The translations under genes and the position numbers were made by a program. The notes below the pieces were generated by a model. That model was not told where the DNA came from. It saw nothing but the letters and a program-made list of their open reading frames with translations, and did no database searches. 64,000 nt of DNA from Candidatus Poribacteria bacterium (GTDB lineage: Bacteria > Poribacteria > WGA-4E > WGA-3G): positions 448,001 through 512,000 of the forward strand of contig CBDANF010000002.1 of assembly GCA_965197475.1 (NCBI GenBank), written 5' to 3'. How positions within the stretch are numbered: position 1 is the stretch's first letter; each line of letters begins with the position of its first letter. Positions 1 to 64,000 of this stretch are shown piece by piece.

Positions 1-2350
1 CAAAATCGGGGATGTCACGTTGATAATTGACATGTATGTATTTGGAGTTATTTCGGCGTCTGCTTGAAATTTCGCTTTCGTTTAACCAACCAATTTGGAC
101 AGCAAGGTTATCAAGGATGTCATATTTTGCTTTGAGGTGATAACCCTGACGGTCTATCCCGTATTCGTATTGGGGTTCAAAGTCATCCTCAATCGAATCA
201 AAGGTGCCGTTATTATTTTGATCAATAGCGTTGCTAAACACAGGTGGGTCAGCATCAAAAATAAGAAAATCTTCTTGATAGTCTAATACTCCGTTCTGAT
301 CCCGGTCATCAGCACGCGGAATTAGTCCATCAAAGTCAATGTCATCGGGCCAATCATCGTCATCATCGTCATCTTCAATGAGTGTATAACTGGTAGCGTC
401 CCATGGAGTTTGTTCTTCTGGAATTCGTTCTTCCAAAGGTATATCATTTCTCCCTCTTTCAAGTGTGAAAATTTGACCACGGTTCGGATGTGCCCCAAAA
501 TTCAGGTAGTTGGTTGTGTAGCCTGGGTCAATATGATACAAAACACCTTCTAAGTGGAGTTTGTCAAAGCGAGACTCAAGTTGGATGAACCATGCCGTTT
601 CTCTACCAAGTTTTCCGTTGCCACCTTCATCTGTCCCGTCACCCCCTAAAATAGCCTCAAAACGTTCACCTTCGGTTTCCGAGTAGGTGGGGATGCCATT
701 TCTGTCTACTGGGAGTCCGCTGTTATCAATAGAAACACCTGTTGGTTCCTCACCATCGCGAGTCTGGATAGTAGTTTTGGTTCGACTAAATCCTACTTTA
801 TCTTTGGGGATAGTAGGATACTGTTTGTATTTACCATTAATAGAGTAGTGTGTCCTGACGAAAACATTGCCGACAGTCCCTTCAAGGTCAAGTCCGTAAA
901 GAGCAGCAGCACGTGCGGCACCATAGCGGTATCGGATTTTCCGAGGTCTCCCCTCACCTTTCCATTTACTGGGATTGTCTATAAGTTTTTCCCTGTTTTT
1001 GGTGTAATTTGGAGATTGACCGTAATTCCCCGGAGCCTGAATTATATCACGATACGGTATCTGAATGTGACCATCTTCAGTTTTAATCCACTCTTGTAGT
1101 TCGGGGTTTGACACCGCTTTATTTGCTTCACTAAATCCAATTACAGCGATGTTGTAATCGCCAGCAACAACCATCTCAAATACAACGGATTTGACTGTTC
1201 TCGGGTCAATGTTTATCCTCTCATCAGAAAGAATAAGGTCATATTTCATTTTATTGAAACCTTTGACAATTTTCCACCTCCCATCTACGGAATCATGTAT
1301 CTCTGATGGTCCTCCAGCGTGATCAACCGGCACAAGCTGGTCAGCATAAACTTCAAATTGACGAGTCTTTTTCGGTAGAAGTTTGGGTTTAATACTTTCT
1401 TTTATATCTTCAGGGATCAATTCTTCAAGTTCTTGTGTAATGATCGTAATCTTCATGCTTTTAAAAGCTGCACCGACACCATCTTGGATATTATCGCTAT
1501 GTCTGTCAGGATCATAACCATCAAAATCAGTGAAGGCACTCATGTGATTATCCTCAGGCGAGTCATCACGGAAAACAACTGAGATTGTTTCCGGGGGTGT
1601 ATTGGCTACAGTCCCCATTAATGAATTTATTACGCGTTCCGGATGTTCTCTATGCAAATTTACATAAGTAAATCCGACGCGGAACATTTCGCCTAAAAGT
1701 CCCTGACTGCGAAAACCGATGAGTCGTGTGTTTTCAATGTTCCTGACACCGGTCAATAGGTTCAACCCGTTTTGGCGGCCAAGATCCCGTCCGAGTCTTT
1801 GCATTGCTGCAGAATCTGTTATTTTAATAGAATTAGAAATACGTGAGTGGATGAGGGAAAAGAGATGGTGCTCTTGGGCAAAAGAAATATCCCACCGAAG
1901 CCCATCAAACTCAGTTTTGTATATAACATATCGGTTTGGAAACAGGGTAGCAGGTTTGAGCCGTATGTGATCGCCAATAGCAAACTCAGAAAATCTACCA
2001 AGAAAGGTATTTTCAACCAAGATGGTCCGGTCCAATTGCGCTGTGAAACGTAGACTATCAAGCTGACCTCCCCAGCCAACAATTAATTTACCGTTCTTAT
2101 CAAATTCTTTCTGATCAACGTACTTATTAAGTTCGCTGCCTTCCATAATCTTTTTACCATAAAGGTCATAGAAGTGTTGCGGGTTTTCTTCCATTTGGAA
2201 TCTATCTGAAAATTTAGCCTCCCCATCAATTGAAGGCAAGAGGGGTTTATGCGGTCCGAGACTTTCCGCGCCACAACCGTAGAACACAGACGTACTAAAG
2301 ATGCAAGTCACTACAAGTAAAGAATTAATCTCGCGTTTTAACTTGTTCAT
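1..2350 (-). CDS. Large secreted lipoprotein with Asp-rich Ca-binding-like repeats; partial, runs off the window start (at least 783 aa)
   Basis: Read manually, absent from the ORF track because there is no stop in the window. ATG at 2350 gives MNKLKREINSLLVVTCIFSTSVFYGC (lipobox-like). The same frame is still open at position 1 (...NSKYIHVNYQRDIPDF). Contains DDDDDDDWPDDIDFDG, DRDQNGVLDYQED and DQNNNGTFDSIEDD. Confidence 0.85.
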   Translation of the reverse strand, partial: MNKLKREINSLLVVTCIFSTSVFYGCGAESLGPHKPLLPSIDGEAKFSDRFQMEENPQHFYDLYGKKIMEGSELNKYVDQKEFDKNGKLIVGWGGQLDSLRFTAQLDRTILVENTFLGRFSEFAIGDHIRLKPATLFPNRYVIYKTEFDGLRWDISFAQEHHLFSLIHSRISNSIKITDSAAMQRLGRDLGRQNGLNLLTGVRNIENTRLIGFRSQGLLGEMFRVGFTYVNLHREHPERVINSLMGTVANTPPETISVVFRDDSPEDNHMSAFTDFDGYDPDRHSDNIQDGVGAAFKSMKITIITQELEELIPEDIKESIKPKLLPKKTRQFEVYADQLVPVDHAGGPSEIHDSVDGRWKIVKGFNKMKYDLILSDERINIDPRTVKSVVFEMVVAGDYNIAVIGFSEANKAVSNPELQEWIKTEDGHIQIPYRDIIQAPGNYGQSPNYTKNREKLIDNPSKWKGEGRPRKIRYRYGAARAAALYGLDLEGTVGNVFVRTHYSINGKYKQYPTIPKDKVGFSRTKTTIQTRDGEEPTGVSIDNSGLPVDRNGIPTYSETEGERFEAILGGDGTDEGGNGKLGRETAWFIQLESRFDKLHLEGVLYHIDPGYTTNYLNFGAHPNRGQIFTLERGRNDIPLEERIPEEQTPWDATSYTLIEDDDDDDDWPDDIDFDGLIPRADDRDQNGVLDYQEDFLIFDADPPVFSNAIDQNNNGTFDSIEDDFEPQYEYGIDRQGYHLKAKYDILDNLAVQIGWLNESEISSRRRNNSKYIHVNYQRDIPDF

Positions 2351-2510
2351 TAGTTTTATGTTCCTTCTTAGTAACGAATTACTAAAGTTTGAACAATTTA
2401 CATGCTATTCAAGTAAACTTCTTAAGAACCGGTGTCTACCTTCAAAAACTTGTGGTATTTTCTGCGATTTGCTGACTGAAAGAAACTCGTAGAAAATACA
2501 TATTGGCAGC

Positions 2511-2589
2511 AGCCCCAGTGGGGCGGAATGTGTATAGAAACGCAGGTAAACGACCCTTCTTAGCCCCAGCGGGGTGACAGGTGTCCAGC
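2511..2589. repeat. Pair of REP-like units (AGCCCCAG.GGGG.G...GTGT)
   Basis: agccccagtggggcggaatgtgtatag and agccccagcggggtgacaggtgtccagc; related units recur at 40560-40750. Confidence 0.65.
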
Positions 2590-2673
2590 ATTTTTGACTT
2601 TATAGACCTAATAGTCTCTCAGCAAGTCCACTTGAACAGCGTGTAAATTGTCCAAACTATACTAATAATAAGC

Positions 2674-2719
2674 TGCACAAGTACGTGCAATCCGTACTAA
2701 CGTTGCGCGTACTTGTGCA
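2674..2719. promoter_or_regulatory. Inverted repeat made of two TGCAC-N6-GTGCA-like sites (operator/enhancer or hairpin)
   Basis: tgcacaagtacgtgca-N14-tgcgcgtacttgtgca; same architecture at 6721-6767. Confidence 0.5.
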
Positions 2720-2805
2720 TTCATTAACCACAATCGCTGTTCTATCTATCAAATAGGTGAGGTTGCAACCATTGCTGTAAAGAAGTAGCAACTCGTCAAA
2801 CTATC

Positions 2806-5081
2806 TCATTTCCTGATAAGCATTTTGCGTATAGCGGAGAAGTCTCCAGCATTGATGGTATAAAGATAGACACCGCTACTCACCGGTTCCCCTTTGTCAT
2901 TACGTCCATCCCAGTAAACCGCTTCTGATTGTGAGGAATAGTCACCCGCAGACATTATCCCTGGCGATAGAGATCGAACCAACTTGCCACTTGGGGTATA
3001 GATGCGGATCGTGACACTGCTCTTGTCCGTAAGACGGAATGGAATCCATGTTTCAGGATTGAAAGGGTTAGGAAAGTTTTGTAGCAGTTGGTTCCGTTTT
3101 ATCTGTCCGAGTGTAACAAGCTGCTTATCTTTAGGTTGGTCGGCGGTAAGTTCAGGTTGTGAAGATAAGAGTTTTGTCCCGTCCCATATCTGGATTTGAC
3201 TGGCTTCATTGAAAGATATTAGAACGGAACCGTCTTGACTAAAATCATAATATCCGGGGATAACGACATGCTCATGTGGCGTTTGTGTTTGCCAATCCCA
3301 AATTTGGAGTTCATCATCTCGTTTGGCAAGAAAATAACGACCATCAGCACTGAAGTGCCCCTGGTGCCACCCATCAATTTTCGTCAGAAGTTGGGAAATG
3401 TCTGGGAGTAGATTCCAGATATGAATACCGTCTTTTCCGGTAGCTGCAAGGACAGTTGTCCCCTCCTCACCAGATGCAAAGTCTAACGTTGATCCTCTAT
3501 TAGATTTTGCTTCCTGCATTGAATATAAATTGACGAAAGTGTCGCCATCACGTTTCCACAACAGTATTGAATATTGATTGTTCCCGCCATAGCTGGTAGC
3601 AGCCAAATATTCGTCATTTTCACTGAATGCCACCTTAGATAAAAGACATACTGAGTTGCCGTTTACATCAGCTTCAATTTTCTGAATTTTGTCGGGATTG
3701 TTGATGTCCAAAATGAATACTTTTCCTAAGTCATTCCCAACTGCAAGCAACCTCCCAGAAGGACTAAAGGCAATTGCCTCAGCCATACCAATGAAATGGG
3801 GAAACTGTATTTCAGCTTTACCTGTTTGGAGGTCTCGTAATTCAATCCAAGGGTCTCTGCCAATTGCCAATTTTTCCCATCAGGAGAGAACGCAAAGTTT
3901 TCAAACATCTCATCTTCTGAAGAAACTAATAGGTTCAACTTTTGTGATGGGATATCCCATGTCTTAAAATGTGTATGAGATACAGAGATAAAAGTCTTAC
4001 CATCAGAACTCAGTCCAACCTTCCAACTCGGATAATCTGCCCATACATTGCGCTGTTGCTTTTCTCTGGTATCCCATAAAACCTCTGCATCCCTATAGTG
4101 TAAGAGTGCCGTTTTCCCGTCTGGTGAAAGTGCCATCATGTTTAAATACCGAAATTCTGTGCCAAACGTGTCAATCTGTTGCCCTGAATTGATATCCCAG
4201 ACGTAGACCTGATCGTCCCAACCCTGCCAAGGTCCATGACCGGATCTTCTCAGACCAGAAGTCGCAGTCGCAACATATAGGTGTTGACTGTCCGGACTAA
4301 ATTGCATGCTTGATACTCTTCCTATACCACTTGTTTGTCGCCATAACAGTTGCCATGTTTCCATATCCCAAACATAAATTAAGGGTGAATCATGTTCAGA
4401 CGTTGCTATGACCTTTCCGTTTGGACTGATTGCCATGTTTTCAATCCTTTTCAGAACGGGCCCGTCAAAGTGTCCTTCAAAGAGCAGTTTTTCGACATTC
4501 CACACCTCAATATAATGTGCTGAGGCAACTATCAGATAACGACTGTCTGGACTAAAAGCCATTGCTTTATACGGCGGAAAATTTACACGCGCCATTTTTC
4601 CAATAGATTTACCGGTTTGCCAGTTCCATAGATGTATTTCACGTGCTAAATAAGTCGCGAATATAGGTTGCGTAGGACTAAATGCTGCATCGTTATCGTC
4701 AACGCGTGATGCTATCACCCACTTAGTAAGAAGTTCTTGGCGATTGACATCCCAGATGTTTACCGTTGTCGTTTTCGGATCAACAGTATGATTCAGAATC
4801 GCTAAATGTGTAGCAGTCGGACTAAATACCACATCACTGAAATAGGTGCGCTCGCCGAATTCATCCACAACCTCACTTGTATTGGGATCGACAAGCTGAA
4901 TATGTGTTGGAACAACACGTAGAATCTGATCATTAGAAAGAAAAGCGTGCTTTTCAGGTAATGGCTGTCCAATGGTGCCGATAGGTTCAATGGCATATAC
5001 AATGCCAGGCATGCAGACAAGGCAAATGAGTACGATATGAACTTGCAAGTATCGTATAAAAAAAGTTGTAAGTGTTTTCAT
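2806..5081 (-). pseudogene. Secreted WD40 beta-propeller protein with C-terminal FlgD-Ig/T9SS-like sorting domain, copy 1; one frameshift (real or sequencing error)
   Basis: Signal peptide, many FSP[D/N]G...WD repeats, C-terminal LLQNFPNPFNPETWIPF...WDGRND.GEPVSSGVYLY...RKMLIRK. ORFs 3726-5081 and 2806-3870 join (FSPDGKKLAIG) if the A5 run at 3871-3875 is A6, giving about 758 aa. Confidence 0.85.
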
Positions 5082-5230
5082 GAAGAATCTCCAATTTTGG
5101 GTTGAATTTTGGCAGGTTCCTAAAAGTGGTCGCGCTGAGGATAAACTGAATTATAGATTTCATCATAGTTGGTAAAATCTTCCAATGACCTGATAAAGTG
5201 CTTGGACGAATATTATCAAGTATGATTCCA

Positions 5231-6586
5231 CTGATATTTATCAAAATTCTTCATATGTCAATGTTTATCAATGTTTTCTTGGTATTTGTTCATGAAAATG
5301 CTCGCTGAGATCAGACAGCATCTGCCTCTGTCCTGAAAGTTTAAGTTGTCCTTGATGAAAGGTTTTTCGCACGGAGCGACTGACCTGCTGTATCAAAAGG
5401 TAGCTCATCACTTTCACACCTAAGTTCGCATACGCGCCATTCCGTCCTTTTAGGCTCATGGATGCGAGGTTTAGGTCTGTTTTTAGATACCGCCAATACT
5501 GTTCTATACCGTGGTGTTGAGACCATATCCGCAGGATTTCACAAGCACGGAGTGGTTTCCCGAATACGAGCATTGTTCGGACTTTGCCACGGTCTGCAAA
5601 GAACAACACCACTACTTTTCCAAAAGTTGGACTTGTGGCTTTAGTCCGATAGACCGGTTTATCGCACCCCCATTGATTGGAGAGGAGTTTGATCGACTTT
5701 TTATGCTCCGAGAGTTTCACCTTTTTTTCATCAATCGTCATCACATAGTTGCTTTTTCCGTGCACAAGGATCGTTTCAAATCCCATTTCTCGCAAGGTGT
5801 CAATCAAGTGGTGGCTGCCATACCACGAATCGAAGGTGATCGGATAGTTTCGGATATCTATTCCGGTCCCTTCAAAGAAGGACACCACTTCCTTGAACAT
5901 AGTGATGACACAAGAGGGTTTATCCGTGTTCCCGCGTCCTTGTTTGCTGACCAGTCGCATATTCAGCGGAATGATCTGATTTCCAATCTTTAGGACGATC
6001 CCCAATATATTTTGCCCCTTCATCGGCTGTTTTGCTTGAGAAGACCACCAATTGGATGTGTAGGCGAGACCCTCTCCATAGCGGAAAACAAAGGTATCAT
6101 CCACACTGATGACGATACGTAGACGCGATAGAGAAGCAGCACTTTTTGATACTGCCTCCTGTAGCACCTCTAACGCAATAGAACACCCGATACGCACAAA
6201 AAGATGCTGCCAGAGATAAAGACTCATCGTGTTCAGTTCCCGATATAGCCTCGTTTTCGGAATAGACAACGCATCCGCCACTTGATCCGGGTTAGTGAGC
6301 CCAAACAGATGGCAGGTTGACAAAAACACTAAGGTATGAACAAAATGCTGTTTCAAGGTCCGAAACTGTGAAGATAGAAGTTCTTGAAAAAAAGTGGTAG
6401 ATTTGATAAGCTGAGTTAGCATGAGATATCCTCCTAATGTTTGTTTATATTCAAATCTGTAATTAGGATGCTATCTCATGCTATAAAAGTCAAGGAAAAT
6501 GGACACAGCAAAAACGCATTTTCATGGTGCTATACCTTGTTTCTATTGATTATTATTAGGTTCAAGACCATTCTGAGAAATATCAG
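5231..6586 (-). mobile_element. Insertion sequence (IS701/IS4-like DDE), 1356 bp, apparently complete
   Basis: 17-bp imperfect TIRs CTGATATTT(a/c)TCA(a/g)AAT; 5-bp target duplication TTCCA at 5226-5230 and 6587-6591. Confidence 0.85.
5268..6422 (-). CDS. DDE transposase
   Basis: SVDDT, FDSWYGS and W...H.IEQYWRYLK motifs; lies inside the TIRs. Confidence 0.85.
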   Translation of the reverse strand: MLTQLIKSTTFFQELLSSQFRTLKQHFVHTLVFLSTCHLFGLTNPDQVADALSIPKTRLYRELNTMSLYLWQHLFVRIGCSIALEVLQEAVSKSAASLSRLRIVISVDDTFVFRYGEGLAYTSNWWSSQAKQPMKGQNILGIVLKIGNQIIPLNMRLVSKQGRGNTDKPSCVITMFKEVVSFFEGTGIDIRNYPITFDSWYGSHHLIDTLREMGFETILVHGKSNYVMTIDEKKVKLSEHKKSIKLLSNQWGCDKPVYRTKATSPTFGKVVVLFFADRGKVRTMLVFGKPLRACEILRIWSQHHGIEQYWRYLKTDLNLASMSLKGRNGAYANLGVKVMSYLLIQQVSRSVRKTFHQGQLKLSGQRQMLSDLSEHFHEQIPRKH

Positions 6587-6643
6587 TTCCAATATATGTT
6601 TAGGAGATGGGAGTCTATTTATCGATCACTTGTTGGTAACAAG

Positions 6644-6660
6644 TGCAATTTCCGTGCCAA
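6644..6660 (-). promoter_or_regulatory. Sigma54 (-24/-12) promoter
   Basis: Minus strand TTGGCACGGAAATTGCA matches TGGCACG-N4-TTGC exactly. Confidence 0.75.
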
Positions 6661-6720
6661 AAACAAATTGGGTAAGGAGCACTGAAATTCAACATCAGGA
6701 AGCCTCGGACATGAATCACC

Positions 6721-6767
6721 TGCCCAAAATCGTGCAACCGGTACTTGACGTTGCACAATTTTGTGCA
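6721..6767. promoter_or_regulatory. Putative enhancer (bEBP UAS), two TGCAC-N6-GTGCA-like sites
   Basis: tgcccaaaatcgtgca-N15-tgcacaattttgtgca, 60-105 bp upstream of the sigma54 motif. Confidence 0.55.
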
Positions 6768-6805
6768 TTCTCTGATCGTATACAGTTTTCTCAAACGGAT
6801 ACAGT

Positions 6806-9097
6806 TTATTTCCGAATAAGCATCTTGCGAGTAGCGGAAAATGCACCTGCCTTAATAGTATATAGATAGACACTGCTACTGACGGGTTCCCCTTCATCAT
6901 TGCGTCCATCCCAATGAACTGCTTTTGATTGTGAGGAATAATCACCCGCAGACATTATTTCCGGTGATAAGGCTCGAACCAACTTACCAGCCGGAGTATA
7001 GATGCGAATCGTGACATTATTTTTGTCCGCGAGTCTGAAAGGTATCCACGTTTCTGGGTTGAAAGGGTTGGGAAAGTTTTGTAGGAGTTGGTTCTGCTTT
7101 ATCTGTCCGATTGTGATGATCTGCTTGCCACGAGGTTCAACAAAGTAAGGTAGCAAAGAGAGAAGGTTTCTTATATCCCAAATTAGGTATAGTCCTCTTA
7201 AATCGAAATCATACGACATCACAACGGATCCATCCTGACTGAGAGAGAAAAATCCTGGAATAGGTGGATGATTGATAGGCCTGCTTGTCTGCCAGTCCCA
7301 GATTTGAAAGTTGTCACCATCTCGATTGGTAAAGAGATAGCGACCATCAGGACTAAATTGCACTGGACGATCTCCATCCAACGTTGTTATAAGTTGAGGC
7401 GCGTCTGGCAAAAGTTTCCAAATTTGGATTTCGCTCCACGGGACTGCTAACACTGTTGAACCGTCTTCAGTAGTTGTAAAGGCAGGGGTTGACCCGAATC
7501 CTTGTCCCGGCCAGGCGTATTGAAAGACGAATGTATCTGCTTCGCGTTTCCACAACATTATCCAGTATGTATAGTTGTTATTCTGACCTGTTCGTCCGGA
7601 CGCTGCAAAATATTCGTCATTATCACTGAATCCAAATTCCGCGTAATTTATTTTGGGGGGAAGTTTAACTTCTAAGTGAAGTAGCTGCGGTTTTTGTGGA
7701 TTTTTGGTGTCCAATATGGCAAGTTCATCCCAGTCATCCGACACTGCAAGCCACCTACCAGAGGATCCAAAGGCAACTTTCTCAACGGTACGAAAGGAAA
7801 TGTGGGAGTTGAGTTTCAATTTTACCGGTCTTAATGTCGCGTAGATCAACCCATGGATTCTTGCCAACAGCGAGTTTTTGACTGTCGGGAGAGATTGCAA
7901 ACCCCCGGAATTGATAGCCTTCGGCAGAAACAAGTAACCGCATCTGCTGTGAAGCAACATCCCACGTCTTAATAAAGTATGAAGATACAAAGGCAAAGGT
8001 TTTTCCATCAGGGCTCAACTCAATATCAGAATACCACAAGTACCTTACGAAATCTGCCCACACATTGCGCTGTTGTTTCTCTTTAATATCCCACAAGACC
8101 TCCCCATCCCGAAAATGCAAGAGTGCCTTTTGCCCGTCTGGCGATAGCGTTATCGTTTTTAAGTCATAAAATTTGGTGCCGAACGTATCAATTTGTTGCG
8201 CTGATTTGACATCCCAGACGCGGACCTGACCTTCCCAACCTTGCCAGGGATTGGTACCAGGATTACGCAATGGAATTCTCCTATTTGCAACATATAAGTG
8301 TTGACTATCCGGGGTGAATGCCATGTCTGAAACCCATCCTGAGCCATTTTCCGCCTTCCATAAAAGCTGTCGTGACTCTATATCCCAAACATAAATTAAG
8401 GGTGAATCACGTTCAGACGTTGCTATGACCTTTCCGTTTGGGCTGATTGCCATGTCTTTAAACCTTTTCAGGACGGCCCGTCAAAGCGTCCTTCAAAGAG
8501 AAGTGTTTCAACATTCCACACCTCAATATAATGTGCAGAAGCAACGATGAGATGATGACCGTCAGCACTAAACCACATCGCACTAAACGAAGGGTAATTT
8601 TCACGCGCCATTTTTCCAACAGACTCCCCAGTTTGCCAATTCCATAGATGTATCTCTATTGGTAAATAGATCGCAAATATAGGTTGAGTAGGACTAAATG
8701 CTGCATCATTACCGTCAACGCGTGATGCTATCACACGCTTAGCAAGAAGTTCTTGGCGATTGACATCCCAGATGTTTACCGTTGTCGTTTTCGGATCAAC
8801 AGTATGATTCAGAATCGCTAAATGTGTAGCAGTCGGACTAAATATCACATCACTGAAAAAGGTGCGCTCGCCGAATTCATCTACAACCTCACCCGTATTG
8901 GCATCAACAATCTGAATATGTGTCGGAACAACACGTAGAATTTGATCATTAGAAAGAAAAGCATGCTTTTCAGGTAATGGCTGTCCAATGGTGCCGATAG
9001 GTTCAATTGCGAACGCAACACATGGAATCCATACGATTTTGATTAGAACAAGAAAAACCTGAAAGTATTGTCTAAAAAAGGTAGAAAATGTTTTCAT
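6806..9097 (-). pseudogene. Secreted WD40 + FlgD-Ig/T9SS-like CTD protein, copy 2; two frameshifts
   Basis: Three ORF pieces colinear with copy 1. Missing base at 8475-8476 (GGGCC vs GGGCCC in copy 1) and an extra base near 7793-7795. Start ATG 9097 with GGAAGGA SD. About 763 aa when corrected. Confidence 0.85.
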
Positions 9098-9190
9098 GAT
9101 TAGTCCTTCCAACTTTCTTTTACAAGAATTATACCAACTATCTTGACATATTATATCTGGTTTCTTTTTCAAAATAACATCTTAGCTCCT

Positions 9191-9607
9191 CTAATGATTT
9201 TGTGAGTCTTTTTTCTCAGGATATTTCTCAACCAATGTGAAAAGTTGAATTGTGTCAATACGACCTCTTCCCATTACAGAATAGTGCGCAATTTTGATAG
9301 CATCCGTCTCAGCAACCAGCGAAATCTCAAATGGAAACTCAATAGTTCTTTTTATACGCGTCATCGGTTCCCAATTGTTTCTTTTATCGCGGACAGCAAT
9401 TGCAATATTTTGGACCCTACCAGTACCGAGAAGTACAATCTTGTAAACACTTGCTCTTTCTGGGATAGAATAAATAACCCCATAGGACACAATTTTTTCT
9501 GAGATTCTTTGATCAATCAGTCTATACTCTTGCTCTGTTAAAAGTGCGGCGCAGCTTGTGAGTGAGAAACAGAGTACCATCAAAAGTAGATATTTCAATT
9601 GAGTCAT
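9191..9607 (-). CDS. Small hypothetical lipoprotein
   Basis: MTQLKYLLLMVLCFSLTSC lipobox; GGAG SD; downstream of a sigma54 motif. Confidence 0.7.
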   Translation of the reverse strand: MTQLKYLLLMVLCFSLTSCAALLTEQEYRLIDQRISEKIVSYGVIYSIPERASVYKIVLLGTGRVQNIAIAVRDKRNNWEPMTRIKRTIEFPFEISLVAETDAIKIAHYSVMGRGRIDTIQLFTLVEKYPEKKDSQNH

Positions 9608-9676
9608 AATTCTTTCTCCGCAATACATTTGAGTGACAATTTAGACGATTCAACAAGTTCCTATATTCTAATGTAG

Positions 9677-9693
9677 TGCAATTCTTATGCCAA
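9677..9693 (-). promoter_or_regulatory. Sigma54 (-24/-12) promoter
   Basis: Minus strand TTGGCATAAGAATTGCA, GG-N10-GC spacing correct, about 70 bp upstream of ATG 9607. Confidence 0.7.
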
Positions 9694-9763
9694 AGCGGTT
9701 GAACTGAAATTGGTCTAAATGAGTAGGTTTTTACGGATACTGGCAGATAAATCGCTTTGTTAC

Positions 9764-9801
9764 TGACCAGATTCTGGACAGTACTGTTCAGAATCTGGTC
9801 A
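9764..9801. promoter_or_regulatory. 38-bp near-perfect palindrome; putative tandem bEBP enhancer
   Basis: TGACCAGATTCTGGACA-gtac-TGTTCAGAATCTGGTCA; each 17-mer is itself a near-palindrome. Confidence 0.6.
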
Positions 9802-9822
9802 TAATTCTGTTCAATATTTCAA

Positions 9823-10046
9823 GGGTGTGTAAAGTTTGTGACATTAAGCACCCAAGTTACCACCGAAAATGAAATGGCAATATTTTCATAGTGCGTTTAA
9901 CTTCATCACGCGATATCTATCATCAGGATAAGTGGCGGCAGTTATATTATCCGTAAGTTGGGCAGAGCACAAAGCGAAACCCAACGAAAATCCGCGTCAT
10001 CCGTGCGATCCGAGATTCAGGCAGTTGACCTTTTATTTACACACCC
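9823..10046. mobile_element. MITE (224 bp) carrying REP-like units
   Basis: TIR GGGTGTGTAAA/TTTACACACCC; 9-bp flanking repeat atatttcaa/atatttcga; internal gtaagttgggcagagcacaaagcgaaacccaac; same left end recurs at 39870. Confidence 0.7.
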
Positions 10047-10114
10047 ATATTTCGAATGTCTCAGAGCCATTCAATTTTTGATATTTATTCCGAATTAACT
10101 TGATTAGACATCTT

Positions 10115-10150
10115 CGCTCATGTCAAAAGCACTTACTCTTGACATGAGCG
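10115..10150. other. Stem-loop 3' of the LRR gene
   Basis: cgctcatgtcaa-N12-ttgacatgagcg perfect 12-bp stem; no U-tract on the 3' side for the minus-strand transcript. Confidence 0.45.
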
Positions 10151-10195
10151 GAAAAAAATAAGATGTCGGATCACTACTTTTGTTTAAGGTGACAG

Positions 10196-11107
10196 TTACA
10201 AAGTTACTTTCAAATTCGGAATCTTCTTACGGAGTCGATGAACCGGTGTCAAATCCTGAATAGGATTTTCCTTTATACCTAAATCCCTTAAATCTGTCAG
10301 ATTTTCAACTACGCTAATGTTCCTGATTTGATTAAATGAGATCAGTAGACTGCTAAGTTGTGTCAAGTTTTTGAGGGGTGTGATGTCGCTAATTCGATTA
10401 GAAACAAGCCATAAATCGGTAAGCTGTGTCAAGTTTTTGAGGGGTGTGATGTCGCTAATATGATTTGAGACAAGCCATAAGCCTATAAGTTGTGTCAAGT
10501 TTTCAAGAGGCGTAATGTCACTAATTTTCGCATACGAAAGCGATAATACTTTTAGTTGTGTTAGTTCTGCAAGTGGCGTAATATCGCTGATTTGACTTTT
10601 TGAAATTGATAGGTTGGTAAGCTGCTTCAAGCCTTTTAGAGGGGAGATATCGTCAATTTGACAATTTGAGATTGAGAGTTCCGTGAGTTGTGTCAATCCT
10701 TGGAGTGGCGTAATATCGTTGATTTGATCGCCGCTGATTTCCAATTTCGTAAGTTTTGTCATTCCCGCAAGTGGTGTCAAATCATTAATTTGGTTCATTC
10801 GGAGATTTAAATCTGTGAGCTGCACTAAGTTTGTTAACGGTGTGATGTTTGTAATCTGATTCCTATCAAGTTGTAAACTCAATAATCTTGTTGCTTTTTC
10901 AAGACCCGTTAAATCTGTGATACCCGCGTTTGGAGCAGAAAGAGTCTGTAATTCATTTAGATTTTTTTGTAGGATCGGTTTGCTTGGATCTAAACCGAGT
11001 GCATCTCTAATTGCTGAGGCTAAGTTCAGATCCGGGATTTCTATGGATTGTGGTGAACAACCGAGCAAAAGGATGAGGATTGGGAATAGTAGGTAAAAAT
11101 GTTTCAT
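10196..11107 (-). CDS. Internalin-like leucine-rich repeat lipoprotein
   Basis: LLGC lipobox, IPDLNLASAIR cap, about ten 22-aa LxxLxLxxNxISDITPL repeats. Confidence 0.9.
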   Translation of the reverse strand: MKHFYLLFPILILLLGCSPQSIEIPDLNLASAIRDALGLDPSKPILQKNLNELQTLSAPNAGITDLTGLEKATRLLSLQLDRNQITNITPLTNLVQLTDLNLRMNQINDLTPLAGMTKLTKLEISGDQINDITPLQGLTQLTELSISNCQIDDISPLKGLKQLTNLSISKSQISDITPLAELTQLKVLSLSYAKISDITPLENLTQLIGLWLVSNHISDITPLKNLTQLTDLWLVSNRISDITPLKNLTQLSSLLISFNQIRNISVVENLTDLRDLGIKENPIQDLTPVHRLRKKIPNLKVTL

Positions 11108-11167
11108 GCTGGATGCTCATTTTAATTGAGATCAGTGTGTTTAAGCAGTAACTTGGATAATACTTGA

Positions 11168-11196
11168 ATTATAGCATCTTGGGTGGGATTGGTCAA
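11168..11196 (-). promoter_or_regulatory. Sigma70-type promoter of the LRR gene
   Basis: TTGACC-N17-TATAAT with extended TG. Confidence 0.65.
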
Positions 11197-11201
11197 CAGA
11201 T

Positions 11202-11665
11202 TTACGTCTCTTGAATTTTCTCTAAGAAAATAGGTGGTTTAACAATCTCAACCCGAATTCAAATAAAGTCTGTTTGAGTTCAGAATCATCTATGAGGTCT
11301 TTGTCAGTTGATACCAAAAATTGGACTCGTCCTGAGACTGCACAATCAAGGAACATATTATCGGTAGCATCACGACACAGCTCAAGCGAAGAAGTATTCT
11401 CAACAATGTTTGCTTGGTGCAGAAGGTTAATCAGATTTGTAACTTCTTCCAATGTATAACGATATTGTCGGAGCATTTTACGACGTGATAAAACTTCCTG
11501 CACCTCATCAATAATAGCGTGCGATAAGACGAGGACGAATCGTCCTGCTTGCCAAAGTGATAAAAGATGGTTAGCAAGATTACCTTTACGAATAAGTGAA
11601 CGGACGAAAAGGTTGGTGTCAAATGTCGCCCGGTAAACACGCCATCGGTTCTCATTTTTGTTCAC
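11202..11665 (-). CDS. PIN-domain toxin (TIGR00305/PIN_3-like); probable 1-bp frameshift near the 3' end
   Basis: FDTNLFV, CRDATDNMFLDCA and LVSTDKDL motifs. Adding one G at 11252-11254 gives the typical end GVEIVKPPIFLEKIQET* (stop at 11202). Confidence 0.85.
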
Positions 11666-12191
11666 GCCTCACCTCTGCAAGTGCTTCCTCAAAATCGCGT
11701 ATCACTTCTTCCTCTGGCGTGTCGGCAAAAGCATCGTGAAACCGTTCCATGGTTCTATCCCACTCCTTTTGAAACTCTTTGCGACCACTTTCAACTTTAG
11801 CGCGGAAGTCTGAAGCGAGGTTTTGCCATTTTGTATTCACTGACGATGCGCTGTCTTGAATGTCTGGCGCGAAATATATTTTGTCAGCAAAATCGCTATT
11901 TTTGACGACATCCTTAATGTGCTCAACAAGTTTTTGATTTTCTACTTTCGGATTGGCAGCGTCGGTAACGAAAACTATATAGTCATCCTGGTTGAGGTAG
12001 TGTTGGATTGCCTTCCTCAGACTATCGTCCAAAGGTGCGCCCTTTCTATGACACTTACGGAGTGCACTTCTTCCAGCTGTTCGGATCGCCAGATATCCAA
12101 GTTGCTTTGACTTTGAGAATTCATCTTCTAAAAATCTGATTGCCTTGGTACCACTGTCCGATTCTACATTCCAGACTCTTACGCTCATCAT
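11652..12191 (-). CDS. Hypothetical protein: DUF4276/TOPRIM-like N-terminus plus antitoxin-like acidic C-terminal helix
   Basis: Overlaps both neighbours. N-terminal VWNVESDS...YIVFVTD; C-terminal FADTPEEEVIRDFEEALAEVRRE directly before the PIN gene. Confidence 0.5.
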   Translation of the reverse strand: MMSVRVWNVESDSGTKAIRFLEDEFSKSKQLGYLAIRTAGRSALRKCHRKGAPLDDSLRKAIQHYLNQDDYIVFVTDAANPKVENQKLVEHIKDVVKNSDFADKIYFAPDIQDSASSVNTKWQNLASDFRAKVESGRKEFQKEWDRTMERFHDAFADTPEEEVIRDFEEALAEVRREQK

Positions 12192-13516
12192 ACCGGTTCC
12201 TCCATCAGGTCTTGTAGCAGTTCACTGTCGAAAATGGCACTACCGATTCCGAAATCCGCAATCCAATCATCGAGTGCTTCTCGTTTATCACGCATCTCTT
12301 CAAGATTGAGCACTTCTGTGCCGAGTCCAGAGCGGTTGCGTAACAGTAAAACGCCGAGGGAATCAGACAATTTATCTGGACTAAAGGCATCAAGGAGTTG
12401 AGAACTATGGGTTGTGATAATCACTTGTGTTCTTTCAGCGAGTTGTTCAAGGACGTTAGCAATGTCTTTCAACGCGCCAGGATGCAGATTCCGTTCAGGT
12501 TCCTCAATAGCAATGAGCGGAGGCAATTCGGGTTGGTTGAGTAAGATGTAATAGGCAATGAGACGCAGGGTGCCATCAGAAGTTCTATAGAAAGGGATCG
12601 GATTCTTATATCCTTCTAGTACACATAGTTGAGGTTGTCCATTAATTCTAATGTAGTCAATCTTAAGTTTCGCAGATGCAAAAAGGAGTTCATTTATCTT
12701 GTTAAAAAGTTTTGGAGCACTGCCACGCCAGTAGGATAATAAAGGTGATAAATTTGATCCATCGTTTATTAATTGTGGATATGTATCAAATTTAAAAAAT
12801 GGATTTGTAACATCATCTGGATCAAATCCAATTGGAGGTGTCTGGAAATATCCTCGCATGAGGTCAGTCTGGAAATCATAGAATTTCCACTGCTTAAAAA
12901 ACTCTGTTAATGTCAGGACTTACGCATTTTCTCTTAAAGTCCCCCTGATAAGGGGGTTAGGGGGGTTAAAATACCAAAATTCTGCTTATTTAACCCCCCT
13001 AACCCCCTTATCAAGGGGGAATGCGTAAGTCCTGAATGTATTGGTAACAGGCTTTTTTCCATAATCTCCAGCGGAACCCAAGGAGATTTTTTTACCGGTG
13101 GATGCGTAAATTGTGTTGTTTTGACCATTTTCATCCCATACTTCGCCCTGTCCACACTGAATTGAAATAACTTTCACTCCATTAACCTGTAATTCCTCGT
13201 TGATCGTAATATCTTCCGTTTCAGTTTTAATCTCCAATTCATATAAAGTTGAAATTTCTTCTACCATGGTATGCAATTGGAAAGTAAAAAGGTTTGCTCC
13301 GCCTGCCCAGGTGGAACTTTGGATTATATCATTTCGAGGCAGCTTTTCAGCGTTTATCATTTCCATGAAAAGACTTAAAGCTCTGAAGACGTTTGACTTT
13401 CCACTTGCGTTAGGACCTACAAGAACTGTCAGAGGCTTGAACGGAAGTTCAACATTGCGCAAACTCAGAAAATTTTTGATATGTATTTTCTCTAAAAACG
13501 CTTTCCGTTCAGACAT
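12188..13516 (-). pseudogene. ABC-type ATPase (AAA_21/AAA_15, OLD/AbiEii-like) interrupted by a MITE
   Basis: Walker A GPNASGKS, SDGTLR signature, IEEPERNLHP, TTHS. Removing the MITE and one TSD fuses both ORFs in frame (PVTNTLTEFFKQWKFYDFQTDLMRGY), about 400 aa. Confidence 0.9.
12914..13034. mobile_element. MITE (121 bp) with internal GC-run hairpin
   Basis: TIR CAGGACTTACGCATT/AATGCGTAAGTCCTG; 5-bp TSD AATGT (12909-12913, 13035-13039); internal gataagggggttaggggggttaaa / tttaacccccctaacccccttatc. Confidence 0.9.
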
Positions 13517-13546
13517 GACTGTTCACCTCCTATTTGCCTTGTTGTA

Positions 13547-13575
13547 ATTATACATTTGCCCGTTGTGTTTGTCAA
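13547..13575 (-). promoter_or_regulatory. Consensus sigma70 promoter of the ATPase-PIN operon
   Basis: TTGACA-N17-TATAAT, followed by AGGAGGTG SD. Confidence 0.8.
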
Positions 13576-13676
13576 TCATATTCTGTTTTGGTTTGAGTCA
13601 ATTTTAAGATTGAATTGTTGATACAAATCGGTTAAACTTATACTTAACAATACTTTAGAATTAAAGGTAAGGAACG

Positions 13677-14139
13677 ATGAAACTGATCTTAACCTTTTTT
13701 ACCATAACGCTGATGTACGCGTTCTTTTCAGGATGTGTTCCAAGAGATAAACAAGCCAAGCTTGAAAATACACCTGACGATCGCGCTGATGCTGCAGAGG
13801 AGATCAAAGTTGAACAACCGGTGGAGGACAATATTGAAGGGGCAGAAGCATATATCGGCAAACATCTGCTTGTCGGACTCGCGTACCGCAATAATAAGGA
13901 AGAGGTCATCAGACGTGTCCAACTACATGGAAAAATCACCCGTATAACAGAAGAGGGTATTTTTTTCGATAGGGCAGATGGCAAAGGAGAGTTTTCATTG
14001 CCACCTGACCTTGAATCGTTTGAGCCTGCTATACCTTGGTGCTGAATATAGGTTGAAATCTACGGGTGAGGTTGTCCGCAATCCTGACTATATCAGTAAT
14101 TGGATAATTGATGCACCACCCGATGAAACAGACAAATAA
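13677..14139 (+). pseudogene. Hypothetical lipoprotein with a 1-bp frameshift
   Basis: FSGC lipobox; removing one T at 14036-14037 continues PGAEYRLKSTGEVVRNPDYISNW...DK* to 14139. Confidence 0.65.
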
Positions 14140-14142
14140 TTG

Positions 14143-15312
14143 CTACGGATCAACGGCTTTGTATAGTACTATCTGTCCGTTGCGGATTGTGTGTAGCAAT
14201 AGTTTTTTGATGGGGTGCCTATTTTCATCAAAACGTGAAATTGTGGATGCGCCTTGGTAGTCAGTGATGTTTGCTAAGGCATTCCGAATTTCAGTGGGAT
14301 CAAGCGTTCCCGCGTTTTTGATAGCGATTGCCAGTAGAGACATTGCATCATATCCCCACGAGAATGGACCGTCTGGAGACTCCATATACATTTCGGTGTA
14401 AGCTTGGACAAAGGGTGCTGCATCGGGCGATTCAACGCTAAAGTCTCTTGTGAAGAAAGAACCTTCTAATGGGGTGTTGTCACCTAAAGTGTTGAAGAGT
14501 TCGTTGGGAATGTCCCAAGCATTTGTGCCGATAAAGGTTGCATCAATTCCTATTTCCCTTGCTCGTGCTGCCAAAAATGGAACTTCAGGAATAAATCCTG
14601 CGATTAAGAAGACATCGGGTACAGCGTCATTTATCCTTGTAAGTTGCGTGTCAAAATCTCTAACGCCATGTTGATAGTATTCGGTCGCGACGATTTTCCC
14701 TCCAAGTTTCTCAAAATTTTCTTCAAAGGCATCTGCCACAGCATTAGAGTATACATCGCCTTTCTGCCGAATTGTTGCTGCAGTTTTGGCATTAAGTTCG
14801 TTTGGGTCCAGGGCGAATTTAGCTGTTGTTGCGCCTTGAAAAGATGTAGGGGCAACTGCAATAAATACATATTCGCCAGTGGCGGTTACGTTCTGACCAG
14901 ATGAACCGGTAATGATGGGACGTTTGAGTTCGGTTACAACCGGTCCAACCTGCGTAGAGTTTGTTGAAAGTAGTGGACCTAAGATTGCAACAACGCCCTC
15001 ATCCTCAATCAGTGTTTTTGCGATACGTACACTTTCGTCTGGGTCAGGAAAATCGCGTATGCCCTGATTATCCATAATGATAAATTCAACTTGCATTCCG
15101 AGTAAGCCGCCGCCTTCGTTGATCTGGAATCTCGCGAGTTCTGCACCTTTTGTGAAACTTGGTGCAAGTCCGGAGGGTTGAATTATGCCGATTTTGATAG
15201 TGGAGATCGTATCGGGTGTAACTACTTGTTTAATCTTTTCACACCCTGACATTGACAATACTAAAATTGTGGATAGGATTACAAATTTTGCTATAAAAGA
15301 TTTTGCGTTCAA
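14143..15312 (-). CDS. ABC transporter substrate-binding lipoprotein, branched-chain amino acid (LivJ/Peripla_BP_6) family
   Basis: MSGC lipobox; INEGGGLLG, GVVAILGP, DFDTQL, GYDAM motifs. Confidence 0.85.
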   Translation of the reverse strand: MNAKSFIAKFVILSTILVLSMSGCEKIKQVVTPDTISTIKIGIIQPSGLAPSFTKGAELARFQINEGGGLLGMQVEFIIMDNQGIRDFPDPDESVRIAKTLIEDEGVVAILGPLLSTNSTQVGPVVTELKRPIITGSSGQNVTATGEYVFIAVAPTSFQGATTAKFALDPNELNAKTAATIRQKGDVYSNAVADAFEENFEKLGGKIVATEYYQHGVRDFDTQLTRINDAVPDVFLIAGFIPEVPFLAARAREIGIDATFIGTNAWDIPNELFNTLGDNTPLEGSFFTRDFSVESPDAAPFVQAYTEMYMESPDGPFSWGYDAMSLLAIAIKNAGTLDPTEIRNALANITDYQGASTISRFDENRHPIKKLLLHTIRNGQIVLYKAVDP

Positions 15313-15860
15313 TTATTGACTCCTTTCTGAAAGAGAAAGTTTTCTACTACGACAAATCTGTCGTTCGTTTCTTGCGATCTGTAGATAAGTGATAGAGATT
15401 CGACCTCAAACTTAATAGGTTCCCACTCATTTTGTAATCGTTGTTGTACGTCATTGAGAGATCGGTGCTGGAATTGTCCGACCGAGAGGTGTGGGTTAAA
15501 TCCACCCGCAAATTGTGCCGTGTCGTCGTAATCTGGAAGATATTTATTGAGTGTGCTGCGTAGTTGCACGATCTCGTTTTTGGGTTCGGGAACAAGGAAA
15601 AGTGTGCACGATTTTCTGTGACGAAAAGCATTGAAAGATGCCAACGTAATAGAAAAAGGTGTTGTCTGTTGTGCAGATTTTGCCAGTGCTGGGATAATAT
15701 CTTGAAAATCTTGTCGTGGTGCAAACGGATAAAGCAGCGTGATGTGTGGCATCCATCGCTGAAAATTTCGGTCATGGACACGACGGATTGCTTGGATAGG
15801 TGGCTGTATCGCTTCTGGTGGAATGAGAACAACGGCTGTGGTGTGTGTTTTGGTTGGCAT
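15309..15860 (-). CDS. 2H phosphoesterase / 2'-5' RNA ligase family protein
   Basis: Two HxT/S motifs (PHITL, PHLSV); start uncertain (15860 or 15935). Confidence 0.85.
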   Translation of the reverse strand: MPTKTHTTAVVLIPPEAIQPPIQAIRRVHDRNFQRWMPHITLLYPFAPRQDFQDIIPALAKSAQQTTPFSITLASFNAFRHRKSCTLFLVPEPKNEIVQLRSTLNKYLPDYDDTAQFAGGFNPHLSVGQFQHRSLNDVQQRLQNEWEPIKFEVESLSLIYRSQETNDRFVVVENFLFQKGVNN

Positions 15861-15956
15861 TGGAAAATCGGGGTTGGAAACCCCTTCTACAAGAACGAGA
15901 CAATCGGACAATCGGCATTGGAACTCCTCCCACAAGAAAATCCATCATAGCATTTA

Positions 15957-16730
15957 CTAAGCCTTGGCACTTGCTCCGCCATCAACGAGGATAGATGTGC
16001 CTGTAATCCACTCAGCATCGTCTGACGCGAAGAAAACCGCTGCGCGTCCAATGTCTTTCGGTAGACCTAAACGTTGCAATGGTGTTTTTTCTAATGACGA
16101 CTCAATCTCTTCTGGCGTGAGGTAATCCTGGATTGCTGTTTCAATATAGCCGGGACAGATAACGTTAACAGTGATTCCATATTTCCCAACCTCTAAAGCC
16201 GTATCCTGAACCATGTTGACAACAGCGGCTTTTGCGGCGGCGTAAGCCGGTCCCGTACCACCCCCATAAGCATGGACAGATGCAATTTGGATTATCCGTC
16301 CATATTCTGACTTTTTGAGATGTGGTATAGCAAGTTTTGTTGACATGAAGACACCGCGCAGGTTTACGCCAACAACTTTATCCCAATCAGCAATAGAAAT
16401 ATCTTGTGATCCACCCGGAATATGAATCCCTGCGTTATTGACCAGAATGTCAATTCCGTCAAAATGTTCGACGGTGCGCTGGATCATCTGTGCGACTTGT
16501 GATTCTTCGGAAACATCCGTTTTGATGAATATTCCTTTTCCACCTAATTTCTCTATTTCTTGGACGGTTGGCGTTGTGACATCTATCTCATGATATTTGC
16601 CTTGAAGTGGTGTATCTTGTATATCTGCAATGGCAACACTTGCGCCTTCGCGGGCAAATTCAAGTGCGATTCCGCGTCCGATGCCAGAACTACCGCCTGT
16701 TACAATGCTGATACGATCTTTGAGCAGCAT
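15957..16730 (-). CDS. SDR family NAD(P)-dependent oxidoreductase
   Basis: TGGSSGIG, NNAG, YAAAK, PG motifs. Confidence 0.9.
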   Translation of the reverse strand: MLLKDRISIVTGGSSGIGRGIALEFAREGASVAIADIQDTPLQGKYHEIDVTTPTVQEIEKLGGKGIFIKTDVSEESQVAQMIQRTVEHFDGIDILVNNAGIHIPGGSQDISIADWDKVVGVNLRGVFMSTKLAIPHLKKSEYGRIIQIASVHAYGGGTGPAYAAAKAAVVNMVQDTALEVGKYGITVNVICPGYIETAIQDYLTPEEIESSLEKTPLQRLGLPKDIGRAAVFFASDDAEWITGTSILVDGGASAKA

Positions 16731-16788
16731 AAATGCTTTCCTTTACAAATGGAACTACTGATTTGTCAATCGTTATATTGTCTGGTTT

Positions 16789-19700
16789 CTAAATAGCGGC
16801 GTTTTCAGTGTATATGCTTTTTCCTTCGCCGTAGTAAGAGTCATAGACGTGTTGATATACCGCTTCCGATTTCTGATTGAACAGTTCGTATGTGTAACAT
16901 TGAGGCAGTTCTTGTCCAAGGATGTTCCCCACAGTGAGCATGACTTGGGCACGCAATCGCTGTTGTTTGCGCCAATCTAAAACCAAATTTTCCTGTTTTA
17001 GTTTATCAAGCAAATTCTGGACAGAAGTTTTAACTTCCTCTCGCTCAGGAAGGGTCAAAGCAGGATCGGGTTTCGTCAGTATATCAACAATTGCCAATTC
17101 CTCTTCTGAAAGATCCTCTGTATCAGCACGTTGTGTCTCTTTACTTAGTTCTTCTAAAAACTCAAAAAGTCTCTGATTGTGTAGATCAACGGGAATGGTA
17201 CCGGAGTTATATTCCTCAATCATCTGCTCAAATTTCTCTTGAAAATCCATTCGACTTTTGTTGAGGCGAATCATGTCGGTGAGTTTCCTATTGATAGTAC
17301 TCCTAAGTTGTTCAGCTTGTGTGCGTTTGTGCTCTGTGTTGAATTGTTCGCTTAGTCGTTCAAAGTCAATTTGGCTTAAGTCGATTACTTGTGCTGAGTC
17401 ATAACTATTTTGTGCTGTATTGATTATATAGCCTTCTGGTGCAATTGATTGGTCAAGCAGCTCTTCTATCGCATCTGTAACTTCGGAGATGTCAGTCGGT
17501 TCACTGAGGTTCTTGATTTTTCGAGCAATGATGTTTATCAATGAGCAGATACCGCTGAAGTTGTTCGCGGCGGTGTCGGGCAGAATTGCTTTGAATAATT
17601 TATAGACATTACGTGCTTGTTCAAGGAAATTCCGTTTAGTCTCATCGTTCACCAGGATATGGTTTTCTGCTGCGTCAATTAGTTGGATCTGCTGCAACCT
17701 ATCAGCTTCTTCAATATCGGCAAAGTTTATACCAAGGTTTCTACAAAAATCAGAGATTTTCTCAATTGCTTTCCTAAGTTCCTCAACAAGTTTCGATTTA
17801 TCCGCAATCGGATTGCTTCCGTTCCCGTTAGATCCTGTAGCATAGATAGCAAGTGCCTTTTCAAGGTTACGAAAAACGCCTATGTAGTCAACAATCAAGC
17901 CGTTGACTTTGTCCTTAAACACACGATTTGCTCTTGCAATTGTCTGCATCAAGGTATGGTTGCGTTGGAGTTTGTCAAGGTAGATCGTTGAACAGGAAGG
18001 AACATCAAAACCTGTGGTCCACATTGCACAGAGGAAAACAATACGGAAAGGGTCGTCTGGGTTTTTGAATTTGGTGTCCAAATCCTCACTGTTCATGCGT
18101 TGTCGGTGTGGTCCGATGTCAACCCCTCTCCTTCTCATATCGTCAATTTCGTTTTGTGATTGTGACACCACCACGGCCATATCGGTTTCTTCCATAAACT
18201 GAATTAACGCCTCAAGTGGTTCCTCTCTGTCTCTTGCAACACCACTGTTTAATTCTGATCTCAGAGTTTCAAGTTTATGTCTCCAGTACTTCTGGACTTT
18301 ATCGTACATCTTAACTGCCGTGGGTTTATCGATAGAGATGACCATTGCCTTCCCCCGATAGCCCCTGCCGATAAAGTGCGAAACGATGTCTTCTGCAACT
18401 TTTTCTAAACGTTCATCTCTGGTAATAAGGTGATACTCGCGTTCGAACTCGTCTTTCAGTTTTGCTTCTTGTGCTTCATCCAATTCCGCTTCCTCAAGAA
18501 TCTGTTCAAGGTCGGTATTTAAATCGTCGTTTGTTAATTGGAGTCTGGGAACGCGGTTCTCATAGTAGAGCGGTACGGTTGCCTTATCTTCTACGGATTG
18601 CTTAAAATTGTATACCGACACTTCGTCTCCAAACACTTCACGTGTCTTTTCTTCGCCTGCCATTAGAGGTGTACCTGTAAACGCAATATATGCAGCATTC
18701 GGGAGCGCGGTACGCATATTTAACGCCAATGTATCGTATTGACTACGGTGTGCTTCATCGTTTATGACGATAATGTCCGCACGATCAGAGAGGACAGGAT
18801 GCGGTTCATTATCTGTTGTTTGAAATTTTTGAATAAGTGTGAAAATATAGCGGTGGTCTTCGCTGAGCAGATGACGTAGATGTACTATATCTTCTGCATG
18901 CACATCCTGCTGTGTTAAGAGACCGCTGGCACTCGCAAAGGTTTTATAAATCTGGTTGTCCAATTCTTTGCGGTCTGTTACGATAACAAATGTCCAGTGC
19001 CCCTGCATCTTTCTGAGGACTTTCTGCGCAAAAAAGATCATTGAGACACTTTTACCGCTCCCTTGTGTATGCCAGAACACACCGAGTTTCCCAAAATCGG
19101 ATTCGTTTTCCTGCAATGCCTTAATTGCGTTGTTTACGCCCAAATATTGGTGATTTTTTGAGATCAGTTTTTTTGTGCCACCTTGGAGTTCCATAAACAG
19201 CGTAAAATTTTCGATAATGTCCAGCAATCGATTCGGGTGGCAGACACCTCGCAGTAGTATTTCAATTGAAGCTTTCTGCTGTTCATCTTCGCTTTCAATC
19301 CGTTTCCATTCGGAGAAGTGTTCCCATTCGGCAGTGAAACTCCCGATGCGGCTCTCTGAACCGTTGGAAACGATAATTAAGGCGTTGTACCAAAAAAGGT
19401 GGGGGATAGTGTCTTTGTAGTCTCGGAGGTTGTCGTCGTAAGCTGAGATAAGGTTTTCGTCAATCCGTTTGAATTCCATTAAGACTAAGGGAATCCCGTT
19501 GACGAATCCTATCAGGTCTGGACGTCTGGTATGCATTTCACCAGTGATCCAGAATTGTGACGCTGCGAAAAAGTCGTTATTTTCTGGATTTTCCCAGTCA
19601 ATTATCTGAAGTTCTGAAACGGTTTCTTCTTGCGTGTTCGGGTCGGTGTCTGTTATTTTAACACCTTCTTTCAGGAGACTGTAGATTTCCCGATTTGCTT

Positions 19701-19962
19701 CAACAGGGTTCATTACCCTGCGGGATTGAGTTAATTCTTCAATTGCGGTATCAATAGCATCTTCTGTCGCATCGGGGTTGAGCCGTTCTAAAGCCGCGCG
19801 GAGTCTATCGGTTAGCACGACTTCAGATTTTGCTTCTCTACCGGTCCGAATTTCGATGTCGTATTCAAATTCGTTAGAACAATTCTGGGTGTACCACCCT
19901 ATTTCTTTGAGCAATGCGATTGCGGGTTGTTCGACGAGTTGGTTTTCACTGTAGGGATTCAT
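16789..19962 (-). CDS. hsdR: Type I restriction endonuclease subunit R
   Basis: PDLIGFVNGIPLVLMEFK nuclease motif, HTQGSGKS, DEAHRSQY, FTGTP, QTIARANR. Confidence 0.95.
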   Translation of the reverse strand: MNPYSENQLVEQPAIALLKEIGWYTQNCSNEFEYDIEIRTGREAKSEVVLTDRLRAALERLNPDATEDAIDTAIEELTQSRRVMNPVEANREIYSLLKEGVKITDTDPNTQEETVSELQIIDWENPENNDFFAASQFWITGEMHTRRPDLIGFVNGIPLVLMEFKRIDENLISAYDDNLRDYKDTIPHLFWYNALIIVSNGSESRIGSFTAEWEHFSEWKRIESEDEQQKASIEILLRGVCHPNRLLDIIENFTLFMELQGGTKKLISKNHQYLGVNNAIKALQENESDFGKLGVFWHTQGSGKSVSMIFFAQKVLRKMQGHWTFVIVTDRKELDNQIYKTFASASGLLTQQDVHAEDIVHLRHLLSEDHRYIFTLIQKFQTTDNEPHPVLSDRADIIVINDEAHRSQYDTLALNMRTALPNAAYIAFTGTPLMAGEEKTREVFGDEVSVYNFKQSVEDKATVPLYYENRVPRLQLTNDDLNTDLEQILEEAELDEAQEAKLKDEFEREYHLITRDERLEKVAEDIVSHFIGRGYRGKAMVISIDKPTAVKMYDKVQKYWRHKLETLRSELNSGVARDREEPLEALIQFMEETDMAVVVSQSQNEIDDMRRRGVDIGPHRQRMNSEDLDTKFKNPDDPFRIVFLCAMWTTGFDVPSCSTIYLDKLQRNHTLMQTIARANRVFKDKVNGLIVDYIGVFRNLEKALAIYATGSNGNGSNPIADKSKLVEELRKAIEKISDFCRNLGINFADIEEADRLQQIQLIDAAENHILVNDETKRNFLEQARNVYKLFKAILPDTAANNFSGICSLINIIARKIKNLSEPTDISEVTDAIEELLDQSIAPEGYIINTAQNSYDSAQVIDLSQIDFERLSEQFNTEHKRTQAEQLRSTINRKLTDMIRLNKSRMDFQEKFEQMIEEYNSGTIPVDLHNQRLFEFLEELSKETQRADTEDLSEEELAIVDILTKPDPALTLPEREEVKTSVQNLLDKLKQENLVLDWRKQQRLRAQVMLTVGNILGQELPQCYTYELFNQKSEAVYQHVYDSYYGEGKSIYTENAAI

Positions 19963-20450
19963 TTGAAAATTGGTTCAGTTGTTCGAAATTTTAGATTATC
20001 TTTTGTTTCAATCTCGGTTATAACTTGCCGAACATCAGTTTGGGTCAAGATGTTTAATTTCCAGAGTGCGCGTAAAATATGAGCTAAGTTAATACAATCG
20101 ATACGGTTTGCGTTGCAGTGGTGCATTACGCGACGTTCGTTGCTAACCAAAATGGCTTTTAGGCGTTTACATAGTGCCATAGATTCGCGCTCTCCCGCAT
20201 CAAGTGTTTGTGGTAAAGAGTGCATAAATTCTTGATCTGCACTTGTCAGATGATGTATGCGAATTTGACCTTGTGTTTTTAGTTCTATGATTTGATAGGC
20301 GAAGTGAAACCCTTTTGAACTCGCTACTTTGATTTCATTTTCGACAGCAGTAGCAATGTTAAGCTGGTCTTGATGAAAAACCACGAACAAGAGGGATAAT
20401 TTCTGAATCTTGGCGAAAATTGAAAGAACATCAGTATCAACAAAGACCAA
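19959..20450 (-). CDS. PIN-domain protein (DUF3368-like toxin)
   Basis: VFVDTDVL, LDAGERESMAL, LVSNER. Confidence 0.75.
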   Translation of the reverse strand: MVFVDTDVLSIFAKIQKLSLLFVVFHQDQLNIATAVENEIKVASSKGFHFAYQIIELKTQGQIRIHHLTSADQEFMHSLPQTLDAGERESMALCKRLKAILVSNERRVMHHCNANRIDCINLAHILRALWKLNILTQTDVRQVITEIETKDNLKFRTTEPIFK

Positions 20451-20452
20451 AG

Positions 20453-20776
20453 TTATTGTTCCTCTGTACTGATGTTTGATTTGTGCAATTCCCTGATGAC
20501 CGCAATTCCCGCTTCCAAATTTTCATCTGAATCAACTTCGGCAATTTTAGATATACCTTTCTCCTTTAAAACCGCTTCCAACTCGAAACGGTGGATTCCT
20601 GCTAATTCAGCGGCTCTTCCGAGCGTCACTTCACCTTCTTGGTATAGCAGGATTGCGGCATCAAGTTGTGATTCAGCATCAAGAGATTTCCGTAGTTGAT
20701 CGCGTTCCATTTTAGGCAATTTTTGTATCAACGGCAGTAGTTTTTCAAGAGTAATCGGTTCAGAAATTTGGATCAT
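20453..20776 (-). CDS. UPF0175-family antitoxin
   Basis: AILLYQEGEVTLGRAAELAGI..FE..L..KGI motif; upstream of the PIN gene. Confidence 0.8.
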   Translation of the reverse strand: MIQISEPITLEKLLPLIQKLPKMERDQLRKSLDAESQLDAAILLYQEGEVTLGRAAELAGIHRFELEAVLKEKGISKIAEVDSDENLEAGIAVIRELHKSNISTEEQ

Positions 20777-21084
20777 CCTATTCTACTCCTTTCTGAAATT
20801 TTAGGCGTTTTCAGAGTCGTGTGCAATTGCAGGCTGTTCGCCGAGTTGGTTCTCACTGTAGGGGTTTTGCATAATTCATGAAATGGTCTTGTATCTAACG
20901 ATAGGCATTTCGACGATGTTTGATTCGATAAATGCCAACACGCCGTGTTGCATGGACAGTATAAGGCGTTGGCGTGTTCAAAGTTTTCCCTCTTTTATCA
21001 GGTCGGTTCGAATGTCTTGATAGTCGCGAAACTCAGTTTCGGTTTCGACCACAGCATTAGTGTCCGTATAATTGTCTTATTGAT

Positions 21085-21114
21085 ATTATACATCTTCACA
21101 GGCGTACTTGTCAA
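21085..21114 (-). promoter_or_regulatory. Internal sigma70 promoter upstream of the TA pair and hsdR
   Basis: TTGACA-N18-TATAAT just after the hsdS stop. Confidence 0.65.
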
Positions 21115-21133
21115 TTGCTTTCAGAGTGGCGAG

Positions 21134-22381
21134 CTAAATTATGTTGTCTTTGTTAATATCAAGTTCAGATACGTCTATTTCGCCAGAGATGAGTTTGGGG
21201 AGGAGAAGGTCGCGGGTTTGGCGGAGGTTGGCGTTTTTTTCTAACAAATTGTTAAGTGATTTTCTCAGTGAGGTAATCAATTCCTCAAAACTTTTTCTTA
21301 CATCCTGTGTTGGAATAACTAATCCAAAATCGGTGATAACTCCCGCACTCGCGCTTTTACGAGTGGTGCCAGTGCTTGCTCCATCTACGTAATTTTGATA
21401 ACGGGCATCTAAAAGAGCGTAAAAGAGGTAATAGGGTGATAGGAACGTAGACCTTAATTTCAAACGGATTAGATAAGAGGCAAAAACAGCATTAATATCT
21501 TTTTCAATTATTGCTACTTTCCCAGGATCTGCCATACGAATCACGAGAATATCACCGACATCAAGTTGATATTTCGCATGTTTTTTTGCGTCAATTGGAC
21601 AAAAAGGCACTGCTCCCCAATCGATGTATGTAGTTTTATTGATATCTTTACCTCTAACGAACTTCGGTCCAACTTCATCTTCAGTAGCAGATTCGGTATA
21701 GCCGTATTGCGTCAAAACTAGATCTGCAAGCTGCTTAACTTCCCATCCCTGCGGTATCTGTCCCAATTTTGATTCTACCATCTGGACGTTCTCATGTTCC
21801 GGAAATCGGTAGTGGACGAACCATTCTCTATAGAGGGTTTGTGCCATGTCTTCAAGGATTTTGATGCGGCGGGTGTTGTTTTCAATAAGGTCGTCGTTGG
21901 TGCTGAGGATAGCGGCGATTTTGCGTTGGGTTGGGAGTGGTGGAACACAAACCTTAAGTTTTGCGAATGAAGTCTTATTGACTATAGGGGTAGCAACACC
22001 ACTCGCAACATTCTGGAGAATATCTGTTTGTGTTCTGAGAAGGTAATAAACAAAATATGGGTCGTACTTTTGTTGATTTGCCACAACGCTGTTGATTTGC
22101 TGATTTGTTACGCTGGGAACAGATGTCATGCAAATCTTACCGATGCTTGCAATACAAACTACACAAACAGCATTGCGTGGCAGCAAACGTTTTTTATTAT
22201 ATTCATATCCTTTCTGTGATAAAAATCGTTCGGTATGAACAATGCGAGAATCTATTTCTATATCAGTTGGGGTGATAAAGGGATATTCATTGCCGTAATA
22301 CTCTGTTTTTTTTGTAGGTGGAGTAGAGCCTGTAATGATCTGTCCCAAGTCATTGATAGTTACGTTCTGCCACGTATTCAT
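21134..22381 (-). CDS. hsdS: Type I R-M specificity subunit
   Basis: Two TRDs, PPLPTQRKIAAILS..DDLIENN, LRQTRDLLLPKLISGEIDV. Confidence 0.95.
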   Translation of the reverse strand: MNTWQNVTINDLGQIITGSTPPTKKTEYYGNEYPFITPTDIEIDSRIVHTERFLSQKGYEYNKKRLLPRNAVCVVCIASIGKICMTSVPSVTNQQINSVVANQQKYDPYFVYYLLRTQTDILQNVASGVATPIVNKTSFAKLKVCVPPLPTQRKIAAILSTNDDLIENNTRRIKILEDMAQTLYREWFVHYRFPEHENVQMVESKLGQIPQGWEVKQLADLVLTQYGYTESATEDEVGPKFVRGKDINKTTYIDWGAVPFCPIDAKKHAKYQLDVGDILVIRMADPGKVAIIEKDINAVFASYLIRLKLRSTFLSPYYLFYALLDARYQNYVDGASTGTTRKSASAGVITDFGLVIPTQDVRKSFEELITSLRKSLNNLLEKNANLRQTRDLLLPKLISGEIDVSELDINKDNII

Positions 22382-22441
22382 ACTGCGTTCCTAAATCAAA
22401 TTACAATTTCTTCTATACATTCTTCTATCTCAATCATAGTT

Positions 22442-23593
22442 TTAAGGTGTAGCGGGGGATGGATTACGAAGTCTAGCGACTGGAGCGAAGGTTGGAGATT
22501 CAACCATTTGTAGATTCTGTCCCAAAAAGAATTTCTTAAGATCCTCAGTGTATTCCGGCATTGGGTCTTGATCAACTATGTAAAACAATTCACGCCCAAC
22601 ACGCGAAAGGGCAACACCCGATATCCTTAATTCTGGCTTATTCTCTCGTTCTGGTAAGGGTGATAAAACCCAATGTTTTCCTTGATATTGGAATGGTAAA
22701 AGGACTGGGTTATCTTGACTTATTATGCACAAATTGTAGTCATACCGAGAATTGTAAGACGAAATAATCAGATCGTATTCGTTTAGTAAATTAAGTTGGC
22801 CATACCTTAAACCATATTTTTCAAGTGCATTAGTTCCAGGGTTGCCACCCAGAGAAGCAACTCTGGCATCAAGAATCATTTCGCTATTTGGAATTCCAAA
22901 GACCCCATAGACTACACATGCGGAACAGAATTTTTTGAACAAAGCGGCGATTTCTTGATCTAGCTCACTGAGGAGTTTTACAGCTTTTATTGAATACGAC
23001 CCTGGTTTCTCAATTTCACCAGCTAAGACGCGACCGAAACGACGTTGCATATCCTCACTACTTTTTTGACTCCCCTCTTTCTCAAAAATGTTGAACCAAT
23101 CATCGTCAATTGTTTTCTCTTCGTTAGTGTTCTCGCCTTGATTTTTTGGATCCGCAGCTTGTTCTTTATTCTGTTCACTGGTGTTTTCATCTGTTGCGTT
23201 GTCAGTTTTCGTTTTTTTAAGTATATCTGTAGCAAACCCCAATATTTTCTCAAGATTGTGCTGTTCCCGCAGTATTCTCTTCGCAAATGTATTTGATGCT
23301 CTCTGTGGAAATTCAGGATCAACCTTTAATTGCTGAATAATTTGGGCATTAATTGCTTCTGTAATTTTAATACGCGCTTCCGATTCTGACCTTTTCTCTG
23401 CAGATCTTCGTTCAAGAGCTCCAACAGGTATATCAATTAAAGCAGAACCTAACCTGTCCAAAGCCTTAAGCACGTTTCGCCTGATTGGAACAGGAATAGT
23501 TGAATCTAAAGCCAGATCGGTGACAGCATCAAGCGCAGTATTTGATGTGTCTTCGGTTGTTACGGGAAGATCTGGTTTTGTTTCATCAGACAT
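22442..23593 (-). CDS. DUF2806-like hypothetical protein
   Basis: REQ.NLE.I, IDDDWFN.F, SSEDMQ..FGRVLAGEI.KPGSYS motif. Confidence 0.7.
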   Translation of the reverse strand: MSDETKPDLPVTTEDTSNTALDAVTDLALDSTIPVPIRRNVLKALDRLGSALIDIPVGALERRSAEKRSESEARIKITEAINAQIIQQLKVDPEFPQRASNTFAKRILREQHNLEKILGFATDILKKTKTDNATDENTSEQNKEQAADPKNQGENTNEEKTIDDDWFNIFEKEGSQKSSEDMQRRFGRVLAGEIEKPGSYSIKAVKLLSELDQEIAALFKKFCSACVVYGVFGIPNSEMILDARVASLGGNPGTNALEKYGLRYGQLNLLNEYDLIISSYNSRYDYNLCIISQDNPVLLPFQYQGKHWVLSPLPERENKPELRISGVALSRVGRELFYIVDQDPMPEYTEDLKKFFLGQNLQMVESPTFAPVARLRNPSPATP

Positions 23594-23697
23594 AATTAAT
23601 CTTTCATTTTTTTATTACCAAAACGAATTGTGTTATTCATACTGTTATGTGTTTTCTATTCATTTTCAATCACAGATTTTGGATTATGGAGGATAGA

Positions 23698-24027
23698 TCA
23701 CGAAGTCGTAACGACTCGCAGGTGCCCGCCTTTTTCGTTTGAAGGCTTAATATGAATTTCAACGTCACGGTTCAACTGATTCAGGATTGTAAACAGTTTG
23801 TCCACGTTAAAATCGAAATCCCCGTTCTGTATTCGGGACACATCTGATGGATTGAGTCCAAAACGTTCCTCTGCTTTTGCTGGTGTGAGTTTTAGTTCTT
23901 CAAGTAAACGGTAGATTCTAATGACGAGATCCACTCTTAACTGTTCATGTTCAGCTTCCTCTTTAGAGAAACCGATGTCTAAAAACACATTGCCGGAACT
24001 CTTTGTAAATTTGACCTCTTCACTCAT
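23698..24027 (-). CDS. XRE/HTH_37 antitoxin (HigA-like)
   Basis: SSGNVFLDIGF...HTH...DVEIHIKP; overlaps the toxin gene. Confidence 0.85.
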   Translation of the reverse strand: MSEEVKFTKSSGNVFLDIGFSKEEAEHEQLRVDLVIRIYRLLEELKLTPAKAEERFGLNPSDVSRIQNGDFDFNVDKLFTILNQLNRDVEIHIKPSNEKGGHLRVVTTS

Positions 24028-24376
24028 TTTTTGCCTCCATTTCATGCGCTATTTTCAATCGTTGTTTAATCAAATCAATTTCCTTTTTAGGGGTGCGGAT
24101 ACCACGCGTGGATTTCTTTTGGAATGCGTGGAGCACATAGATATTCTCACCCAATTTGACAGTATAAACTGCGCGATAAGTATTCGTATCGTAACGAGCG
24201 GTAATTTCCAATACACCTGAACCCACTCCCCGCAACGGTTTGGCATTCTTGTCTTTAAGTCCGGATTGAGCAGCCTGTAATGCTCTACCTACCTTTGTTC
24301 TCGCAGCTTTGGGAAAACTCCGTACTCGCACATGCGAATCGCCAACCCATATTACATCTTTCATTACTTCATTCAT
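24020..24376 (-). CDS. RelE/ParE (Gp49-like, HigB-type) toxin
   Basis: KPLRGVGSGVLEI, YRAVY, YVLHAFQKKS..G..TPK.EIDLI..RLK. Confidence 0.9.
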   Translation of the reverse strand: MNEVMKDVIWVGDSHVRVRSFPKAARTKVGRALQAAQSGLKDKNAKPLRGVGSGVLEITARYDTNTYRAVYTVKLGENIYVLHAFQKKSTRGIRTPKKEIDLIKQRLKIAHEMEAKNE

Positions 24377-24394
24377 AATTTAACGCATTCAATA

Positions 24395-25960
24395 TTATAC
24401 CCTATTTTCTAATATCTTCGCAACATTCTCTGCAATGCGTTCTTCCAATTGGTGTGCCTCTGCGTTTAAAATTTCTAATTCCTCATTCAGTTCTGTGAAC
24501 CGTGGCATAAAGTCAAAATCCTCTGTTTCTTGTGTTGCGACACCGACATAACGTCCAGGGTTTAAACTCCATCCTTGCGCTTCAATTTCTTCTACTGTAG
24601 CAACTTTGCATAGACCGGGGACATCCGTATATTTTCCATCAGGAAATTTGTTTTTGAGGAGTTCCGCGCTGTTGTGTCTATTTTCAGGTGTTTCGTTTCG
24701 GTAAAGGCGCGCTATGTTTGCCAAGAATTCGAGTTGCATGGGTGTGAACTCACGGTGTGCACGACTTACTTGTTGATAGAGATGACGCGCATCAATGAAT
24801 AGGACTGTCCCGTGTCTGTCGGTATTCTGTTTGGATTTGTCGAAAAACCAGAGGGTACATGGCAGTGTTACAGTGTAGAAGAAATTTGATGCGATGCTTA
24901 TCATAACATCAACAGCACGAGATTCAATAATCTGCTTACGAATTTCTAATTCCGAAGCGCGCGCATCTGCAGCGGAGTTTGCCATCACAAAACCTGCCTT
25001 TCCGGTATCGTTCAGCGAGCTAAGAAACAACTGTATCCAAAGATAGTTCGCGTTATCTACGCGAGGCATTCCGAACGGGAATCGTGGGTCATCTTTTATC
25101 CGTTCCATATCTACTTTGTCAACATTAAAGGGCGGATTCGCCATCACAAAATCAAATTCGCCTAAAGACTTATGCGGATCTTTATAGTAGCTATTGGCTT
25201 GCTTGATGTCACCTTCATGTCCATGCACTGCAAGGTTCATCTTGCATAGTTTGATAGTCTCAGTTTTCCGTTCAACGCCGTAAATGCTGATACGTCTTTG
25301 GTTTTCGTTTTGTTGATGATTCTGTATGAATTCTTCGCTTTGGACAAACATACCGCCGGAACCGCAAGCTGGATCAAGAATCCGTCCGTGAAAAGGTTGG
25401 AGTATTTCAACGATGAGTTTAACAAGTGAAGTTGGGGTGAAGAACTCACCTCCGCGTTGCCCTTCACTCATAGCAAAATTGCCAAGAAAGTATTCGTAGA
25501 CCTTACCGAAGGCATCGCCTTCAATGTCCATCGAAATTTGTTCCATAATGCGTAGGAGTTCAATCAGCGTGCTCTTTTCAAGGCGATTGTAGTTTCTCGG
25601 CAAAACCCCATCAACCGGCTTATTTTCCGCTTCAATTGCTTTCATGGCGTTGTTGATAGCTTGTCCAATGTTATCGCTTTCTGGCAAATTTAGAAGATAG
25701 TTAAATCGCGACTTTTCCGGTAGATAGAATGCCCCATGTGCTTGGAATTGTGTTTTTTCATCAGTTCGGACCCGCGTACCAGACGGCATTTCTGATTTGA
25801 GTTCTTGTTGCACTTGTGTGAATTTATAGTCTGCATATTTTAAAAAAATAAGTCCTAAGACTGGCGTAGAGTATTCCGAAGCATTAAGATCTGAATTGGC
25901 CCTCAATTCATCTGCAGCACTCCAAAGTGTTCTTTCTATTTGAGTTAAGTTGGCATTCAT
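24395..25960 (-). CDS. hsdM: Type I R-M N6-adenine methyltransferase subunit M
   Basis: [28 protein letters not shown]. Confidence 0.95.
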
Positions 25961-26039
25961 ATTTTTAGATTCCTTTGCACATAAGTACTTGAATAAAGTT
26001 ATGATAAAATACGACTATCCCACTTCCTTTGCTGCTTCA

Positions 26040-29000
26040 TTAGAAGAAGGAACGACCAAGTGAATTTCCGCTGCCAAATGCGTTATACGGCACACCTGCA
26101 GGTAAAGTATGGAGTCCCCATGTGTCAGTAGTCGCGTCAAAACCGACCCCCATAGAAACTGCTGGTTCACCTATCAAGTTAACCTGAAATGTAAAATCTT
26201 GTCGGACGTTGTCAAACGGTGGATCGCGTTTGATTCCGACTCGACTCCAGGAGATACGGAGGTTCCAATCGTGCAAATTGCGGTTAATGCTGACACGTTG
26301 TGAGTAAAATTGCCCTTCAATTGGATAGTAGATGAGGCTAAAGTCAAACTCAAGATCCTTGTTGAAACGGTATCGCCCATTAGCAGTCATGGAGCGCGAA
26401 GCTCGTATAGAGGTGTGTCGGTTGCTAAAGGAATTACCGAGACTGACATACCATTTTTGCCGTGTATATCTAATATTGGTGCGCACACCAACCATTTTGA
26501 ATTGTTTTCCATCATCGGGATGAGGATTTGGGTCATGAGTAAGGCGAACCGTCATATTTAGATTGCGGCTTGGTAATGGAACGATGGTGAAGTCGCTTTC
26601 AATTGGCTCGTATTTGCGCCTATATAACGACTCAAATTCTGTAAAATCAGCGGTAAGGCGGGTATCAAAATAGAAGATACGGTGTGCAGATTGACTGCGT
26701 CTGGTTTTAATTTCTATATTCGTATTGAAATTATATGTTAGCCTTTTGCGTTCATAGAAATAGGTACTGGGACCAAACGGGTAAAGACTGTTTTCCTCAT
26801 CAATAGGCGGTTGAAAATCAAAAGTAAGAGAGGATTGCAATTCATGGCGCAATTTTCGGACACCGGGTATAAAACTGGCGTTGTAGATACGGAATAGGGT
26901 ATTGGTAACTTGTGATCTGATACTGTAAACCCCACGTATTATGTTTTTATTTTTGTCTTGGTCTTTAGCGTGCCAGATAGCGTTTGTGTTCAGACGGGCA
27001 CTTATTTTTATCTCGCGCAAAGGGGTAATAAAAAGGTTTGCTTGCTTGCGCAGGTCAAACCCTAAGTCAATTGTCTGAAGAAAAACGTCATTTTCTTCAC
27101 CGTGTTTGCCGCGATAGGTTTGTCTAAAGAAGTTGCCAAATTCAATATCCATATCAAAACTGGTATCTTCAAGTGTTGGGAAAGCGAGAAGGGAGAGAAT
27201 AGGTATGTCGGTTTTGAGTTTTTCCGAGACAAGAACCATCCCATCGTTAATCGTTTCAAATACTGGAAGCCTGCTAAACCGCATCCGTGAAAAATTCACG
27301 GTCAATTGCGGTAATTTTTGGAGTGCGGTGGTGCCTTGTCCAGAGAAATCATGGATGTGTCGAACTTCGAGCCTGCCTGTGAAGTCACCGATGGTTTCTC
27401 GTGAATACCTGAGGTTCCCGTTTTCATCAACGTCCTTTTCACTTGCGGCGGAGAAGGCTGTGCCGTAGGTGATTATCCCAAAAGAATTGAGAGAAGATTC
27501 ATTTTGGATCTCCAAATCATCTTTATAGTTGACAGCACGCCACGCGGTCCGTCCAACGAAACTAAGTGGACGGCGCCCTGCTTGTCGGCTATCCCAGGGC
27601 GTATAGAAGGATTGTCTATGTCCCCACCGCATATTCCAACGTCTACCAATTCGGGATGCGCTCTGTCTGCTAAAGGAGTACTCGTCCGCCCCGTAGAGAT
27701 AAAAATCTCCGTAATAACTTCGCTTCTTATCTACTTTGATGAGTCTAAACGATTTTTTTGTATTAATTACTCGGCTATATTCATCAGCATAAAGACTTTG
27801 TGCTTCTGATGCCACTTGTCTTGGGTCTTCCCACCGTCCACGAAAACCGTATTTTCTATAAACTTCAAACTTTTCTTCCTCTTCAGCACTTTCTTGCTCA
27901 GTGGTTGTTGCGTCTTCGGGTGTCGCTGGTGGTGTGGACGTTTCGCTTTCAGCATCATCGGTAACAACAGGGGGCGAGGTGCTATCACCACCATTAGGTT
28001 TCTTAGTTTCATCGGAAGTGGTTGTGTTTTCCTCTTTAGGTGGTGTAGTTAAAACCTCAGCTTCAAAAGTTTCCCATTCGGCTTCAAACTGCTCGGCGAG
28101 TTCTTCAAACGTGGGTGTTTCCTCCTTTTTGATTAATTGAAAGATATAAAGACCTTCAGGTGAAAAAACAGGACTACGTTGGGTAATGTCTCCAGGTTTT
28201 TCCAAACGTCGGACAGAATATTGCCATCCGGTGTCCATCTCATTAAGGGGCAATCCGTTGCCATCATTAATTTCGGATAATTTTGCTTCAGTGAATTCCG
28301 AGGCAAGTTTTTCAAATGTTTCACCAGCAAGCGCGCGTTCGTGTATATTATTAGCGGTTTCACGAACGCTCTGCTGTGTTTCAGTACTTGCGGTGATAGC
28401 GATATCAATGCGGAGCAATTTAATTTCGCGTTCACCGTAGATGTTAAGCACACGCTCCGCTTTGAGGATATGAAAAGCGGATTCGGTTTTTAAGACACTG
28501 CTAATTTCACCTTCCTTAAGTGTGAACGCTGCTTCTTCTAAGACCGGCTCAAGTATTGGATTGCCGTCTTTGTCTTTCTCGCCTCGTGCAAGGAATCCCA
28601 TATCACCACCATCGTAACGTGTATCTGAATGGTCAGATACACTCTGGGCGAGTTGTGAAAAGTCAGCGGCATCTTCATTAAGTTGTTTGAGGATTTTTTC
28701 CGCTTCTTCTTTTGCACGGATAGCATCTTCATCAGAGATCTGATACTCCAGGAAAAGTTTTCTTAGCCAATATCGGTCATAGTCACCTTCAAGACGACCA
28801 TATATCTCTTTTGCTTTTTCTTCCAATTTTGTACGTTGGGCAGGGGTAGCGTTAGGCGGGATAGGAATATGGATCTCTCGGAACTGCGTATCACTAAATC
28901 GATATTTTCCTTCTAATCCGAAACCTTGTCCTCTTCGCGCGCTTCTGTCGTATAAAAGTGCACCATCGTAGCGTCTTTTGCGGGCTACAGGTAAGATGAT

Positions 29001-29768
29001 ACTGATGTTGGGACCTTGATAGCTATCTGTTCCGACTCTAACGATAATCTTTGCGACTTTGCCTTTCCGCAGGTCGCGCCGAATAGCAGGAAAATAGAAG
29101 AGCGGAACGCCACCGATCCGCAAGACGATATTTTTGGCAATCATCTCTTGGTTCATTTTGACAATCACTTCGGAAACGCTGAAATGGTAGTGCGGGTATT
29201 TCAACGAGCAGGTCGTTAGAGAACCACCGCGGATATAAGATTTTTTGTCCTCAATTTTAAAGATCTCGCTTCCTCCAAAATACCACGGATCGCTAAATGT
29301 GTACCCATTTCTGGCAATCCCCTTCTTGGTTTCGAGGTTGAAAACCAGTTCATCGGAATAGGTCTCATCATCACCGACTTTAAGATAAACGTTACCAGCA
29401 GCGCGCATCAGGTTATCATTGAAGTCTGCCCACACGTGGTCTGCTCGCAAAATGACATCTTCATATTTTATGAGAGCATTCCCATGAATTTGAACGAAGT
29501 TATCTTGTAAAATGACTTCGTCCCCATCGCCTATTACCGTGTCTGCTTCAGGAGTCATCTTTTCAGGATTTAAGGCTTCTTTAGCAGCTGTGACAGTCTG
29601 ATTCGTATCTTGAATAGCCTGTGTATCGGCTTTTTCTGGATCGTCTGGGGAAGGAGATTGTGAGGCTTGCGCATTCACTGACTGTAACGGTAAGAACAGA
29701 CAGGTGAAAACTACGACAGCAAACAATAAGGCACATAAAAGTCCGGTAATGTGATGTGTATTCTCCAT
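26040..29768 (-). CDS. lptD: LPS-assembly protein LptD with inserted parvulin (PPIase) domains
   Basis: Signal peptide, OstA-like jellyroll (GNALIKY..LRAD, YSDELVFNLETKKG, TTC...PHY, GGVPLFYFP), barrel strands ending NRNLHDWNLRISW, internal FSQLAQSVSD...GGDMGF...EAAFTLKEGEIS...TESAFHILK; adjacent to surA. Confidence 0.8.
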   Translation of the reverse strand: MENTHHITGLLCALLFAVVVFTCLFLPLQSVNAQASQSPSPDDPEKADTQAIQDTNQTVTAAKEALNPEKMTPEADTVIGDGDEVILQDNFVQIHGNALIKYEDVILRADHVWADFNDNLMRAAGNVYLKVGDDETYSDELVFNLETKKGIARNGYTFSDPWYFGGSEIFKIEDKKSYIRGGSLTTCSLKYPHYHFSVSEVIVKMNQEMIAKNIVLRIGGVPLFYFPAIRRDLRKGKVAKIIVRVGTDSYQGPNISIILPVARKRRYDGALLYDRSARRGQGFGLEGKYRFSDTQFREIHIPIPPNATPAQRTKLEEKAKEIYGRLEGDYDRYWLRKLFLEYQISDEDAIRAKEEAEKILKQLNEDAADFSQLAQSVSDHSDTRYDGGDMGFLARGEKDKDGNPILEPVLEEAAFTLKEGEISSVLKTESAFHILKAERVLNIYGEREIKLLRIDIAITASTETQQSVRETANNIHERALAGETFEKLASEFTEAKLSEINDGNGLPLNEMDTGWQYSVRRLEKPGDITQRSPVFSPEGLYIFQLIKKEETPTFEELAEQFEAEWETFEAEVLTTPPKEENTTTSDETKKPNGGDSTSPPVVTDDAESETSTPPATPEDATTTEQESAEEEEKFEVYRKYGFRGRWEDPRQVASEAQSLYADEYSRVINTKKSFRLIKVDKKRSYYGDFYLYGADEYSFSRQSASRIGRRWNMRWGHRQSFYTPWDSRQAGRRPLSFVGRTAWRAVNYKDDLEIQNESSLNSFGIITYGTAFSAASEKDVDENGNLRYSRETIGDFTGRLEVRHIHDFSGQGTTALQKLPQLTVNFSRMRFSRLPVFETINDGMVLVSEKLKTDIPILSLLAFPTLEDTSFDMDIEFGNFFRQTYRGKHGEENDVFLQTIDLGFDLRKQANLFITPLREIKISARLNTNAIWHAKDQDKNKNIIRGVYSIRSQVTNTLFRIYNASFIPGVRKLRHELQSSLTFDFQPPIDEENSLYPFGPSTYFYERKRLTYNFNTNIEIKTRRSQSAHRIFYFDTRLTADFTEFESLYRRKYEPIESDFTIVPLPSRNLNMTVRLTHDPNPHPDDGKQFKMVGVRTNIRYTRQKWYVSLGNSFSNRHTSIRASRSMTANGRYRFNKDLEFDFSLIYYPIEGQFYSQRVSINRNLHDWNLRISWSRVGIKRDPPFDNVRQDFTFQVNLIGEPAVSMGVGFDATTDTWGLHTLPAGVPYNAFGSGNSLGRSFF

Positions 29769-29878
29769 TGATGTGCCACGCATTGACAGTTGATGCTGCA
29801 ACGTTAATATAGGTTGTATCATTTTATTAATTGACAGGATATCTTTGTTCTTTAACAAGCCTCTCGTTCAAACCGATG

Positions 29879-31210
29879 TCAGTTGTCCTTGCCATCAGAG
29901 GTTGGTACTGCATCGGGTTTGATTTTGATATAAGCATTTTCAAGGAGCGTATCAGTATAAGCGGTCCACTCTTTTTCAAAAAGTTGTTGACGTAGGATAC
30001 CGATAATCTGCAGTTTTTCTTGTTGTGTCAACTCAGGCGTTTTGCGTTCATCAACTTTGTAGATATAGAGACCGACTTCGGTTTCAAACGGTTCACTATG
30101 TTTTCCAACCTCAAGCGGTTCGACAACTTTCCGAGTTTTTGGATTTAACTCAGTTAGGATATGGACCCCAAGGTCCCCACCTTTTTCACGGGTTTCCGCA
30201 TCATCGGAATGTTCTTTAGCAATGGCGATAAATTTTTCCCCAGCTTCTAATTTTTTGAAAATTCCCTCGGCTTGTTCACGGGCAGTCTGTAAAGCCTTTT
30301 CACTAAATAGAAATGGAACAGTTAAATGTCGAAACGAAATCTTTTCATCAGTTCGGGTTTCAACCATGAAAACATGGATGCCATCAGCCGCTTCAATAGG
30401 TTCACTAACTTCCCCTGCTTTGAGTTTGGCAAGGACAGTTAGGAACACATCAGGATATGAAAGTATCTCTGCGGGAGTGGTTTCAATGAGAGAGCCGGCT
30501 TGGGTGTTTGGATTATGTTTTGAAGCGATGCGGCGAGCAACAACTTCAAATTGTGTTTTATCTGATCGGATCTCTTCAAGTGCCTGATTCACCGCATCAG
30601 ATGCTGCCTTTCTGTCTGCTTCGGTCGGTTTAAAAGCAATGAATACATGACGCAAATGGACTCTATCAGCTTTAGTTGGAAGTTGATCGCGGTTTTCTTC
30701 AAAAAATTTTTGGACATCGCTATCGCGTACCTGTAACCGTGGTAAAATTCTTCCCATAACCAATTTTTCCGTCATCATGTTCCGCTGGATTTGTTCACGA
30801 AAAGCAACAATAGTCATTCCATCGCGGTTAAGCAATTTTTTGAATTCTTCGTCTGATGGAATTTGGTATTGCGTCTTAAACTTTTGAATTTGTTCCTGAA
30901 CCTCAACGTCGGCGACTTGAATTTTTAGGGTTAAAGCTGCTTCTAACAGAAGCATTTGGCGAATGAGTCGATCTAAAAGTTCACCTCGCTGCTTTTCAGC
31001 CTCTTTAAGTGCTTCACTTTCGCTGAATCGGTGACTCTGCTGAAGTTCAAAGGCGTGCTGCTTAACCACTATGTCAAGTCGTCGTTTTGTTATGATATCA
31101 TCGTTGACATAAGCGATAATTTTATCAAATATCTTCGCAATACCAGGAGTCACGCTGCTGAAGATGAGAAGTAGAATCAGAAGCACACTCATTATTATTT
31201 TGGGGTTCAT
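29879..31210 (-). CDS. surA: SurA-like periplasmic chaperone/PPIase
   Basis: DKIIAYVNDDIIT SurA N-terminus, two parvulin domains (LRHVFI; AKEHSDD...GGDLG). Confidence 0.85.
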   Translation of the reverse strand: MNPKIIMSVLLILLLIFSSVTPGIAKIFDKIIAYVNDDIITKRRLDIVVKQHAFELQQSHRFSESEALKEAEKQRGELLDRLIRQMLLLEAALTLKIQVADVEVQEQIQKFKTQYQIPSDEEFKKLLNRDGMTIVAFREQIQRNMMTEKLVMGRILPRLQVRDSDVQKFFEENRDQLPTKADRVHLRHVFIAFKPTEADRKAASDAVNQALEEIRSDKTQFEVVARRIASKHNPNTQAGSLIETTPAEILSYPDVFLTVLAKLKAGEVSEPIEAADGIHVFMVETRTDEKISFRHLTVPFLFSEKALQTAREQAEGIFKKLEAGEKFIAIAKEHSDDAETREKGGDLGVHILTELNPKTRKVVEPLEVGKHSEPFETEVGLYIYKVDERKTPELTQQEKLQIIGILRQQLFEKEWTAYTDTLLENAYIKIKPDAVPTSDGKDN

Positions 31211-31324
31211 GACAGACCTCCACTGTTAGTTCGAAATTCAATTGTCGGTGATAACAACTTGCTAAGGCAACAGAAGTTGCACAAAATGTGTTTATAGTAA
31301 AATCCATAATTATTTTTACACTGT

Positions 31325-31350
31325 GGTGCGGTTAGGAAACCGCACCTACC
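31325..31350 (-). repeat. GTAG-type REP hairpin
   Basis: Minus strand GTAGGTGCGGTTTCCTAACCGCACC; lies within a weak TATAG...CTATA bracket (31293-31379). Confidence 0.7.
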
Positions 31351-31431
31351 AGGGTGTTCATAAGTTTTAAATTTCTATAAGACACCTAACCACCAAAGCA
31401 AATATTTTGGTGATATATTTCTAACTGCCTG

Positions 31432-31470
31432 TAAAAATAAGACGGGCGGAAATTGTAGTACCGCCCGTAC
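31432..31470 (-). terminator. Probable intrinsic terminator
   Basis: Minus strand acgggcgg-N11-ccgcccgt followed by cttatttt, just after the 31500 stop. Confidence 0.55.
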
Positions 31471-31499
31471 GTACTATCTGACAACCCTTCAATGAGAAT

Positions 31500-32474
31500 T
31501 TATTTCTCTGGTGATGTTTGTTCGGAGGGTTTTTCAGATTCTTTTTCGGGGACTTCGTCCTCCGGAATGCGGTCAATGAAGGTTTTAACTTGTGCCTGTT
31601 CTCGGAGCTGAGAAACCCACGCTTTCATCAGAGCGTCCCGTCGTTCCCGTTCAACCTTTCTAATGATGTTTTTACGGACATCCTCTTCACTAAAAGGTCT
31701 CTGATATGCGTCTCTGGCCTCTTTCTTAACGAACATCATGTAGTATTTTTCACCCTGCACCTCAATTTCAATGACTGATGGGTGGAGTGTGTCAATTTCT
31801 GCGCTGAAGGCAGCTTCTATGAAGGGTTCTGTTCCTGGTGGATAAGTGTTTTTGCTAATGAAGTCGGTGTCACCGGGTGAGGCAGGGTTTGCTCCAGGTC
31901 CCACCAATTCGCCTCTATCAGACAGTTCTTGTGCTGCAACGGTGATATCTTTTCCGGCTTTTATTTCAGCAAAAACTTCATCGGCGCGTTCTTTGTCCAT
32001 AAGCGTGATGCACAACAGTTTGACCTGTTCAGGACGAACGTAATCCTCTTTGTGCGCTTCATAATATTTCAGATAATCTGTTTCGTCCAGGATAAGTTTG
32101 TCATCAACTTCCTGTTCCGTGATTCTGTCAATCATTAAATCCTGAAGATAGTCTTTGACCTTCTTAAGAATTTCATGATCTTCGTTCAGTTTCTGGTCTT
32201 TGGCAAGACAGAGGATTAAACGACTTTCTGCCATGAGGGTCATATATTCTTCAAGCCCCGCTTTGTCTTTATATTGACGTTGTTTGTATCCAGGAAGTTC
32301 GCTGATTTCCTGCATCATTTCTTCAAGAGTGATTCGTTGTTTTCCATCCCATTCATATTCAGCGATGACGGTTCCATCAGCACCAATTGCTTTGTCGCCA
32401 CAACTATACAAAAATGGAAGTGTGGCAAGGATAGCGAATAATAAGATAAAGGGAATACTACTATATTTTTTCAT
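31500..32474 (-). CDS. Parvulin-type PPIase lipoprotein (PrsA/EpsD-like)
   Basis: LYSC lipobox; YYEAHKEDY..PEQV, F.EAAFS; paralogue of the next gene. Confidence 0.8.
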   Translation of the reverse strand: MKKYSSIPFILLFAILATLPFLYSCGDKAIGADGTVIAEYEWDGKQRITLEEMMQEISELPGYKQRQYKDKAGLEEYMTLMAESRLILCLAKDQKLNEDHEILKKVKDYLQDLMIDRITEQEVDDKLILDETDYLKYYEAHKEDYVRPEQVKLLCITLMDKERADEVFAEIKAGKDITVAAQELSDRGELVGPGANPASPGDTDFISKNTYPPGTEPFIEAAFSAEIDTLHPSVIEIEVQGEKYYMMFVKKEARDAYQRPFSEEDVRKNIIRKVERERRDALMKAWVSQLREQAQVKTFIDRIPEDEVPEKESEKPSEQTSPEK

Positions 32475-32507
32475 TAATTCTACCTCCTTTAGGTAATGTT
32501 GTGGGAG

Positions 32508-33482
32508 CTACTTCTCTGGAGTATTGGATTCCTCTTCCGATGTTTCTGGCTGAACGGGTTCAGGAATATTCTCTGGATAAGTTTTCAGTTTTCCTCTTTT
32601 AGAGATTTCTTCAACCCATTCAAGAATACGGGCGCGTTTCATCTCTCGTTCAACTTTCCGTTTAACGTCGGATTGGACTTCATCAAATTCTTTCTGGCGT
32701 TCTGGTTGATGTTCCTCTTTGCGGAAAATGAGGTAATATGTTTCATCGTTTACATCAGTTTCAAAGACAGCATCAGTCATTTCGCCATTTTCCATCTCAA
32801 AAACAGCTTCAATAAATTCAGACCAGTTTGGCGATGCGGTTTTGCTAAAGAAAAATGTGTTGCCAGGATCCTTTTCACCTGTGCCAGGACCGTTAACTAA
32901 TTTTTTTTCTTCAGAGAGTTTCTTTGCCATTTCAACAATATCTTTTCCGGCTTTAATCTGGTCTAAAGTTTCATTAGCTAAGTCTTCGTCATCAAGGGTA
33001 ATACAGGTTGCACGTGCCTTTGCGTCTTCAATGTATTCACTCTTGTGCTTCTCGTAAAACGTCATGAGGTCTGTATCCGTGTAAGACACCTTTGCATCAA
33101 CTTCCGTTTCGGTGAGTTTTTCAACCATGAGTTGATGGGTATAATCTTCAACTTTTTTAAGGTGATCTTCTAATTTGTCAAACCCCACATCTGTCGCTTG
33201 GAGCAGTTTGAGTTTTTTGTCAATATAATCTTCTAAGTATTCTGCTTTACCCTCTTTATTGGCATAGTTTTGCTGGCGGTAGGACGGTAATTCTGCAATA
33301 GCAGATTCCAGCTCAGCAAGTGAAATCTGGTGAAGTTCGTCTTTCCACTTCAATTCAGCTAAAATTATTTGATCCTTGTCAACCTCTTTTTCTGCGGATT
33401 CGTGGTTGTCAGAACGGACAAGAGACCAAGTGAGAAGACAAGTTGCAACAGCTACTGTAACAACAATAAATAATTTTTTCAC
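32508..33482 (-). CDS. Parvulin-type PPIase (PrsA/EpsD-like)
   Basis: N-terminal anchor; FYEKHKSEY, FIEAVFEM..GEMTD, P.RQKEFDEV. Confidence 0.8.
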   Translation of the reverse strand: MKKLFIVVTVAVATCLLTWSLVRSDNHESAEKEVDKDQIILAELKWKDELHQISLAELESAIAELPSYRQQNYANKEGKAEYLEDYIDKKLKLLQATDVGFDKLEDHLKKVEDYTHQLMVEKLTETEVDAKVSYTDTDLMTFYEKHKSEYIEDAKARATCITLDDEDLANETLDQIKAGKDIVEMAKKLSEEKKLVNGPGTGEKDPGNTFFFSKTASPNWSEFIEAVFEMENGEMTDAVFETDVNDETYYLIFRKEEHQPERQKEFDEVQSDVKRKVEREMKRARILEWVEEISKRGKLKTYPENIPEPVQPETSEEESNTPEK

Positions 33483-33543
33483 TTTGGAATTCTCCTTTCA
33501 ATTTCATTGAGGTGGCATTGCCCCTCGTTTGTATTAAACATAT

Positions 33544-36500
33544 TCAATTAGATACAACAAACATAGTCAAAATTTGTTGTAATTCGGTTAATAATTTTTT
33601 TCCGGTGAGTTTCTCTATACTAATTATCAGTTGTGCTGGCGGACGTAGTTGGAGCAGCGGGTTATCTTGAATTGCATCAATGAACTGCACCACATCAATC
33701 TTCGGGTTGTGTTCATCAAAGGTCACTTTAATTCGGTTACCTCCCGCAACAATCCCCGTAATACCTAATTTTTGGCATAGTTGTTTGATACCACAAATTT
33801 CCAACAACATCTCAACAGGTTCAGGTATGTCTCCATATCTGTCTTTAAGTTCATTGGTCAGTTCATGCTTATCTGTATCGGTTTTTAGCGTAGAAATTTT
33901 CTTATAGATAGCAATTTTCTGTCGGCTGTCAGGGATATAGTCGTCTGGCAAAAATGCATCAATAGGTAAATTTATACTAGTTTCAATTTCTTCTTCAATC
34001 TTTTCGCCTTTTAAAGTTCGGACAGCCTCATCAAGCAGTTTACAATAGAGTTCGTATCCAACGTTCGTGATATGTCCATGCTGTTGGGCACCGAGGATAT
34101 TCCCTGCTCCACGTATTTCTAAGTCTCTTAGTGCTATTTTGAAGCCAGAACCGAGGTCCGTAAATTCTTCAATAACACGTAGCCGTTTCTGTGCGCGTTC
34201 AGTTATCGGTTTATCTTGTGGGTAGAAAAGGTAACCGTAAGCTTGTGCATCGGCACGTCCGACCCGACCACGAAGTTGATATAACTGTGCTAATCCGAAC
34301 GCATCCGCCCGATTTATCATGATGGTATTAACGTTCGGAATGTCAAGTCCGGATTCAATAATCATCGTACAGACGAGGATATCATGTTTGTGGCGGACAA
34401 ACTCTAACATGACACTTTCTAACTCGCGTTCAGGCATCTGTCCGTGAGCGATAGCAACCCGTGCATGCGGAACAAGTTCTTGAATGGTTTTGGCAATTAT
34501 AGCAATATTCTGTACACGGTTGTGGACGAAGAATACCTGTCCGTTTCTCGCTAACTCATTCATTATAGCATCTCGGATAACTTTAGTGTTGTAAGGCATC
34601 ACATGCGTCTGAATCGGCAACCGATTGGCTGGGGGTGTGTTGATAATACTGAAGTCTCTGATGCCAATAAGAGACATGTGCAAAGTGCGCGGAATCGGTG
34701 TCGCTGTGAGCGTAAGGACATCTACTGTCTCTTTAAACTGCTTAATTTTTTCTTTGTGTTTCACGCCGAAACGATGTTCTTCGTCAACTATTAGTAATCC
34801 GAGATTATCAAAAATGACGGAATCGGAAAGCAGGCTATGCGTGCCAATAACAATATCGACGGTGCCATCTTCAAGTCTTTCTTTAACCGATTGAATTTCC
34901 TTACGGCTTCGGAAACGGTTGAGCATTTCAACATGGATGGGAAACGGTTTGAAACGTTTTTCAAAAGTGTCGTAGTGCTGCAGGGTGAGGATAGTAGTTG
35001 GAGCGAGGAGGGCGACCTGCTTTTCTGCCATGACTGCTTTGAAAGCGGCTCGCAATGCAACTTCCGTCTTACCGTAACCAACATCTCCGCAGACGAGTCG
35101 ATCCATAGGTTTTTCAGTCTCCATGTCAGCTTTAACGTCTTCAATGGCTTGGAGTTGGTCATCTGTTTCTTGAAAAGGAAAGAGTGCCTCAAATTCACCT
35201 TCCCATGACACCTCTGTCGGAAAACCATATCCTTTGCTTGCTTGCCGCGCGGCGTATAATTTAAGCAGTTCTTCTGCCATTTCTTCAACAGCAGCTTTTG
35301 CGCGTTGTTTTTTGTTTTGCCAAGATTTTCCACCAAGATAATCTATGCTCGGTTGGTATGCTTCATCTTTGTTTCCAATATACTTTTGAACAAGATCAAC
35401 TTGGTATGTTGGCACATAGAGTCTATCGTCTTCCTTGTATCTAAGGATGAGAAAGTCCTGAGATTGTCCATCTATATCAATTCGGCGAATGCCTTCGTAA
35501 ATTGCAATACCGTGCGAAATGTGAACAACATAGTCTCCTACTTTCATATCTACGAGGCTTAAAATCGGTGTGCCGTTTTTGTGTCGTTTTGGTGAAACAA
35601 CTCGCCGCTGCTGACTTCCAAAAATCTCGCTTTCTGAGATAGCAACAAGTTTGAGCGATTCACTCAGAAAACCTTCGGATATAAAACCAACACTAACGGA
35701 AGTATGCTCTGGTGGTAGGTCGCGCTCAATCAACATTTCTAAAACCCGTTTTGCCTGTTGTGGCGTTTCGCAGAAAACGTTAACCAGATACCCTTTAGTT
35801 GTCCACCTTTTGATGTGGTCAATAACCATCTGGTAGTTGCCGCTACCGAGCCCAAGCGGCTTCATGCCAAAATGTAGTTCCAAGATATCTGTGGATTCAT
35901 TAACCTTAGCGGATATCTCTTGATTATCATGATCGGATGCTAAAGAGATAGGGATGTTCGGATAGTTTCCTAATTCAGACTGAAGTTTGTTAGTCGGAAC
36001 TAACAAACTATCAAGAGTCGGCATCAATTTTCCCTCTGCCAACTTCCGATCATATATTTCTTGTAGTTGCTCGCGCATCTGTTCTGCTTCCCGAGCTTGC
36101 CATCTCGGTTCAACCATGACGACAATTGTTTCATCTGTTAAATAATCGGTCCACATTTCTGTTTGCGGAAATAACATAGGTAGAAAGGCTTCAATACCCT
36201 CAATTTCCACCGTCGGATCCTCAATTACATCCCATTTTTTAGACTGTGCCCGTCCAAGACAATCCTCTAAGAGTTGTGTCATTTCCCGAATAGTATTGAT
36301 AAATTCGGTAGTATTTGCTGTTTCCTTCATCAGCCGTTCGGTTTGTGATTTCCAATGGGAAATAGAGATGTCAGCAAGACATGCCTCTGACATCGGCGTG
36401 ATAACAACGGAAGTGTCCTGCTCTATTGAAACTTGTGAGGTCGGGTCAAATAGGCGGATGTCGTCAAGTTCATCTCCAAAAAAATCAAGTCTGGTAGGTG

Positions 36501-37140
36501 CATCTGCAGTAAGCAGATAGATATCTAAAATATCGCCTCTGTGTGCGAATTCACCCTTTACTTCGACCAGTTCGACTTGTCGGTATCCACTACGAATCAG
36601 AAATGTAATAAGTTCGTGGAACTCTATCTCATCACCGACTTTAAGCGTGCGACACGCCGAAGTGAATGTGTCGCGCGGTGGAAGATTGTAGGATAACGCC
36701 CGAACAGTAGTAAACACAACACTTTGTGGTGTTGTCTGTGAAGAATCAAACTCGTGGGGACTACTTTTTTTTGTAATTAGGCTATGTAGACAACGCATCC
36801 TATCAACAGAGATGTTTTTACTTGGTGATACCCCTTCAAAAAGGGTATTCTGCCACGCTGGAAAAAGATGCAAGTCCGTTTGTAGAGCAGACGACATAGC
36901 ATTACCGTGTTCGGAATTGGGATTCTGGAACGAGCGCACCTCTTCCAATACCTGCTCTGCTTCGCGGTGTGAGGGAAACACGATGAGGAAAGATTTATCC
37001 GAAAAATCTTCTATTAGAGTTGCCAAGAAATAGGAAGTTGATGCATTGCGTAACCCTCTGATCCACGGAGGGTTCTCTCCATTCTTAAGGCATTCAATCA
37101 GTTTCTGATAATTTTTCGTTTTTCGTAAAAACTCTAACAC
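33544..37140 (-). CDS. mfd: Transcription-repair coupling factor
   Basis: UvrB-like N-terminus, CarD/RID (GDYVVHISHG), CGDVGYGKTEVA, DEEHRFG, QLRGRVGR, RDLEIRGAGNILG; likely GTG start 37140. Confidence 0.97.
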   Translation of the reverse strand: MLEFLRKTKNYQKLIECLKNGENPPWIRGLRNASTSYFLATLIEDFSDKSFLIVFPSHREAEQVLEEVRSFQNPNSEHGNAMSSALQTDLHLFPAWQNTLFEGVSPSKNISVDRMRCLHSLITKKSSPHEFDSSQTTPQSVVFTTVRALSYNLPPRDTFTSACRTLKVGDEIEFHELITFLIRSGYRQVELVEVKGEFAHRGDILDIYLLTADAPTRLDFFGDELDDIRLFDPTSQVSIEQDTSVVITPMSEACLADISISHWKSQTERLMKETANTTEFINTIREMTQLLEDCLGRAQSKKWDVIEDPTVEIEGIEAFLPMLFPQTEMWTDYLTDETIVVMVEPRWQAREAEQMREQLQEIYDRKLAEGKLMPTLDSLLVPTNKLQSELGNYPNIPISLASDHDNQEISAKVNESTDILELHFGMKPLGLGSGNYQMVIDHIKRWTTKGYLVNVFCETPQQAKRVLEMLIERDLPPEHTSVSVGFISEGFLSESLKLVAISESEIFGSQQRRVVSPKRHKNGTPILSLVDMKVGDYVVHISHGIAIYEGIRRIDIDGQSQDFLILRYKEDDRLYVPTYQVDLVQKYIGNKDEAYQPSIDYLGGKSWQNKKQRAKAAVEEMAEELLKLYAARQASKGYGFPTEVSWEGEFEALFPFQETDDQLQAIEDVKADMETEKPMDRLVCGDVGYGKTEVALRAAFKAVMAEKQVALLAPTTILTLQHYDTFEKRFKPFPIHVEMLNRFRSRKEIQSVKERLEDGTVDIVIGTHSLLSDSVIFDNLGLLIVDEEHRFGVKHKEKIKQFKETVDVLTLTATPIPRTLHMSLIGIRDFSIINTPPANRLPIQTHVMPYNTKVIRDAIMNELARNGQVFFVHNRVQNIAIIAKTIQELVPHARVAIAHGQMPERELESVMLEFVRHKHDILVCTMIIESGLDIPNVNTIMINRADAFGLAQLYQLRGRVGRADAQAYGYLFYPQDKPITERAQKRLRVIEEFTDLGSGFKIALRDLEIRGAGNILGAQQHGHITNVGYELYCKLLDEAVRTLKGEKIEEEIETSINLPIDAFLPDDYIPDSRQKIAIYKKISTLKTDTDKHELTNELKDRYGDIPEPVEMLLEICGIKQLCQKLGITGIVAGGNRIKVTFDEHNPKIDVVQFIDAIQDNPLLQLRPPAQLIISIEKLTGKKLLTELQQILTMFVVSN

Positions 37141-37238
37141 GAACTGTTCCTTGTTGTCCGGTAGCAGGAGTACACCTAATGATAGAAAAAGCATCGCGGA
37201 AATGCACGTGTGTTCCGCGCGACTAACAATCGAACTAT

Positions 37239-38093
37239 TTATCTTATACCTTCAATTTTTTTGAGGTTGGCTTTCATTTTGCCAAGTTTTATCTCCGCTT
37301 CAATTTTGACAGGGATATGGCGAGGGTCATCGGTCAACCAAAGCCGATAACCGTGTGAGGTGCACACCACAAGTGTTCTGACTTGACCTAAGCCTTTGAT
37401 TTTTAAAACTTCTCCTCGTTCTACACTTATGCTTATTTTTACGACCTTAGCTTTGCTAATTAGTGGAAAGAAGTAAGTTTTGCCGGGAATCAACTTCTTA
37501 CACCGCAGAAAGTAGATCATGGAAAGTTCATCTTGTGTGCCGAATGGAATATCTAATACTTTTTTCTCATGTTTCTTCGGTTCTTTTTCACTGTTTTGTG
37601 AGGTTTTTTCATAGGCTGCCTCGCCTTCATAAAAATTGATCTCAACGATAGCACTGTATTTTTTATCTTCAAGTAGATTCCTAAAGCGAAGCGGATAGAA
37701 CCCTACGGTGTTCAGAAAAGTAAATTGGCGGTTCTGAAAGCGGTGTATCCTGGAGGCAACACCGCTTGTTTTTGCTTCAGATCTGATTTGTAATATGCTT
37801 TTGCCATCAATCACCATTTTTTTTTCAATATGGTCAACCCGATTTCCAGCTGGAATCCATCCAAGTTTGACGTTGTATGTCAATTTTTCACCCACTGTTA
37901 GCGGATGCACGGAAACTTCTTCAACATCTACAAGTGGGATTTCTCCCTTTTTCTGATTCTTAGCAGAGGGATTTTTAGGGTTCGCTTCCTCCGAAACAAC
38001 TGTGGATAGCGGTGAACTTATTCCTATTAATAGAATGATGAATAATAAGCACTTCACATAATTCACATTTAATAGCTCCAAAGAGATGCTCAC
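37239..38093 (-). CDS. DUF3108-like exported protein
   Basis: GEKLTY, QDELS..Y.LR, WLTDD...IPVKI. Confidence 0.7.
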   Translation of the reverse strand: MSISLELLNVNYVKCLLFIILLIGISSPLSTVVSEEANPKNPSAKNQKKGEIPLVDVEEVSVHPLTVGEKLTYNVKLGWIPAGNRVDHIEKKMVIDGKSILQIRSEAKTSGVASRIHRFQNRQFTFLNTVGFYPLRFRNLLEDKKYSAIVEINFYEGEAAYEKTSQNSEKEPKKHEKKVLDIPFGTQDELSMIYFLRCKKLIPGKTYFFPLISKAKVVKISISVERGEVLKIKGLGQVRTLVVCTSHGYRLWLTDDPRHIPVKIEAEIKLGKMKANLKKIEGIR

Positions 38094-38215
38094 CTCTTGC
38101 GGATCAAAAAACCGATTTTGATTGCGAAATACACTGACAGTAAAGTCGGTTCAAGCAAAAAGATATTATAACCGTTCCCATCATCTTAACAAACAACACT
38201 TTCATAGCAGACACG

Positions 38216-38824
38216 CTAAAACCGATGCGTAAAAATAAGGGCGCGCATCCCATGTTTATTTTGTTGCATTTGCACGGAAATTCTTCGATTATTATATTCT
38301 TCAGCTGTTTTTGAAGCATCAAGGATATTCCACACGTGCAATCCGATGCCTGTGATAAAAAAAAGTGTCCCTCGGATACTATGATCTGCCATTCTTGCCC
38401 GGACTTGGTCTGTGCTTAAGAAATTGCTTGTCCTTTCATCGTAGAAACCTGTCCCAAATGTATTGTGGTTTCTGTAGTGTAAGGCACGTGCGATATTATA
38501 ACTTGCTAAAGAAAAGACCCCTATCTCTGCGGTAAGAAAAAGTGTGGCTTTGAGATAGCTATCCGCATAAGCCTGCCCTAAACCGGGCATAGATGCCGAT
38601 AACAGTGATGCTTTTCGCGCACTACGTACCGGGTAGTATTGGCTCCCATGAGTACGGAATAGCGGGTACATCGGTTCAGTATGGGTATTTTGCGTAGGCG
38701 ATGATACCTGTCGTTTCGAAATCGGCTTCTTGTCAGGAGGTTGTTGCTCAGCTGACAATGCCTCCATTTGGGTGCAAAAAGTGGTCAAGAAAGCGATTAA
38801 CGAAAGAATTAGGTATTTTTTCAC
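38216..38824 (-). CDS. DUF5683-like membrane protein
   Basis: KASLLSASMPGLGQAY ... WNILDA motif. Confidence 0.65.
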   Translation of the reverse strand: MKKYLILSLIAFLTTFCTQMEALSAEQQPPDKKPISKRQVSSPTQNTHTEPMYPLFRTHGSQYYPVRSARKASLLSASMPGLGQAYADSYLKATLFLTAEIGVFSLASYNIARALHYRNHNTFGTGFYDERTSNFLSTDQVRARMADHSIRGTLFFITGIGLHVWNILDASKTAEEYNNRRISVQMQQNKHGMRALIFTHRF

Positions 38825-38950
38825 AATCGTTCCTTTCAGTTTTACAATTAACGATACATCTTAGATAGACGTGTTTACCACTGGGCAGAACCATTCAATT
38901 CTCCGAAAGTTTCCACCTTTTGGTCAAAGTCTCTCTGGCGTAAGGTTTTC

Positions 38951-39754
38951 TTAACGAGGCAGCGCGGGTGCTAATTGTATATTTTCTCGGTCAGTTTGGT
39001 ATGCCCAGTCAAATTCCACATCATCATCAGATAGTTTGCGAACATGAATTTTAGCGAAGTTCCCATCAGGCGTATAAATAGCATAGATATGACCTTCAAT
39101 GAGTTCGACAAACAACGTTGTATAGCCGTATTCCGGGACAACATCAACATCATCAAAGTGTTCGTGGTAACCCAAATCCTGCATTGCAGTTTCGTTGTCT
39201 GAATAGAGGTAGGTGATATTTACCACCGTATCTAAGCCAAAATAGACATCTGTCGTTCTGTCATCCCACGCGATACTTCCCTTACCGGGATGTGAAAAAT
39301 CAAAACCGCTGCGATCTGGTGCAAGTTGGTAATCATCTAAGATGATGTTTCTGCCTGCTGGACGAGGTGTATCCCATGCGTTTTCTGGACTCCGTTCGCT
39401 CTCATTGTCGCTTGAATCAAAAGCGGAAACAGCATAATAGTAAGTTCTTCCGTTCCGGACATTCCTATCTGTGTAGTGTGTAGTTTCATCAGACAGATCA
39501 ACTATCGCCTCAAAATTTTCGTTGCCTTCACGTCTCCATACAGTGTACCCCGCCAAGTCAAATTCGGCGTTGGGATACCATTCAATGCGAACAGACTCGT
39601 CTCCTGTTATCGTTTTGACACCTCGCGGGACGGCTGGAGGTTCATGATCAGTATCGTCGCCCTCATCATCCACATCAATATAACATCCTGCAAGCGTTGC
39701 TACAAGGATCACACACAGAAATAGTGCTATGAGTCCTTTTATTTTTGTCAACAT
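38951..39754 (-). CDS. Fibronectin type III lipoprotein
   Basis: LAGC lipobox; PPAVPRG...W...DLAGYTVWR...YYYAVSAFD..DNES FN3; C-terminal domain ending TPDGNFAKI...FDWAYQ. Confidence 0.75.
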   Translation of the reverse strand: MLTKIKGLIALFLCVILVATLAGCYIDVDDEGDDTDHEPPAVPRGVKTITGDESVRIEWYPNAEFDLAGYTVWRREGNENFEAIVDLSDETTHYTDRNVRNGRTYYYAVSAFDSSDNESERSPENAWDTPRPAGRNIILDDYQLAPDRSGFDFSHPGKGSIAWDDRTTDVYFGLDTVVNITYLYSDNETAMQDLGYHEHFDDVDVVPEYGYTTLFVELIEGHIYAIYTPDGNFAKIHVRKLSDDDVEFDWAYQTDRENIQLAPALPR

Positions 39755-39978
39755 TTTTTGTACTCCCGTTGTGAAATGTGATATACATCCGAGTGTAACG
39801 CTAATCAATGGGTATGCGTTGACATGATTATTATACTACCATTAAATTCGCAAAAATGCAAGGTAAATTGGGTGTGTAAAGTTTTGTCACAAATGGTATT
39901 AGACATTATAACGTTTTAATTGTGAGTTTTGTTAGTTTGTAGTATACTTGTAAGAAAATCTATTTTGGAGTCCAACTG

Positions 39979-41194
39979 ATGCATTATCAATATCTTAAGG
40001 ATAAACCCACAAGGTTTGAGTCTCTTACAAGATATACACTTGAAGAGTTTTCAGTTCTTCTTCCGTACTTTATAAAACATTTTTTAGAGTATTATGCGAC
40101 AAAGACACTTGATGGAAACCTCGTAAAAAACGGCGATATACCACTTACAAAACGAGTTGTTTACCAAGTTTTGAAGATAAGTTATTGTTTATTTTAGTTT
40201 GCCTCCGCAAAGCGACCACACAAGATGTGCTGGGTGAACTCTTTGGTATGTGTCAACCTATAGCCAACAAATGGATCCATCGTCTTTTGCCGATATTAAA
40301 TGGTGCTTTAGTAGAGCTTGGGGAGTTGCCATCTCGGGAGACAATCCCCGCACCTTTTGATGTGCCTGCGGATACCTCGTCTGACCATCAGGTTTCCGAC
40401 CATTTTTTTCATGATGGCACAGAGCGTCCAATCCAGCGTCCCAAAGACCCACAAGTTCAAAAGGAAACCTATTATAGTGGTAAAAAGAAACAACATACCA
40501 TCAAGAATAACCTTGTTATACCATATCTAATTGACAAAATATCATAATAGCTTGTTTTATACCATACACCTTTCGCACCGCTGGTGCTTGGTTTCTTGTG
40601 GTATACTTTTCTATACACCTTCCGCACCGCTGGTGCTGAATACGATTGACTATAGCCTCGGAGAGGCAGCATGCGCGTATGGCATGCTGATGAGGTGTCC
40701 AGCAGCTGATGTCTGTGTTTACCAAGCCCCAGAGAGGCGACAGGTGTCCATTTTTTCCACCGCATAACACTAAAATTGACGCATAAGGGTATCGTAAACT
40801 TCTACCCGACGGACGAAATAATGCAATACAATCTCTTAGAAATGGTATTATCAATGCTGCGTGCAAAGTCGTGTTATTGACACCTTCATTTGAAGGGAGA
40901 ATACACGATAAACAGATCACAGATGTTGTAGGATACACCGTGCCGAATGGTAGCGACTTATATCAAGATTCCGGTTTTCATGGGTTTATACGCCCTGACA
41001 TAAACATCATTCAACCGAAAAGAAACCGAAAGGTAGCGAACTTACCCCCGAGGAAAAAGAAAAGAATCGTCTTATTTCGTCCATACGCATATAGGTTGAA
41101 CATGCGATCAGCGGTGTCAAAAGATACCGCATTGTCCAAGATAAGTTGCGCAACTGGAAGAAAGGTTTCAGCGACTTAGTCATGAAGTCATATT
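39979..41194 (+). pseudogene. Degenerate IS5/ISL2-like transposase (HTH_Tnp_4 + DDE_Tnp_4), multiply frameshifted, MITE-interrupted, 3' truncated
   Basis: DGTERPIQRP..P..QK..YSGKKK.HTIKN, HDK, QDSGFHG, VEHAISGVKR motifs spread over several frames. Confidence 0.85.
40519..40847. mobile_element. MITE (329 bp) with several REP-like units, inserted in the transposase
   Basis: TIR TACCATATCTAA/TTAGAAATGGTA; TTA duplication; removal restores NNLVINAACKVVLLTPS. Confidence 0.8.
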
Positions 41195-42174
41195 GAGTAA
41201 AACATAAGGATGTGGTAGAATAGGGAAAGAAAAGGATATAGTTTATGTCCCTTTTTTTCACTGGACATCCACATTTACTTTATGAAAGGTTTTATTATGG
41301 CAGACGAAACTCAAAAGGTTCCGAGATACAAAGGTATTCCCAAGCAGGTTTCCCGCAAGGATTTTAATCGTTATATCTTGCCCCATCTAAAGAAACGAGT
41401 GAAAGGGCCAAAGCCCAAACTCTCCTTCTATAAGATATTCAACTATATCCTCTATGTTTTGCATACTGGCATTCAATGGGAGCGGCTCCGCACACGGTGT
41501 CCTGAACTCCATTGGTCTAATGTCTATAAATGGCATAATAGATGGTCAAAAGACGGCTCGTATCAGAAACTTTTTGAAGCGTCTATCATACATCTGCTTG
41601 ATACTGATCAACTTGACACCTCTCAACTTCATGGTGATGGGTCAAATACCGTCGTAAAAAAAGGGGCAATGGCATCGGCTATTCGGGACACAAACATCAG
41701 AAAGGTGAAAAAGAGTTGACCATCACCGACAATCAAGGGTTCATCGTCAGTCCGATAACCACCAAACCGGTCAATCACCATGGGACAACGATTTTGCCCG
41801 AAGCATTCGCAGATTTTATCACCTTTACCCATCGCATTGGGATGGATCTCAGCGTATCTGCGCTAACGCTGGATTCCGGTTTTGATTCCAAAGAGGATCA
41901 TAAGATTATCAAAGAACAAGGGATTATCCCAGTGATCTATCCGAACCGACGGAATGCCAAAGAACCTATTGTCATCGCTCGCAAGTTCCGGTGGTTTAGC
42001 AAAGATATGGACAAAAACCGATATAAAGTAGAGCGAACTTTCGGTTGGCAAGGGACTTATCGGAAACTCGCTCTTAGCTACGATAAACTTAAAGAAACCC
42101 GTTTAGGTTTTCGTTATTTAGCATATTCAATGATAAACTTTCGGGGGACTTTCAACGATGCTTAGCTCGTACTC
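41195..42174 (+). mobile_element. IS5-family element, two-ORF type
   Basis: Weak TIRs GAGTAaaacaTAAGgAT / GAGTAcgagcTAAGcAT; right end coincides with the truncation point of the TonB receptor; no TSD. Confidence 0.7.
41282..42165 (+). CDS. IS5-family transposase expressed via -1 frameshift
   Basis: ILYVLHTGIQW (DUF4096-like), HGDGS, slippery A7G4 at 41656-41666, -1 frame GYSGHKHQKGEK, DSGFDS, VERTFGW. Confidence 0.85.
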
Positions 42175-43778
42175 GCTATGAGTTCATAGATAGTTTCACG
42201 TGTATCAGGTTCATCACGCGAGGCACGAGAATAAGTAAGCCTCCATTCTAAGAAAATATCAGGTTGATCTGTTCCCATATCTGCTGCGTCTGCTACAGCT
42301 TCGTCAATAGAATCCAGATTTTCTTCAATAGAACCGCTCTCAATTTCTGATTCACCAACATTAAAACTGTGGGAGCCAGCCAATTGTTCTGAGAAAAGTT
42401 GACGTTCAACATATCGTAGTCGTGCACTTCGCATATCCGTGTTTCTATCTTGGTTGAATCCTGCCCATGTTCGGGTTTGGTTTTCTGCTGTGTGGGTTGT
42501 AAGCGTGCGTAAACTTAAAAGATGATCTTCTGATAAACGGAGACTGATGTTAACGACACTACCCCAATCCACTTCATGATTACTCTCTTCTACATCGTAA
42601 TCGGTTTTTGTTGTAAGGACATCGTTTAATCCTATCCCAAAATCTCTGCGGACTTGCTTGTTATAACTATGCCCATTACCATAAGAGATCACGCCAAGAT
42701 AACCGAACTGCTTGCCGAAGAGGGTACTGTTATTACCGATGCTAAATTTATAACCCTGATTTACAGGAACAACATATCGTTCAGCGGACCAAACATTAGA
42801 GAAAGCCCGTCCAAATTCCTGGATTTCCGCGGCTGTGTACCCTCTGGTGGTGAAGCGGCCGCGTTCGCGAATAGGAATATCTTCAGGTTTCTCTTGGATA
42901 ATTGTGGGAAGATCACGCGAACCGTCGTCAAATCCCAAAAAGTCAAGACTTCCGCCGGGATACGTCAATCCTTCTGTGCCGGTTGCCTGTGTGTTAAAAC
43001 CAGTTGACAGAGACAACGACATGGTTAACGCCTCTGGAAAATCTTTTGTGAATACTTGCACCGAACCACCAGCAAACCCGCCCGGTTGATCGGGTGAAAA
43101 TGTTTTCACGGTTTGCAAACTTGTGAGCAAACTTGCCGGAAAGATGTCCATCGGCACAACCCGGCGGTTCGGTTCCGGACTCGGAATCTCAACATTGTTC
43201 AGAAGTGTATTACTATAGCGTTCCCCTAACCCACGTACAAACACGTACTTGCCACCTACAATACTGACACCTGTTACACGCTTAATTGCCTGCGCTGCTG
43301 AGGAGTCTGGCAGCCGACTGATCTTTTCGGTACTAATGCTGTCCTCAATTCGAGAGCTCCGCATCCGTTTTTCAAGAAAACCACGTTCTCCAGATTGACT
43401 TAATCGCACCTTCAGGTTAATCGCATCTAACTTCACAACTTGTGGTTCAAGCGTCACCCGTAACGGCTCCGACAAACCCCTGGCGTTGACTTCAATATCA
43501 GAAAGTACAGAAGCATTGTAGAACTGCGCGGACACTTGGAAGGTATAAGTGCCAGCGGGTAATTCTAAAGAAAATGCGCCTGTTTCATCAGTCTTGACCT
43601 TGATGTCTGTGTTTGCAACCTTTATAGTGACATCTGTTAACGGTGTATCCGTATCACTATCTACGACAACACCAGTAATTCTTACGGTCTGTTGTGTTTC
43701 TTGGGCAGCAGCACCCACCGTCAAGATAAGTCCTATACCAAACATTAATAACAACAATCCGATGTAAAGGCTTTTCAT
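42175..43778 (-). pseudogene. TonB-dependent receptor, C-terminal part of barrel missing
   Basis: Signal peptide, carboxypeptidase-regulatory-like domain, plug (KRVTGVS, VRGLGERYS..LLN, KTFSPD.PG.FAGG); ends abruptly at the IS end with no terminal aromatic strand. Confidence 0.9.
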
Positions 43779-43989
43779 TTTACCTCTCATTTTAATTCGT
43801 AGGTTTAAGATCACACTATCTATTCTCAAAGCAACTCCAATGGTGAAGAAATTTTAACCCGAAAATGAAACAAAATTGTGATATTTTTTTGGCAAATACA
43901 AGAAATTATTTTTTTGCTTGTATTTGACTGCCTAAACCTGCAATAATTAACCTACATAAGTGTTAGTACTGAAACGGAGAATCCAATAC

Positions 43990-44571
43990 ATGAAGGCTGA
44001 ATTGCATCGGAAGAGCACACATCTGTCTGGATTGATATTTCCTATAATTTACTTCTTTTTAGATCAATCCATCATGTTGGTCATCGTGGGAAGTTTTACC
44101 TGTATCGCGATTAGTGTGGAGTTGGCAAAATGGTTCTTTCCACCTTTCAGACAATTATTTTTTCACTATCTCAAACCACTTCTGCGTCCACACGAACAGA
44201 AAGGCGCGATTACTGGCGCGACTTACTACATCGTCAGTACTTTGTTATGTGTTCTCATCTTTGACAAACCTATCGCAATAGTCTGCATTATATTCATTGC
44301 TTTAGGGGATACTGCTGCTGCCTTGGTTGGAAGTAAATGGGGACGTACAAAACTTATCGGAAATAAGAGTTTGGAGGGAAGTGCCGCGTGTTTTATCATT
44401 TGTACTGCGATAACACTTTTCTGGCGGAATCCAAATCCAATTGTCGGTCTTACCGGCGCATTTGTTGCAACCCTCGTTGAACTTCTTCCCCTTCGAATAA
44501 ATGATAACCTGACAATGCCTCTTATTTCTGGCACTGTGATGCAGATCATGATTAATTATCTACCGTTGTAA
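43990..44571 (+). CDS. Diacylglycerol/polyprenol (phytol/dolichol) kinase family membrane protein
   Basis: RKSTH, R.HE, GDTAAALVG, KSLEGS, DNLTMP. Confidence 0.85.
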   Translation: MKAELHRKSTHLSGLIFPIIYFFLDQSIMLVIVGSFTCIAISVELAKWFFPPFRQLFFHYLKPLLRPHEQKGAITGATYYIVSTLLCVLIFDKPIAIVCIIFIALGDTAAALVGSKWGRTKLIGNKSLEGSAACFIICTAITLFWRNPNPIVGLTGAFVATLVELLPLRINDNLTMPLISGTVMQIMINYLPL

Positions 44572-44697
44572 CGGTGCAGTTGCGAAAAGGCAACCTCTAT
44601 CTTACATTCTGCTTTCCTGCAATATGAAACTTTACTACCACAAACCACAAACAATTCCACTTGACAATTAGTTCAATATCCTATACCTTATATTAAT

Positions 44698-45537
44698 ATG
44701 TCAACTGAAACATGCAGAAAACCGATTCAACCGACAGAAAATTTTCGTGCGATTCCTGTAGCGGTTCCCGAGAATCTTGCAAATATCCGCATAATCCTTT
44801 TTGAACCACGTGAACCCGGAAATATCGGCTCTGCCGCCAGAGTTGTGAAGGGCATGGGTCTATCACAACTTTACCTTGTAAATCCCGTACCGTTCCAGAA
44901 TGTGGACGCAGCGTGGTATATGGCACACGGTGCAAAGGACGTTCTGGAAAACTGTCACATTGTTCCTGAACTGAAAGACGCACTTGACGGGGTAAAATAT
45001 CTTGTCGGCACAACGCACCGCCGCCGTGATGCGCGTCTACCAGATCCCGTTACTGCCCGCGAAGCTGCACACACAATCGCATCCGTTTCACAAGATAAAA
45101 CGGTTGCCTTACTTTTTGGACGCGAAGACTTCGGGTTGTCCACTGATCAGATAAGTCTCTGTCAGTTGACAGCAAGTGTTCCGATGGCAACCAAAAATCC
45201 ATCTCTGAATTTAGCGCAAGCTGTGCAGATATTTGCTTATGAAGTGTTCATTGCGAGTTTGGGTGATCACCCTCCCTCGGATATTGATTATGCCGAAGTC
45301 AACGCATTGGAAGAATTTTACGGGAGGGTCGTACGTTTATTAGATAAGGTTGGGGTGACTCCTTATAATCAGGATTGGGAGACGTATCTAAAATCGTTGC
45401 GACGTGTTTTCTCACGTGCACCGCTTGAGGATCGAGACATTGCTACGCTTGACTTGATCTTCTCTACAACCTATCGGCATATTGTGCAGTTGGAAGAGAG
45501 ATTAGGAATGACACAAAGTAGCAGACACACGCAGTAG
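44698..45537 (+). CDS. trmJ: SPOUT RNA methyltransferase, TrmJ/LasT family
   Basis: PGNIGSAARVVKGMG, FGREDFGLS, SLNLAQAV. Confidence 0.85.
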   Translation: MSTETCRKPIQPTENFRAIPVAVPENLANIRIILFEPREPGNIGSAARVVKGMGLSQLYLVNPVPFQNVDAAWYMAHGAKDVLENCHIVPELKDALDGVKYLVGTTHRRRDARLPDPVTAREAAHTIASVSQDKTVALLFGREDFGLSTDQISLCQLTASVPMATKNPSLNLAQAVQIFAYEVFIASLGDHPPSDIDYAEVNALEEFYGRVVRLLDKVGVTPYNQDWETYLKSLRRVFSRAPLEDRDIATLDLIFSTTYRHIVQLEERLGMTQSSRHTQ

Positions 45538-45567
45538 GTCCTTGTCTGCGTCGTTATGGAGGAAAAC

Positions 45568-47163
45568 ATGAAAACATTTGGCACTCACGGCCCCGTGAAT
45601 CCTGAAGATCATTACGTTGTCTCACGCGGCGCGGAACTCGCTGATTTCATCAACCGCGTCAAGCAGGGACGATATATCGTTATATTCGCCCCTCGGCAAA
45701 CAGGTAAAACGACATTCTTCCAATGGGCTCTTGAGACGCTCACAGCTGATCGGACAGAAACATACTTCCCGATTGAACTGAATTTTGAGGTTTATGAAGA
45801 TTATAGTGCGTCCGATTTTTACACCTCACTTTATGAAAGCATATACGAGGAGATTAAATGTGTCTTTGAGAAACGCGGATACGTGCCGTCTGAAACGCTA
45901 AGCCAATTCTTGGAAAACACGAAGTTAACCGATCACGTTGCAATGCTCAGATTCTTTCAACAGTTCGGAGCTTTTCTTGGAGATGAGAAATTAGTTCTCA
46001 TCATTGACGAATTTGATGGCATTCCTCGTGATGCCGTGAGCGGTTTCTTGCATGCACTCCGCACTATCTATGTTCAACGTTCTATGCGTGAATGTCCCTA
46101 CAGCATTGGTATTGTAGGGGTTAAGAACATTACACAACTCAATCTAAACCGTTCTATTTCACCGTTCAATATCCAGGACGAGTTCACTTTGCCGAATTTC
46201 ACCTTTGAACAGGTGCGTGATCTACTTGCTCAGTACACGGATGAGGTCGGTCAAACCTTCGCCCCTGAGGTCATTGAGAATATTCACAGACAGACTGCTG
46301 GACAACCTTTCCTTGTCAACCGATTCGCGCTGATGCTCACAGAGGAGATGAACATTCCGAAAACAGAAACAATTACGATGACGCACTTTTCACAGGCACA
46401 CACAGAAATACGCGAAGAAGATAACGCAAACCTCACACATCTGATGACCAATATCCGTAGAGACCCACACTATAAAAATATCTTGATGCGAATCGTTTCT
46501 TATGAAAGGGGCATGCGCTTTAACCCACGCAGAGAAATCATCAGTGAACTTGTTACACTCGGTGTAATCGGAAAAGCACCGGATGGGATGTGTCAAATTG
46601 TTAATCCGATTTACCAGTATTGCATCCTGCAGGCGTTCAAGCCTGAGATGAATGGACTTGAGCAAGACTACCTCCCTGAAGACACCGATTTTCTGGACTA
46701 TCTCACGCCGACAGGACAGATTAATATGGAACTGCTCCTTGATAATTTCCAAAATTTCATTGCACGCGTAGGGTATCGGATACTCCAAGTCCCAGAAACC
46801 CCGAAAGAATATGTTGGGCAAGACCTCCTCTACGCCTATCTTGACCAGTTTGTCAGCCTGATTCGTGGTGCAATGTTCCTTGAAGCACAAACGGGACGTG
46901 GCAGGATGGACATGATAATCTTTCACAACGGATGTAAGTCCATCGTTGAAACAAAGATTTGGGAGGGGAAACTGCGCTATGATGCAGGTAAAAAACAACT
47001 GTCCGCATATCTCAAATTAGAACGTGTGTGTGAAGGATATTACGTCGTTTTCGATCATCGTACCGAACCGGAACCACGCGTAGAAACAGAGACGATAGAT
47101 GGGGTGACTATCCGATGCTACGTCATTCCTGTGGTACAGGAAGTCCCTTCACATCAGACATAA
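45568..47163 (+). CDS. AAA-like ATPase (AAA_35-type) with C-terminal PD-(D/E)XK-like domain
   Basis: APRQTGKTT, IIDEFD, SPFNI, TAGQPFLVN, GRGRMD...IVETK...QL..YL. Confidence 0.8.
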   Translation: MKTFGTHGPVNPEDHYVVSRGAELADFINRVKQGRYIVIFAPRQTGKTTFFQWALETLTADRTETYFPIELNFEVYEDYSASDFYTSLYESIYEEIKCVFEKRGYVPSETLSQFLENTKLTDHVAMLRFFQQFGAFLGDEKLVLIIDEFDGIPRDAVSGFLHALRTIYVQRSMRECPYSIGIVGVKNITQLNLNRSISPFNIQDEFTLPNFTFEQVRDLLAQYTDEVGQTFAPEVIENIHRQTAGQPFLVNRFALMLTEEMNIPKTETITMTHFSQAHTEIREEDNANLTHLMTNIRRDPHYKNILMRIVSYERGMRFNPRREIISELVTLGVIGKAPDGMCQIVNPIYQYCILQAFKPEMNGLEQDYLPEDTDFLDYLTPTGQINMELLLDNFQNFIARVGYRILQVPETPKEYVGQDLLYAYLDQFVSLIRGAMFLEAQTGRGRMDMIIFHNGCKSIVETKIWEGKLRYDAGKKQLSAYLKLERVCEGYYVVFDHRTEPEPRVETETIDGVTIRCYVIPVVQEVPSHQT

Positions 47164-47384
47164 AATTTATGTGAACACATAGGAACGGTGCAGGTACGCT
47201 GCATTTGATTTAATTGTGAGGAAATAGGTGTTGTTGCACAGTGCCATTCAGTTTCTGATGTTAAGGCGAATGTTGCTTGACAATATCACCAATTTTTGAT
47301 AACCTATTGATAGTTTTAATAGTTGAGTTGAAACGTAAGGCGAATTTAAGAATTTAGCACTAAATTATAAAAGGGGAATTTGAT

Positions 47385-47969
47385 ATGACCAAATCTCTTA
47401 ACGTCCTTTTAGCCGTTGTAGCTGGAGTGATTCTGATAGCAGCAATTGTTTTCTTTAAAACTCGAGATTCTGGATCTATCCAAGTTGAAGTTACAGCTAG
47501 AACAGGGACAAAAGTTTTTGCAAAATTACCTGGAGGCGAGGAACAGTTCCTCAACAGTGTTTCGACACTTGCAGACGGTAAAATAAAGGTGGATGTCCCG
47601 ATTGACGCGGACCTCATTTTGAGATATAACAATGAAGAAGAAATCTTTGCTTACGAGATATGGAAGGAAAAAAAGTCAATTGCACATGATTTCGATGCTT
47701 TTGTATCTATTCAAATTAACGCAATTCCATGGGCGGAGGTACTCATAAAGTTACCTGAAAATAACGATTACATGTTGCCACGAATACAAGATTTTATAAT
47801 TCCTCCAGAACCTAATGAACAGAATACTAATGTTACTCCTATACGCGGAGGCCTGAAAGTCCCGATTGGCACAACGATTAAATTGTTGTATCAAGGGAAA
47901 GAGAAGGTTTTCTCCTATGAGGAATGGAAGGAAGATGCGCGAATCTCACACAATTTTTCAAATCCCTGA
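47385..47969 (+). CDS. Membrane-anchored protein with two PEGA-like repeats
   Basis: N-terminal TM; internal repeat KLP...VPI...L.Y...E..F.YE.WKE...I.H.F twice; INAIPWAEV. Confidence 0.65.
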   Translation: MTKSLNVLLAVVAGVILIAAIVFFKTRDSGSIQVEVTARTGTKVFAKLPGGEEQFLNSVSTLADGKIKVDVPIDADLILRYNNEEEIFAYEIWKEKKSIAHDFDAFVSIQINAIPWAEVLIKLPENNDYMLPRIQDFIIPPEPNEQNTNVTPIRGGLKVPIGTTIKLLYQGKEKVFSYEEWKEDARISHNFSNP

Positions 47970-48006
47970 TTGCGTTTAAAGATTCTGAAAATAGGAGACA
48001 CGTTTG

Positions 48007-50889
48007 ATGAGCAAGTTTTGGATCGTGATCTTGATACTACTTTCAGTGATTTTGGTGACTCCAAGCCCTATAAACGCTGATGACCTTCTGATAGACGTTG
48101 AAATCCTTTCGGGGATCCACCCTAAAAGACGACTAGTAGACTATGGTATTCCTCGCAGTTACTCTTGGACATTTGAGAGCGAGGATTACACGGTTATATT
48201 AGCGATAGACCAACAAGAATACAATACGATTCGCAATGACCAAAGGAAACGGCAGTATAATTTCAAGCATTTTGCTCCAATGGTGTATAAAGGAGTCGAT
48301 TCATTAGAGGAGTTAATCAATGAGTTTAAGCAGGTAATACCCAAAACTTGGAGTGAAGAAAGGAGAGTGAATTTTGTCCTTGCTTTCGTTCAAGCCATTC
48401 CTTATAAAGACGACGAAACGACTGGATACGATAGAGAATATTATAAACATCCAATTGAAACGCTCACCGAAGGCCAAGGTGACTGCGAAGATACCAGCAT
48501 GCTTTTTGCCTCCATTCTTAGTGGATTAGGCTTTGAATCGGCATTGTTAGTTTTACCACCAGTCCGTCCAGACGGTCCAGGCCACGTTGCTGTCGGTGTC
48601 AAAGGTGACTTTCAAGGGTATTTCGAGTCATACGGAAACGATAAGTATTATTATTGCGAAACAACTCGTCGATGGTACAAGGAAGGCAAAACTATTTATG
48701 AACTCAAGTTAGGCGTGATACCACCACGGTTAGTAGGCAGAATAAAGAAGATTATGCCAATTACCCCAAAACCAGTTTCACCTAAACCGGTCACTCCACA
48801 AATTGTTACACCGATACCAAAGTTCCCAGTATCTCCTTCCTCCCAAAATGCTCTTCAAAATGGCATCAACCTGTATAAAGATGCTCGATACAACGAGGCA
48901 ATTAAATCCTTACAGTTAGCCTTATCCGGGCTTAGCAAATCAGAACAGCGAGCTCAAGTTTATATCTACTTAGGGGCAGCAGAATTGGGATTCGGGAAAA
49001 GTATTCCTGAAGTAAAAGCTCGATTTCAAGAGGCACTTCGCCAAAATCCCGATCAAGAATTACCCTGGCCTAATCATCAAAAGTTTAAGCCTTTATTTGA
49101 AGAAGCACGCAGAGAATCAATAGGCGAATTGACCGTTTTCGCTTCACTACCCCAAACAGAAATCTGGATTTACGAGAACGGAATTAATAGAAAAAAATTA
49201 GGTACTGGAACAAGTCGAATCAATCTTAAACTATTTAAAGGCACTTACACAATAGAAGGGGTTTATGAAGGAGTATCTAAAAAGCAGAAAATCGAAATTG
49301 CACCTAATACTCATAAGAAACTTGAGATAGAGATACCGCCTATCGTCAAGCATACGCCTGTCTCAGAAGTCTCTGTCGGAGAAATAATTCCACTTACCTT
49401 AAGTTTAACCAGCCCCAATAGACCTAACCAAGTCAAGATTTATTATAACACCTACGATAAAAATAACAATGAATTAGAACGAAATAATAAAAAAATGCTT
49501 CTATCGCGCCGGGATCGTGCGTCGTTGATATGGACCTACGAGGTGGACTTGCCTTCACAAAAGCGTGCTGGTTCAATTAGATATTACATCCAGGTTGAAT
49601 ATGAAGATCGTATGGTGGTAAGGCATCCGAAAAGCCGATATCGTTACCATCAAATCTCAATTACTGATGATGTATCTCCAATTGATAATAAGTCCCCAAC
49701 AATTGTTTTACGAAATTCACCTACAACTGTTAACATTAATCAAGAAATTACCATCAATGCAGAAATAACAGATGACACCGCTGTCGAATCGGTTTACCTT
49801 TTTTACGCTTTTTCACTGTCCAGAAACTTCAAACCTTCACAATATTATCGCAGGGTTCTCACAAAAACCTATTTGGATATATACACTGGACGTATTCTAC
49901 CTCAAAAGGATCCTGGATATATCTGGTATTATCTGACTGCAACTGATACAGAAGGAAATGAAGGCAAGACAGAAAAGAGAGTGTTGGAAATTAAATCCAG
50001 TCGCAAGCATACTCCACCTCACAATCAACCTCCAAGAATAGTTTTTCAAGATACAATTCGAACCTCCGAAGTCAATCAGCGAATTCCCGTCAAAGCAAGA
50101 GTAACAGATGATACTGCTGTCAAATCGGTTTACCTTTTTTATGGTTTTTCACGGTCTAGAATTTCAGAACCTTCAAAATATTATATGAAGGCCCTCACGA
50201 AAAACACTTTAGATATATACACCGGTCATATTTCACCTCAGCGCGAGGTTGGATACATCTGGTATTATTTGACTGCAATTGATACAGAAGGAAAGAAAGG
50301 TAAGTCAACAAAGAAAGTACTGGAAATTAAATATAGTTCCCGTTATACTCCAAAACCCAAACCAACACGGCCAGTGGAGCCTTCTACTGATCAATCTTCC
50401 TCACCACCTATTGTCCATCAAGGAATCTGGACTAGCCATGCATGGTCAGATGACGTTTTAAAAGGAGGTAGCTCCACTTTTGGATTGGAGCAGGGTAATG
50501 CATTTAGTTTCGCTTACCTACGAGAAGGGAAAACTCATCAGACATTTGGTGCACAATTGGACTTATACTATCAAAATTCCTTGAATCCAAGTATTACATT
50601 TCAGTGGGGACCCGCTTTAGGAAAAAGTCCTATTGTGTTTGCGTTCCTTGGAGGCTTTGCAGGAGATACGCCATTCCTCGGTACAAGTTTAAAACTCTAT
50701 CCAGTTGATAGAGTTTCAATCGATGTTACACTACTCCGATCAGTTCTTGACACAACACACCCTTATCACTATGAAATGGGAATCCGAGTTTATAAAACCC
50801 GCGAATTAAACTTGCAGATCGGAAGTCAATGGAACTTAGGTAATGGAAACATCACCAAGATGCAGATAGGGTTTGGATTTACCTTCTGA
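48007..50889 (+). CDS. Secreted multidomain protein: transglutaminase-like Cys domain, TPR, PEGA-like, Ig-like repeats, possible small C-terminal beta-barrel
   Basis: FVQAIPY..D, P.ETL...GDCED..MLFASIL, GHVAVG, Y.ETT; Pro-rich linkers; two ITDDTAV.SVYLFY...YYLTA.D repeats; ends MQIGFGFTF. Confidence 0.75.
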   Translation: MSKFWIVILILLSVILVTPSPINADDLLIDVEILSGIHPKRRLVDYGIPRSYSWTFESEDYTVILAIDQQEYNTIRNDQRKRQYNFKHFAPMVYKGVDSLEELINEFKQVIPKTWSEERRVNFVLAFVQAIPYKDDETTGYDREYYKHPIETLTEGQGDCEDTSMLFASILSGLGFESALLVLPPVRPDGPGHVAVGVKGDFQGYFESYGNDKYYYCETTRRWYKEGKTIYELKLGVIPPRLVGRIKKIMPITPKPVSPKPVTPQIVTPIPKFPVSPSSQNALQNGINLYKDARYNEAIKSLQLALSGLSKSEQRAQVYIYLGAAELGFGKSIPEVKARFQEALRQNPDQELPWPNHQKFKPLFEEARRESIGELTVFASLPQTEIWIYENGINRKKLGTGTSRINLKLFKGTYTIEGVYEGVSKKQKIEIAPNTHKKLEIEIPPIVKHTPVSEVSVGEIIPLTLSLTSPNRPNQVKIYYNTYDKNNNELERNNKKMLLSRRDRASLIWTYEVDLPSQKRAGSIRYYIQVEYEDRMVVRHPKSRYRYHQISITDDVSPIDNKSPTIVLRNSPTTVNINQEITINAEITDDTAVESVYLFYAFSLSRNFKPSQYYRRVLTKTYLDIYTGRILPQKDPGYIWYYLTATDTEGNEGKTEKRVLEIKSSRKHTPPHNQPPRIVFQDTIRTSEVNQRIPVKARVTDDTAVKSVYLFYGFSRSRISEPSKYYMKALTKNTLDIYTGHISPQREVGYIWYYLTAIDTEGKKGKSTKKVLEIKYSSRYTPKPKPTRPVEPSTDQSSSPPIVHQGIWTSHAWSDDVLKGGSSTFGLEQGNAFSFAYLREGKTHQTFGAQLDLYYQNSLNPSITFQWGPALGKSPIVFAFLGGFAGDTPFLGTSLKLYPVDRVSIDVTLLRSVLDTTHPYHYEMGIRVYKTRELNLQIGSQWNLGNGNITKMQIGFGFTF

Positions 50890-51133
50890 GACTCTATGCA
50901 TAATCGTCCAGTCTCGGTTTTTCACATCTTCTGTAGAAGGTGCAGAAATCACAATTCTCAAAGTCCAAAACGTATTCTAAGCCGTTTAGTTTCTGTTCCC
51001 TAAGTCATAATGTGTGCCTCAGAAATTGGGTTACGGAGAACTGAATGGCATTGGGATAGAGAATTCTGCTTGAAATTTTGAGTATACTGGCGTATTATAT
51101 ATAATATACATATCCTTGTTAGGCTTAGACGAA

Positions 51134-54100
51134 ATGCGACACATAAAACCCATCGTTTGGCTCATTTTTATCCTATCCGGTGCAAGTGCCCTCATCTATG
51201 AAGTCCTATGGATGCGGCAACTGACGCTTGTCTTCGGCAGCACTGTTTTTGCGACAAGCACCGTGCTGACTGCATTCATGGCAGGACTCGCACTCGGCAG
51301 CTTCTACTTTGGCAGAAAGATTGATGAGAGCAAACTATCGCCGTTAAAACTTTATGCCCTTCTTGAAGCAGGCATCGGTGGATTTTGTCTCATCTGGCCC
51401 CTGCTACTAACCTTACTGACTGCCCTTTATGTCCTTATTTACCGCAACATTACATCTGAATTCTATACCCTCTCACTTATTCGCTTTGTGTTGACCTTTG
51501 GCATTCTGCTAATTCCCTCTACATTGATGGGTGGCACGTTACCGATATTGACACGGTTTTTTGTCAAAAGGTTGGAACAACTTGGAACAAACATCGGGAT
51601 TTTGTATGCGTTGAATACATTTGGCGCAGTTATTGGGACTGTGGCAGCAGGGTTTTTCTTAATTGAAGCTTTGGGTATCAAATGGACACTCGGTGTGGCA
51701 GTTGCGATTAATTTCGGTGTAGCTTTAGTAGCGTTGGTATTGGCACGGCATGCACACAAGATAGAATCAGATGAAGATGAGGAGTTAACAGAACAAGGGA
51801 TAACCAAAGCGAACGAACAGGACACACAACCGCAACAACCTGCTGTCGGTGGATTGCAGATAAAAGAAAGGCAATTAGTACTGTGGAGTATAGGCATATC
51901 CGGTTTCTGTGCTTTAGCTTATGAGGTGCTATGGACTCGTATTCTCGTATTTTTTCTGGGTAGCACAACTTATGCGTTTGCCACGATGCTCGCTGCGTTT
52001 CTGTTCGGTATTGCATTGGGCAGCATGATTTTAGCACGATGGGTTGATCAGATAAAGCAACCTGTTATCACTTTCGGCATCGTACAACTCGGCATAGGAC
52101 TCTTCGCGCTTATCCTTATGCCTGCTTTTGAGCAGTTATACGGGATAACCTCTGCGCTTCAGTCTACTTTTGGCGGGAGTAGATTTTGGGCATTCTTTTC
52201 CTGCTTTATTGTAATGTGCATTCCAACTTTTTTAATGGGTGCAAGTTTTCCGCTGGTAACGAAAATCTATACCGGCAACGCACGTCAACTTGGTAGAAGC
52301 ATCGGTAACGTCTATGCGGTTAACACAGTAGGGAGTATTTTGGGAGCGTTTTGTGCGGGGTTTGTGCTAATTCCACTACTGAATATCCGTCCCAGCATTG
52401 TGTTGGCGATTGTGTTGAACACAAGTATCGGATGTGTGCTTGTTTTGACAGGATGGCGCGCATCTACGGATGCAGGTATCAATAATGAAAAAGCGGGAAG
52501 TGGATTCAAGTCGGTTCTACAAGGGATAGGAATCGGGGTGCCGATACTCAATGTTGGATTAGCGGTTATCTTATTATTCACTTTAAGTCAACCGATCTTT
52601 CTGAAAAGCACAATTTACAAAACGCAACGCCCGGGGGATGTAGTTGTCGCTTATGAAGAGGAGATAGACGCAACAGTAACAACCTTGAGGGATGATGAAG
52701 GTGTCTATCGTCTCTATGTGGATGCAAATCAAGCAGCAGATGCTTCACGGTGGGATTCCCCATCGCATCGCGTTATTGCGCATCTGCCGTTGCTATTACA
52801 TCCCAGTCCGAAACGCGCCCTCGTCGTGGGGTTCGGCATGGGACTTACCTCACACTCAATTACACAACACGGGGTGCAAGTTGATGCAATAGAATTGTCA
52901 AAAGGGGTGATTTCTGCAGCACAAAAACATTTTATACATATCAATGGTAATATCTTTGAAAATCGCTTGTTAAATTATACATTAAATGATGGACGCAACC
53001 ATATTTTAATGACACAAAAAAAGTATGATATGATTTCAACAGGCATCATCCATCCGCTTGTCAGTGCTGGAAGTTCCAATATCTATACAGCAGATTTTTA
53101 CCGCTTGTGCAAAAGAATCCTTGCTGAGGATGGAGTGATGTGTCAGTGGGTGCCGTTACATCGTTTACCAGAGGCGCATTATAAGATGATTGTCCGCACA
53201 TTTATCAATGTTTTTCCAAATACGACTCTCTGGTATAAATACACCCCCGACTTTGTGATTCTTATCGGTACTCGTAAGCCGCTATCAATTGATTACAAAG
53301 ACTTTATGGCACGCAGCCGGATACCAAGTATCCGGGAAGGACTCGCTGCGGATGATTTAGACGGTATGTCGCTACTTGACTCTTTTATGATGGGTCCAGA
53401 AGCGGTGCGCGAATATGCAGGCGTTGGACCTATCCATACAGATGACCGTCCAAGATTGGAATTCTTCAAAGGGGCAGATTTAGCGAACTCTACCGTAAAA
53501 AATATTACTGGTATGAAAGAGTTTCGACAAAGCGTTACGTCCGTTAAATCGTTGCTGAAAAATTACGGTACCACATTAGAAGAGAAAAGAGAGGTTAAGG
53601 CAAAGATTGATAGGTACTTTGAAGCCACACAGAAATTGATTCTCGGACAAATTGCTTATGCCAAGGCACAGTCCGCGCTTGCCAGTGGACAAATTGGCGA
53701 TTTCAATTCCCAACTCGAAAGTGCGAGTGTTATGATAAACGAAGCGGTAGGAATTAATCCAGAAGATGAAACAATTCGCTATAATTTTGGTGTTGTCAGT
53801 GGCTTGATTCGCGAAGATGAACAGGAAGAACTGCGACAGATTGAACAGACAGAGCAACGTAGAGTACGGCAAAACCCCGATGACATTCAGCGGCATCTGA
53901 ATTTAGCGGTTGTGTATGAGTTGCAGAGAGAGCTCGGGAAAGCTTCATCTGAACTTGAGAAATTTCTCAAGCGCGATCCGAGCAGAGTTGATGTTTACCT
54001 ACTCTTGGGGCCACTGTATGAACGCCAGGAGCGCAATAAACAGGCACTTCACACCTACGAGCGATTAGAACAGGTTGATCCTAACTTACCTGCGCCAATT

Positions 54101-54376
54101 TTTGCTGCAATGGCACGGCTTAACTTGGTACTAAAGAATGTTGATGAAGCGAAGCGGTATGCTCAAAAAGGGTTGGAAACAGATGCCAATTCGTGGCGAT
54201 CATATTACATCCTCGGCAACGTTTATGCTGCTATGAATCGACCTCAAAAACAGCAAGAACACTATGCAGATGCCCTAAAATATATAGATCGAGAGATGCC
54301 TTTTACCCAAGATCCAACAGACCTACAATTTGCTAAACAAAAAATTCAAGATAAACTTGATAAGATACAAAAATAG
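51134..54376 (+). CDS. Fused membrane (MFS-like)/spermidine synthase-like protein with C-terminal TPRs
   Basis: SGASALIYEV.W.R, LYALNT.GA duplicated membrane halves, VVGFGMGLT, DGRN, TDDRP.LEF, TPR-like tail. Confidence 0.85.
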   Translation: MRHIKPIVWLIFILSGASALIYEVLWMRQLTLVFGSTVFATSTVLTAFMAGLALGSFYFGRKIDESKLSPLKLYALLEAGIGGFCLIWPLLLTLLTALYVLIYRNITSEFYTLSLIRFVLTFGILLIPSTLMGGTLPILTRFFVKRLEQLGTNIGILYALNTFGAVIGTVAAGFFLIEALGIKWTLGVAVAINFGVALVALVLARHAHKIESDEDEELTEQGITKANEQDTQPQQPAVGGLQIKERQLVLWSIGISGFCALAYEVLWTRILVFFLGSTTYAFATMLAAFLFGIALGSMILARWVDQIKQPVITFGIVQLGIGLFALILMPAFEQLYGITSALQSTFGGSRFWAFFSCFIVMCIPTFLMGASFPLVTKIYTGNARQLGRSIGNVYAVNTVGSILGAFCAGFVLIPLLNIRPSIVLAIVLNTSIGCVLVLTGWRASTDAGINNEKAGSGFKSVLQGIGIGVPILNVGLAVILLFTLSQPIFLKSTIYKTQRPGDVVVAYEEEIDATVTTLRDDEGVYRLYVDANQAADASRWDSPSHRVIAHLPLLLHPSPKRALVVGFGMGLTSHSITQHGVQVDAIELSKGVISAAQKHFIHINGNIFENRLLNYTLNDGRNHILMTQKKYDMISTGIIHPLVSAGSSNIYTADFYRLCKRILAEDGVMCQWVPLHRLPEAHYKMIVRTFINVFPNTTLWYKYTPDFVILIGTRKPLSIDYKDFMARSRIPSIREGLAADDLDGMSLLDSFMMGPEAVREYAGVGPIHTDDRPRLEFFKGADLANSTVKNITGMKEFRQSVTSVKSLLKNYGTTLEEKREVKAKIDRYFEATQKLILGQIAYAKAQSALASGQIGDFNSQLESASVMINEAVGINPEDETIRYNFGVVSGLIREDEQEELRQIEQTEQRRVRQNPDDIQRHLNLAVVYELQRELGKASSELEKFLKRDPSRVDVYLLLGPLYERQERNKQALHTYERLEQVDPNLPAPIFAAMARLNLVLKNVDEAKRYAQKGLETDANSWRSYYILGNVYAAMNRPQKQQEHYADALKYIDREMPFTQDPTDLQFAKQKIQDKLDKIQK

Positions 54377-54396
54377 GAGGAAAATACAAACCAATT

Positions 54397-56409
54397 ATGT
54401 CCCAAGAACCTTCTTTAAAACGGACACACTATTGTGGTGAGCTGCGTTTGAGTGATACTGGCACCACTGCCCGACTCAACGGCTGGGTCAGACGTCGTCG
54501 TGACCATGGCGGTGTGATTTTCGTCGATTTGCGCGATAGGACAGGGATCACGCAGGTCGTCTTTGACCCGCAGATTGACGAAAAAGCGCACGCCCTTGCG
54601 GATGCTGTCAGAAGTGAATTTGTCCTGCATGTCAGCGGTACTGTCCGTGAACGTGCTCCTGGCGAACTACTCTTCACAGCAGATGCAGCATTTCAATCTG
54701 AACTATCCAATGCTACCGCGTTGTCAGCCGAATTTCGTTCCATTTTTTCCGATTTAGATACGAAATACACACTTTCCGATGACATCAAAGTTAACGTTCG
54801 CGAGCCTGAAAAACGATGGCTGCTCACAGATGTGGAAAATAATAGAACTTACGACATAGCGCGTGAAGCGGACAGTCTCAATGTCTATCAAGGTACCGTT
54901 AATCCAGAACTTGACACAGGTGAAATAGAAATTGCGGTTGATACGTTGAATATTCTCAATACTGCCAAAACCCCACCGTTCCCTGTTGAAGACGATATTG
55001 AAGTGGCAGAAGATATCCGGATGCGGTATCGGTTCATTGATTTGCGGCGACCGGAAATGCAAAAAACACTCAAAATGCGGCATAAAGCTGCACTTGCCTC
55101 CCGCAACTACATGAATGAACAGGGGTTCCTTGAAATTGAGACCCCTATCTTGATGAACAGTACGCCGGAGGGTGCACGTGATGTTCTTGTGCCGAGTCGT
55201 CATTATCCCGGTAAATTTTATGCGTTACCGCAATCACCGCAACAGTTTAAGCAGATTCTGATGATGAGTGGGGTTGACCGTTATTTTCAGATTGCGCGCT
55301 GCTTCCGAGATGAAGATACCCGCGCTGATAGACAACTTGAGTTCACCCAACTTGATATTGAGATGTCTTTCGCAGATGTTGACGATGTGCTTGAGGTTAC
55401 TGAAGGTTTGATGAAACGAATATTTGAGGAATCGGGTAACATTCCAGTTCAAACGCCTTTCCTGCGGCTTCCCTACCACGAATCGATGGCACGGTTCGGG
55501 AATGACAAGCCGGATACGCGCTTCGGTATGGAACTCACAGACCTCTCCGATGTTATGGCAGACTGCGATTTTCAGGTGTTCACCCGCGCGCTGTCTTCCG
55601 GTGGACAGGTGAAAGGTATTGCTGTTCCTGGAGGTGCAGATTTTTCAAGGAAAGACATTGATGATTTGACAGAGTTCGTTGCCACCTACCGAGCGAAGGG
55701 ATTGGCATGGATTAAGGTTACGCCGGAGGGTTTTTCATCAGGGATTGTCAAGTTTTTCAAGACAGAACAGCTCGAAACAGCACAAGAAAGAATGGGTGCG
55801 AAACCTGGGGACATCATGTTCTTTGTCGCTGATCGACCAAAAGTTATCGCAGATGCACTCGGCAATCTTCGTCTACATCTCGGTCATAAACTTAATATGA
55901 TTGATGAAAATCGGTACAACTTTTTGTGGATTGTTGATTACCCACTGTTTGAGTGGAACGAAGAAGAAAATCGCTACGAACCGTTCCACCATCTCTTCAC
56001 CGGTGCAACTGAAGAGACTTTGCCTCTATTAGATACTGAGCCAGGTAAAGTTCAGAGTCAACATTACGATCTGGTTTGCAACGGGTCAGAAATTTGTAGT
56101 GGAAGCGTTAGAATTCATCAATGGGATGTCCAACAGAAAATTTTTGAAATTCTGAAGATAAAACCGGAAGATGTCAAAAACAGATTCGGTTATTTCATTG
56201 ACGCTTTGGAATATGGGACACCACCGCATGCGGGGATTGCACCAGGGCTTGACCGTATCGTCATGTTAATGCGGAACGAGGAAAATATCCGCGAGGTAAT
56301 TGCGTTTCCAAAATCTCAACAGGGGTTGTGCCCGCTTACACACGCACCGTCTACTGTGACAGAGGCACAATTGGAAGAGTTGTCTATTCGCGTGGATGTG
56401 GATGAATAG
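54397..56409 (+). CDS. aspS: Aspartate-tRNA ligase (probably non-discriminating) with a 77-aa insertion
   Basis: RTHYCGEL, RRRDHGG, LPQSPQ.FKQ, CFRDED.RADRQ.EFTQ, GAD domain, PPHAGIAPGLDR. Confidence 0.97.
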   Translation: MSQEPSLKRTHYCGELRLSDTGTTARLNGWVRRRRDHGGVIFVDLRDRTGITQVVFDPQIDEKAHALADAVRSEFVLHVSGTVRERAPGELLFTADAAFQSELSNATALSAEFRSIFSDLDTKYTLSDDIKVNVREPEKRWLLTDVENNRTYDIAREADSLNVYQGTVNPELDTGEIEIAVDTLNILNTAKTPPFPVEDDIEVAEDIRMRYRFIDLRRPEMQKTLKMRHKAALASRNYMNEQGFLEIETPILMNSTPEGARDVLVPSRHYPGKFYALPQSPQQFKQILMMSGVDRYFQIARCFRDEDTRADRQLEFTQLDIEMSFADVDDVLEVTEGLMKRIFEESGNIPVQTPFLRLPYHESMARFGNDKPDTRFGMELTDLSDVMADCDFQVFTRALSSGGQVKGIAVPGGADFSRKDIDDLTEFVATYRAKGLAWIKVTPEGFSSGIVKFFKTEQLETAQERMGAKPGDIMFFVADRPKVIADALGNLRLHLGHKLNMIDENRYNFLWIVDYPLFEWNEEENRYEPFHHLFTGATEETLPLLDTEPGKVQSQHYDLVCNGSEICSGSVRIHQWDVQQKIFEILKIKPEDVKNRFGYFIDALEYGTPPHAGIAPGLDRIVMLMRNEENIREVIAFPKSQQGLCPLTHAPSTVTEAQLEELSIRVDVDE

Positions 56410-56737
56410 GACAGCCCCTGACAGCGGATATCCTAAACATAATGTTCTATAACAGAGCTTAAAGACTTGGGCGGATGAGGGTTAGTGAATTGCTGCCGCC
56501 CTTTTGAGGCAGTCATTGGGGCCGCCTTCAGGTAAATCAGGGTTAATAAATAGTGATAATTTCGGTCATTCTGTATACAGTATTACTCCTTCATTGAAGC
56601 AATAGTTAGATACGATGCGCGCCTGCAGGTAAAGACGCATACGCGACACCTAAAAGTTACCGAAAATTACTTTACTTCATCAATCCTGCGACAAACCGTA
56701 ACGGAGGTAAAACTCCACATACAAAAGGAAACAAACA

Positions 56738-58318
56738 ATGAATGAAAACCGAAATGGAAAGAATGAGCTTGGGATACTTTACGGTATTATCATCGCTATC
56801 ATAGTTGGTGCACTTGTCGGTGGCTTTGCTCCCGATTTTGCCGAGCACACGCACATATTGGGTGATATCTTCTTAACCATGCTCAAGATGATTGTTGTTC
56901 CACTCGTTATTTTCTCTATGGTGGTTGGTATTACGAACTTAGGTGATATCCGAAACCTCGGCTCTATTGGTGGACGCACCGTGCTTTACTATATGGCGAC
57001 TACCGGCATCTCTGTTGTCATCGGGATGATTCTCGTTAACATCATTGCCCCCGGAAAAGGTCTTTCGTCGGGTGAAGAACTAACGAATTCAAACTATACG
57101 TTAAGTGGTACAGATAGCCTGACTGTTACATTAGATGGCCAAGTGACCGGAAACTATACCGATAAATATGTCATCACACTCGACGATCAAAATGTGATGG
57201 GCGAGATAAAAACTATTGATGGCAATACAGTCACTGTAGATCGATGGCAAGTTATATCAGATGATGTGGAATACATCGTAGCAGAGAGTGGTAACCTGCT
57301 GATGGTCACTGACAAACAATTTAGCGATTTGGATCCCAAAGAAACGGGTACCGGTGTTAAAATTTCCCTACCAATTGCCTCAAGAGTTCAAGGTAAAGAG
57401 CAACGGACTATGGTTGGCACCATTATAGAGGTGTTCCTCGGTAACAAAGAAACTGGAAAACAGGGTATGATTCCATCAAATGTCTTCAAGGCGATGGCGA
57501 ACATGGAAATCCTACCGCTCATCTTTTTCTCACTGCTCATTGGTGCAGCTTTGTCAGTCATCGGTGAAGTAGGTAAACCCGCTATAGCTATCTTTAACGC
57601 GTTTAATGGAGCAGTGATGCAGATAGTTAACTGGATCATGTTCCTCGCGCCGGTAGGTATCTTTGGCTTAATAGCTGGTAGGATAGGAAAGGCAGATGGA
57701 TTCGCTGGATTCTGGCCAGAATTAGTCGCTGTCGGAAAATATAGTGTGACGGTGATATTAGGACTTGGTATCCACGGTATCTTTGTACTACCGATCCTGC
57801 TTCTCGTTTTAGGAAGGCGAAACCCTTTGGGATACGCCAAAGGTGTGGGAACCGCATTACTGAACGCCTTCTCTACCGCAAGTTCAAGCGCTACCTTGCC
57901 GCTAACAATGGAAGGGGTTGAAGAACAAAACGGTATCTCTAATCGGACTGCAAGTTTCGTTTTGCCATTAGGCGCGACCATTAATATGGATGGCACAGCA
58001 CTGTATGAGGCAGTCGCTGTCATGTTCATCGCACAGGTATACGCTATACCAATGGGACCGGTGGAGCAGATAATTGTTGTGTTAACTGCAACACTCGCCG
58101 CGATCGGTGCTGCAGGTATACCTGAAGCAGGACTCGTTACGATGGTCATTGTTCTGAATGCTGTTGGGCTACCGATCGAAGGTGTCGCCTTGATACTCTC
58201 GGTTGATTGGCTTCTTGACAGATTCCGCACCACCGTCAACGTCTGGGGCGACAGCGTTGGTGCTGGTATCATTGAAACTTATGAATCTGGGGATTCTGTT
58301 GAAGTTCCAGCAACTTAG
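56738..58318 (+). CDS. Dicarboxylate/amino acid:cation symporter (DAACS, GltP/GltT-like)
   Basis: LKMIVVPL, AFSTASSSATLP, GATINMDGTALYE, GAAGIP, LDRFRTTVNVWGD. Confidence 0.95.
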   Translation: MNENRNGKNELGILYGIIIAIIVGALVGGFAPDFAEHTHILGDIFLTMLKMIVVPLVIFSMVVGITNLGDIRNLGSIGGRTVLYYMATTGISVVIGMILVNIIAPGKGLSSGEELTNSNYTLSGTDSLTVTLDGQVTGNYTDKYVITLDDQNVMGEIKTIDGNTVTVDRWQVISDDVEYIVAESGNLLMVTDKQFSDLDPKETGTGVKISLPIASRVQGKEQRTMVGTIIEVFLGNKETGKQGMIPSNVFKAMANMEILPLIFFSLLIGAALSVIGEVGKPAIAIFNAFNGAVMQIVNWIMFLAPVGIFGLIAGRIGKADGFAGFWPELVAVGKYSVTVILGLGIHGIFVLPILLLVLGRRNPLGYAKGVGTALLNAFSTASSSATLPLTMEGVEEQNGISNRTASFVLPLGATINMDGTALYEAVAVMFIAQVYAIPMGPVEQIIVVLTATLAAIGAAGIPEAGLVTMVIVLNAVGLPIEGVALILSVDWLLDRFRTTVNVWGDSVGAGIIETYESGDSVEVPAT

Positions 58319-58319
58319 T

Positions 58320-58643
58320 TTAACGTGAATTTAAATAAGGTTCAATGTAGGTTGGTTGAACCGAAGGTGAAACCCAACATTTTATGGTATCTATAGATGT
58401 TTATTGTTGGGTTTCGCAAGCTCAACCCAACCTACGATCTAACTGGAAGATGTTCCTGTGGGAGGCGTTTTCAACGCCGACTATATCGGGCTTACAAAGC
58501 CTTCCCACAAAAAGGATCACCTTGCTACAAGCATCTCTGGCACTAAATTGACACTTATGGGTTGAACATAGCGAAACCCAACAAATGTCATAAGCGTATT
58601 TATTAGCATAGATGCACTACGAATTTAGTTGAACTCACGTTAA
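58320..58643. mobile_element. MITE-like element packed with REP doublets
   Basis: Ends TTAACGTGAATTTAAATAA / TTAGTTGAACTCACGTTAA; inside gtaggttggttgaa..gaaacccaaca / tgttgggtttcg..caacccaacctac, tgtgggagg.. / ..ttcccaca and a third GAAACCCAAC unit. Confidence 0.7.
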
Positions 58644-58780
58644 TTTATCCTGTTAAACACGTTTTACAAGCGTGTAATTGAAAATGTGAAGTCTTCCTTG
58701 GAAGGTGCAAGCTTCGGAAGTGACCCCTTTCAGAGAGCGTACCTATCTGAGGAAGATTTCAAAACACTCCTACACAAAAA

Positions 58781-61108
58781 ATGAACTCTCAAAACAATGC
58801 AACTCCCCGACAACCTGGAATTTCGGGCGAGTCTGCTCTTGCAATTATAAGCGTCGCGCTCGCAGCTTTTTGGATAGCATTCGCCTTCTACAAAGGTGTG
58901 AATCCTGGCGCGGATGGAAATCGGATTATGTTATTGCATCCGATCGTTCCCATCGCGCTCATTGGGCTGCTTATTCGTATTTACCGATGGGTGGGGATAA
59001 AATTTGTCGTCCAGCTTGAAATCATCATGATCGCTGGCTGGCTCTTTATCAGGATGTTGGGAGTCTTCATGCCTTTCATTCTGGGGTTCGGGTTTGCCTA
59101 TCTTTTCAGGTTTCTCTGGCGGGCACTTCCATTTAAGAAGATTTACCAACGTGCCATTGCGACTGTACTGATTGTGCTTATTTGTAGCAGTGTCTTGATT
59201 TTTACTGGCTTCCGAGTCGGCAATCAAGTAGGGCAAATGGCACAAGGGCTACAGAAATTTTTTCACGAAAGATTGCTACCGTTGGTTGTAGGCGAAGAAT
59301 TTATAGCATTTGCAGTTGATGTCTCTGGCGAGACAGAAACACTCTTCCTCGGTACCGATCATGGAATATATTTTTTTCAAATTGAAGAAAATACAGATAC
59401 TAAAAAAGAGAACGAAAAACCGAAAAAGGTGGGTATCACAAACGGTGAGCTTGTTGGAAAGCCAATTCAAACAATTGCCGTGAGTGATGAATATATCTAT
59501 GCAGGCACTGTAGGTGGTGTGTACCGATGCAGTAAGGGAATTACAAAAACTTCCCTGATTGCGCCGAAGAAAGAATTGATTTGGACTAAAATAAATGCCA
59601 CACTTTTTGATAACCGTTCTGTTCAAGCTATCAATATACCATCCTGGAATCCTTCGTTTATTTATGTCGGAACAGAAAAAGGTCTTTTTAAAGGTGAATA
59701 TAAAAGTGACGATTTAATACAAGAGTGGTCTCAAGTTGAAATTGAAGACTTTGAAGAAATGCCTATTGTCAGTGTAAATTCTATTGAGAAATATGATACC
59801 ACACGCAAAACGAGAACTATTTATGCCGTTAGTACTATTGAAAAAACTGATCAAGTAGTTCAGCAAACGGACCAACAAACAGATACAAACGCTAATGGTG
59901 ATCCCCAAAATATTGATAACACGGAGACGACTGCACAGGATTCTACTAATGTGGGTAAGGCAATAGACGAAAAATCAAATGATGATCCAAAACCGGGCGA
60001 AATTACCACAGTTGTATATCACCATTCGGCGAGTTCTGTTGTGATGGGATGGAGGGAACTTTCCTCAAATAAAGATGATAAACCTATGCCAAAGATTAAG
60101 GTCCTCACTGCTACCGATAAGAGTGAGGTTGAACTCTACGCTGGCACAGTGGATGGCATATATCAATGGAATAAACGGGATAAATGGAACAGGATGGAGG
60201 ATTCGAATCGTCTTCCGAAATCCATTTCTCTGGTAGTTTCTGCACCTTCCGGACTATACGCCGGAAACGATAGCGTTATCCATCACCGCCCGAGTGGTGA
60301 AACGGCATGGAAAGAGTTTGCTCTAAAAGAACAAGGTATTCTGATCTATAGGGATGAACCGTTTGTCAAACAGTTTCAAGAATATCTAACCATGAAAATC
60401 CCGGGATGGACAGCAAGTGGTGGTGCATTTGTTCGGTGGTTGTCCGGATTAGCGGGGTCCATCGCTTTTCAGTTCGGCGGATTCCTTGCAACTATTTCCT
60501 TAGCATTCATCGTTTTTGTTTATGCAAGCCAAGGGTTTGACAAGTATTTCCGTAGTTTCATTCGTTTAATTCCAGAAAAACATCGCGAAACCACAAGGGC
60601 ATACCTACGAGAAATTGATAAGAATATGCATCAATTTCTCAAAGGGCAATTCACGGTGATCGTAATTGTTTCTATTATCTCTTGTATCGGCTACCGCATT
60701 GTTGGTGTGCCTTTCGCGCTTCTCGTTGGTATATTAGCTGGACTCTGTAATGCAATACCAACCTTCGGTCCCTTCATCGGTGGCGGATTCGCGTACATTG
60801 CTATGTTGATGGGGCTCGCTGCAGGCGAATTCAACAGTACTTTCGGGTTTCTCATCCGTTGTGTATTTGTGTTAGGTGCTGTCCTCGGTATTCAGGCGAT
60901 TGACAATTCGCTTATTTCTCCGAAAGTGATGAGTAATGCTGTGGATGTTGATCCGTTGCTCATTATGTTTGCCGTTATAGTCGGTGCTTCAATCCTCGGT
61001 TTTTGGGGTGTATTGCTTGCTATTCCGATTATTGTTGTGATAAAATCTATCATTGCCGTTTCACAATCTGATGTAAATGAGGCGGATCCGCCACCTGCAC
61101 AGGAGTAA
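58781..61108 (+). CDS. AI-2E (PerM/TqsA) family transporter with large inserted beta-propeller-like soluble domain
   Basis: PFILGFGFAYL, FLKGQ, AGLCNAIPTFGP.IG, QAID.SLISPKVM...V...P, G..LGFWGVLLAIP; central LFLGTDHGIY/IYAGTVGGVY/IYVGTEKGLF/LYAGTVDGIY repeats. Confidence 0.85.
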   Translation: MNSQNNATPRQPGISGESALAIISVALAAFWIAFAFYKGVNPGADGNRIMLLHPIVPIALIGLLIRIYRWVGIKFVVQLEIIMIAGWLFIRMLGVFMPFILGFGFAYLFRFLWRALPFKKIYQRAIATVLIVLICSSVLIFTGFRVGNQVGQMAQGLQKFFHERLLPLVVGEEFIAFAVDVSGETETLFLGTDHGIYFFQIEENTDTKKENEKPKKVGITNGELVGKPIQTIAVSDEYIYAGTVGGVYRCSKGITKTSLIAPKKELIWTKINATLFDNRSVQAINIPSWNPSFIYVGTEKGLFKGEYKSDDLIQEWSQVEIEDFEEMPIVSVNSIEKYDTTRKTRTIYAVSTIEKTDQVVQQTDQQTDTNANGDPQNIDNTETTAQDSTNVGKAIDEKSNDDPKPGEITTVVYHHSASSVVMGWRELSSNKDDKPMPKIKVLTATDKSEVELYAGTVDGIYQWNKRDKWNRMEDSNRLPKSISLVVSAPSGLYAGNDSVIHHRPSGETAWKEFALKEQGILIYRDEPFVKQFQEYLTMKIPGWTASGGAFVRWLSGLAGSIAFQFGGFLATISLAFIVFVYASQGFDKYFRSFIRLIPEKHRETTRAYLREIDKNMHQFLKGQFTVIVIVSIISCIGYRIVGVPFALLVGILAGLCNAIPTFGPFIGGGFAYIAMLMGLAAGEFNSTFGFLIRCVFVLGAVLGIQAIDNSLISPKVMSNAVDVDPLLIMFAVIVGASILGFWGVLLAIPIIVVIKSIIAVSQSDVNEADPPPAQE

Positions 61109-61113
61109 CCCTA

Positions 61114-62463
61114 ATGCAAAACGAACCACTTCCTATTGTCGCTATTGTCGGCAGACCCAATGTAGGGAAATCATCTCTCTTCAATCGTATTACGGCAGAT
61201 GCGCGACCGAGTTCAGAACGTCCGAAGCAGATTGCTGTCGTCAATGATCAACCCGGTGTAACACGAGATCGAAACTATGCAAATGTGAAGTGGGACAAAA
61301 CACCATTTACAATTGTGGATACCGGCGGCATGGACGTTGACCCTGAGGATCCACTTATTGATAACGTCCAACTTCAGATTGATCAGGCATTAGCAGAGGC
61401 AACACTCGTTCTATTTCTCGTTGATGTCCGCACTGGCATTATGCCGCATGATACTATGGTGGCAGATAAACTTCGTGCGTCTGGAAAACCTATCCTTCTT
61501 GTTGCCAATAAAGCAGACAGTACCAGCCTTGAAATGGACACGGCGGAATTTTACGCACTTGGATTGGAAGAACCTGTTTTGACCTCGTGCGTACAGAACG
61601 TAGGTATCCGCCATCTCCTGGATAAAGTAGTAGAGGTACTTCCAGAGACCGAAGATACCGCAGAAGATAAAACAGCACCCATCAAAATCTCGATTGTTGG
61701 TCGTCCGAACGTTGGAAAATCATCACTGCTTAATTCTCTTCTCGGTGAAGAACGTATGATTGTAGACAACCGTCCAGGCACGACACGGGATGCGGTCAAT
61801 ATCCGATTTGTCTATCAAAATATCCCTTTTGAACTTGTTGACACCGCAGGAATGCGCCGAAAGTCTGCAATAAAAGATGAATTGGAATCGAAAACTGTTC
61901 AACGTGCAGTTCACAGCATCCGCCAGAGCGACATTGCTGCGTTGATATTGGACGTTACAAACGAGGTGGCGCAGCAAGACAAAACAATCGCGAGTTTCAT
62001 TGCACGCAACGGTAAAGCATCTGTGCTGGTTTTAAATAAGTGGGATCTCATTGAGAAGGATAACACAACACATCCTGAATTTATGTCGCAAATTGCAGCC
62101 CAGGTTCCGCAGTTAGACTATGTTCCAAGAATTTTTGTCTCTGCTTTGACGGGACAGCGCGTTTCGAAAATTCTTGATGTTGCACTTGATGTTCATCGCG
62201 AGTATTGCACTCGCATTCCGACCCCCGCTCTCAATGAACTGTTGTTGGAATTGCGGACTTCACATCCGCCCCCGCGTGTAAAAGGCACACGGCCTGCCCT
62301 TAAATATATTACACAGGTAGAAACGCAACCACCGACTTTTCTGATTTTTGGTCGAAATACGCACAGAGTGCGCCCTCCTTATACCGCATATTTGGTTAAC
62401 AATATCCGCAGTGCCTTTGGATTTCACGGAACGCCAATCCGTATATTTTATCGGAGAAATTAA
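61114..62463 (+). CDS. der: Ribosome biogenesis GTPase Der (EngA)
   Basis: Two [11 protein letters not shown]-domains, DTGG/DTAG, NKAD/NKWD, C-terminal FGF.GTPI. Confidence 0.97.
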
Positions 62464-62493
62464 TCCTAACATTGTTGATATCGTAGTGCCAAT

Positions 62494-62562
62494 AACTATA
62501 GCACGAGGTCTCTGTGCCTCGGAAATTCCCGACAACTGTAGTGCGAGTCTCTATGCCTCACG
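62494..62562 (+). repeat. Two degenerate direct REP-like units
   Basis: aactatagcacgaggtctctgtgcctcgg and aactgtagtgcgagtctctatgcctcacg. Confidence 0.5.
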
Positions 62563-62592
62563 ATTGCTATTTTAATCCAAAAATCCTAACCT

Positions 62593-63582
62593 ATGAGGCA
62601 TTCCATGGCAGCCCCAAAAATCTTTATCACTCGCCCCATTCCCGAACCCGTCCTCGTAAAAATACAAGCTGAATGTGACGTTGACATGTGGCATACAAGT
62701 GCTATTTTACCGCCTATCGCTGAAAAAATACCGCCACTTGATGGATTGATGACTTACGGGCATGAACCAGTCACAGATGTGATGTTCGACACCGCGCCCG
62801 CCCTTAAGGTTGTCTCTGTTGTTGGTGTCGGTTATGACCATGTCAATGTAGATGCAGCCAGAGAACGTAGCATCACGCTTGGACATACCCCCGGTGTACT
62901 CAGCGACACAACTGCTGATATGACATGGGCACTCCTCCTTGCTGCTGCACGGAATATTGTGCCAGCATATAACCACGTTCAGGTTAACAAGCAGTGGCAC
63001 TACTACGACCCAAACATCCTTTGGGGATATGATGTACATCACGCAACGATCGGGATTGTTGGCATGGGACGGATCGGATATGCTGTCGCAAAACGCGCTT
63101 TGGGGTTTGACATGAAGGTGCTTTATTACAAACGCGAGCGTAGACCCGATTGGGAAGAAGACCTTGGCATTGAATACGCTGAACTGGAACATATCCTTAA
63201 GGTTTCCGATTTTGTAACGCTTCATGTCCCTTTGACGGAAGAGACGACTCACATGATCGGCAAAGCCGAGCTTGAATTGATGAAATCTACCGCTATCCTC
63301 GTCAATATCGCCAGAGGTCCTGTTGTTGATCACGATGCATTATATGAAGCACTCACGGAAGGACAGATTGCTGGTGCCGCGCTGGACGTAACCGAACCTG
63401 AGCCGATTAATACTGATCATCCGCTTCTTGGTTTAGATAACTTACTCATTGCGCCACATCTGGGTAGTGCTACCATTCAAACGCGTATGAAAATGGCAAC
63501 GATGGCAATGGAAAATCTATTTGCTGGGTTGAAGGGAGAACGGTTGCCTTATGGGGTGTTGCAGCCATATGGGGTTTCGTAA
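62593..63582 (+). CDS. D-glycerate dehydrogenase/glyoxylate reductase (D-2-hydroxyacid dehydrogenase family)
   Basis: VGYDH, TPGVL...TAD, GIVGMGRIG, NIARG, LDVTEPEP, PHLGSA. Confidence 0.92.
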   Translation: MRHSMAAPKIFITRPIPEPVLVKIQAECDVDMWHTSAILPPIAEKIPPLDGLMTYGHEPVTDVMFDTAPALKVVSVVGVGYDHVNVDAARERSITLGHTPGVLSDTTADMTWALLLAAARNIVPAYNHVQVNKQWHYYDPNILWGYDVHHATIGIVGMGRIGYAVAKRALGFDMKVLYYKRERRPDWEEDLGIEYAELEHILKVSDFVTLHVPLTEETTHMIGKAELELMKSTAILVNIARGPVVDHDALYEALTEGQIAGAALDVTEPEPINTDHPLLGLDNLLIAPHLGSATIQTRMKMATMAMENLFAGLKGERLPYGVLQPYGVS

Positions 63583-63643
63583 TATAAAGGTTTAGACTTT
63601 AATTTGAGATTCAGATAATAATTTACATATTTTTCAAGAAAAC

Positions 63644-63672
63644 TTGACAATTCACAAATAGCATATTATAAT
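63644..63672 (+). promoter_or_regulatory. Perfect consensus sigma70 promoter
   Basis: TTGACA-N17-TATAAT in AT-rich context. Confidence 0.75.
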
Positions 63673-64000
63673 TAAACAATAAAATAAATTGCGAAGAAAA
63701 AACGAACGGTTTGCAACTAAAATAAGAATATTGGGTATATTAATTTACATCAACAATTATGTCGTTGAGTACGTACACAAGTTGAATATTTTGCTAATGT
63801 AATTAAAACCATTGCCTAAATTGAAGTGCTACCGTTTATTCAGACCAAAATTTAGCAAAGTTAAGACAAGTTTTTTTGCTCAAATTCCACAGGTGTCAAA
63901 TACCCTAACGCAGAGTGAGGGCGTTTGTGATTATACACTTGTGTAATAAAATGCCCAATGCGGGTTCTTGCTTCGTGGATGTCCTCATAGTCATTGAGAT

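Follow-up and report, generated by a model that had tools for sequence, protein, structure and literature searches.

What does a reading frame encode in which parvulin motifs lie between two stretches resembling the LPS translocon LptD, and what would chaperone-type domains do inside such a protein? LptD, an essential protein and an antibiotic target, forms the largest single-chain outer-membrane barrel known; in E. coli its assembly depends on SurA, on disulfide isomerisation, on LptE and on other helpers. To our knowledge, outer-membrane barrels with a folded domain in one of their periplasmic turns are few. A naturally occurring LptD into which SurA-type domains are welded would offer a handle on the way in which chaperone domains engage a client of this kind, and on whether tethering can replace the free-chaperone or disulfide checkpoints. 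A sequence-only reading of the window (the whole stretch of Candidatus Poribacteria DNA that was analysed, 64,000 nucleotides long) had proposed a protein of this kind, and the strings that it quoted are all present in the translation of a single open reading frame at 26040..29858 on the (-) strand: ARRGQGFGLEGKYRF at residues 307-321, FSQLAQSVSD at 400-409, GGDMGF at 417-422, TESAFHILK at 458-466, AGETFEKLASEF at 511-522, SPEGLYIFQL at 566-575, TFEELAEQF at 583-591, TKKSFRLIKV at 700-709, YGDFYLYG at 716-723 and RRWNMRWGH at 739-747, with a T/E/P-rich stretch from about residue 604 to 662.

The frame comprises 1272 aa when read from a TTG codon to the stop codon at 26040-26042, and its true start is likely Met13 (29822) or Met31 (29768); the database protein P0002, 1260 aa in length, is 100% identical to its product. 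An N-terminal stretch reads as signal-peptide-like, ending ...SVNA/QAS at about residue 63. An LptA/OstA-like beta-jellyroll follows on the same (-) strand (29073..29537, residues ~108-262), carrying the conserved TTC...PHY motif with Cys217; its strands run from E9 to E163 in the AF2 model, and it superposes on LptA (2r1a) with a Z of 13.3 and an rmsd of 1.8 A over 112 aa (model 5..117; VIA-align). The Pfam LptD_N model, run on the sequence of the frame alone, matched nothing. Next come barrel strands beta1 to beta4 (28896..29057 (-), residues ~268-321; AF2 E173-179, E183-194, E198-207 and E211-233), and it is at model 165-174 that the VIA-align alignment of barrel-only LptD chains begins. 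Strands beta5 to beta26, 22 in the AF2 model, occupy 26151..27713 (-) (residues 716-1236).

The model thus runs, in order, through the jellyroll, four barrel strands, an insert and 22 further strands (pLDDT 78.4), and 26 strands is what we take to be the barrel size in solved LptD structures. When the model was submitted to Foldseek, the 13 top-ranked chains were LptD (E 6.9e-22 to 8.2e-16), and VIA-align followed full-length LptD across the insert, aligning 609-628 residues at a Z of 17-20 (span: model 3..1137 against E. coli LptD 46..770). The continuous 26-strand barrel with an insertion in the beta4-beta5 turn that the sequence-only reading had envisaged is reproduced by these strand counts and fold matches. 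Its sequence claims for the two flanks, resemblance to E. coli LptD on either side, fared differently. With hhalign, the left flank aligned to residues 163-277 of E. coli LptD (probability 92%, E 6.8e-7), its end ...RRGQGFGLEGKYR lying opposite ...HRRGN-IMWENEFR, whereas the right-hand pair, RRWNMRWGH with RRWLFYWNH, was seen only in a barrel-only hhalign alignment that was colinear and non-significant (probability 1.5%, E 0.035), and has indirect support from the fold matches and the LptD_2 relatives that are without an insert.

A family profile matched the sequences of solved LptD chains (8h1r at 3.4e-14 and 7omm at 3.7e-12), and the barrel alone hit, by phmmer, proteins bearing the LptD_2 and LptD domains, with LptD_N as well in four of the five. 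The protein is so diverged that Pfam LptD (PF04453), which has no match in the genome, misses it, and LptD_2 (PF19838) is borderline: hmmscan gave 19.2 bits over residues 896-1026, below the cut-off of 22.5, and the genome search, in which this model matched the present gene only, gave 21.9 bits on the gene and 23.2 with neighbouring pieces. Because the Pfam LptD model finds nothing in this genome, pathway surveys that use it could score Poribacteria as being without LptD. As modelled, both flanks belong to one LptD; the frame is LptD, the outer-membrane LPS translocon of this genome, and is the sole LptD-like gene found there. LPS insertion into the outer leaflet, the expected family role, is predicted for it.

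When compared with LptD of Enterobacteria and Neisseria (4q35, 5iv9, 7omm, 9kn3), the Poribacteria protein shares the LptA-like jellyroll, the 26-strand barrel (in the model) and the conserved TTC..PHY and vP..y.P motifs, whereas the short beta4-beta5 turn of those proteins is replaced by a folded insert of 394 aa, a C-terminal extension of 36 aa is added and the barrel cysteine partner is gone. The insert occupies 27714..28895 (-) (residues 322-715), its boundaries having been set by alignment to insert-free relatives; five such LptD_2/LptD relatives gap out residues 322-710 to 322-715. It is slightly wider than the 27730-28880 and roughly 385 aa first given. The insert-free LptD_2 proteins P0143, P0145, P0146, P0147 and P0151, reached from the barrel query at phmmer E values of 7.2e-9 to 7.1e-4, align in the jellyroll, in strands 1-4 and in the remaining barrel; they are without parvulin and without the C-terminal extension, and keep the cysteine pair. 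The insert is placed in the periplasm, the side previously proposed, because an even number of strands (four) follows the periplasmic N-domain in the predicted model. The module would hang there next to the junction of jellyroll and barrel, at a distance of four strands from the seam between strands 1 and 26. An LptD barrel with a nested parvulin module in its beta4-beta5 turn is, very probably, the correct description of the architecture.

To judge from the profile scores, the parvulin matches in the insert are far beyond chance; Pfam Rotamase, the HMM search suggested with the original proposal, matched residues 375-468 at 98.5 bits (E 4.6e-28) and approximately residues 490-576 (window 28131-28391) at 31.3 bits, both above the cut-off of 21.7 bits. 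Modelled by itself, the insert reached a pLDDT of 81.5, and Foldseek matched it to the B. fragilis tandem-parvulin PPIase 8hm4 (3.9e-11), PpiD 8zht (3.9e-6) and SurA 1m5y (8.5e-6). The stronger Rotamase match belongs to parvulin A (28437..28781 (-), residues 360-474), which is well conserved (GGDMGF, FHILK), matches PrsA 2jzv at 1.8e-9 and superposes on PrsA 6vj4 with an rmsd of 1.1 A over 82 aa (VIA-align). The weaker one belongs to parvulin B (28122..28433 (-), residues 476-579), a degenerate domain that has lost the GGDLG motif, has parvulin-type secondary structure in the AF2 model and can be aligned with domain P2 of the SurA-like protein encoded next door.

Around these two domains lie the pieces of a third parvulin, PC. 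Residues 322-358 (28785..28895 (-)), in which beta4 continues and is followed by one helix (AF2 E2-11 and H18-36 of the insert model), would be strand 1 and helix 1 of this outer, split domain. The helix TFEELAEQFEAEW... (28044..28121 (-), residues 580-605; AF2 H263-281), which we read as helix 2, aligns with the helix F..LAK.YS found just before GGDxGY in the relatives P0124 and P0130. It is followed by a disordered T/E/P/S-rich loop (27873..28043 (-), residues 606-662; pLDDT <50), variable in length and sequence and missing from P0124, P0127 and P0130, and then by the C-terminal half of PC (27714..27872 (-), residues 663-715; AF2 E346-352, H359-367 and E382-392), whose last strand continues into barrel strand beta5 in the AF2 model. 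Positions 84-110 of our own parvulin profile match residues 685-711 (i-E 0.003), and P0130 has GGDIGY...GYRIVRI at this half. In relatives, the last parvulin matches only positions 35-110 of the 115-position parvulin profile, positions 1-34 being missing; the module is therefore nested, with outer parvulin PC split by the complete parvulins A and B and carrying the variable disordered loop. The Pin1 PPIase aligned within model 223..612 (VIA-align), a figure that gives a range only.

By fold, the insert is matched best by SurA (1m5y) and the B. fragilis PPIase (8hm3/8hm4). Like the P1-P2-C portion of SurA, it consists of two consecutive parvulins and then a helix, in colinear order, and profile comparison matched SurA 1m5y residues 168-363 at 1.3e-12; SurA, however, is a free periplasmic protein, whereas the tandem here interrupts a third parvulin, which itself interrupts a turn of the barrel. 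PpiD, which is tethered at SecYEG, is alike in being a parvulin-containing chaperone-type protein attached to a translocon, but it is a separate polypeptide anchored by an inner-membrane helix, whereas the insert is tethered by an outer-membrane barrel within the translocon chain. A full-text literature search found no description of this architecture, and LptD with a built-in parvulin module is apparently undescribed.

Since a SurA-like gene adjoins lptD, the two might have been joined artefactually, as a chimera of the assembly or by read-through, the former being an outcome that the sequence-only reading had itself named as fatal. The survey of homologues excludes an assembly chimera: among 370 database homologues, the first 121 have lengths of 1229-1382 aa, many of them on Mb-long contigs, and a match was found in each of the 151 sampled genomes of the phylum (22/22 genera), the listed ones being single, uninterrupted open frames. 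Moreover, the insert and the neighbouring SurA-like protein are only 22% identical, GC content is flat across both insert junctions, and Logan contigs of run X1, which may be the source sample, span both junctions, so that the probability of an artefact is negligible. In the deep lineages, single frames of 1120-1319 aa with N-domain, parvulins and barrel occur in 4/5 genomes, and in the fifth the lptD match is divided between two contigs; across the sampled phylum the architecture is retained. Among 48 close homologues, mean identity is 69-78% in the parvulin parts, 78% in the barrel and 26% in the disordered loop, conservation of the folded insert parts being nearly that of the barrel; beta1-beta4, at 89%, rank highest of ten regions compared. 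Four long proteins among 30 library hits to the barrel carry Rotamase (P0124, P0127, P0130 and P0144), and their best matches all lie in genomes of the Poribacteria phylum (37-68% identity). The protein Atlas has only two Rotamase-bearing clusters, both apparently the insert-bearing family itself.

The SurA-like gene lies directly upstream of lptD (29879..31210 (-), 443 aa) and encodes a SurA_N domain and two parvulins by Pfam, with matches to SurA_N, SurA_N_2 and SurA_N_3. BLASTP aligned its product to the insert over 250 aa (E 2e-9), P1-P2 being colinear with PA-PB and the insert with residues 182-418; at the 22% identity of this alignment, the insert was rejected as a recent duplicate of the neighbouring surA. 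The genes stand in a row of four that contain parvulins, in which two of 324 aa are followed by the SurA-like gene and then lptD, and parvulin-matching open frames of 426-470 aa are found on the lptD contig in 4/5 deep lineages. In E. coli K-12 lptD also adjoins surA, the gene order being opposite here. Elsewhere in the genome, lptC-lptA-lptB, a lipid A acyltransferase and LpxC (1e-87) are present; LptF/G (PF03739) and LptE were not found in this assembly, which is 92.7% complete. A weak TIGR04408 hit (E 0.12), considered as LptF/G, is a MacB/FtsX-type permease. LptF/G occur in 20/20 relatives. For LptE, the search covered G000 and 20 relatives and gave matches in 15 of 21 genomes, G000 included, with 11 scoring above the cut-off; in view of these LptE matches, the insert was rejected as an LptE replacement. 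With no other LptD-like gene found and the rest of the Lpt pathway present, repurposing of LptD is unlikely.

As to function, the mechanism that we rank highest, and hold only tentatively, is that of a tethered, chaperone-like module of the SurA/PpiD type, which would bind peptide in the service of LptD itself. During BAM-dependent assembly it could hold the very long, still unfolded barrel or guide it; alternatively, it could stabilise the periplasmic face after assembly. Two observations speak against a chaperone role. In E. coli SurA, the N-terminal domain and C-terminal tail carry most of the chaperone activity, and the insert is without a match to the SurA N-terminal domain, Pfam SurA_N giving no family match on the product of the frame; further, a separate SurA-like protein is already encoded next door. 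The same module might work in trans, as an outer-membrane-anchored holdase or adaptor for other outer-membrane proteins, LptE or an LptA bridge, by analogy with PpiD at the Sec translocon. The fold similarity to PpiD and SurA, the row of parvulin-containing genes and the conservation of the folded insert parts would be consistent with such a role, but the neighbouring genes already supply a free SurA-like protein and two further parvulin proteins, and one copy per LptD is scarce for a general chaperone, which leaves action in trans quite unlikely. A catalytic role, in which parvulin A would isomerise prolines of LptD or its partners during maturation, draws on the strong Rotamase match, on the second His and the Ser, kept in 50/54 and 44/54 sequences respectively, and on a nearly invariant GGD(M/L)GF. 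The four canonical catalytic positions, which we take from Pin1 and Par10 to be His / Cys-or-Asp / Ser / His, nevertheless read K, H, S and H in parvulin A; the first is replaced in 53/54 sequences (Q in 51/54, K here), the Cys/Asp position is His in 49/54, and the other two parvulins, B and C, are degenerate. The "clear parvulin motif set" of the original proposal therefore holds for the domain match, but not for two of its four catalytic positions, and because it is the first His and the Cys/Asp that are replaced, canonical catalysis is unlikely. The module is probably weakly catalytic or non-catalytic; an efficient prolyl isomerase would not be expected, and we consider that reading very unlikely.

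The cysteines bear on a structural alternative. E. coli LptD requires an interdomain disulfide between jellyroll and barrel, whereas the mature protein here contains a single cysteine, Cys217, and not the canonical interdomain pair. At the position of the barrel cysteine (HCW), which aligns with residue 1197, 51/54 insert-bearing proteins have D, and 5/5 insert-free relatives and the deep-lineage P0130 have C; the barrel cysteine has been lost in the crown clade. We do not treat the absent disulfide as excluding LptD membership, because the feature is not universal to the family. A module docked on the jellyroll or the barrel rim could fix the N-domain to the barrel and so take over the role of the lost disulfide; the cysteine pattern, with Cys217 alone kept in the mature protein, and the closeness of the insert to the jellyroll junction in the AF2 model point that way. 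P0130, however, has both the insert and the cysteine pair, and the insert therefore arose before the cysteine was lost; three parvulin folds would also be an elaborate solution, and such a brace seems unlikely. Taken as a whole, LptD with a nested parvulin module and a tethered chaperone-like role for LptD itself is, on balance, the best explanation.

The conserved 36-aa C-terminal extension (26043..26150 (-), residues 1237-1272, ending ...GRSFF) is present in insert-bearing relatives and missing from insert-free ones; its mean identity of 87% is the second of the ten regions compared, and its last 21 aa have low pLDDT. A further, speculative and rather doubtful, reading is that Poribacteria rebuilt LptD maturation, the triple-parvulin module, possibly together with this tail, being a built-in folding and quality-control device that made the disulfide-rearrangement checkpoint dispensable, after which the barrel cysteine was lost. 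If true, this would be the first outer-membrane barrel with its own chaperone. In NCBI, the LptD of this phylum bears only the name 'peptidylprolyl isomerase'.

The lptD gene with its insert occupies one long ORF (window 26040..29858, minus strand; 1272 aa), whose translation contained all of the peptide strings quoted in the sequence-only reading, each at the position assigned to it; GC content was level throughout the region. When this protein was scanned with Pfam, a strong PpiC-type Rotamase match was obtained at residues 375-468 (98.5 bits, E 4.6e-28) and LptD_2, at residues 896-1026, fell below threshold (19.2 bits vs a cut-off of 22.5); a genome-wide Rotamase scan yielded a second match above cut-off in the same ORF, at approximately residues 490-576 (31.3 bits).

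With the barrel (residues 711-1272) as the sole query, a search of 1.84 billion representative proteins gave only 30 matches at E <= 0.001. Ten of the matches were long proteins, and nine of these were scanned with Pfam (P0122 was left out); four carried Rotamase domains (P0124, P0127, P0130 and P0144), and five (P0143, P0145, P0146, P0147 and P0151) were ordinary LptD_2 plus LptD proteins without Rotamase, four of them with LptD_N in addition. In a 59-sequence alignment, these five insert-free relatives could be aligned from the N-domain through the TTC..PHY motif to the first barrel strands, showed a gap opposite query residues ~322-710, and resumed at the ...RRW...H motif. The alignment profile matched the solved LptD sequences 8h1r (3.4e-14) and 7omm (3.7e-12). 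With hhalign, residues 207-320 aligned to E. coli LptD 163-277 (probability 92%, E 6.8e-7), the alignment stopping precisely where the insert begins; the right flank gave a colinear, non-significant alignment. Insert-free relatives, profile matches to solved LptD and fold comparison thus agree with the earlier assignment of the flanks, and both belong to one LptD.

An AlphaFold2 model of residues 100-1272 (pLDDT 78.4, pTM 0.56) was composed, in order, of a jellyroll, four strands (E173-179, E183-194, E198-207 and E211-233 in model numbering), the insert, and 22 long strands plus two short ones. The best Foldseek matches were full-length LptD, namely 4q35_A (E 6.9e-22) and thirteen more LptD chains (6.4e-20 to 1.3e-14). 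VIA-align to LptD gave Z 17-20 over 609-628 aligned residues (model 3..1137 vs E. coli 46..770); for barrel-only LptD crystal constructs, the alignment started at model residues 165-174. LptD barrels have 26 strands, and the 4+22 strands of the model, four of them ahead of the insert, are consistent with the continuous barrel that had been proposed. Since the jellyroll is the periplasmic docking domain and the number of strands before the insert is even, the insert would be expected to face the periplasm; of the suggestion that it lies in a periplasmic turn, the position after strand 4 is seen in the model, and the periplasmic side is what strand parity points to.

In a model predicted for the insert only (pLDDT 81.5), a strand and helix (residues 322-358) were followed by two complete parvulins, A (360-474) and the degenerate B (476-579). 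Next came a helix (580-605), a disordered loop with pLDDT below 50 (606-662) and, running on into the barrel with its last strand, a strand-helix-strand unit (663-715). The human Pin1 PPIase domain was superposed by VIA-align over 97 residues (rmsd 2.5 A) lying somewhere within the range 223..612 of the model. When a profile was built from parvulin A, the last parvulin of the relatives (P0124 residues 534-600, P0127 560-624, P0130 786-856) matched it only from position 35 onward, and residues 685-711 of the window protein matched profile positions 84-110. From the truncated matches, among other data, we read a third, outer parvulin as split, with strand 1 and helix 1 at the start of the insert, the remainder at its end, and parvulins A and B nested in between.

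To the window protein as query, 370 database proteins matched; the first 121 listed were 1229-1382 aa long and 59-100% identical, many of them on Mb-scale contigs, and source names, where given, were 'peptidylprolyl isomerase' or 'hypothetical protein' of Candidatus Poribacteria. For the Rotamase-bearing relatives, too, the best matches came from genomes of the phylum. All 151 of the 151 genomes sampled from the phylum, the own genome among them, had a match (22 of 22 genera), and among the matches listed the frames were uninterrupted (~1113-1450 aa) except at contig ends. In the deepest lineages, four of five genomes held one frame of 1120-1319 aa comprising N-domain, parvulins and barrel, and in the fifth the match was split over two contigs; parvulin-matching open frames of 426-470 aa shared the contig with the lptD match in four of the five. 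Both insert junctions were bridged by Logan contigs of one run, which may be the source sample. The possibility of a chimeric assembly with surA is contradicted by this distribution, by the single frames and by the low identity (22%) to the neighbouring SurA-like protein; the parvulin-bearing LptD is no artefact, and it is kept throughout the phylum sample. At window 28057-28122, a short Logan branch (runs X1 and X3), roughly 6-16 times higher in depth, spanned only the conserved TFEELAEQF region and left into unlike sequence at 28057, which suggests a sample shared with related strains or species whose linkers differ in sequence.

As to function, we favour a tethered chaperone-type module that would serve LptD's own assembly or stability. 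Fold neighbours of the insert module were the B. fragilis tandem-parvulin PPIase 8hm4 (3.9e-11), PpiD (3.9e-6) and SurA (8.5e-6), the last of which is reported to bind BAM at POTRA-1 (PMC11366764). In the neighbouring SurA-like protein, P1-P2-C is colinear with the insert at an identity of only 22%; the relationship is therefore old, and a recent copy of that gene is ruled out. A chaperone acting in trans is a rival to service of LptD itself, as is a true isomerase. At the four positions that are catalytic in Pin1-type parvulins, parvulin A of the window protein has K, H, S and H. In a set of 54 insert-bearing sequences, Q occupies the first position in 51 and H the second in 49, and the Ser and the final His are retained in 44 and 50, respectively; the substitutions are themselves conserved. 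With K/Q and H at the first two positions, an efficient canonical prolyl isomerase seems doubtful.

Alternatively, the insert could be a brace replacing a lost disulfide. The barrel Cys of the HCW motif is kept in all five insert-free relatives, and P0130, from a deep lineage, has it as well; Asp takes its place in 51 of 54 insert-bearing proteins, including the window protein (residue 1197, LHDWN; about 26265-26267, minus strand); Cys217 of the TTC motif (about 29208-29210, minus strand) is still conserved and is the single Cys of the mature protein. Mean identity to the window protein across 48 close homologues was 86% for the jellyroll, 89% for strands 1-4, 69% for each of parvulins A and B, 78% for both the C-terminal half of the outer parvulin and the rest of the barrel, and 26% for the disordered loop. 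The 36-aa C-terminal extension ending ...GRSFF (residues 1237-1272; 26043-26150, minus strand) was, at 87%, the second most conserved of ten regions compared; of the aligned relatives, the four that bear the insert and have an intact C-terminus share it, and the five insert-free ones lack it. Its last 21 residues were of low AlphaFold2 confidence. P0130 looks like a less derived state of the module: in this 1303-aa LptD, 66-68% identical to its matches in the phylum (G004, L008/L013), Rotamase matches four stretches, the disordered loop is missing, parvulin A has the canonical His and Asp at its first two catalytic positions, and both Cys of the pair are present. In a full-text literature search (LptD with Poribacteria, parvulin, rotamase, PpiC or peptidylprolyl isomerase), none of the papers listed described an LptD with a parvulin insert, to judge by title and the opening of the abstract, and the architecture is apparently undescribed there.

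The own genome (5.70 Mb, 3 contigs, 92.7% complete) gave no match to the LptD profile PF04453, and the lptD of the window was its sole match to PF19838. LpxC was present, and next to a lipid A acyltransferase gene there is a cluster of lptC, lptA-like and lptB genes. Neither LptF/G nor LptE could be found in these three contigs, probably owing to an assembly gap; an LptF/LptG pair occurred in 20 of 20 relatives, and LptE matches in 15 of 21 genomes searched (own genome among the 21), which speaks against the insert replacing LptE.

Upstream of lptD, three further parvulin genes lie in a row (29879-33482, minus strand): the SurA-like gene (443 aa), directly upstream, and those of two Rotamase_2 proteins of 324 aa each (31500-32474 and 32508-33482). 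In E. coli K-12, lptD likewise adjoins surA, but in the opposite order. The parvulin genes are preceded by mfd (33544-37194), upstream of which are DUF3108 (284 aa) and DUF5683 (202 aa) genes (37239-38824, minus strand). Directly downstream of lptD is a type I restriction-modification system (16789-25960, minus strand) consisting of hsdM (24395-25960), hsdS (21134-22381) and hsdR (16789-19962), within which lie a DUF2806 gene (22442-23593) and a pair of small ORFs that overlap each other (23698-24045 and 24020-24376).

Follow-up and report, generated by a model that had tools for sequence, protein, structure and literature searches.

The aspartyl-tRNA synthetase (AspRS) encoded by aspS in this genome of a sponge symbiont (Candidatus Poribacteria) carries, in a loop of its anticodon-binding domain, a 77-aa insert that belongs to an undescribed family of alpha+beta domains of about 70–77 aa, predicted to fold independently. 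The explanation that we regard as likely is that the insert is one copy of a self-folding domain that has expanded in Poribacteria, was inserted into the loop in frame and has been retained there. Positions given below refer to the window, i.e., the whole stretch of 64,000 nucleotides that was analyzed.

The aspS gene and the position of the insert

Judged from its domain content (OB fold, tRNA-synt_2 core and GAD; Table 1), the aspS product is a bacterial-type class IIb AspRS. Its AspRS relatives in the PDB were recovered at E values of about 1e−177, and Foldseek retrieved 1c0a_A with the AspRS model (E 4e−62). The Pfam match to the OB fold (PF01336) spans aa 26–90 and covers only profile positions 2–64 of 75, hence the match is truncated. 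In the AF2 model the N-terminal part of the fold has strands at aa 24–37, 40–47, 50–56, and 76–85, and beta5 follows beyond the insert at aa 177–186. The histidine of the RRRDHGG motif (H37) is encoded at 54505–54507.

Table 1 Features of aspS in the window
Feature	Position	Strand	Details and basis
aspS, bacterial-type aspartyl-tRNA synthetase, probably non-discriminating	54397–56409	+	670 aa; ORF, Pfam, PDB relatives, Foldseek
N-terminal part of the OB fold (beta1–beta4, RRRDHGG)	54397–54660	+	aa 1–88; PF01336, AF2 strands
Inserted domain (GELLF...LNVYQ)	54661–54891	+	aa 89–165, 77 aa; PDB-alignment gap, presence/absence alignment, profile, AF2, dN/dS
Second half of the beta4–beta5 loop (GTVNPELDTGE), strand beta5, hinge	54892–55008	+	aa 166–204; alignment with 4wj3_M, AF2
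Class II catalytic core (tRNA-synt_2)	55009–56319	+	aa 205–641; Pfam PF00152, E 2.5e−115
GAD insertion domain, inside the catalytic core	55579–55860	+	aa 395–488; Pfam PF02938

The insert lies in frame in the beta4–beta5 loop of the OB fold, and its limits were obtained from two alignments. The non-discriminating AspRS of P. aeruginosa (4wj3_M) aligned in two pieces, with query residues 7–89 matching chain residues 9–90 and query residues 165–666 matching chain residues 89–592, so that query residues ~90–164 are left without a counterpart. In an alignment of 28 Poribacteria AspRSs (11 with the insert and 17 without; G051 and G053, for which motif-based extraction failed, are in neither this alignment nor the tree), the insertion site separates RxRx(E/P) precisely from G(T/A/L)xNPxL, and no host residue is missing. 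The AspRS of G048 is a C-terminal fragment only, and the search of related genomes gave no AspRS match in G013. Orthologues that are free of the insert have 586–603 aa, and the enzyme described here has 593 aa once the 77 aa are subtracted from 670. A preliminary description of this DNA had placed a 77-aa insert at 54661–54891 in the anticodon-recognition loop of an otherwise normal 593-aa AspRS, and both the coordinates and the length of the remaining enzyme are confirmed by these comparisons. Homology between the insert and the copy in a DUF4861 protein runs from 'LF' to 'LNVY/LNLY'; an apparent similarity of the two proteins upstream of the insert (to query residue 56) was rejected, as the flanks of the insert alone gave no alignment with the DUF4861 protein at E ≤ 100.

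Sequence pattern and predicted fold of the domain family

Copies of the module share the pattern LF..D...Q.{E/D}L.....S.EL...F.....LS....V.V.....W.I.D..N..tY.I.....LNVY, in which the W, D, Y, LNVY, LS, and F residues are kept among copies of very different hosts; most of these conserved residues lie in the hydrophobic core that the predicted fold forms. The AF2 models show the order beta-alpha-alpha-beta-beta-beta-beta. Independent folding of the insert is predicted, as its isolated model reached a pLDDT of 87.4 and a pTM of 0.72, and in the model of the full AspRS the same elements were found at a pLDDT of 80–90. A homodimer test with two module copies (alignment A2) returned a score of 0.00 and 'no answer', which carries no weight either way.

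Searches of domain and structure collections recovered no counterpart. The insert matched 0 families of Pfam-A 2025 at E ≤ 1, no Pfam family covered the module in ten module-rich proteins, and NCBIfam 20.0 gave nothing for the module in five proteins except for one stray match (E 0.021). The best E value of the module profile among PDB sequences was 0.19, and Foldseek returned no PDB match at E ≤ 1e−3. In a wider VIA-align comparison the best Z scores were 4.3 (5zza_P, profilin) and 4.2 (5iri_B, KA1), with none at Z ≥ 5, while the C-terminal four strands superposed on single propeller blades with an rmsd of 1.5–2.1 over about 40 residues. A description of the module was not found in the literature searched on Poribacteria and on selfish in-frame domain insertions.

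Copies and hosts in the genome

The module profile gave 15 domain matches in 12 ORFs of the same genome (G000), all at E ≤ 2e−16, the next ORF following at E 0.046; the profile E values ranged from 1e−16 to 1e−26, with 1e−25 for the AspRS insert. Used as a single sequence, the insert matched paralogous copies at E = 4.7e−8 and 5.8e−6, and five copies were first detected (E 2.9e−9 to 4e−3) by a profile built before they were added to it. By these single-sequence and profile matches within one genome, the family likeness of the insert is beyond chance. Pfam assigned the hosts to AspRS, DUF4861, a tandem YibE/F protein, VWA, HisKA+HATPase_c, Wzy_C, Omp85+POTRA, and sigma-54 (AID/CBD/DBD), so named hosts include sigma-54, BamA, an O-antigen-ligase-like protein, and a histidine kinase. 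The sigma-54 copy sits in the core-binding region and the BamA copy in a POTRA domain. Going by their sequences, AspRS and sigma-54 would be cytoplasmic hosts, and the POTRA domain of BamA, the lipoprotein-like DUF4861 protein, a CxxCH-bearing protein, and the sensor region of the histidine kinase would belong to the envelope.

The copies within a genome have diverged widely, with a median identity of 22% (maximum 36%) in G000 and of 34–46% in three further genomes. Above 60% there was a single pair, at 93% in G066, possibly the product of a gene duplication or of redundancy in the assembly.

The preliminary description had likened the insert to an uncharacterised module of roughly 70 aa that is repeated in unrelated Poribacteria and archaeal proteins, and had proposed a promiscuous domain that inserts in frame. 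For Poribacteria both ideas stood: the hallmark pattern given there is present in the family, single and repeated modules were seen in the genome and library searches, and the module acts as an in-frame loop insert in many hosts. It is neither confined to aspS, with homologues in 12 proteins of this genome including AspRS, nor an already described AspRS domain by any Pfam, NCBIfam, or PDB-sequence match.

Distribution and age

At E ≤ 1e−5 the profile detected the family in 167 of 176 Poribacteria genomes, with at least 3–38 copies each (lower bounds, since at most 33 candidates were scored per genome). In one other phylum it was sporadic (2 of 121 genomes). A library of 1.84 billion proteins yielded 2007 representative proteins (clusters) at E ≤ 1e−3, 577 of them at E ≤ 1e−10. 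As the profile behind the genome and library counts was built from the copies of this genome, these numbers lean towards Poribacteria-like variants. Sixty proteins picked from the top 150 of the library carried 68 different Pfam families, and many library proteins are built of tandem module repeats, frequently combined with pentapeptide repeats; one protein of 5820 aa had as many as 31 matched stretches. Cluster members of ten top library matches were all labeled 'hypothetical protein' and had no taxonomy, and a word-indexed protein search returned mostly orthologues of the hosts in this genome. In the ESM Atlas all feature matches of the module were below 0.9 and structure rows had TM scores of 0.47–0.66; the latter possibly include candidate inserts in BamB-like, PhoD, and COX15 proteins (Poribacteria) and in archaeal MbhE/exosortase clusters.

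Different hosts gained the module at different phylogenetic depths. The insert of AspRS is present only in families f1 and f2 and the genus g3, that of sigma-54 in f1–f3 but not in f4, and that of BamA in f1 and f2 but not in f3 and f4; within the genus, the BamA insert of G021 is largely deleted and only its last strand remains. The AspRS tree, computed without the insert columns, formally needs two changes (a gain plus a loss in g6, or two gains), and one change is compatible with its well-supported branches. The copy in AspRS is old and agrees with a single origin.

Selection on the AspRS insert

The insert is under purifying selection. Among 24 orthologues of the genus, the median dN/dS was 0.136 in the insert vs. 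0.032–0.036 elsewhere in AspRS, values to be read with a near-saturated dS (about 1.4–1.8) and with 41–77 of the 276 pairs dropped as saturated. AspRS copies are acidic (net charge −4 to −11 in five orthologues, compared with a median of −2 for 49 copies of the family), and the insert begins two residues past the conserved loop Arg. A specific function that evolves faster would account equally well for a dN/dS four times that of the host, for the acidity, and for the position of the insertion.

Charging of tRNAAsp and tRNAAsn

An AsnRS above the family cut-off (TIGR00457) was absent from G000 (92.7% complete) and was found in 0 of 41 related genomes (33 with the AspRS insert, 7 without it). 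GatB, the GatCAB subunit that was searched for, scored above its cut-off in G000 (591 bits), and the genome has one tRNA-Asp gene (GTC) and one tRNA-Asn gene (GTT). The histidine of RRRDHGG, noticed already in the preliminary description, is H37 here and invariant in 50 aligned Poribacteria AspRSs; H37 and the loop Gly align with the 4wj3_M sequence and are the equivalents of H31 and G83 of P. aeruginosa, which we take to be the positions of non-discriminating recognition. On this sequence evidence the AspRS is probably non-discriminating and serves the indirect Asn-tRNAAsn pathway. Since AsnRS is missing whether or not the insert is present, its presence does not go along with a change from the discriminating to the non-discriminating type of enzyme or back, and no link between insert and tRNA specificity was found in these genomes.

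Alternative explanations

In-frame copies at loops of many unrelated genes, essential ones among them, of different age in different hosts and, as in the BamA of G021, largely deletable without losing the host gene, might also be the footprint of selfish mobile DNA, a short frame-keeping element whose encoded peptide we would be mistaking for a domain. Rickettsia palindromic elements (RPEs) offer a known precedent for frequent in-frame insertions (PMC10969869). We nevertheless consider such a DNA element unlikely, as no inverted or direct repeats flank 54661/54891, the insert folds no better as RNA or DNA than its shuffles (z = +1.47, with 190 of the 200 doing equally well), and all 13 matches at E ≤ 1e−5 in the genome lie in stop-free open frames of 323–1061 aa, i.e., no intergenic or decayed copies were seen. 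Besides, the copies within G000 are old by their low median identity, the fold-defining residues are conserved (dN/dS 0.14), and the canonical stand-alone module (P0138) had 0 tblastn matches in 72,556 plasmid and 50,697 phage records. That the insertion is clean and in frame, the site conserved, and the enzyme essential would also fit an intein, an intron, or another element whose removal leaves a normal mature AspRS of 593 aa, but the insert starts with G-E-L-L-F and ends with N-V-Y-Q followed by G, so that the Cys/Ser/Thr and His-Asn residues required by inteins are missing. The terminal residues and the search for flanking repeats thus agree with the preliminary description, which had noted neither intein termini nor TIR/TSD. 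AspRS had no Hint or intein match in Pfam at E ≤ 1, 0 Rfam families including introns matched within 54300–55200 at E ≤ 1, and no RNA-structure signal was present. Moreover, one RNA-library contig spans the 5′ junction and no spliced joints were seen (contigs only, with possible DNA carry-over; they cover parts of the stretch, and the uncovered middle of the insert and a 3′ junction with 10 nt on the insert side were given no weight). Together with the purifying selection on the amino acid sequence of the insert, this leaves removal extremely improbable.

The location of the insert invites a reading in which the domain, placed in the loop that reads base 36, changes or enforces the distinction between tRNAAsp (C36) and tRNAAsn (U36) or provides a further contact with the tRNA. 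The domain did enter the RxRxE-G loop of the anticodon-binding domain, and a review (PMC9976931) ties dual charging by non-discriminating AspRSs to idiosyncratic features of this domain and to the C36/U36 difference; the AspRS copy is under purifying selection, and its acidity relative to the family median suggests host-specific adaptation. Against this stand the lack of any coinciding switch among the 41 relatives (with AsnRS missing from both groups, both should need a non-discriminating enzyme), the preserved loop residues on either side of the insert, the presence of the module in hosts unrelated to RNA, and the acidic surface, which would be a poor RNA binder. An effect on tRNA specificity, as put forward in the preliminary description, is therefore not borne out, and we regard it as quite unlikely. 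The module might instead be a shared binding or assembly tag with a single partner, which could be an adaptor, a protease, a scaffold, or the module itself; AspRS, sigma-54, BamA, and the remaining hosts would thereby be coupled to a process or a location specific to Poribacteria. The residues kept across copies of very different hosts and the long tandem-repeat proteins, with an architecture typical of interaction modules, speak for such a tag, but the hosts appear by sequence to reside in different compartments (cytoplasm vs. envelope) and the conserved residues belong mostly to the hydrophobic core, and we hold this reading to be more doubtful still.

Proposed insertion of the domain into loops

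The favored explanation, an expanded domain inserted in frame, would involve copies of a family greatly expanded in Candidatus Poribacteria being placed, over evolutionary time, in surface loops and linkers of unrelated cytoplasmic and envelope proteins. The step into AspRS probably took place once, at the tip of the beta4–beta5 loop in an ancestor of three Poribacteria families; it would have cost 0 host residues, and the copy would have been kept since. Within this explanation, the mechanism to which we give the most weight, somewhat less than an even chance, is that the domain is a self-contained passenger protruding from the loop, that selection acts mainly to keep it folded and thereby spares the essential enzyme from harm, and that tRNAAsp(GUC) and tRNAAsn(GUU) are both still charged by the enzyme, the latter for the GatCAB route. 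The insert would then be tolerated rather than specificity-changing. It may also have gained an accessory role, e.g., in partner binding or in the tuning of tRNA binding. Copies would likewise have moved between genes.

Several known systems resemble parts of this picture. The non-discriminating AspRS of P. aeruginosa (PDB 4WJ3/4WJ4) has the same order of OB fold, catalytic core, and GAD (E 1.4e−177), with RRRDHGG and the R-x-R-P-E-G loop conserved, and the Poribacteria genome fits it in lacking AsnRS and having GatB; unlike the solved AspRSs among the matches listed, the Poribacteria loop holds a 77-aa domain that is predicted to fold. RPEs are also short in-frame modules found in many unrelated genes, both metabolic and housekeeping, and their insertions are, like the Poribacteria module, apparently compatible with host protein folds (PMC10969869). 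However, RPEs are palindromic DNA repeats of ~150 bp that form families at the DNA level, whereas the module is a conserved protein fold of 70–77 aa and, in contrast to RPEs and in-frame MITEs, has no palindrome, TIR, or TSD and no intergenic or recent copies that were seen. Inteins and intein-like elements, such as 'ShiLan' in a phage methylase (PMC11855218), are similarly in frame within a conserved region of an important enzyme, but the module lacks splicing residues and an endonuclease and occupies hundreds of different hosts instead of homing to one site. Among the idiosyncratic insertion domains of aminoacyl-tRNA synthetases, the GAD domain of AspRS is another extra folded domain in a synthetase loop that is vertically inherited; GAD is universal in bacterial-type AspRSs and lies in the catalytic core, while the module occurs in the AspRSs of certain clades only, occupies the anticodon-binding loop, and also has sigma-54, BamA, and other proteins as hosts.

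Implications

Lineage-specific insertions are common in aminoacyl-tRNA synthetases. Here, one undescribed domain occurs in loops of several essential machines (AspRS, sigma-54, BamA) and in about 2,000 other protein clusters, and its AspRS host is probably the only synthetase that charges Asp and Asn, with the insert in its anticodon-reading loop. For domain curation this is a large and clean new family without a counterpart in Pfam, NCBIfam, or the PDB, and its copies form a natural data set of loops in conserved proteins that tolerate a 70-aa domain, of use for studies of insertional evolution and for domain-insertion engineering. For tRNA biology, the enzyme is a natural variant for testing the limits of steric load on the loop by which a non-discriminating AspRS recognizes base 36. 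The family also raises the testable question of how copies moved without leaving signatures in the DNA. Two bolder readings, which we jointly rate as unlikely, are a 'domain transposon' that works on coding sequences, copying a self-folding domain in frame into the loops of arbitrary genes, with the module as its trace in proteins, and a handle shared throughout the phylum. If true, the former would be the source of more than 2,000 protein clusters, its reach extending even to AspRS, sigma-54, and BamA, and the latter would let Poribacteria co-regulate or co-localize translation, transcription, and envelope assembly.

Position of the insert in AspRS

As predicted from its Pfam domains (tRNA-synt_2 at aa 205–641, E 2.5e−115, and GAD at aa 395–488), the product of the 670-aa ORF is a bacterial-type AspRS. 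The OB-fold model PF01336 was confined to aa 26–90 (profile positions 2–64 of 75), and solved AspRS sequences aligned to the window AspRS in two pieces; for the non-discriminating AspRS of P. aeruginosa (4wj3_M), query residues 7–89 corresponded to chain residues 9–90 and 165–666 to 89–592. Because the alignment comes in two pieces, approximately 75 AspRS residues have no counterpart in the solved AspRS. Among 28 AspRS gathered from related genomes and aligned, 17 had no such segment and showed the loop RxRxE-G(T/A/L)xNPNL, and the other 11 carried it precisely between the RxRxE and G(T/A/L)xNPNL halves with all host residues kept, which places the insert at the boundaries listed in the table. 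The position assigned to it in the preliminary description is borne out by this alignment, as is the statement that its removal leaves an ordinary enzyme of 593 aa (670 − 77), orthologues without the insert being 586–603 aa long.

Coordinates of the AspRS gene, its insert, neighbouring genes and two further module hosts (loci L047 and L049) in G000, the genome holding the window
Feature	Location	Strand	Size or position	Remarks
AspRS ORF	54397-56409	+	670 aa	
Insert (GELLF...LNVYQ)	54661-54891	+	aa 89-165 of AspRS	presence/absence alignment of AspRS
Protein upstream of aspS	51116-54376	+	1086 aa	MFS-like membrane region, spermidine-synthase domain, C-terminal TPR repeats
Sodium:dicarboxylate symporter, just downstream of aspS	56738-58318	+	526 aa	PF00375
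BamA host, L047	G000:C3:3114268-3117282	+	module at aa 500-567 of 1005-aa fragment	module between best POTRA match (aa 337-426) and Omp85 barrel (aa 703-1005)
RpoN, L049	G000:C3:2233495-2235303	-	module at ~aa 183-254	module interrupts core-binding domain match

The symporter was also matched as two stretches (the best at aa 243–513, profile positions 120–385), with a beta-rich segment of ~120 aa (about aa 105–235) interrupting the PF00375 match. The profile of the domain family described below did not match this segment, which is therefore another, different in-frame insertion.

A domain family in unrelated hosts

Judged by similarity, the insert belongs to a family of domains of ~70–75 aa (hereafter the module). 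As a single query in G000 it matched a DUF4861 protein (E 4.7e−8), a tandem YibE/F protein (E 5.8e−6) and, more weakly, other proteins; a 12-sequence profile added five further copies (E 2.9e−9 to 4e−3), and a profile from all copies, run with hmmsearch on every ORF ≥ 50 aa, returned 12 ORFs with 15 domain hits between them (each E ≤ 2e−16), the next-best ORF standing at 0.046. Similarity between the AspRS and DUF4861 copies spans 'LF' to 'LNVY/LNLY', and the flanks of these two hosts by themselves gave no alignment. Canonical copies follow the pattern LFSID.K.FQSDLD.G.IS..LRQEFENNGISLS...TVSIE....W.I.D......Y.V.KE...LNIY. By Pfam, the hosts in G000 are AspRS, DUF4861, YibE/F, a HisKA/HATPase_c histidine kinase, a Wzy_C O-antigen-ligase-like protein, BamA (Omp85 + POTRA), sigma-54 and a protein with two VWA domains that enclose two module copies; four more have no Pfam assignment, one of them with three copies in 369 aa.

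At least one match at E ≤ 1e−5 was found in 167 of 176 Poribacteria genomes, with at least ~7–13 matches per genome in family f1, 17–25 in f2, 11–33 in f3 and 3–11 in f4; full counts in three f3 genomes were 38, 33 and 23 copies. A search of 1.84 billion representative proteins returned 2007 at E ≤ 1e−3 (577 at ≤ 1e−10, 36 at ≤ 1e−30), many with tandem copies. Sixty proteins among the best 150 of these 2007 matches, hand-picked and chiefly with one or two copies, contained 68 different Pfam families, most commonly pentapeptide repeats (6/60). Proteins made largely of the module include P0015 (5820 aa) and P0001 (800 aa), one such protein had 31 matched stretches, and in other module-rich proteins it alternates with pentapeptide-repeat blocks. 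Outside Poribacteria its occurrence is sporadic: one of five arbitrary genomes had it, and in the phylum of that genome it was present in 2 of 121 sampled genomes, itself counted. The hit, from a MAG carrying the label Geobacter sp. (locus L201, G179:C8:12500-17500), is recognisable as a copy and belongs to an ORF of 1412 aa whose product holds at least two copies. Plasmid and phage collections gave no matches, no model or relative was found in Pfam, NCBIfam 20.0 or PDB sequences, and no description was found in the literature searched.

History of the insertions

In a set of 41 genomes the AspRS insert was present in 33 (24 of genus g1, G000 included, 6 of f2 and 3 of genus g3) and absent in 7 (genus g6 and f4), and AspRS was not matched in G013 (81% complete). 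Fourteen of 15 further genomes (other f3 genera and families f5–f11) had AspRS without it, the last yielding a fragment. The maximum-likelihood tree of the 28 AspRS, computed with the insert columns left out, needs two state changes; one change is compatible with the strongly supported branches and occurs in 14% of bootstrap trees. The tree is most simply read as one ancient insertion followed by a loss, or as the effect of a poorly resolved node.

The insertions are of different ages in different hosts. The sigma-54 copy, after which the second stretch of the core-binding domain resumes (profile positions 49–185), occurs in f1–f3; f4 lacks it, with the match there splitting at 166/256. In BamA, f1 and f2 have the copy and f3 and f4 do not. 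BamA of G021, also of g1 (locus L202), has a reduced copy, 58 module residues being deleted in frame so that only the last strand is left. Copies within a genome are old, with a median pairwise identity of 22% (maximum 36%) in G000 and medians of 34–46% in three f3 genomes. One 93% identical pair (L156 and L162) lies on different contigs of G066, a genome with 7% contamination and 730 contigs, and could reflect a recent duplication or assembly redundancy; other within-genome pairs reach at most 59%. Elsewhere in Poribacteria the AspRS copy has gained 9–25 residues in its own loops (~25 in L100:1001-1753, ~9 in L079:1001-1714), in the region of the first helix and the loop ahead of the second strand, and these are therefore nested secondary insertions at positions within the insert.

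Predicted structure

AlphaFold2 modelled the module alone (17-row alignment; pLDDT 87.4, pTM 0.72) as beta(3–8), alpha(9–16), alpha(23–32) and four further strands. The full-length AspRS model (50-row alignment, mean pLDDT 80.7) has the same elements at 91–165 (block pLDDT 80–90), between the OB strands beta4 (76–85) and beta5 (177–186). Foldseek gave no match to the module in PDB at E ≤ 1e−3; VIA-align over 48,161 chains reached a top Z of 4.3 (profilin, KA1), with the four C-terminal strands looking like a single propeller blade.

Nature of the insertion

An intein or intron was rejected: the termini (G-E-L ... Y-Q, then G) are unlike those of inteins, as the preliminary description had stated, the 77-aa segment matched no Pfam family and its region no Rfam family at E ≤ 1, and no joints were reported in the metatranscriptome contigs at the insert. 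Its RNA did not fold better than shuffles (z = +1.47; 190 of 200 folded equally well or better) and its GC content was not out of line. The absence of TIR/TSD noted earlier likewise holds, no direct or inverted repeats flanking the ends 54661 and 54891. In its behaviour the module comes nearest to the Rickettsia palindromic element, an element that enters many genes in frame (PMC10969869). The DNA-level hallmarks of that element are all missing from the module, whose copies all lie within long ORFs. Synthetases also have idiosyncratic insertion domains, GAD among them, which are vertically kept like the AspRS insert, but the module is shared with unrelated hosts. The earlier proposal of a promiscuous domain inserting in frame is well supported.

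tRNA specificity, selection and role

The window AspRS should be non-discriminating, as would be expected where TIGR00457 yields no AsnRS at its cut-off, either in G000 or among 41 relatives, and where GatB, tRNA-Asp(GTC) and tRNA-Asn(GTT) are detected in G000. The lineages without the insert likewise have no AsnRS at this cut-off, so the insert is no marker of a change in tRNA specificity. In non-discriminating AspRS, H31, G83 and the loop that here holds the insert have specific roles in tRNAAsp/tRNAAsn recognition; H37, equivalent to H31 of P. aeruginosa, in RRRDHGG was invariant in 50 of 50 aligned sequences. The AspRS copies are acidic (net charge −7 here, −4 to −11 in orthologues, family median −2), which argues against direct binding to the RNA backbone. 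The suggestion that the insert alters tRNA specificity is, on both counts, not supported. Dual charging is confirmed in one review to depend on anticodon-binding-domain features as well as C36 versus U36 (PMC9976931).

Among the 24 g1 orthologues, median Nei-Gojobori dN/dS was 0.136 for the insert, 0.032 for the flanking OB fold and 0.036 for the rest (dS ~1.4–1.8, saturated pairs dropped), indicating purifying selection approximately fourfold weaker than that acting on the host. One 155-nt sponge metatranscriptome contig covers 54583–54704 across the 5' junction with one mismatch, evidence at contig level with DNA carry-over possible. The insert is confirmed as a real feature, best read as a tolerated, self-contained domain obliged to stay folded, possibly with an acquired accessory role, and the module constitutes a new domain family whose insertion behaviour is unusual.
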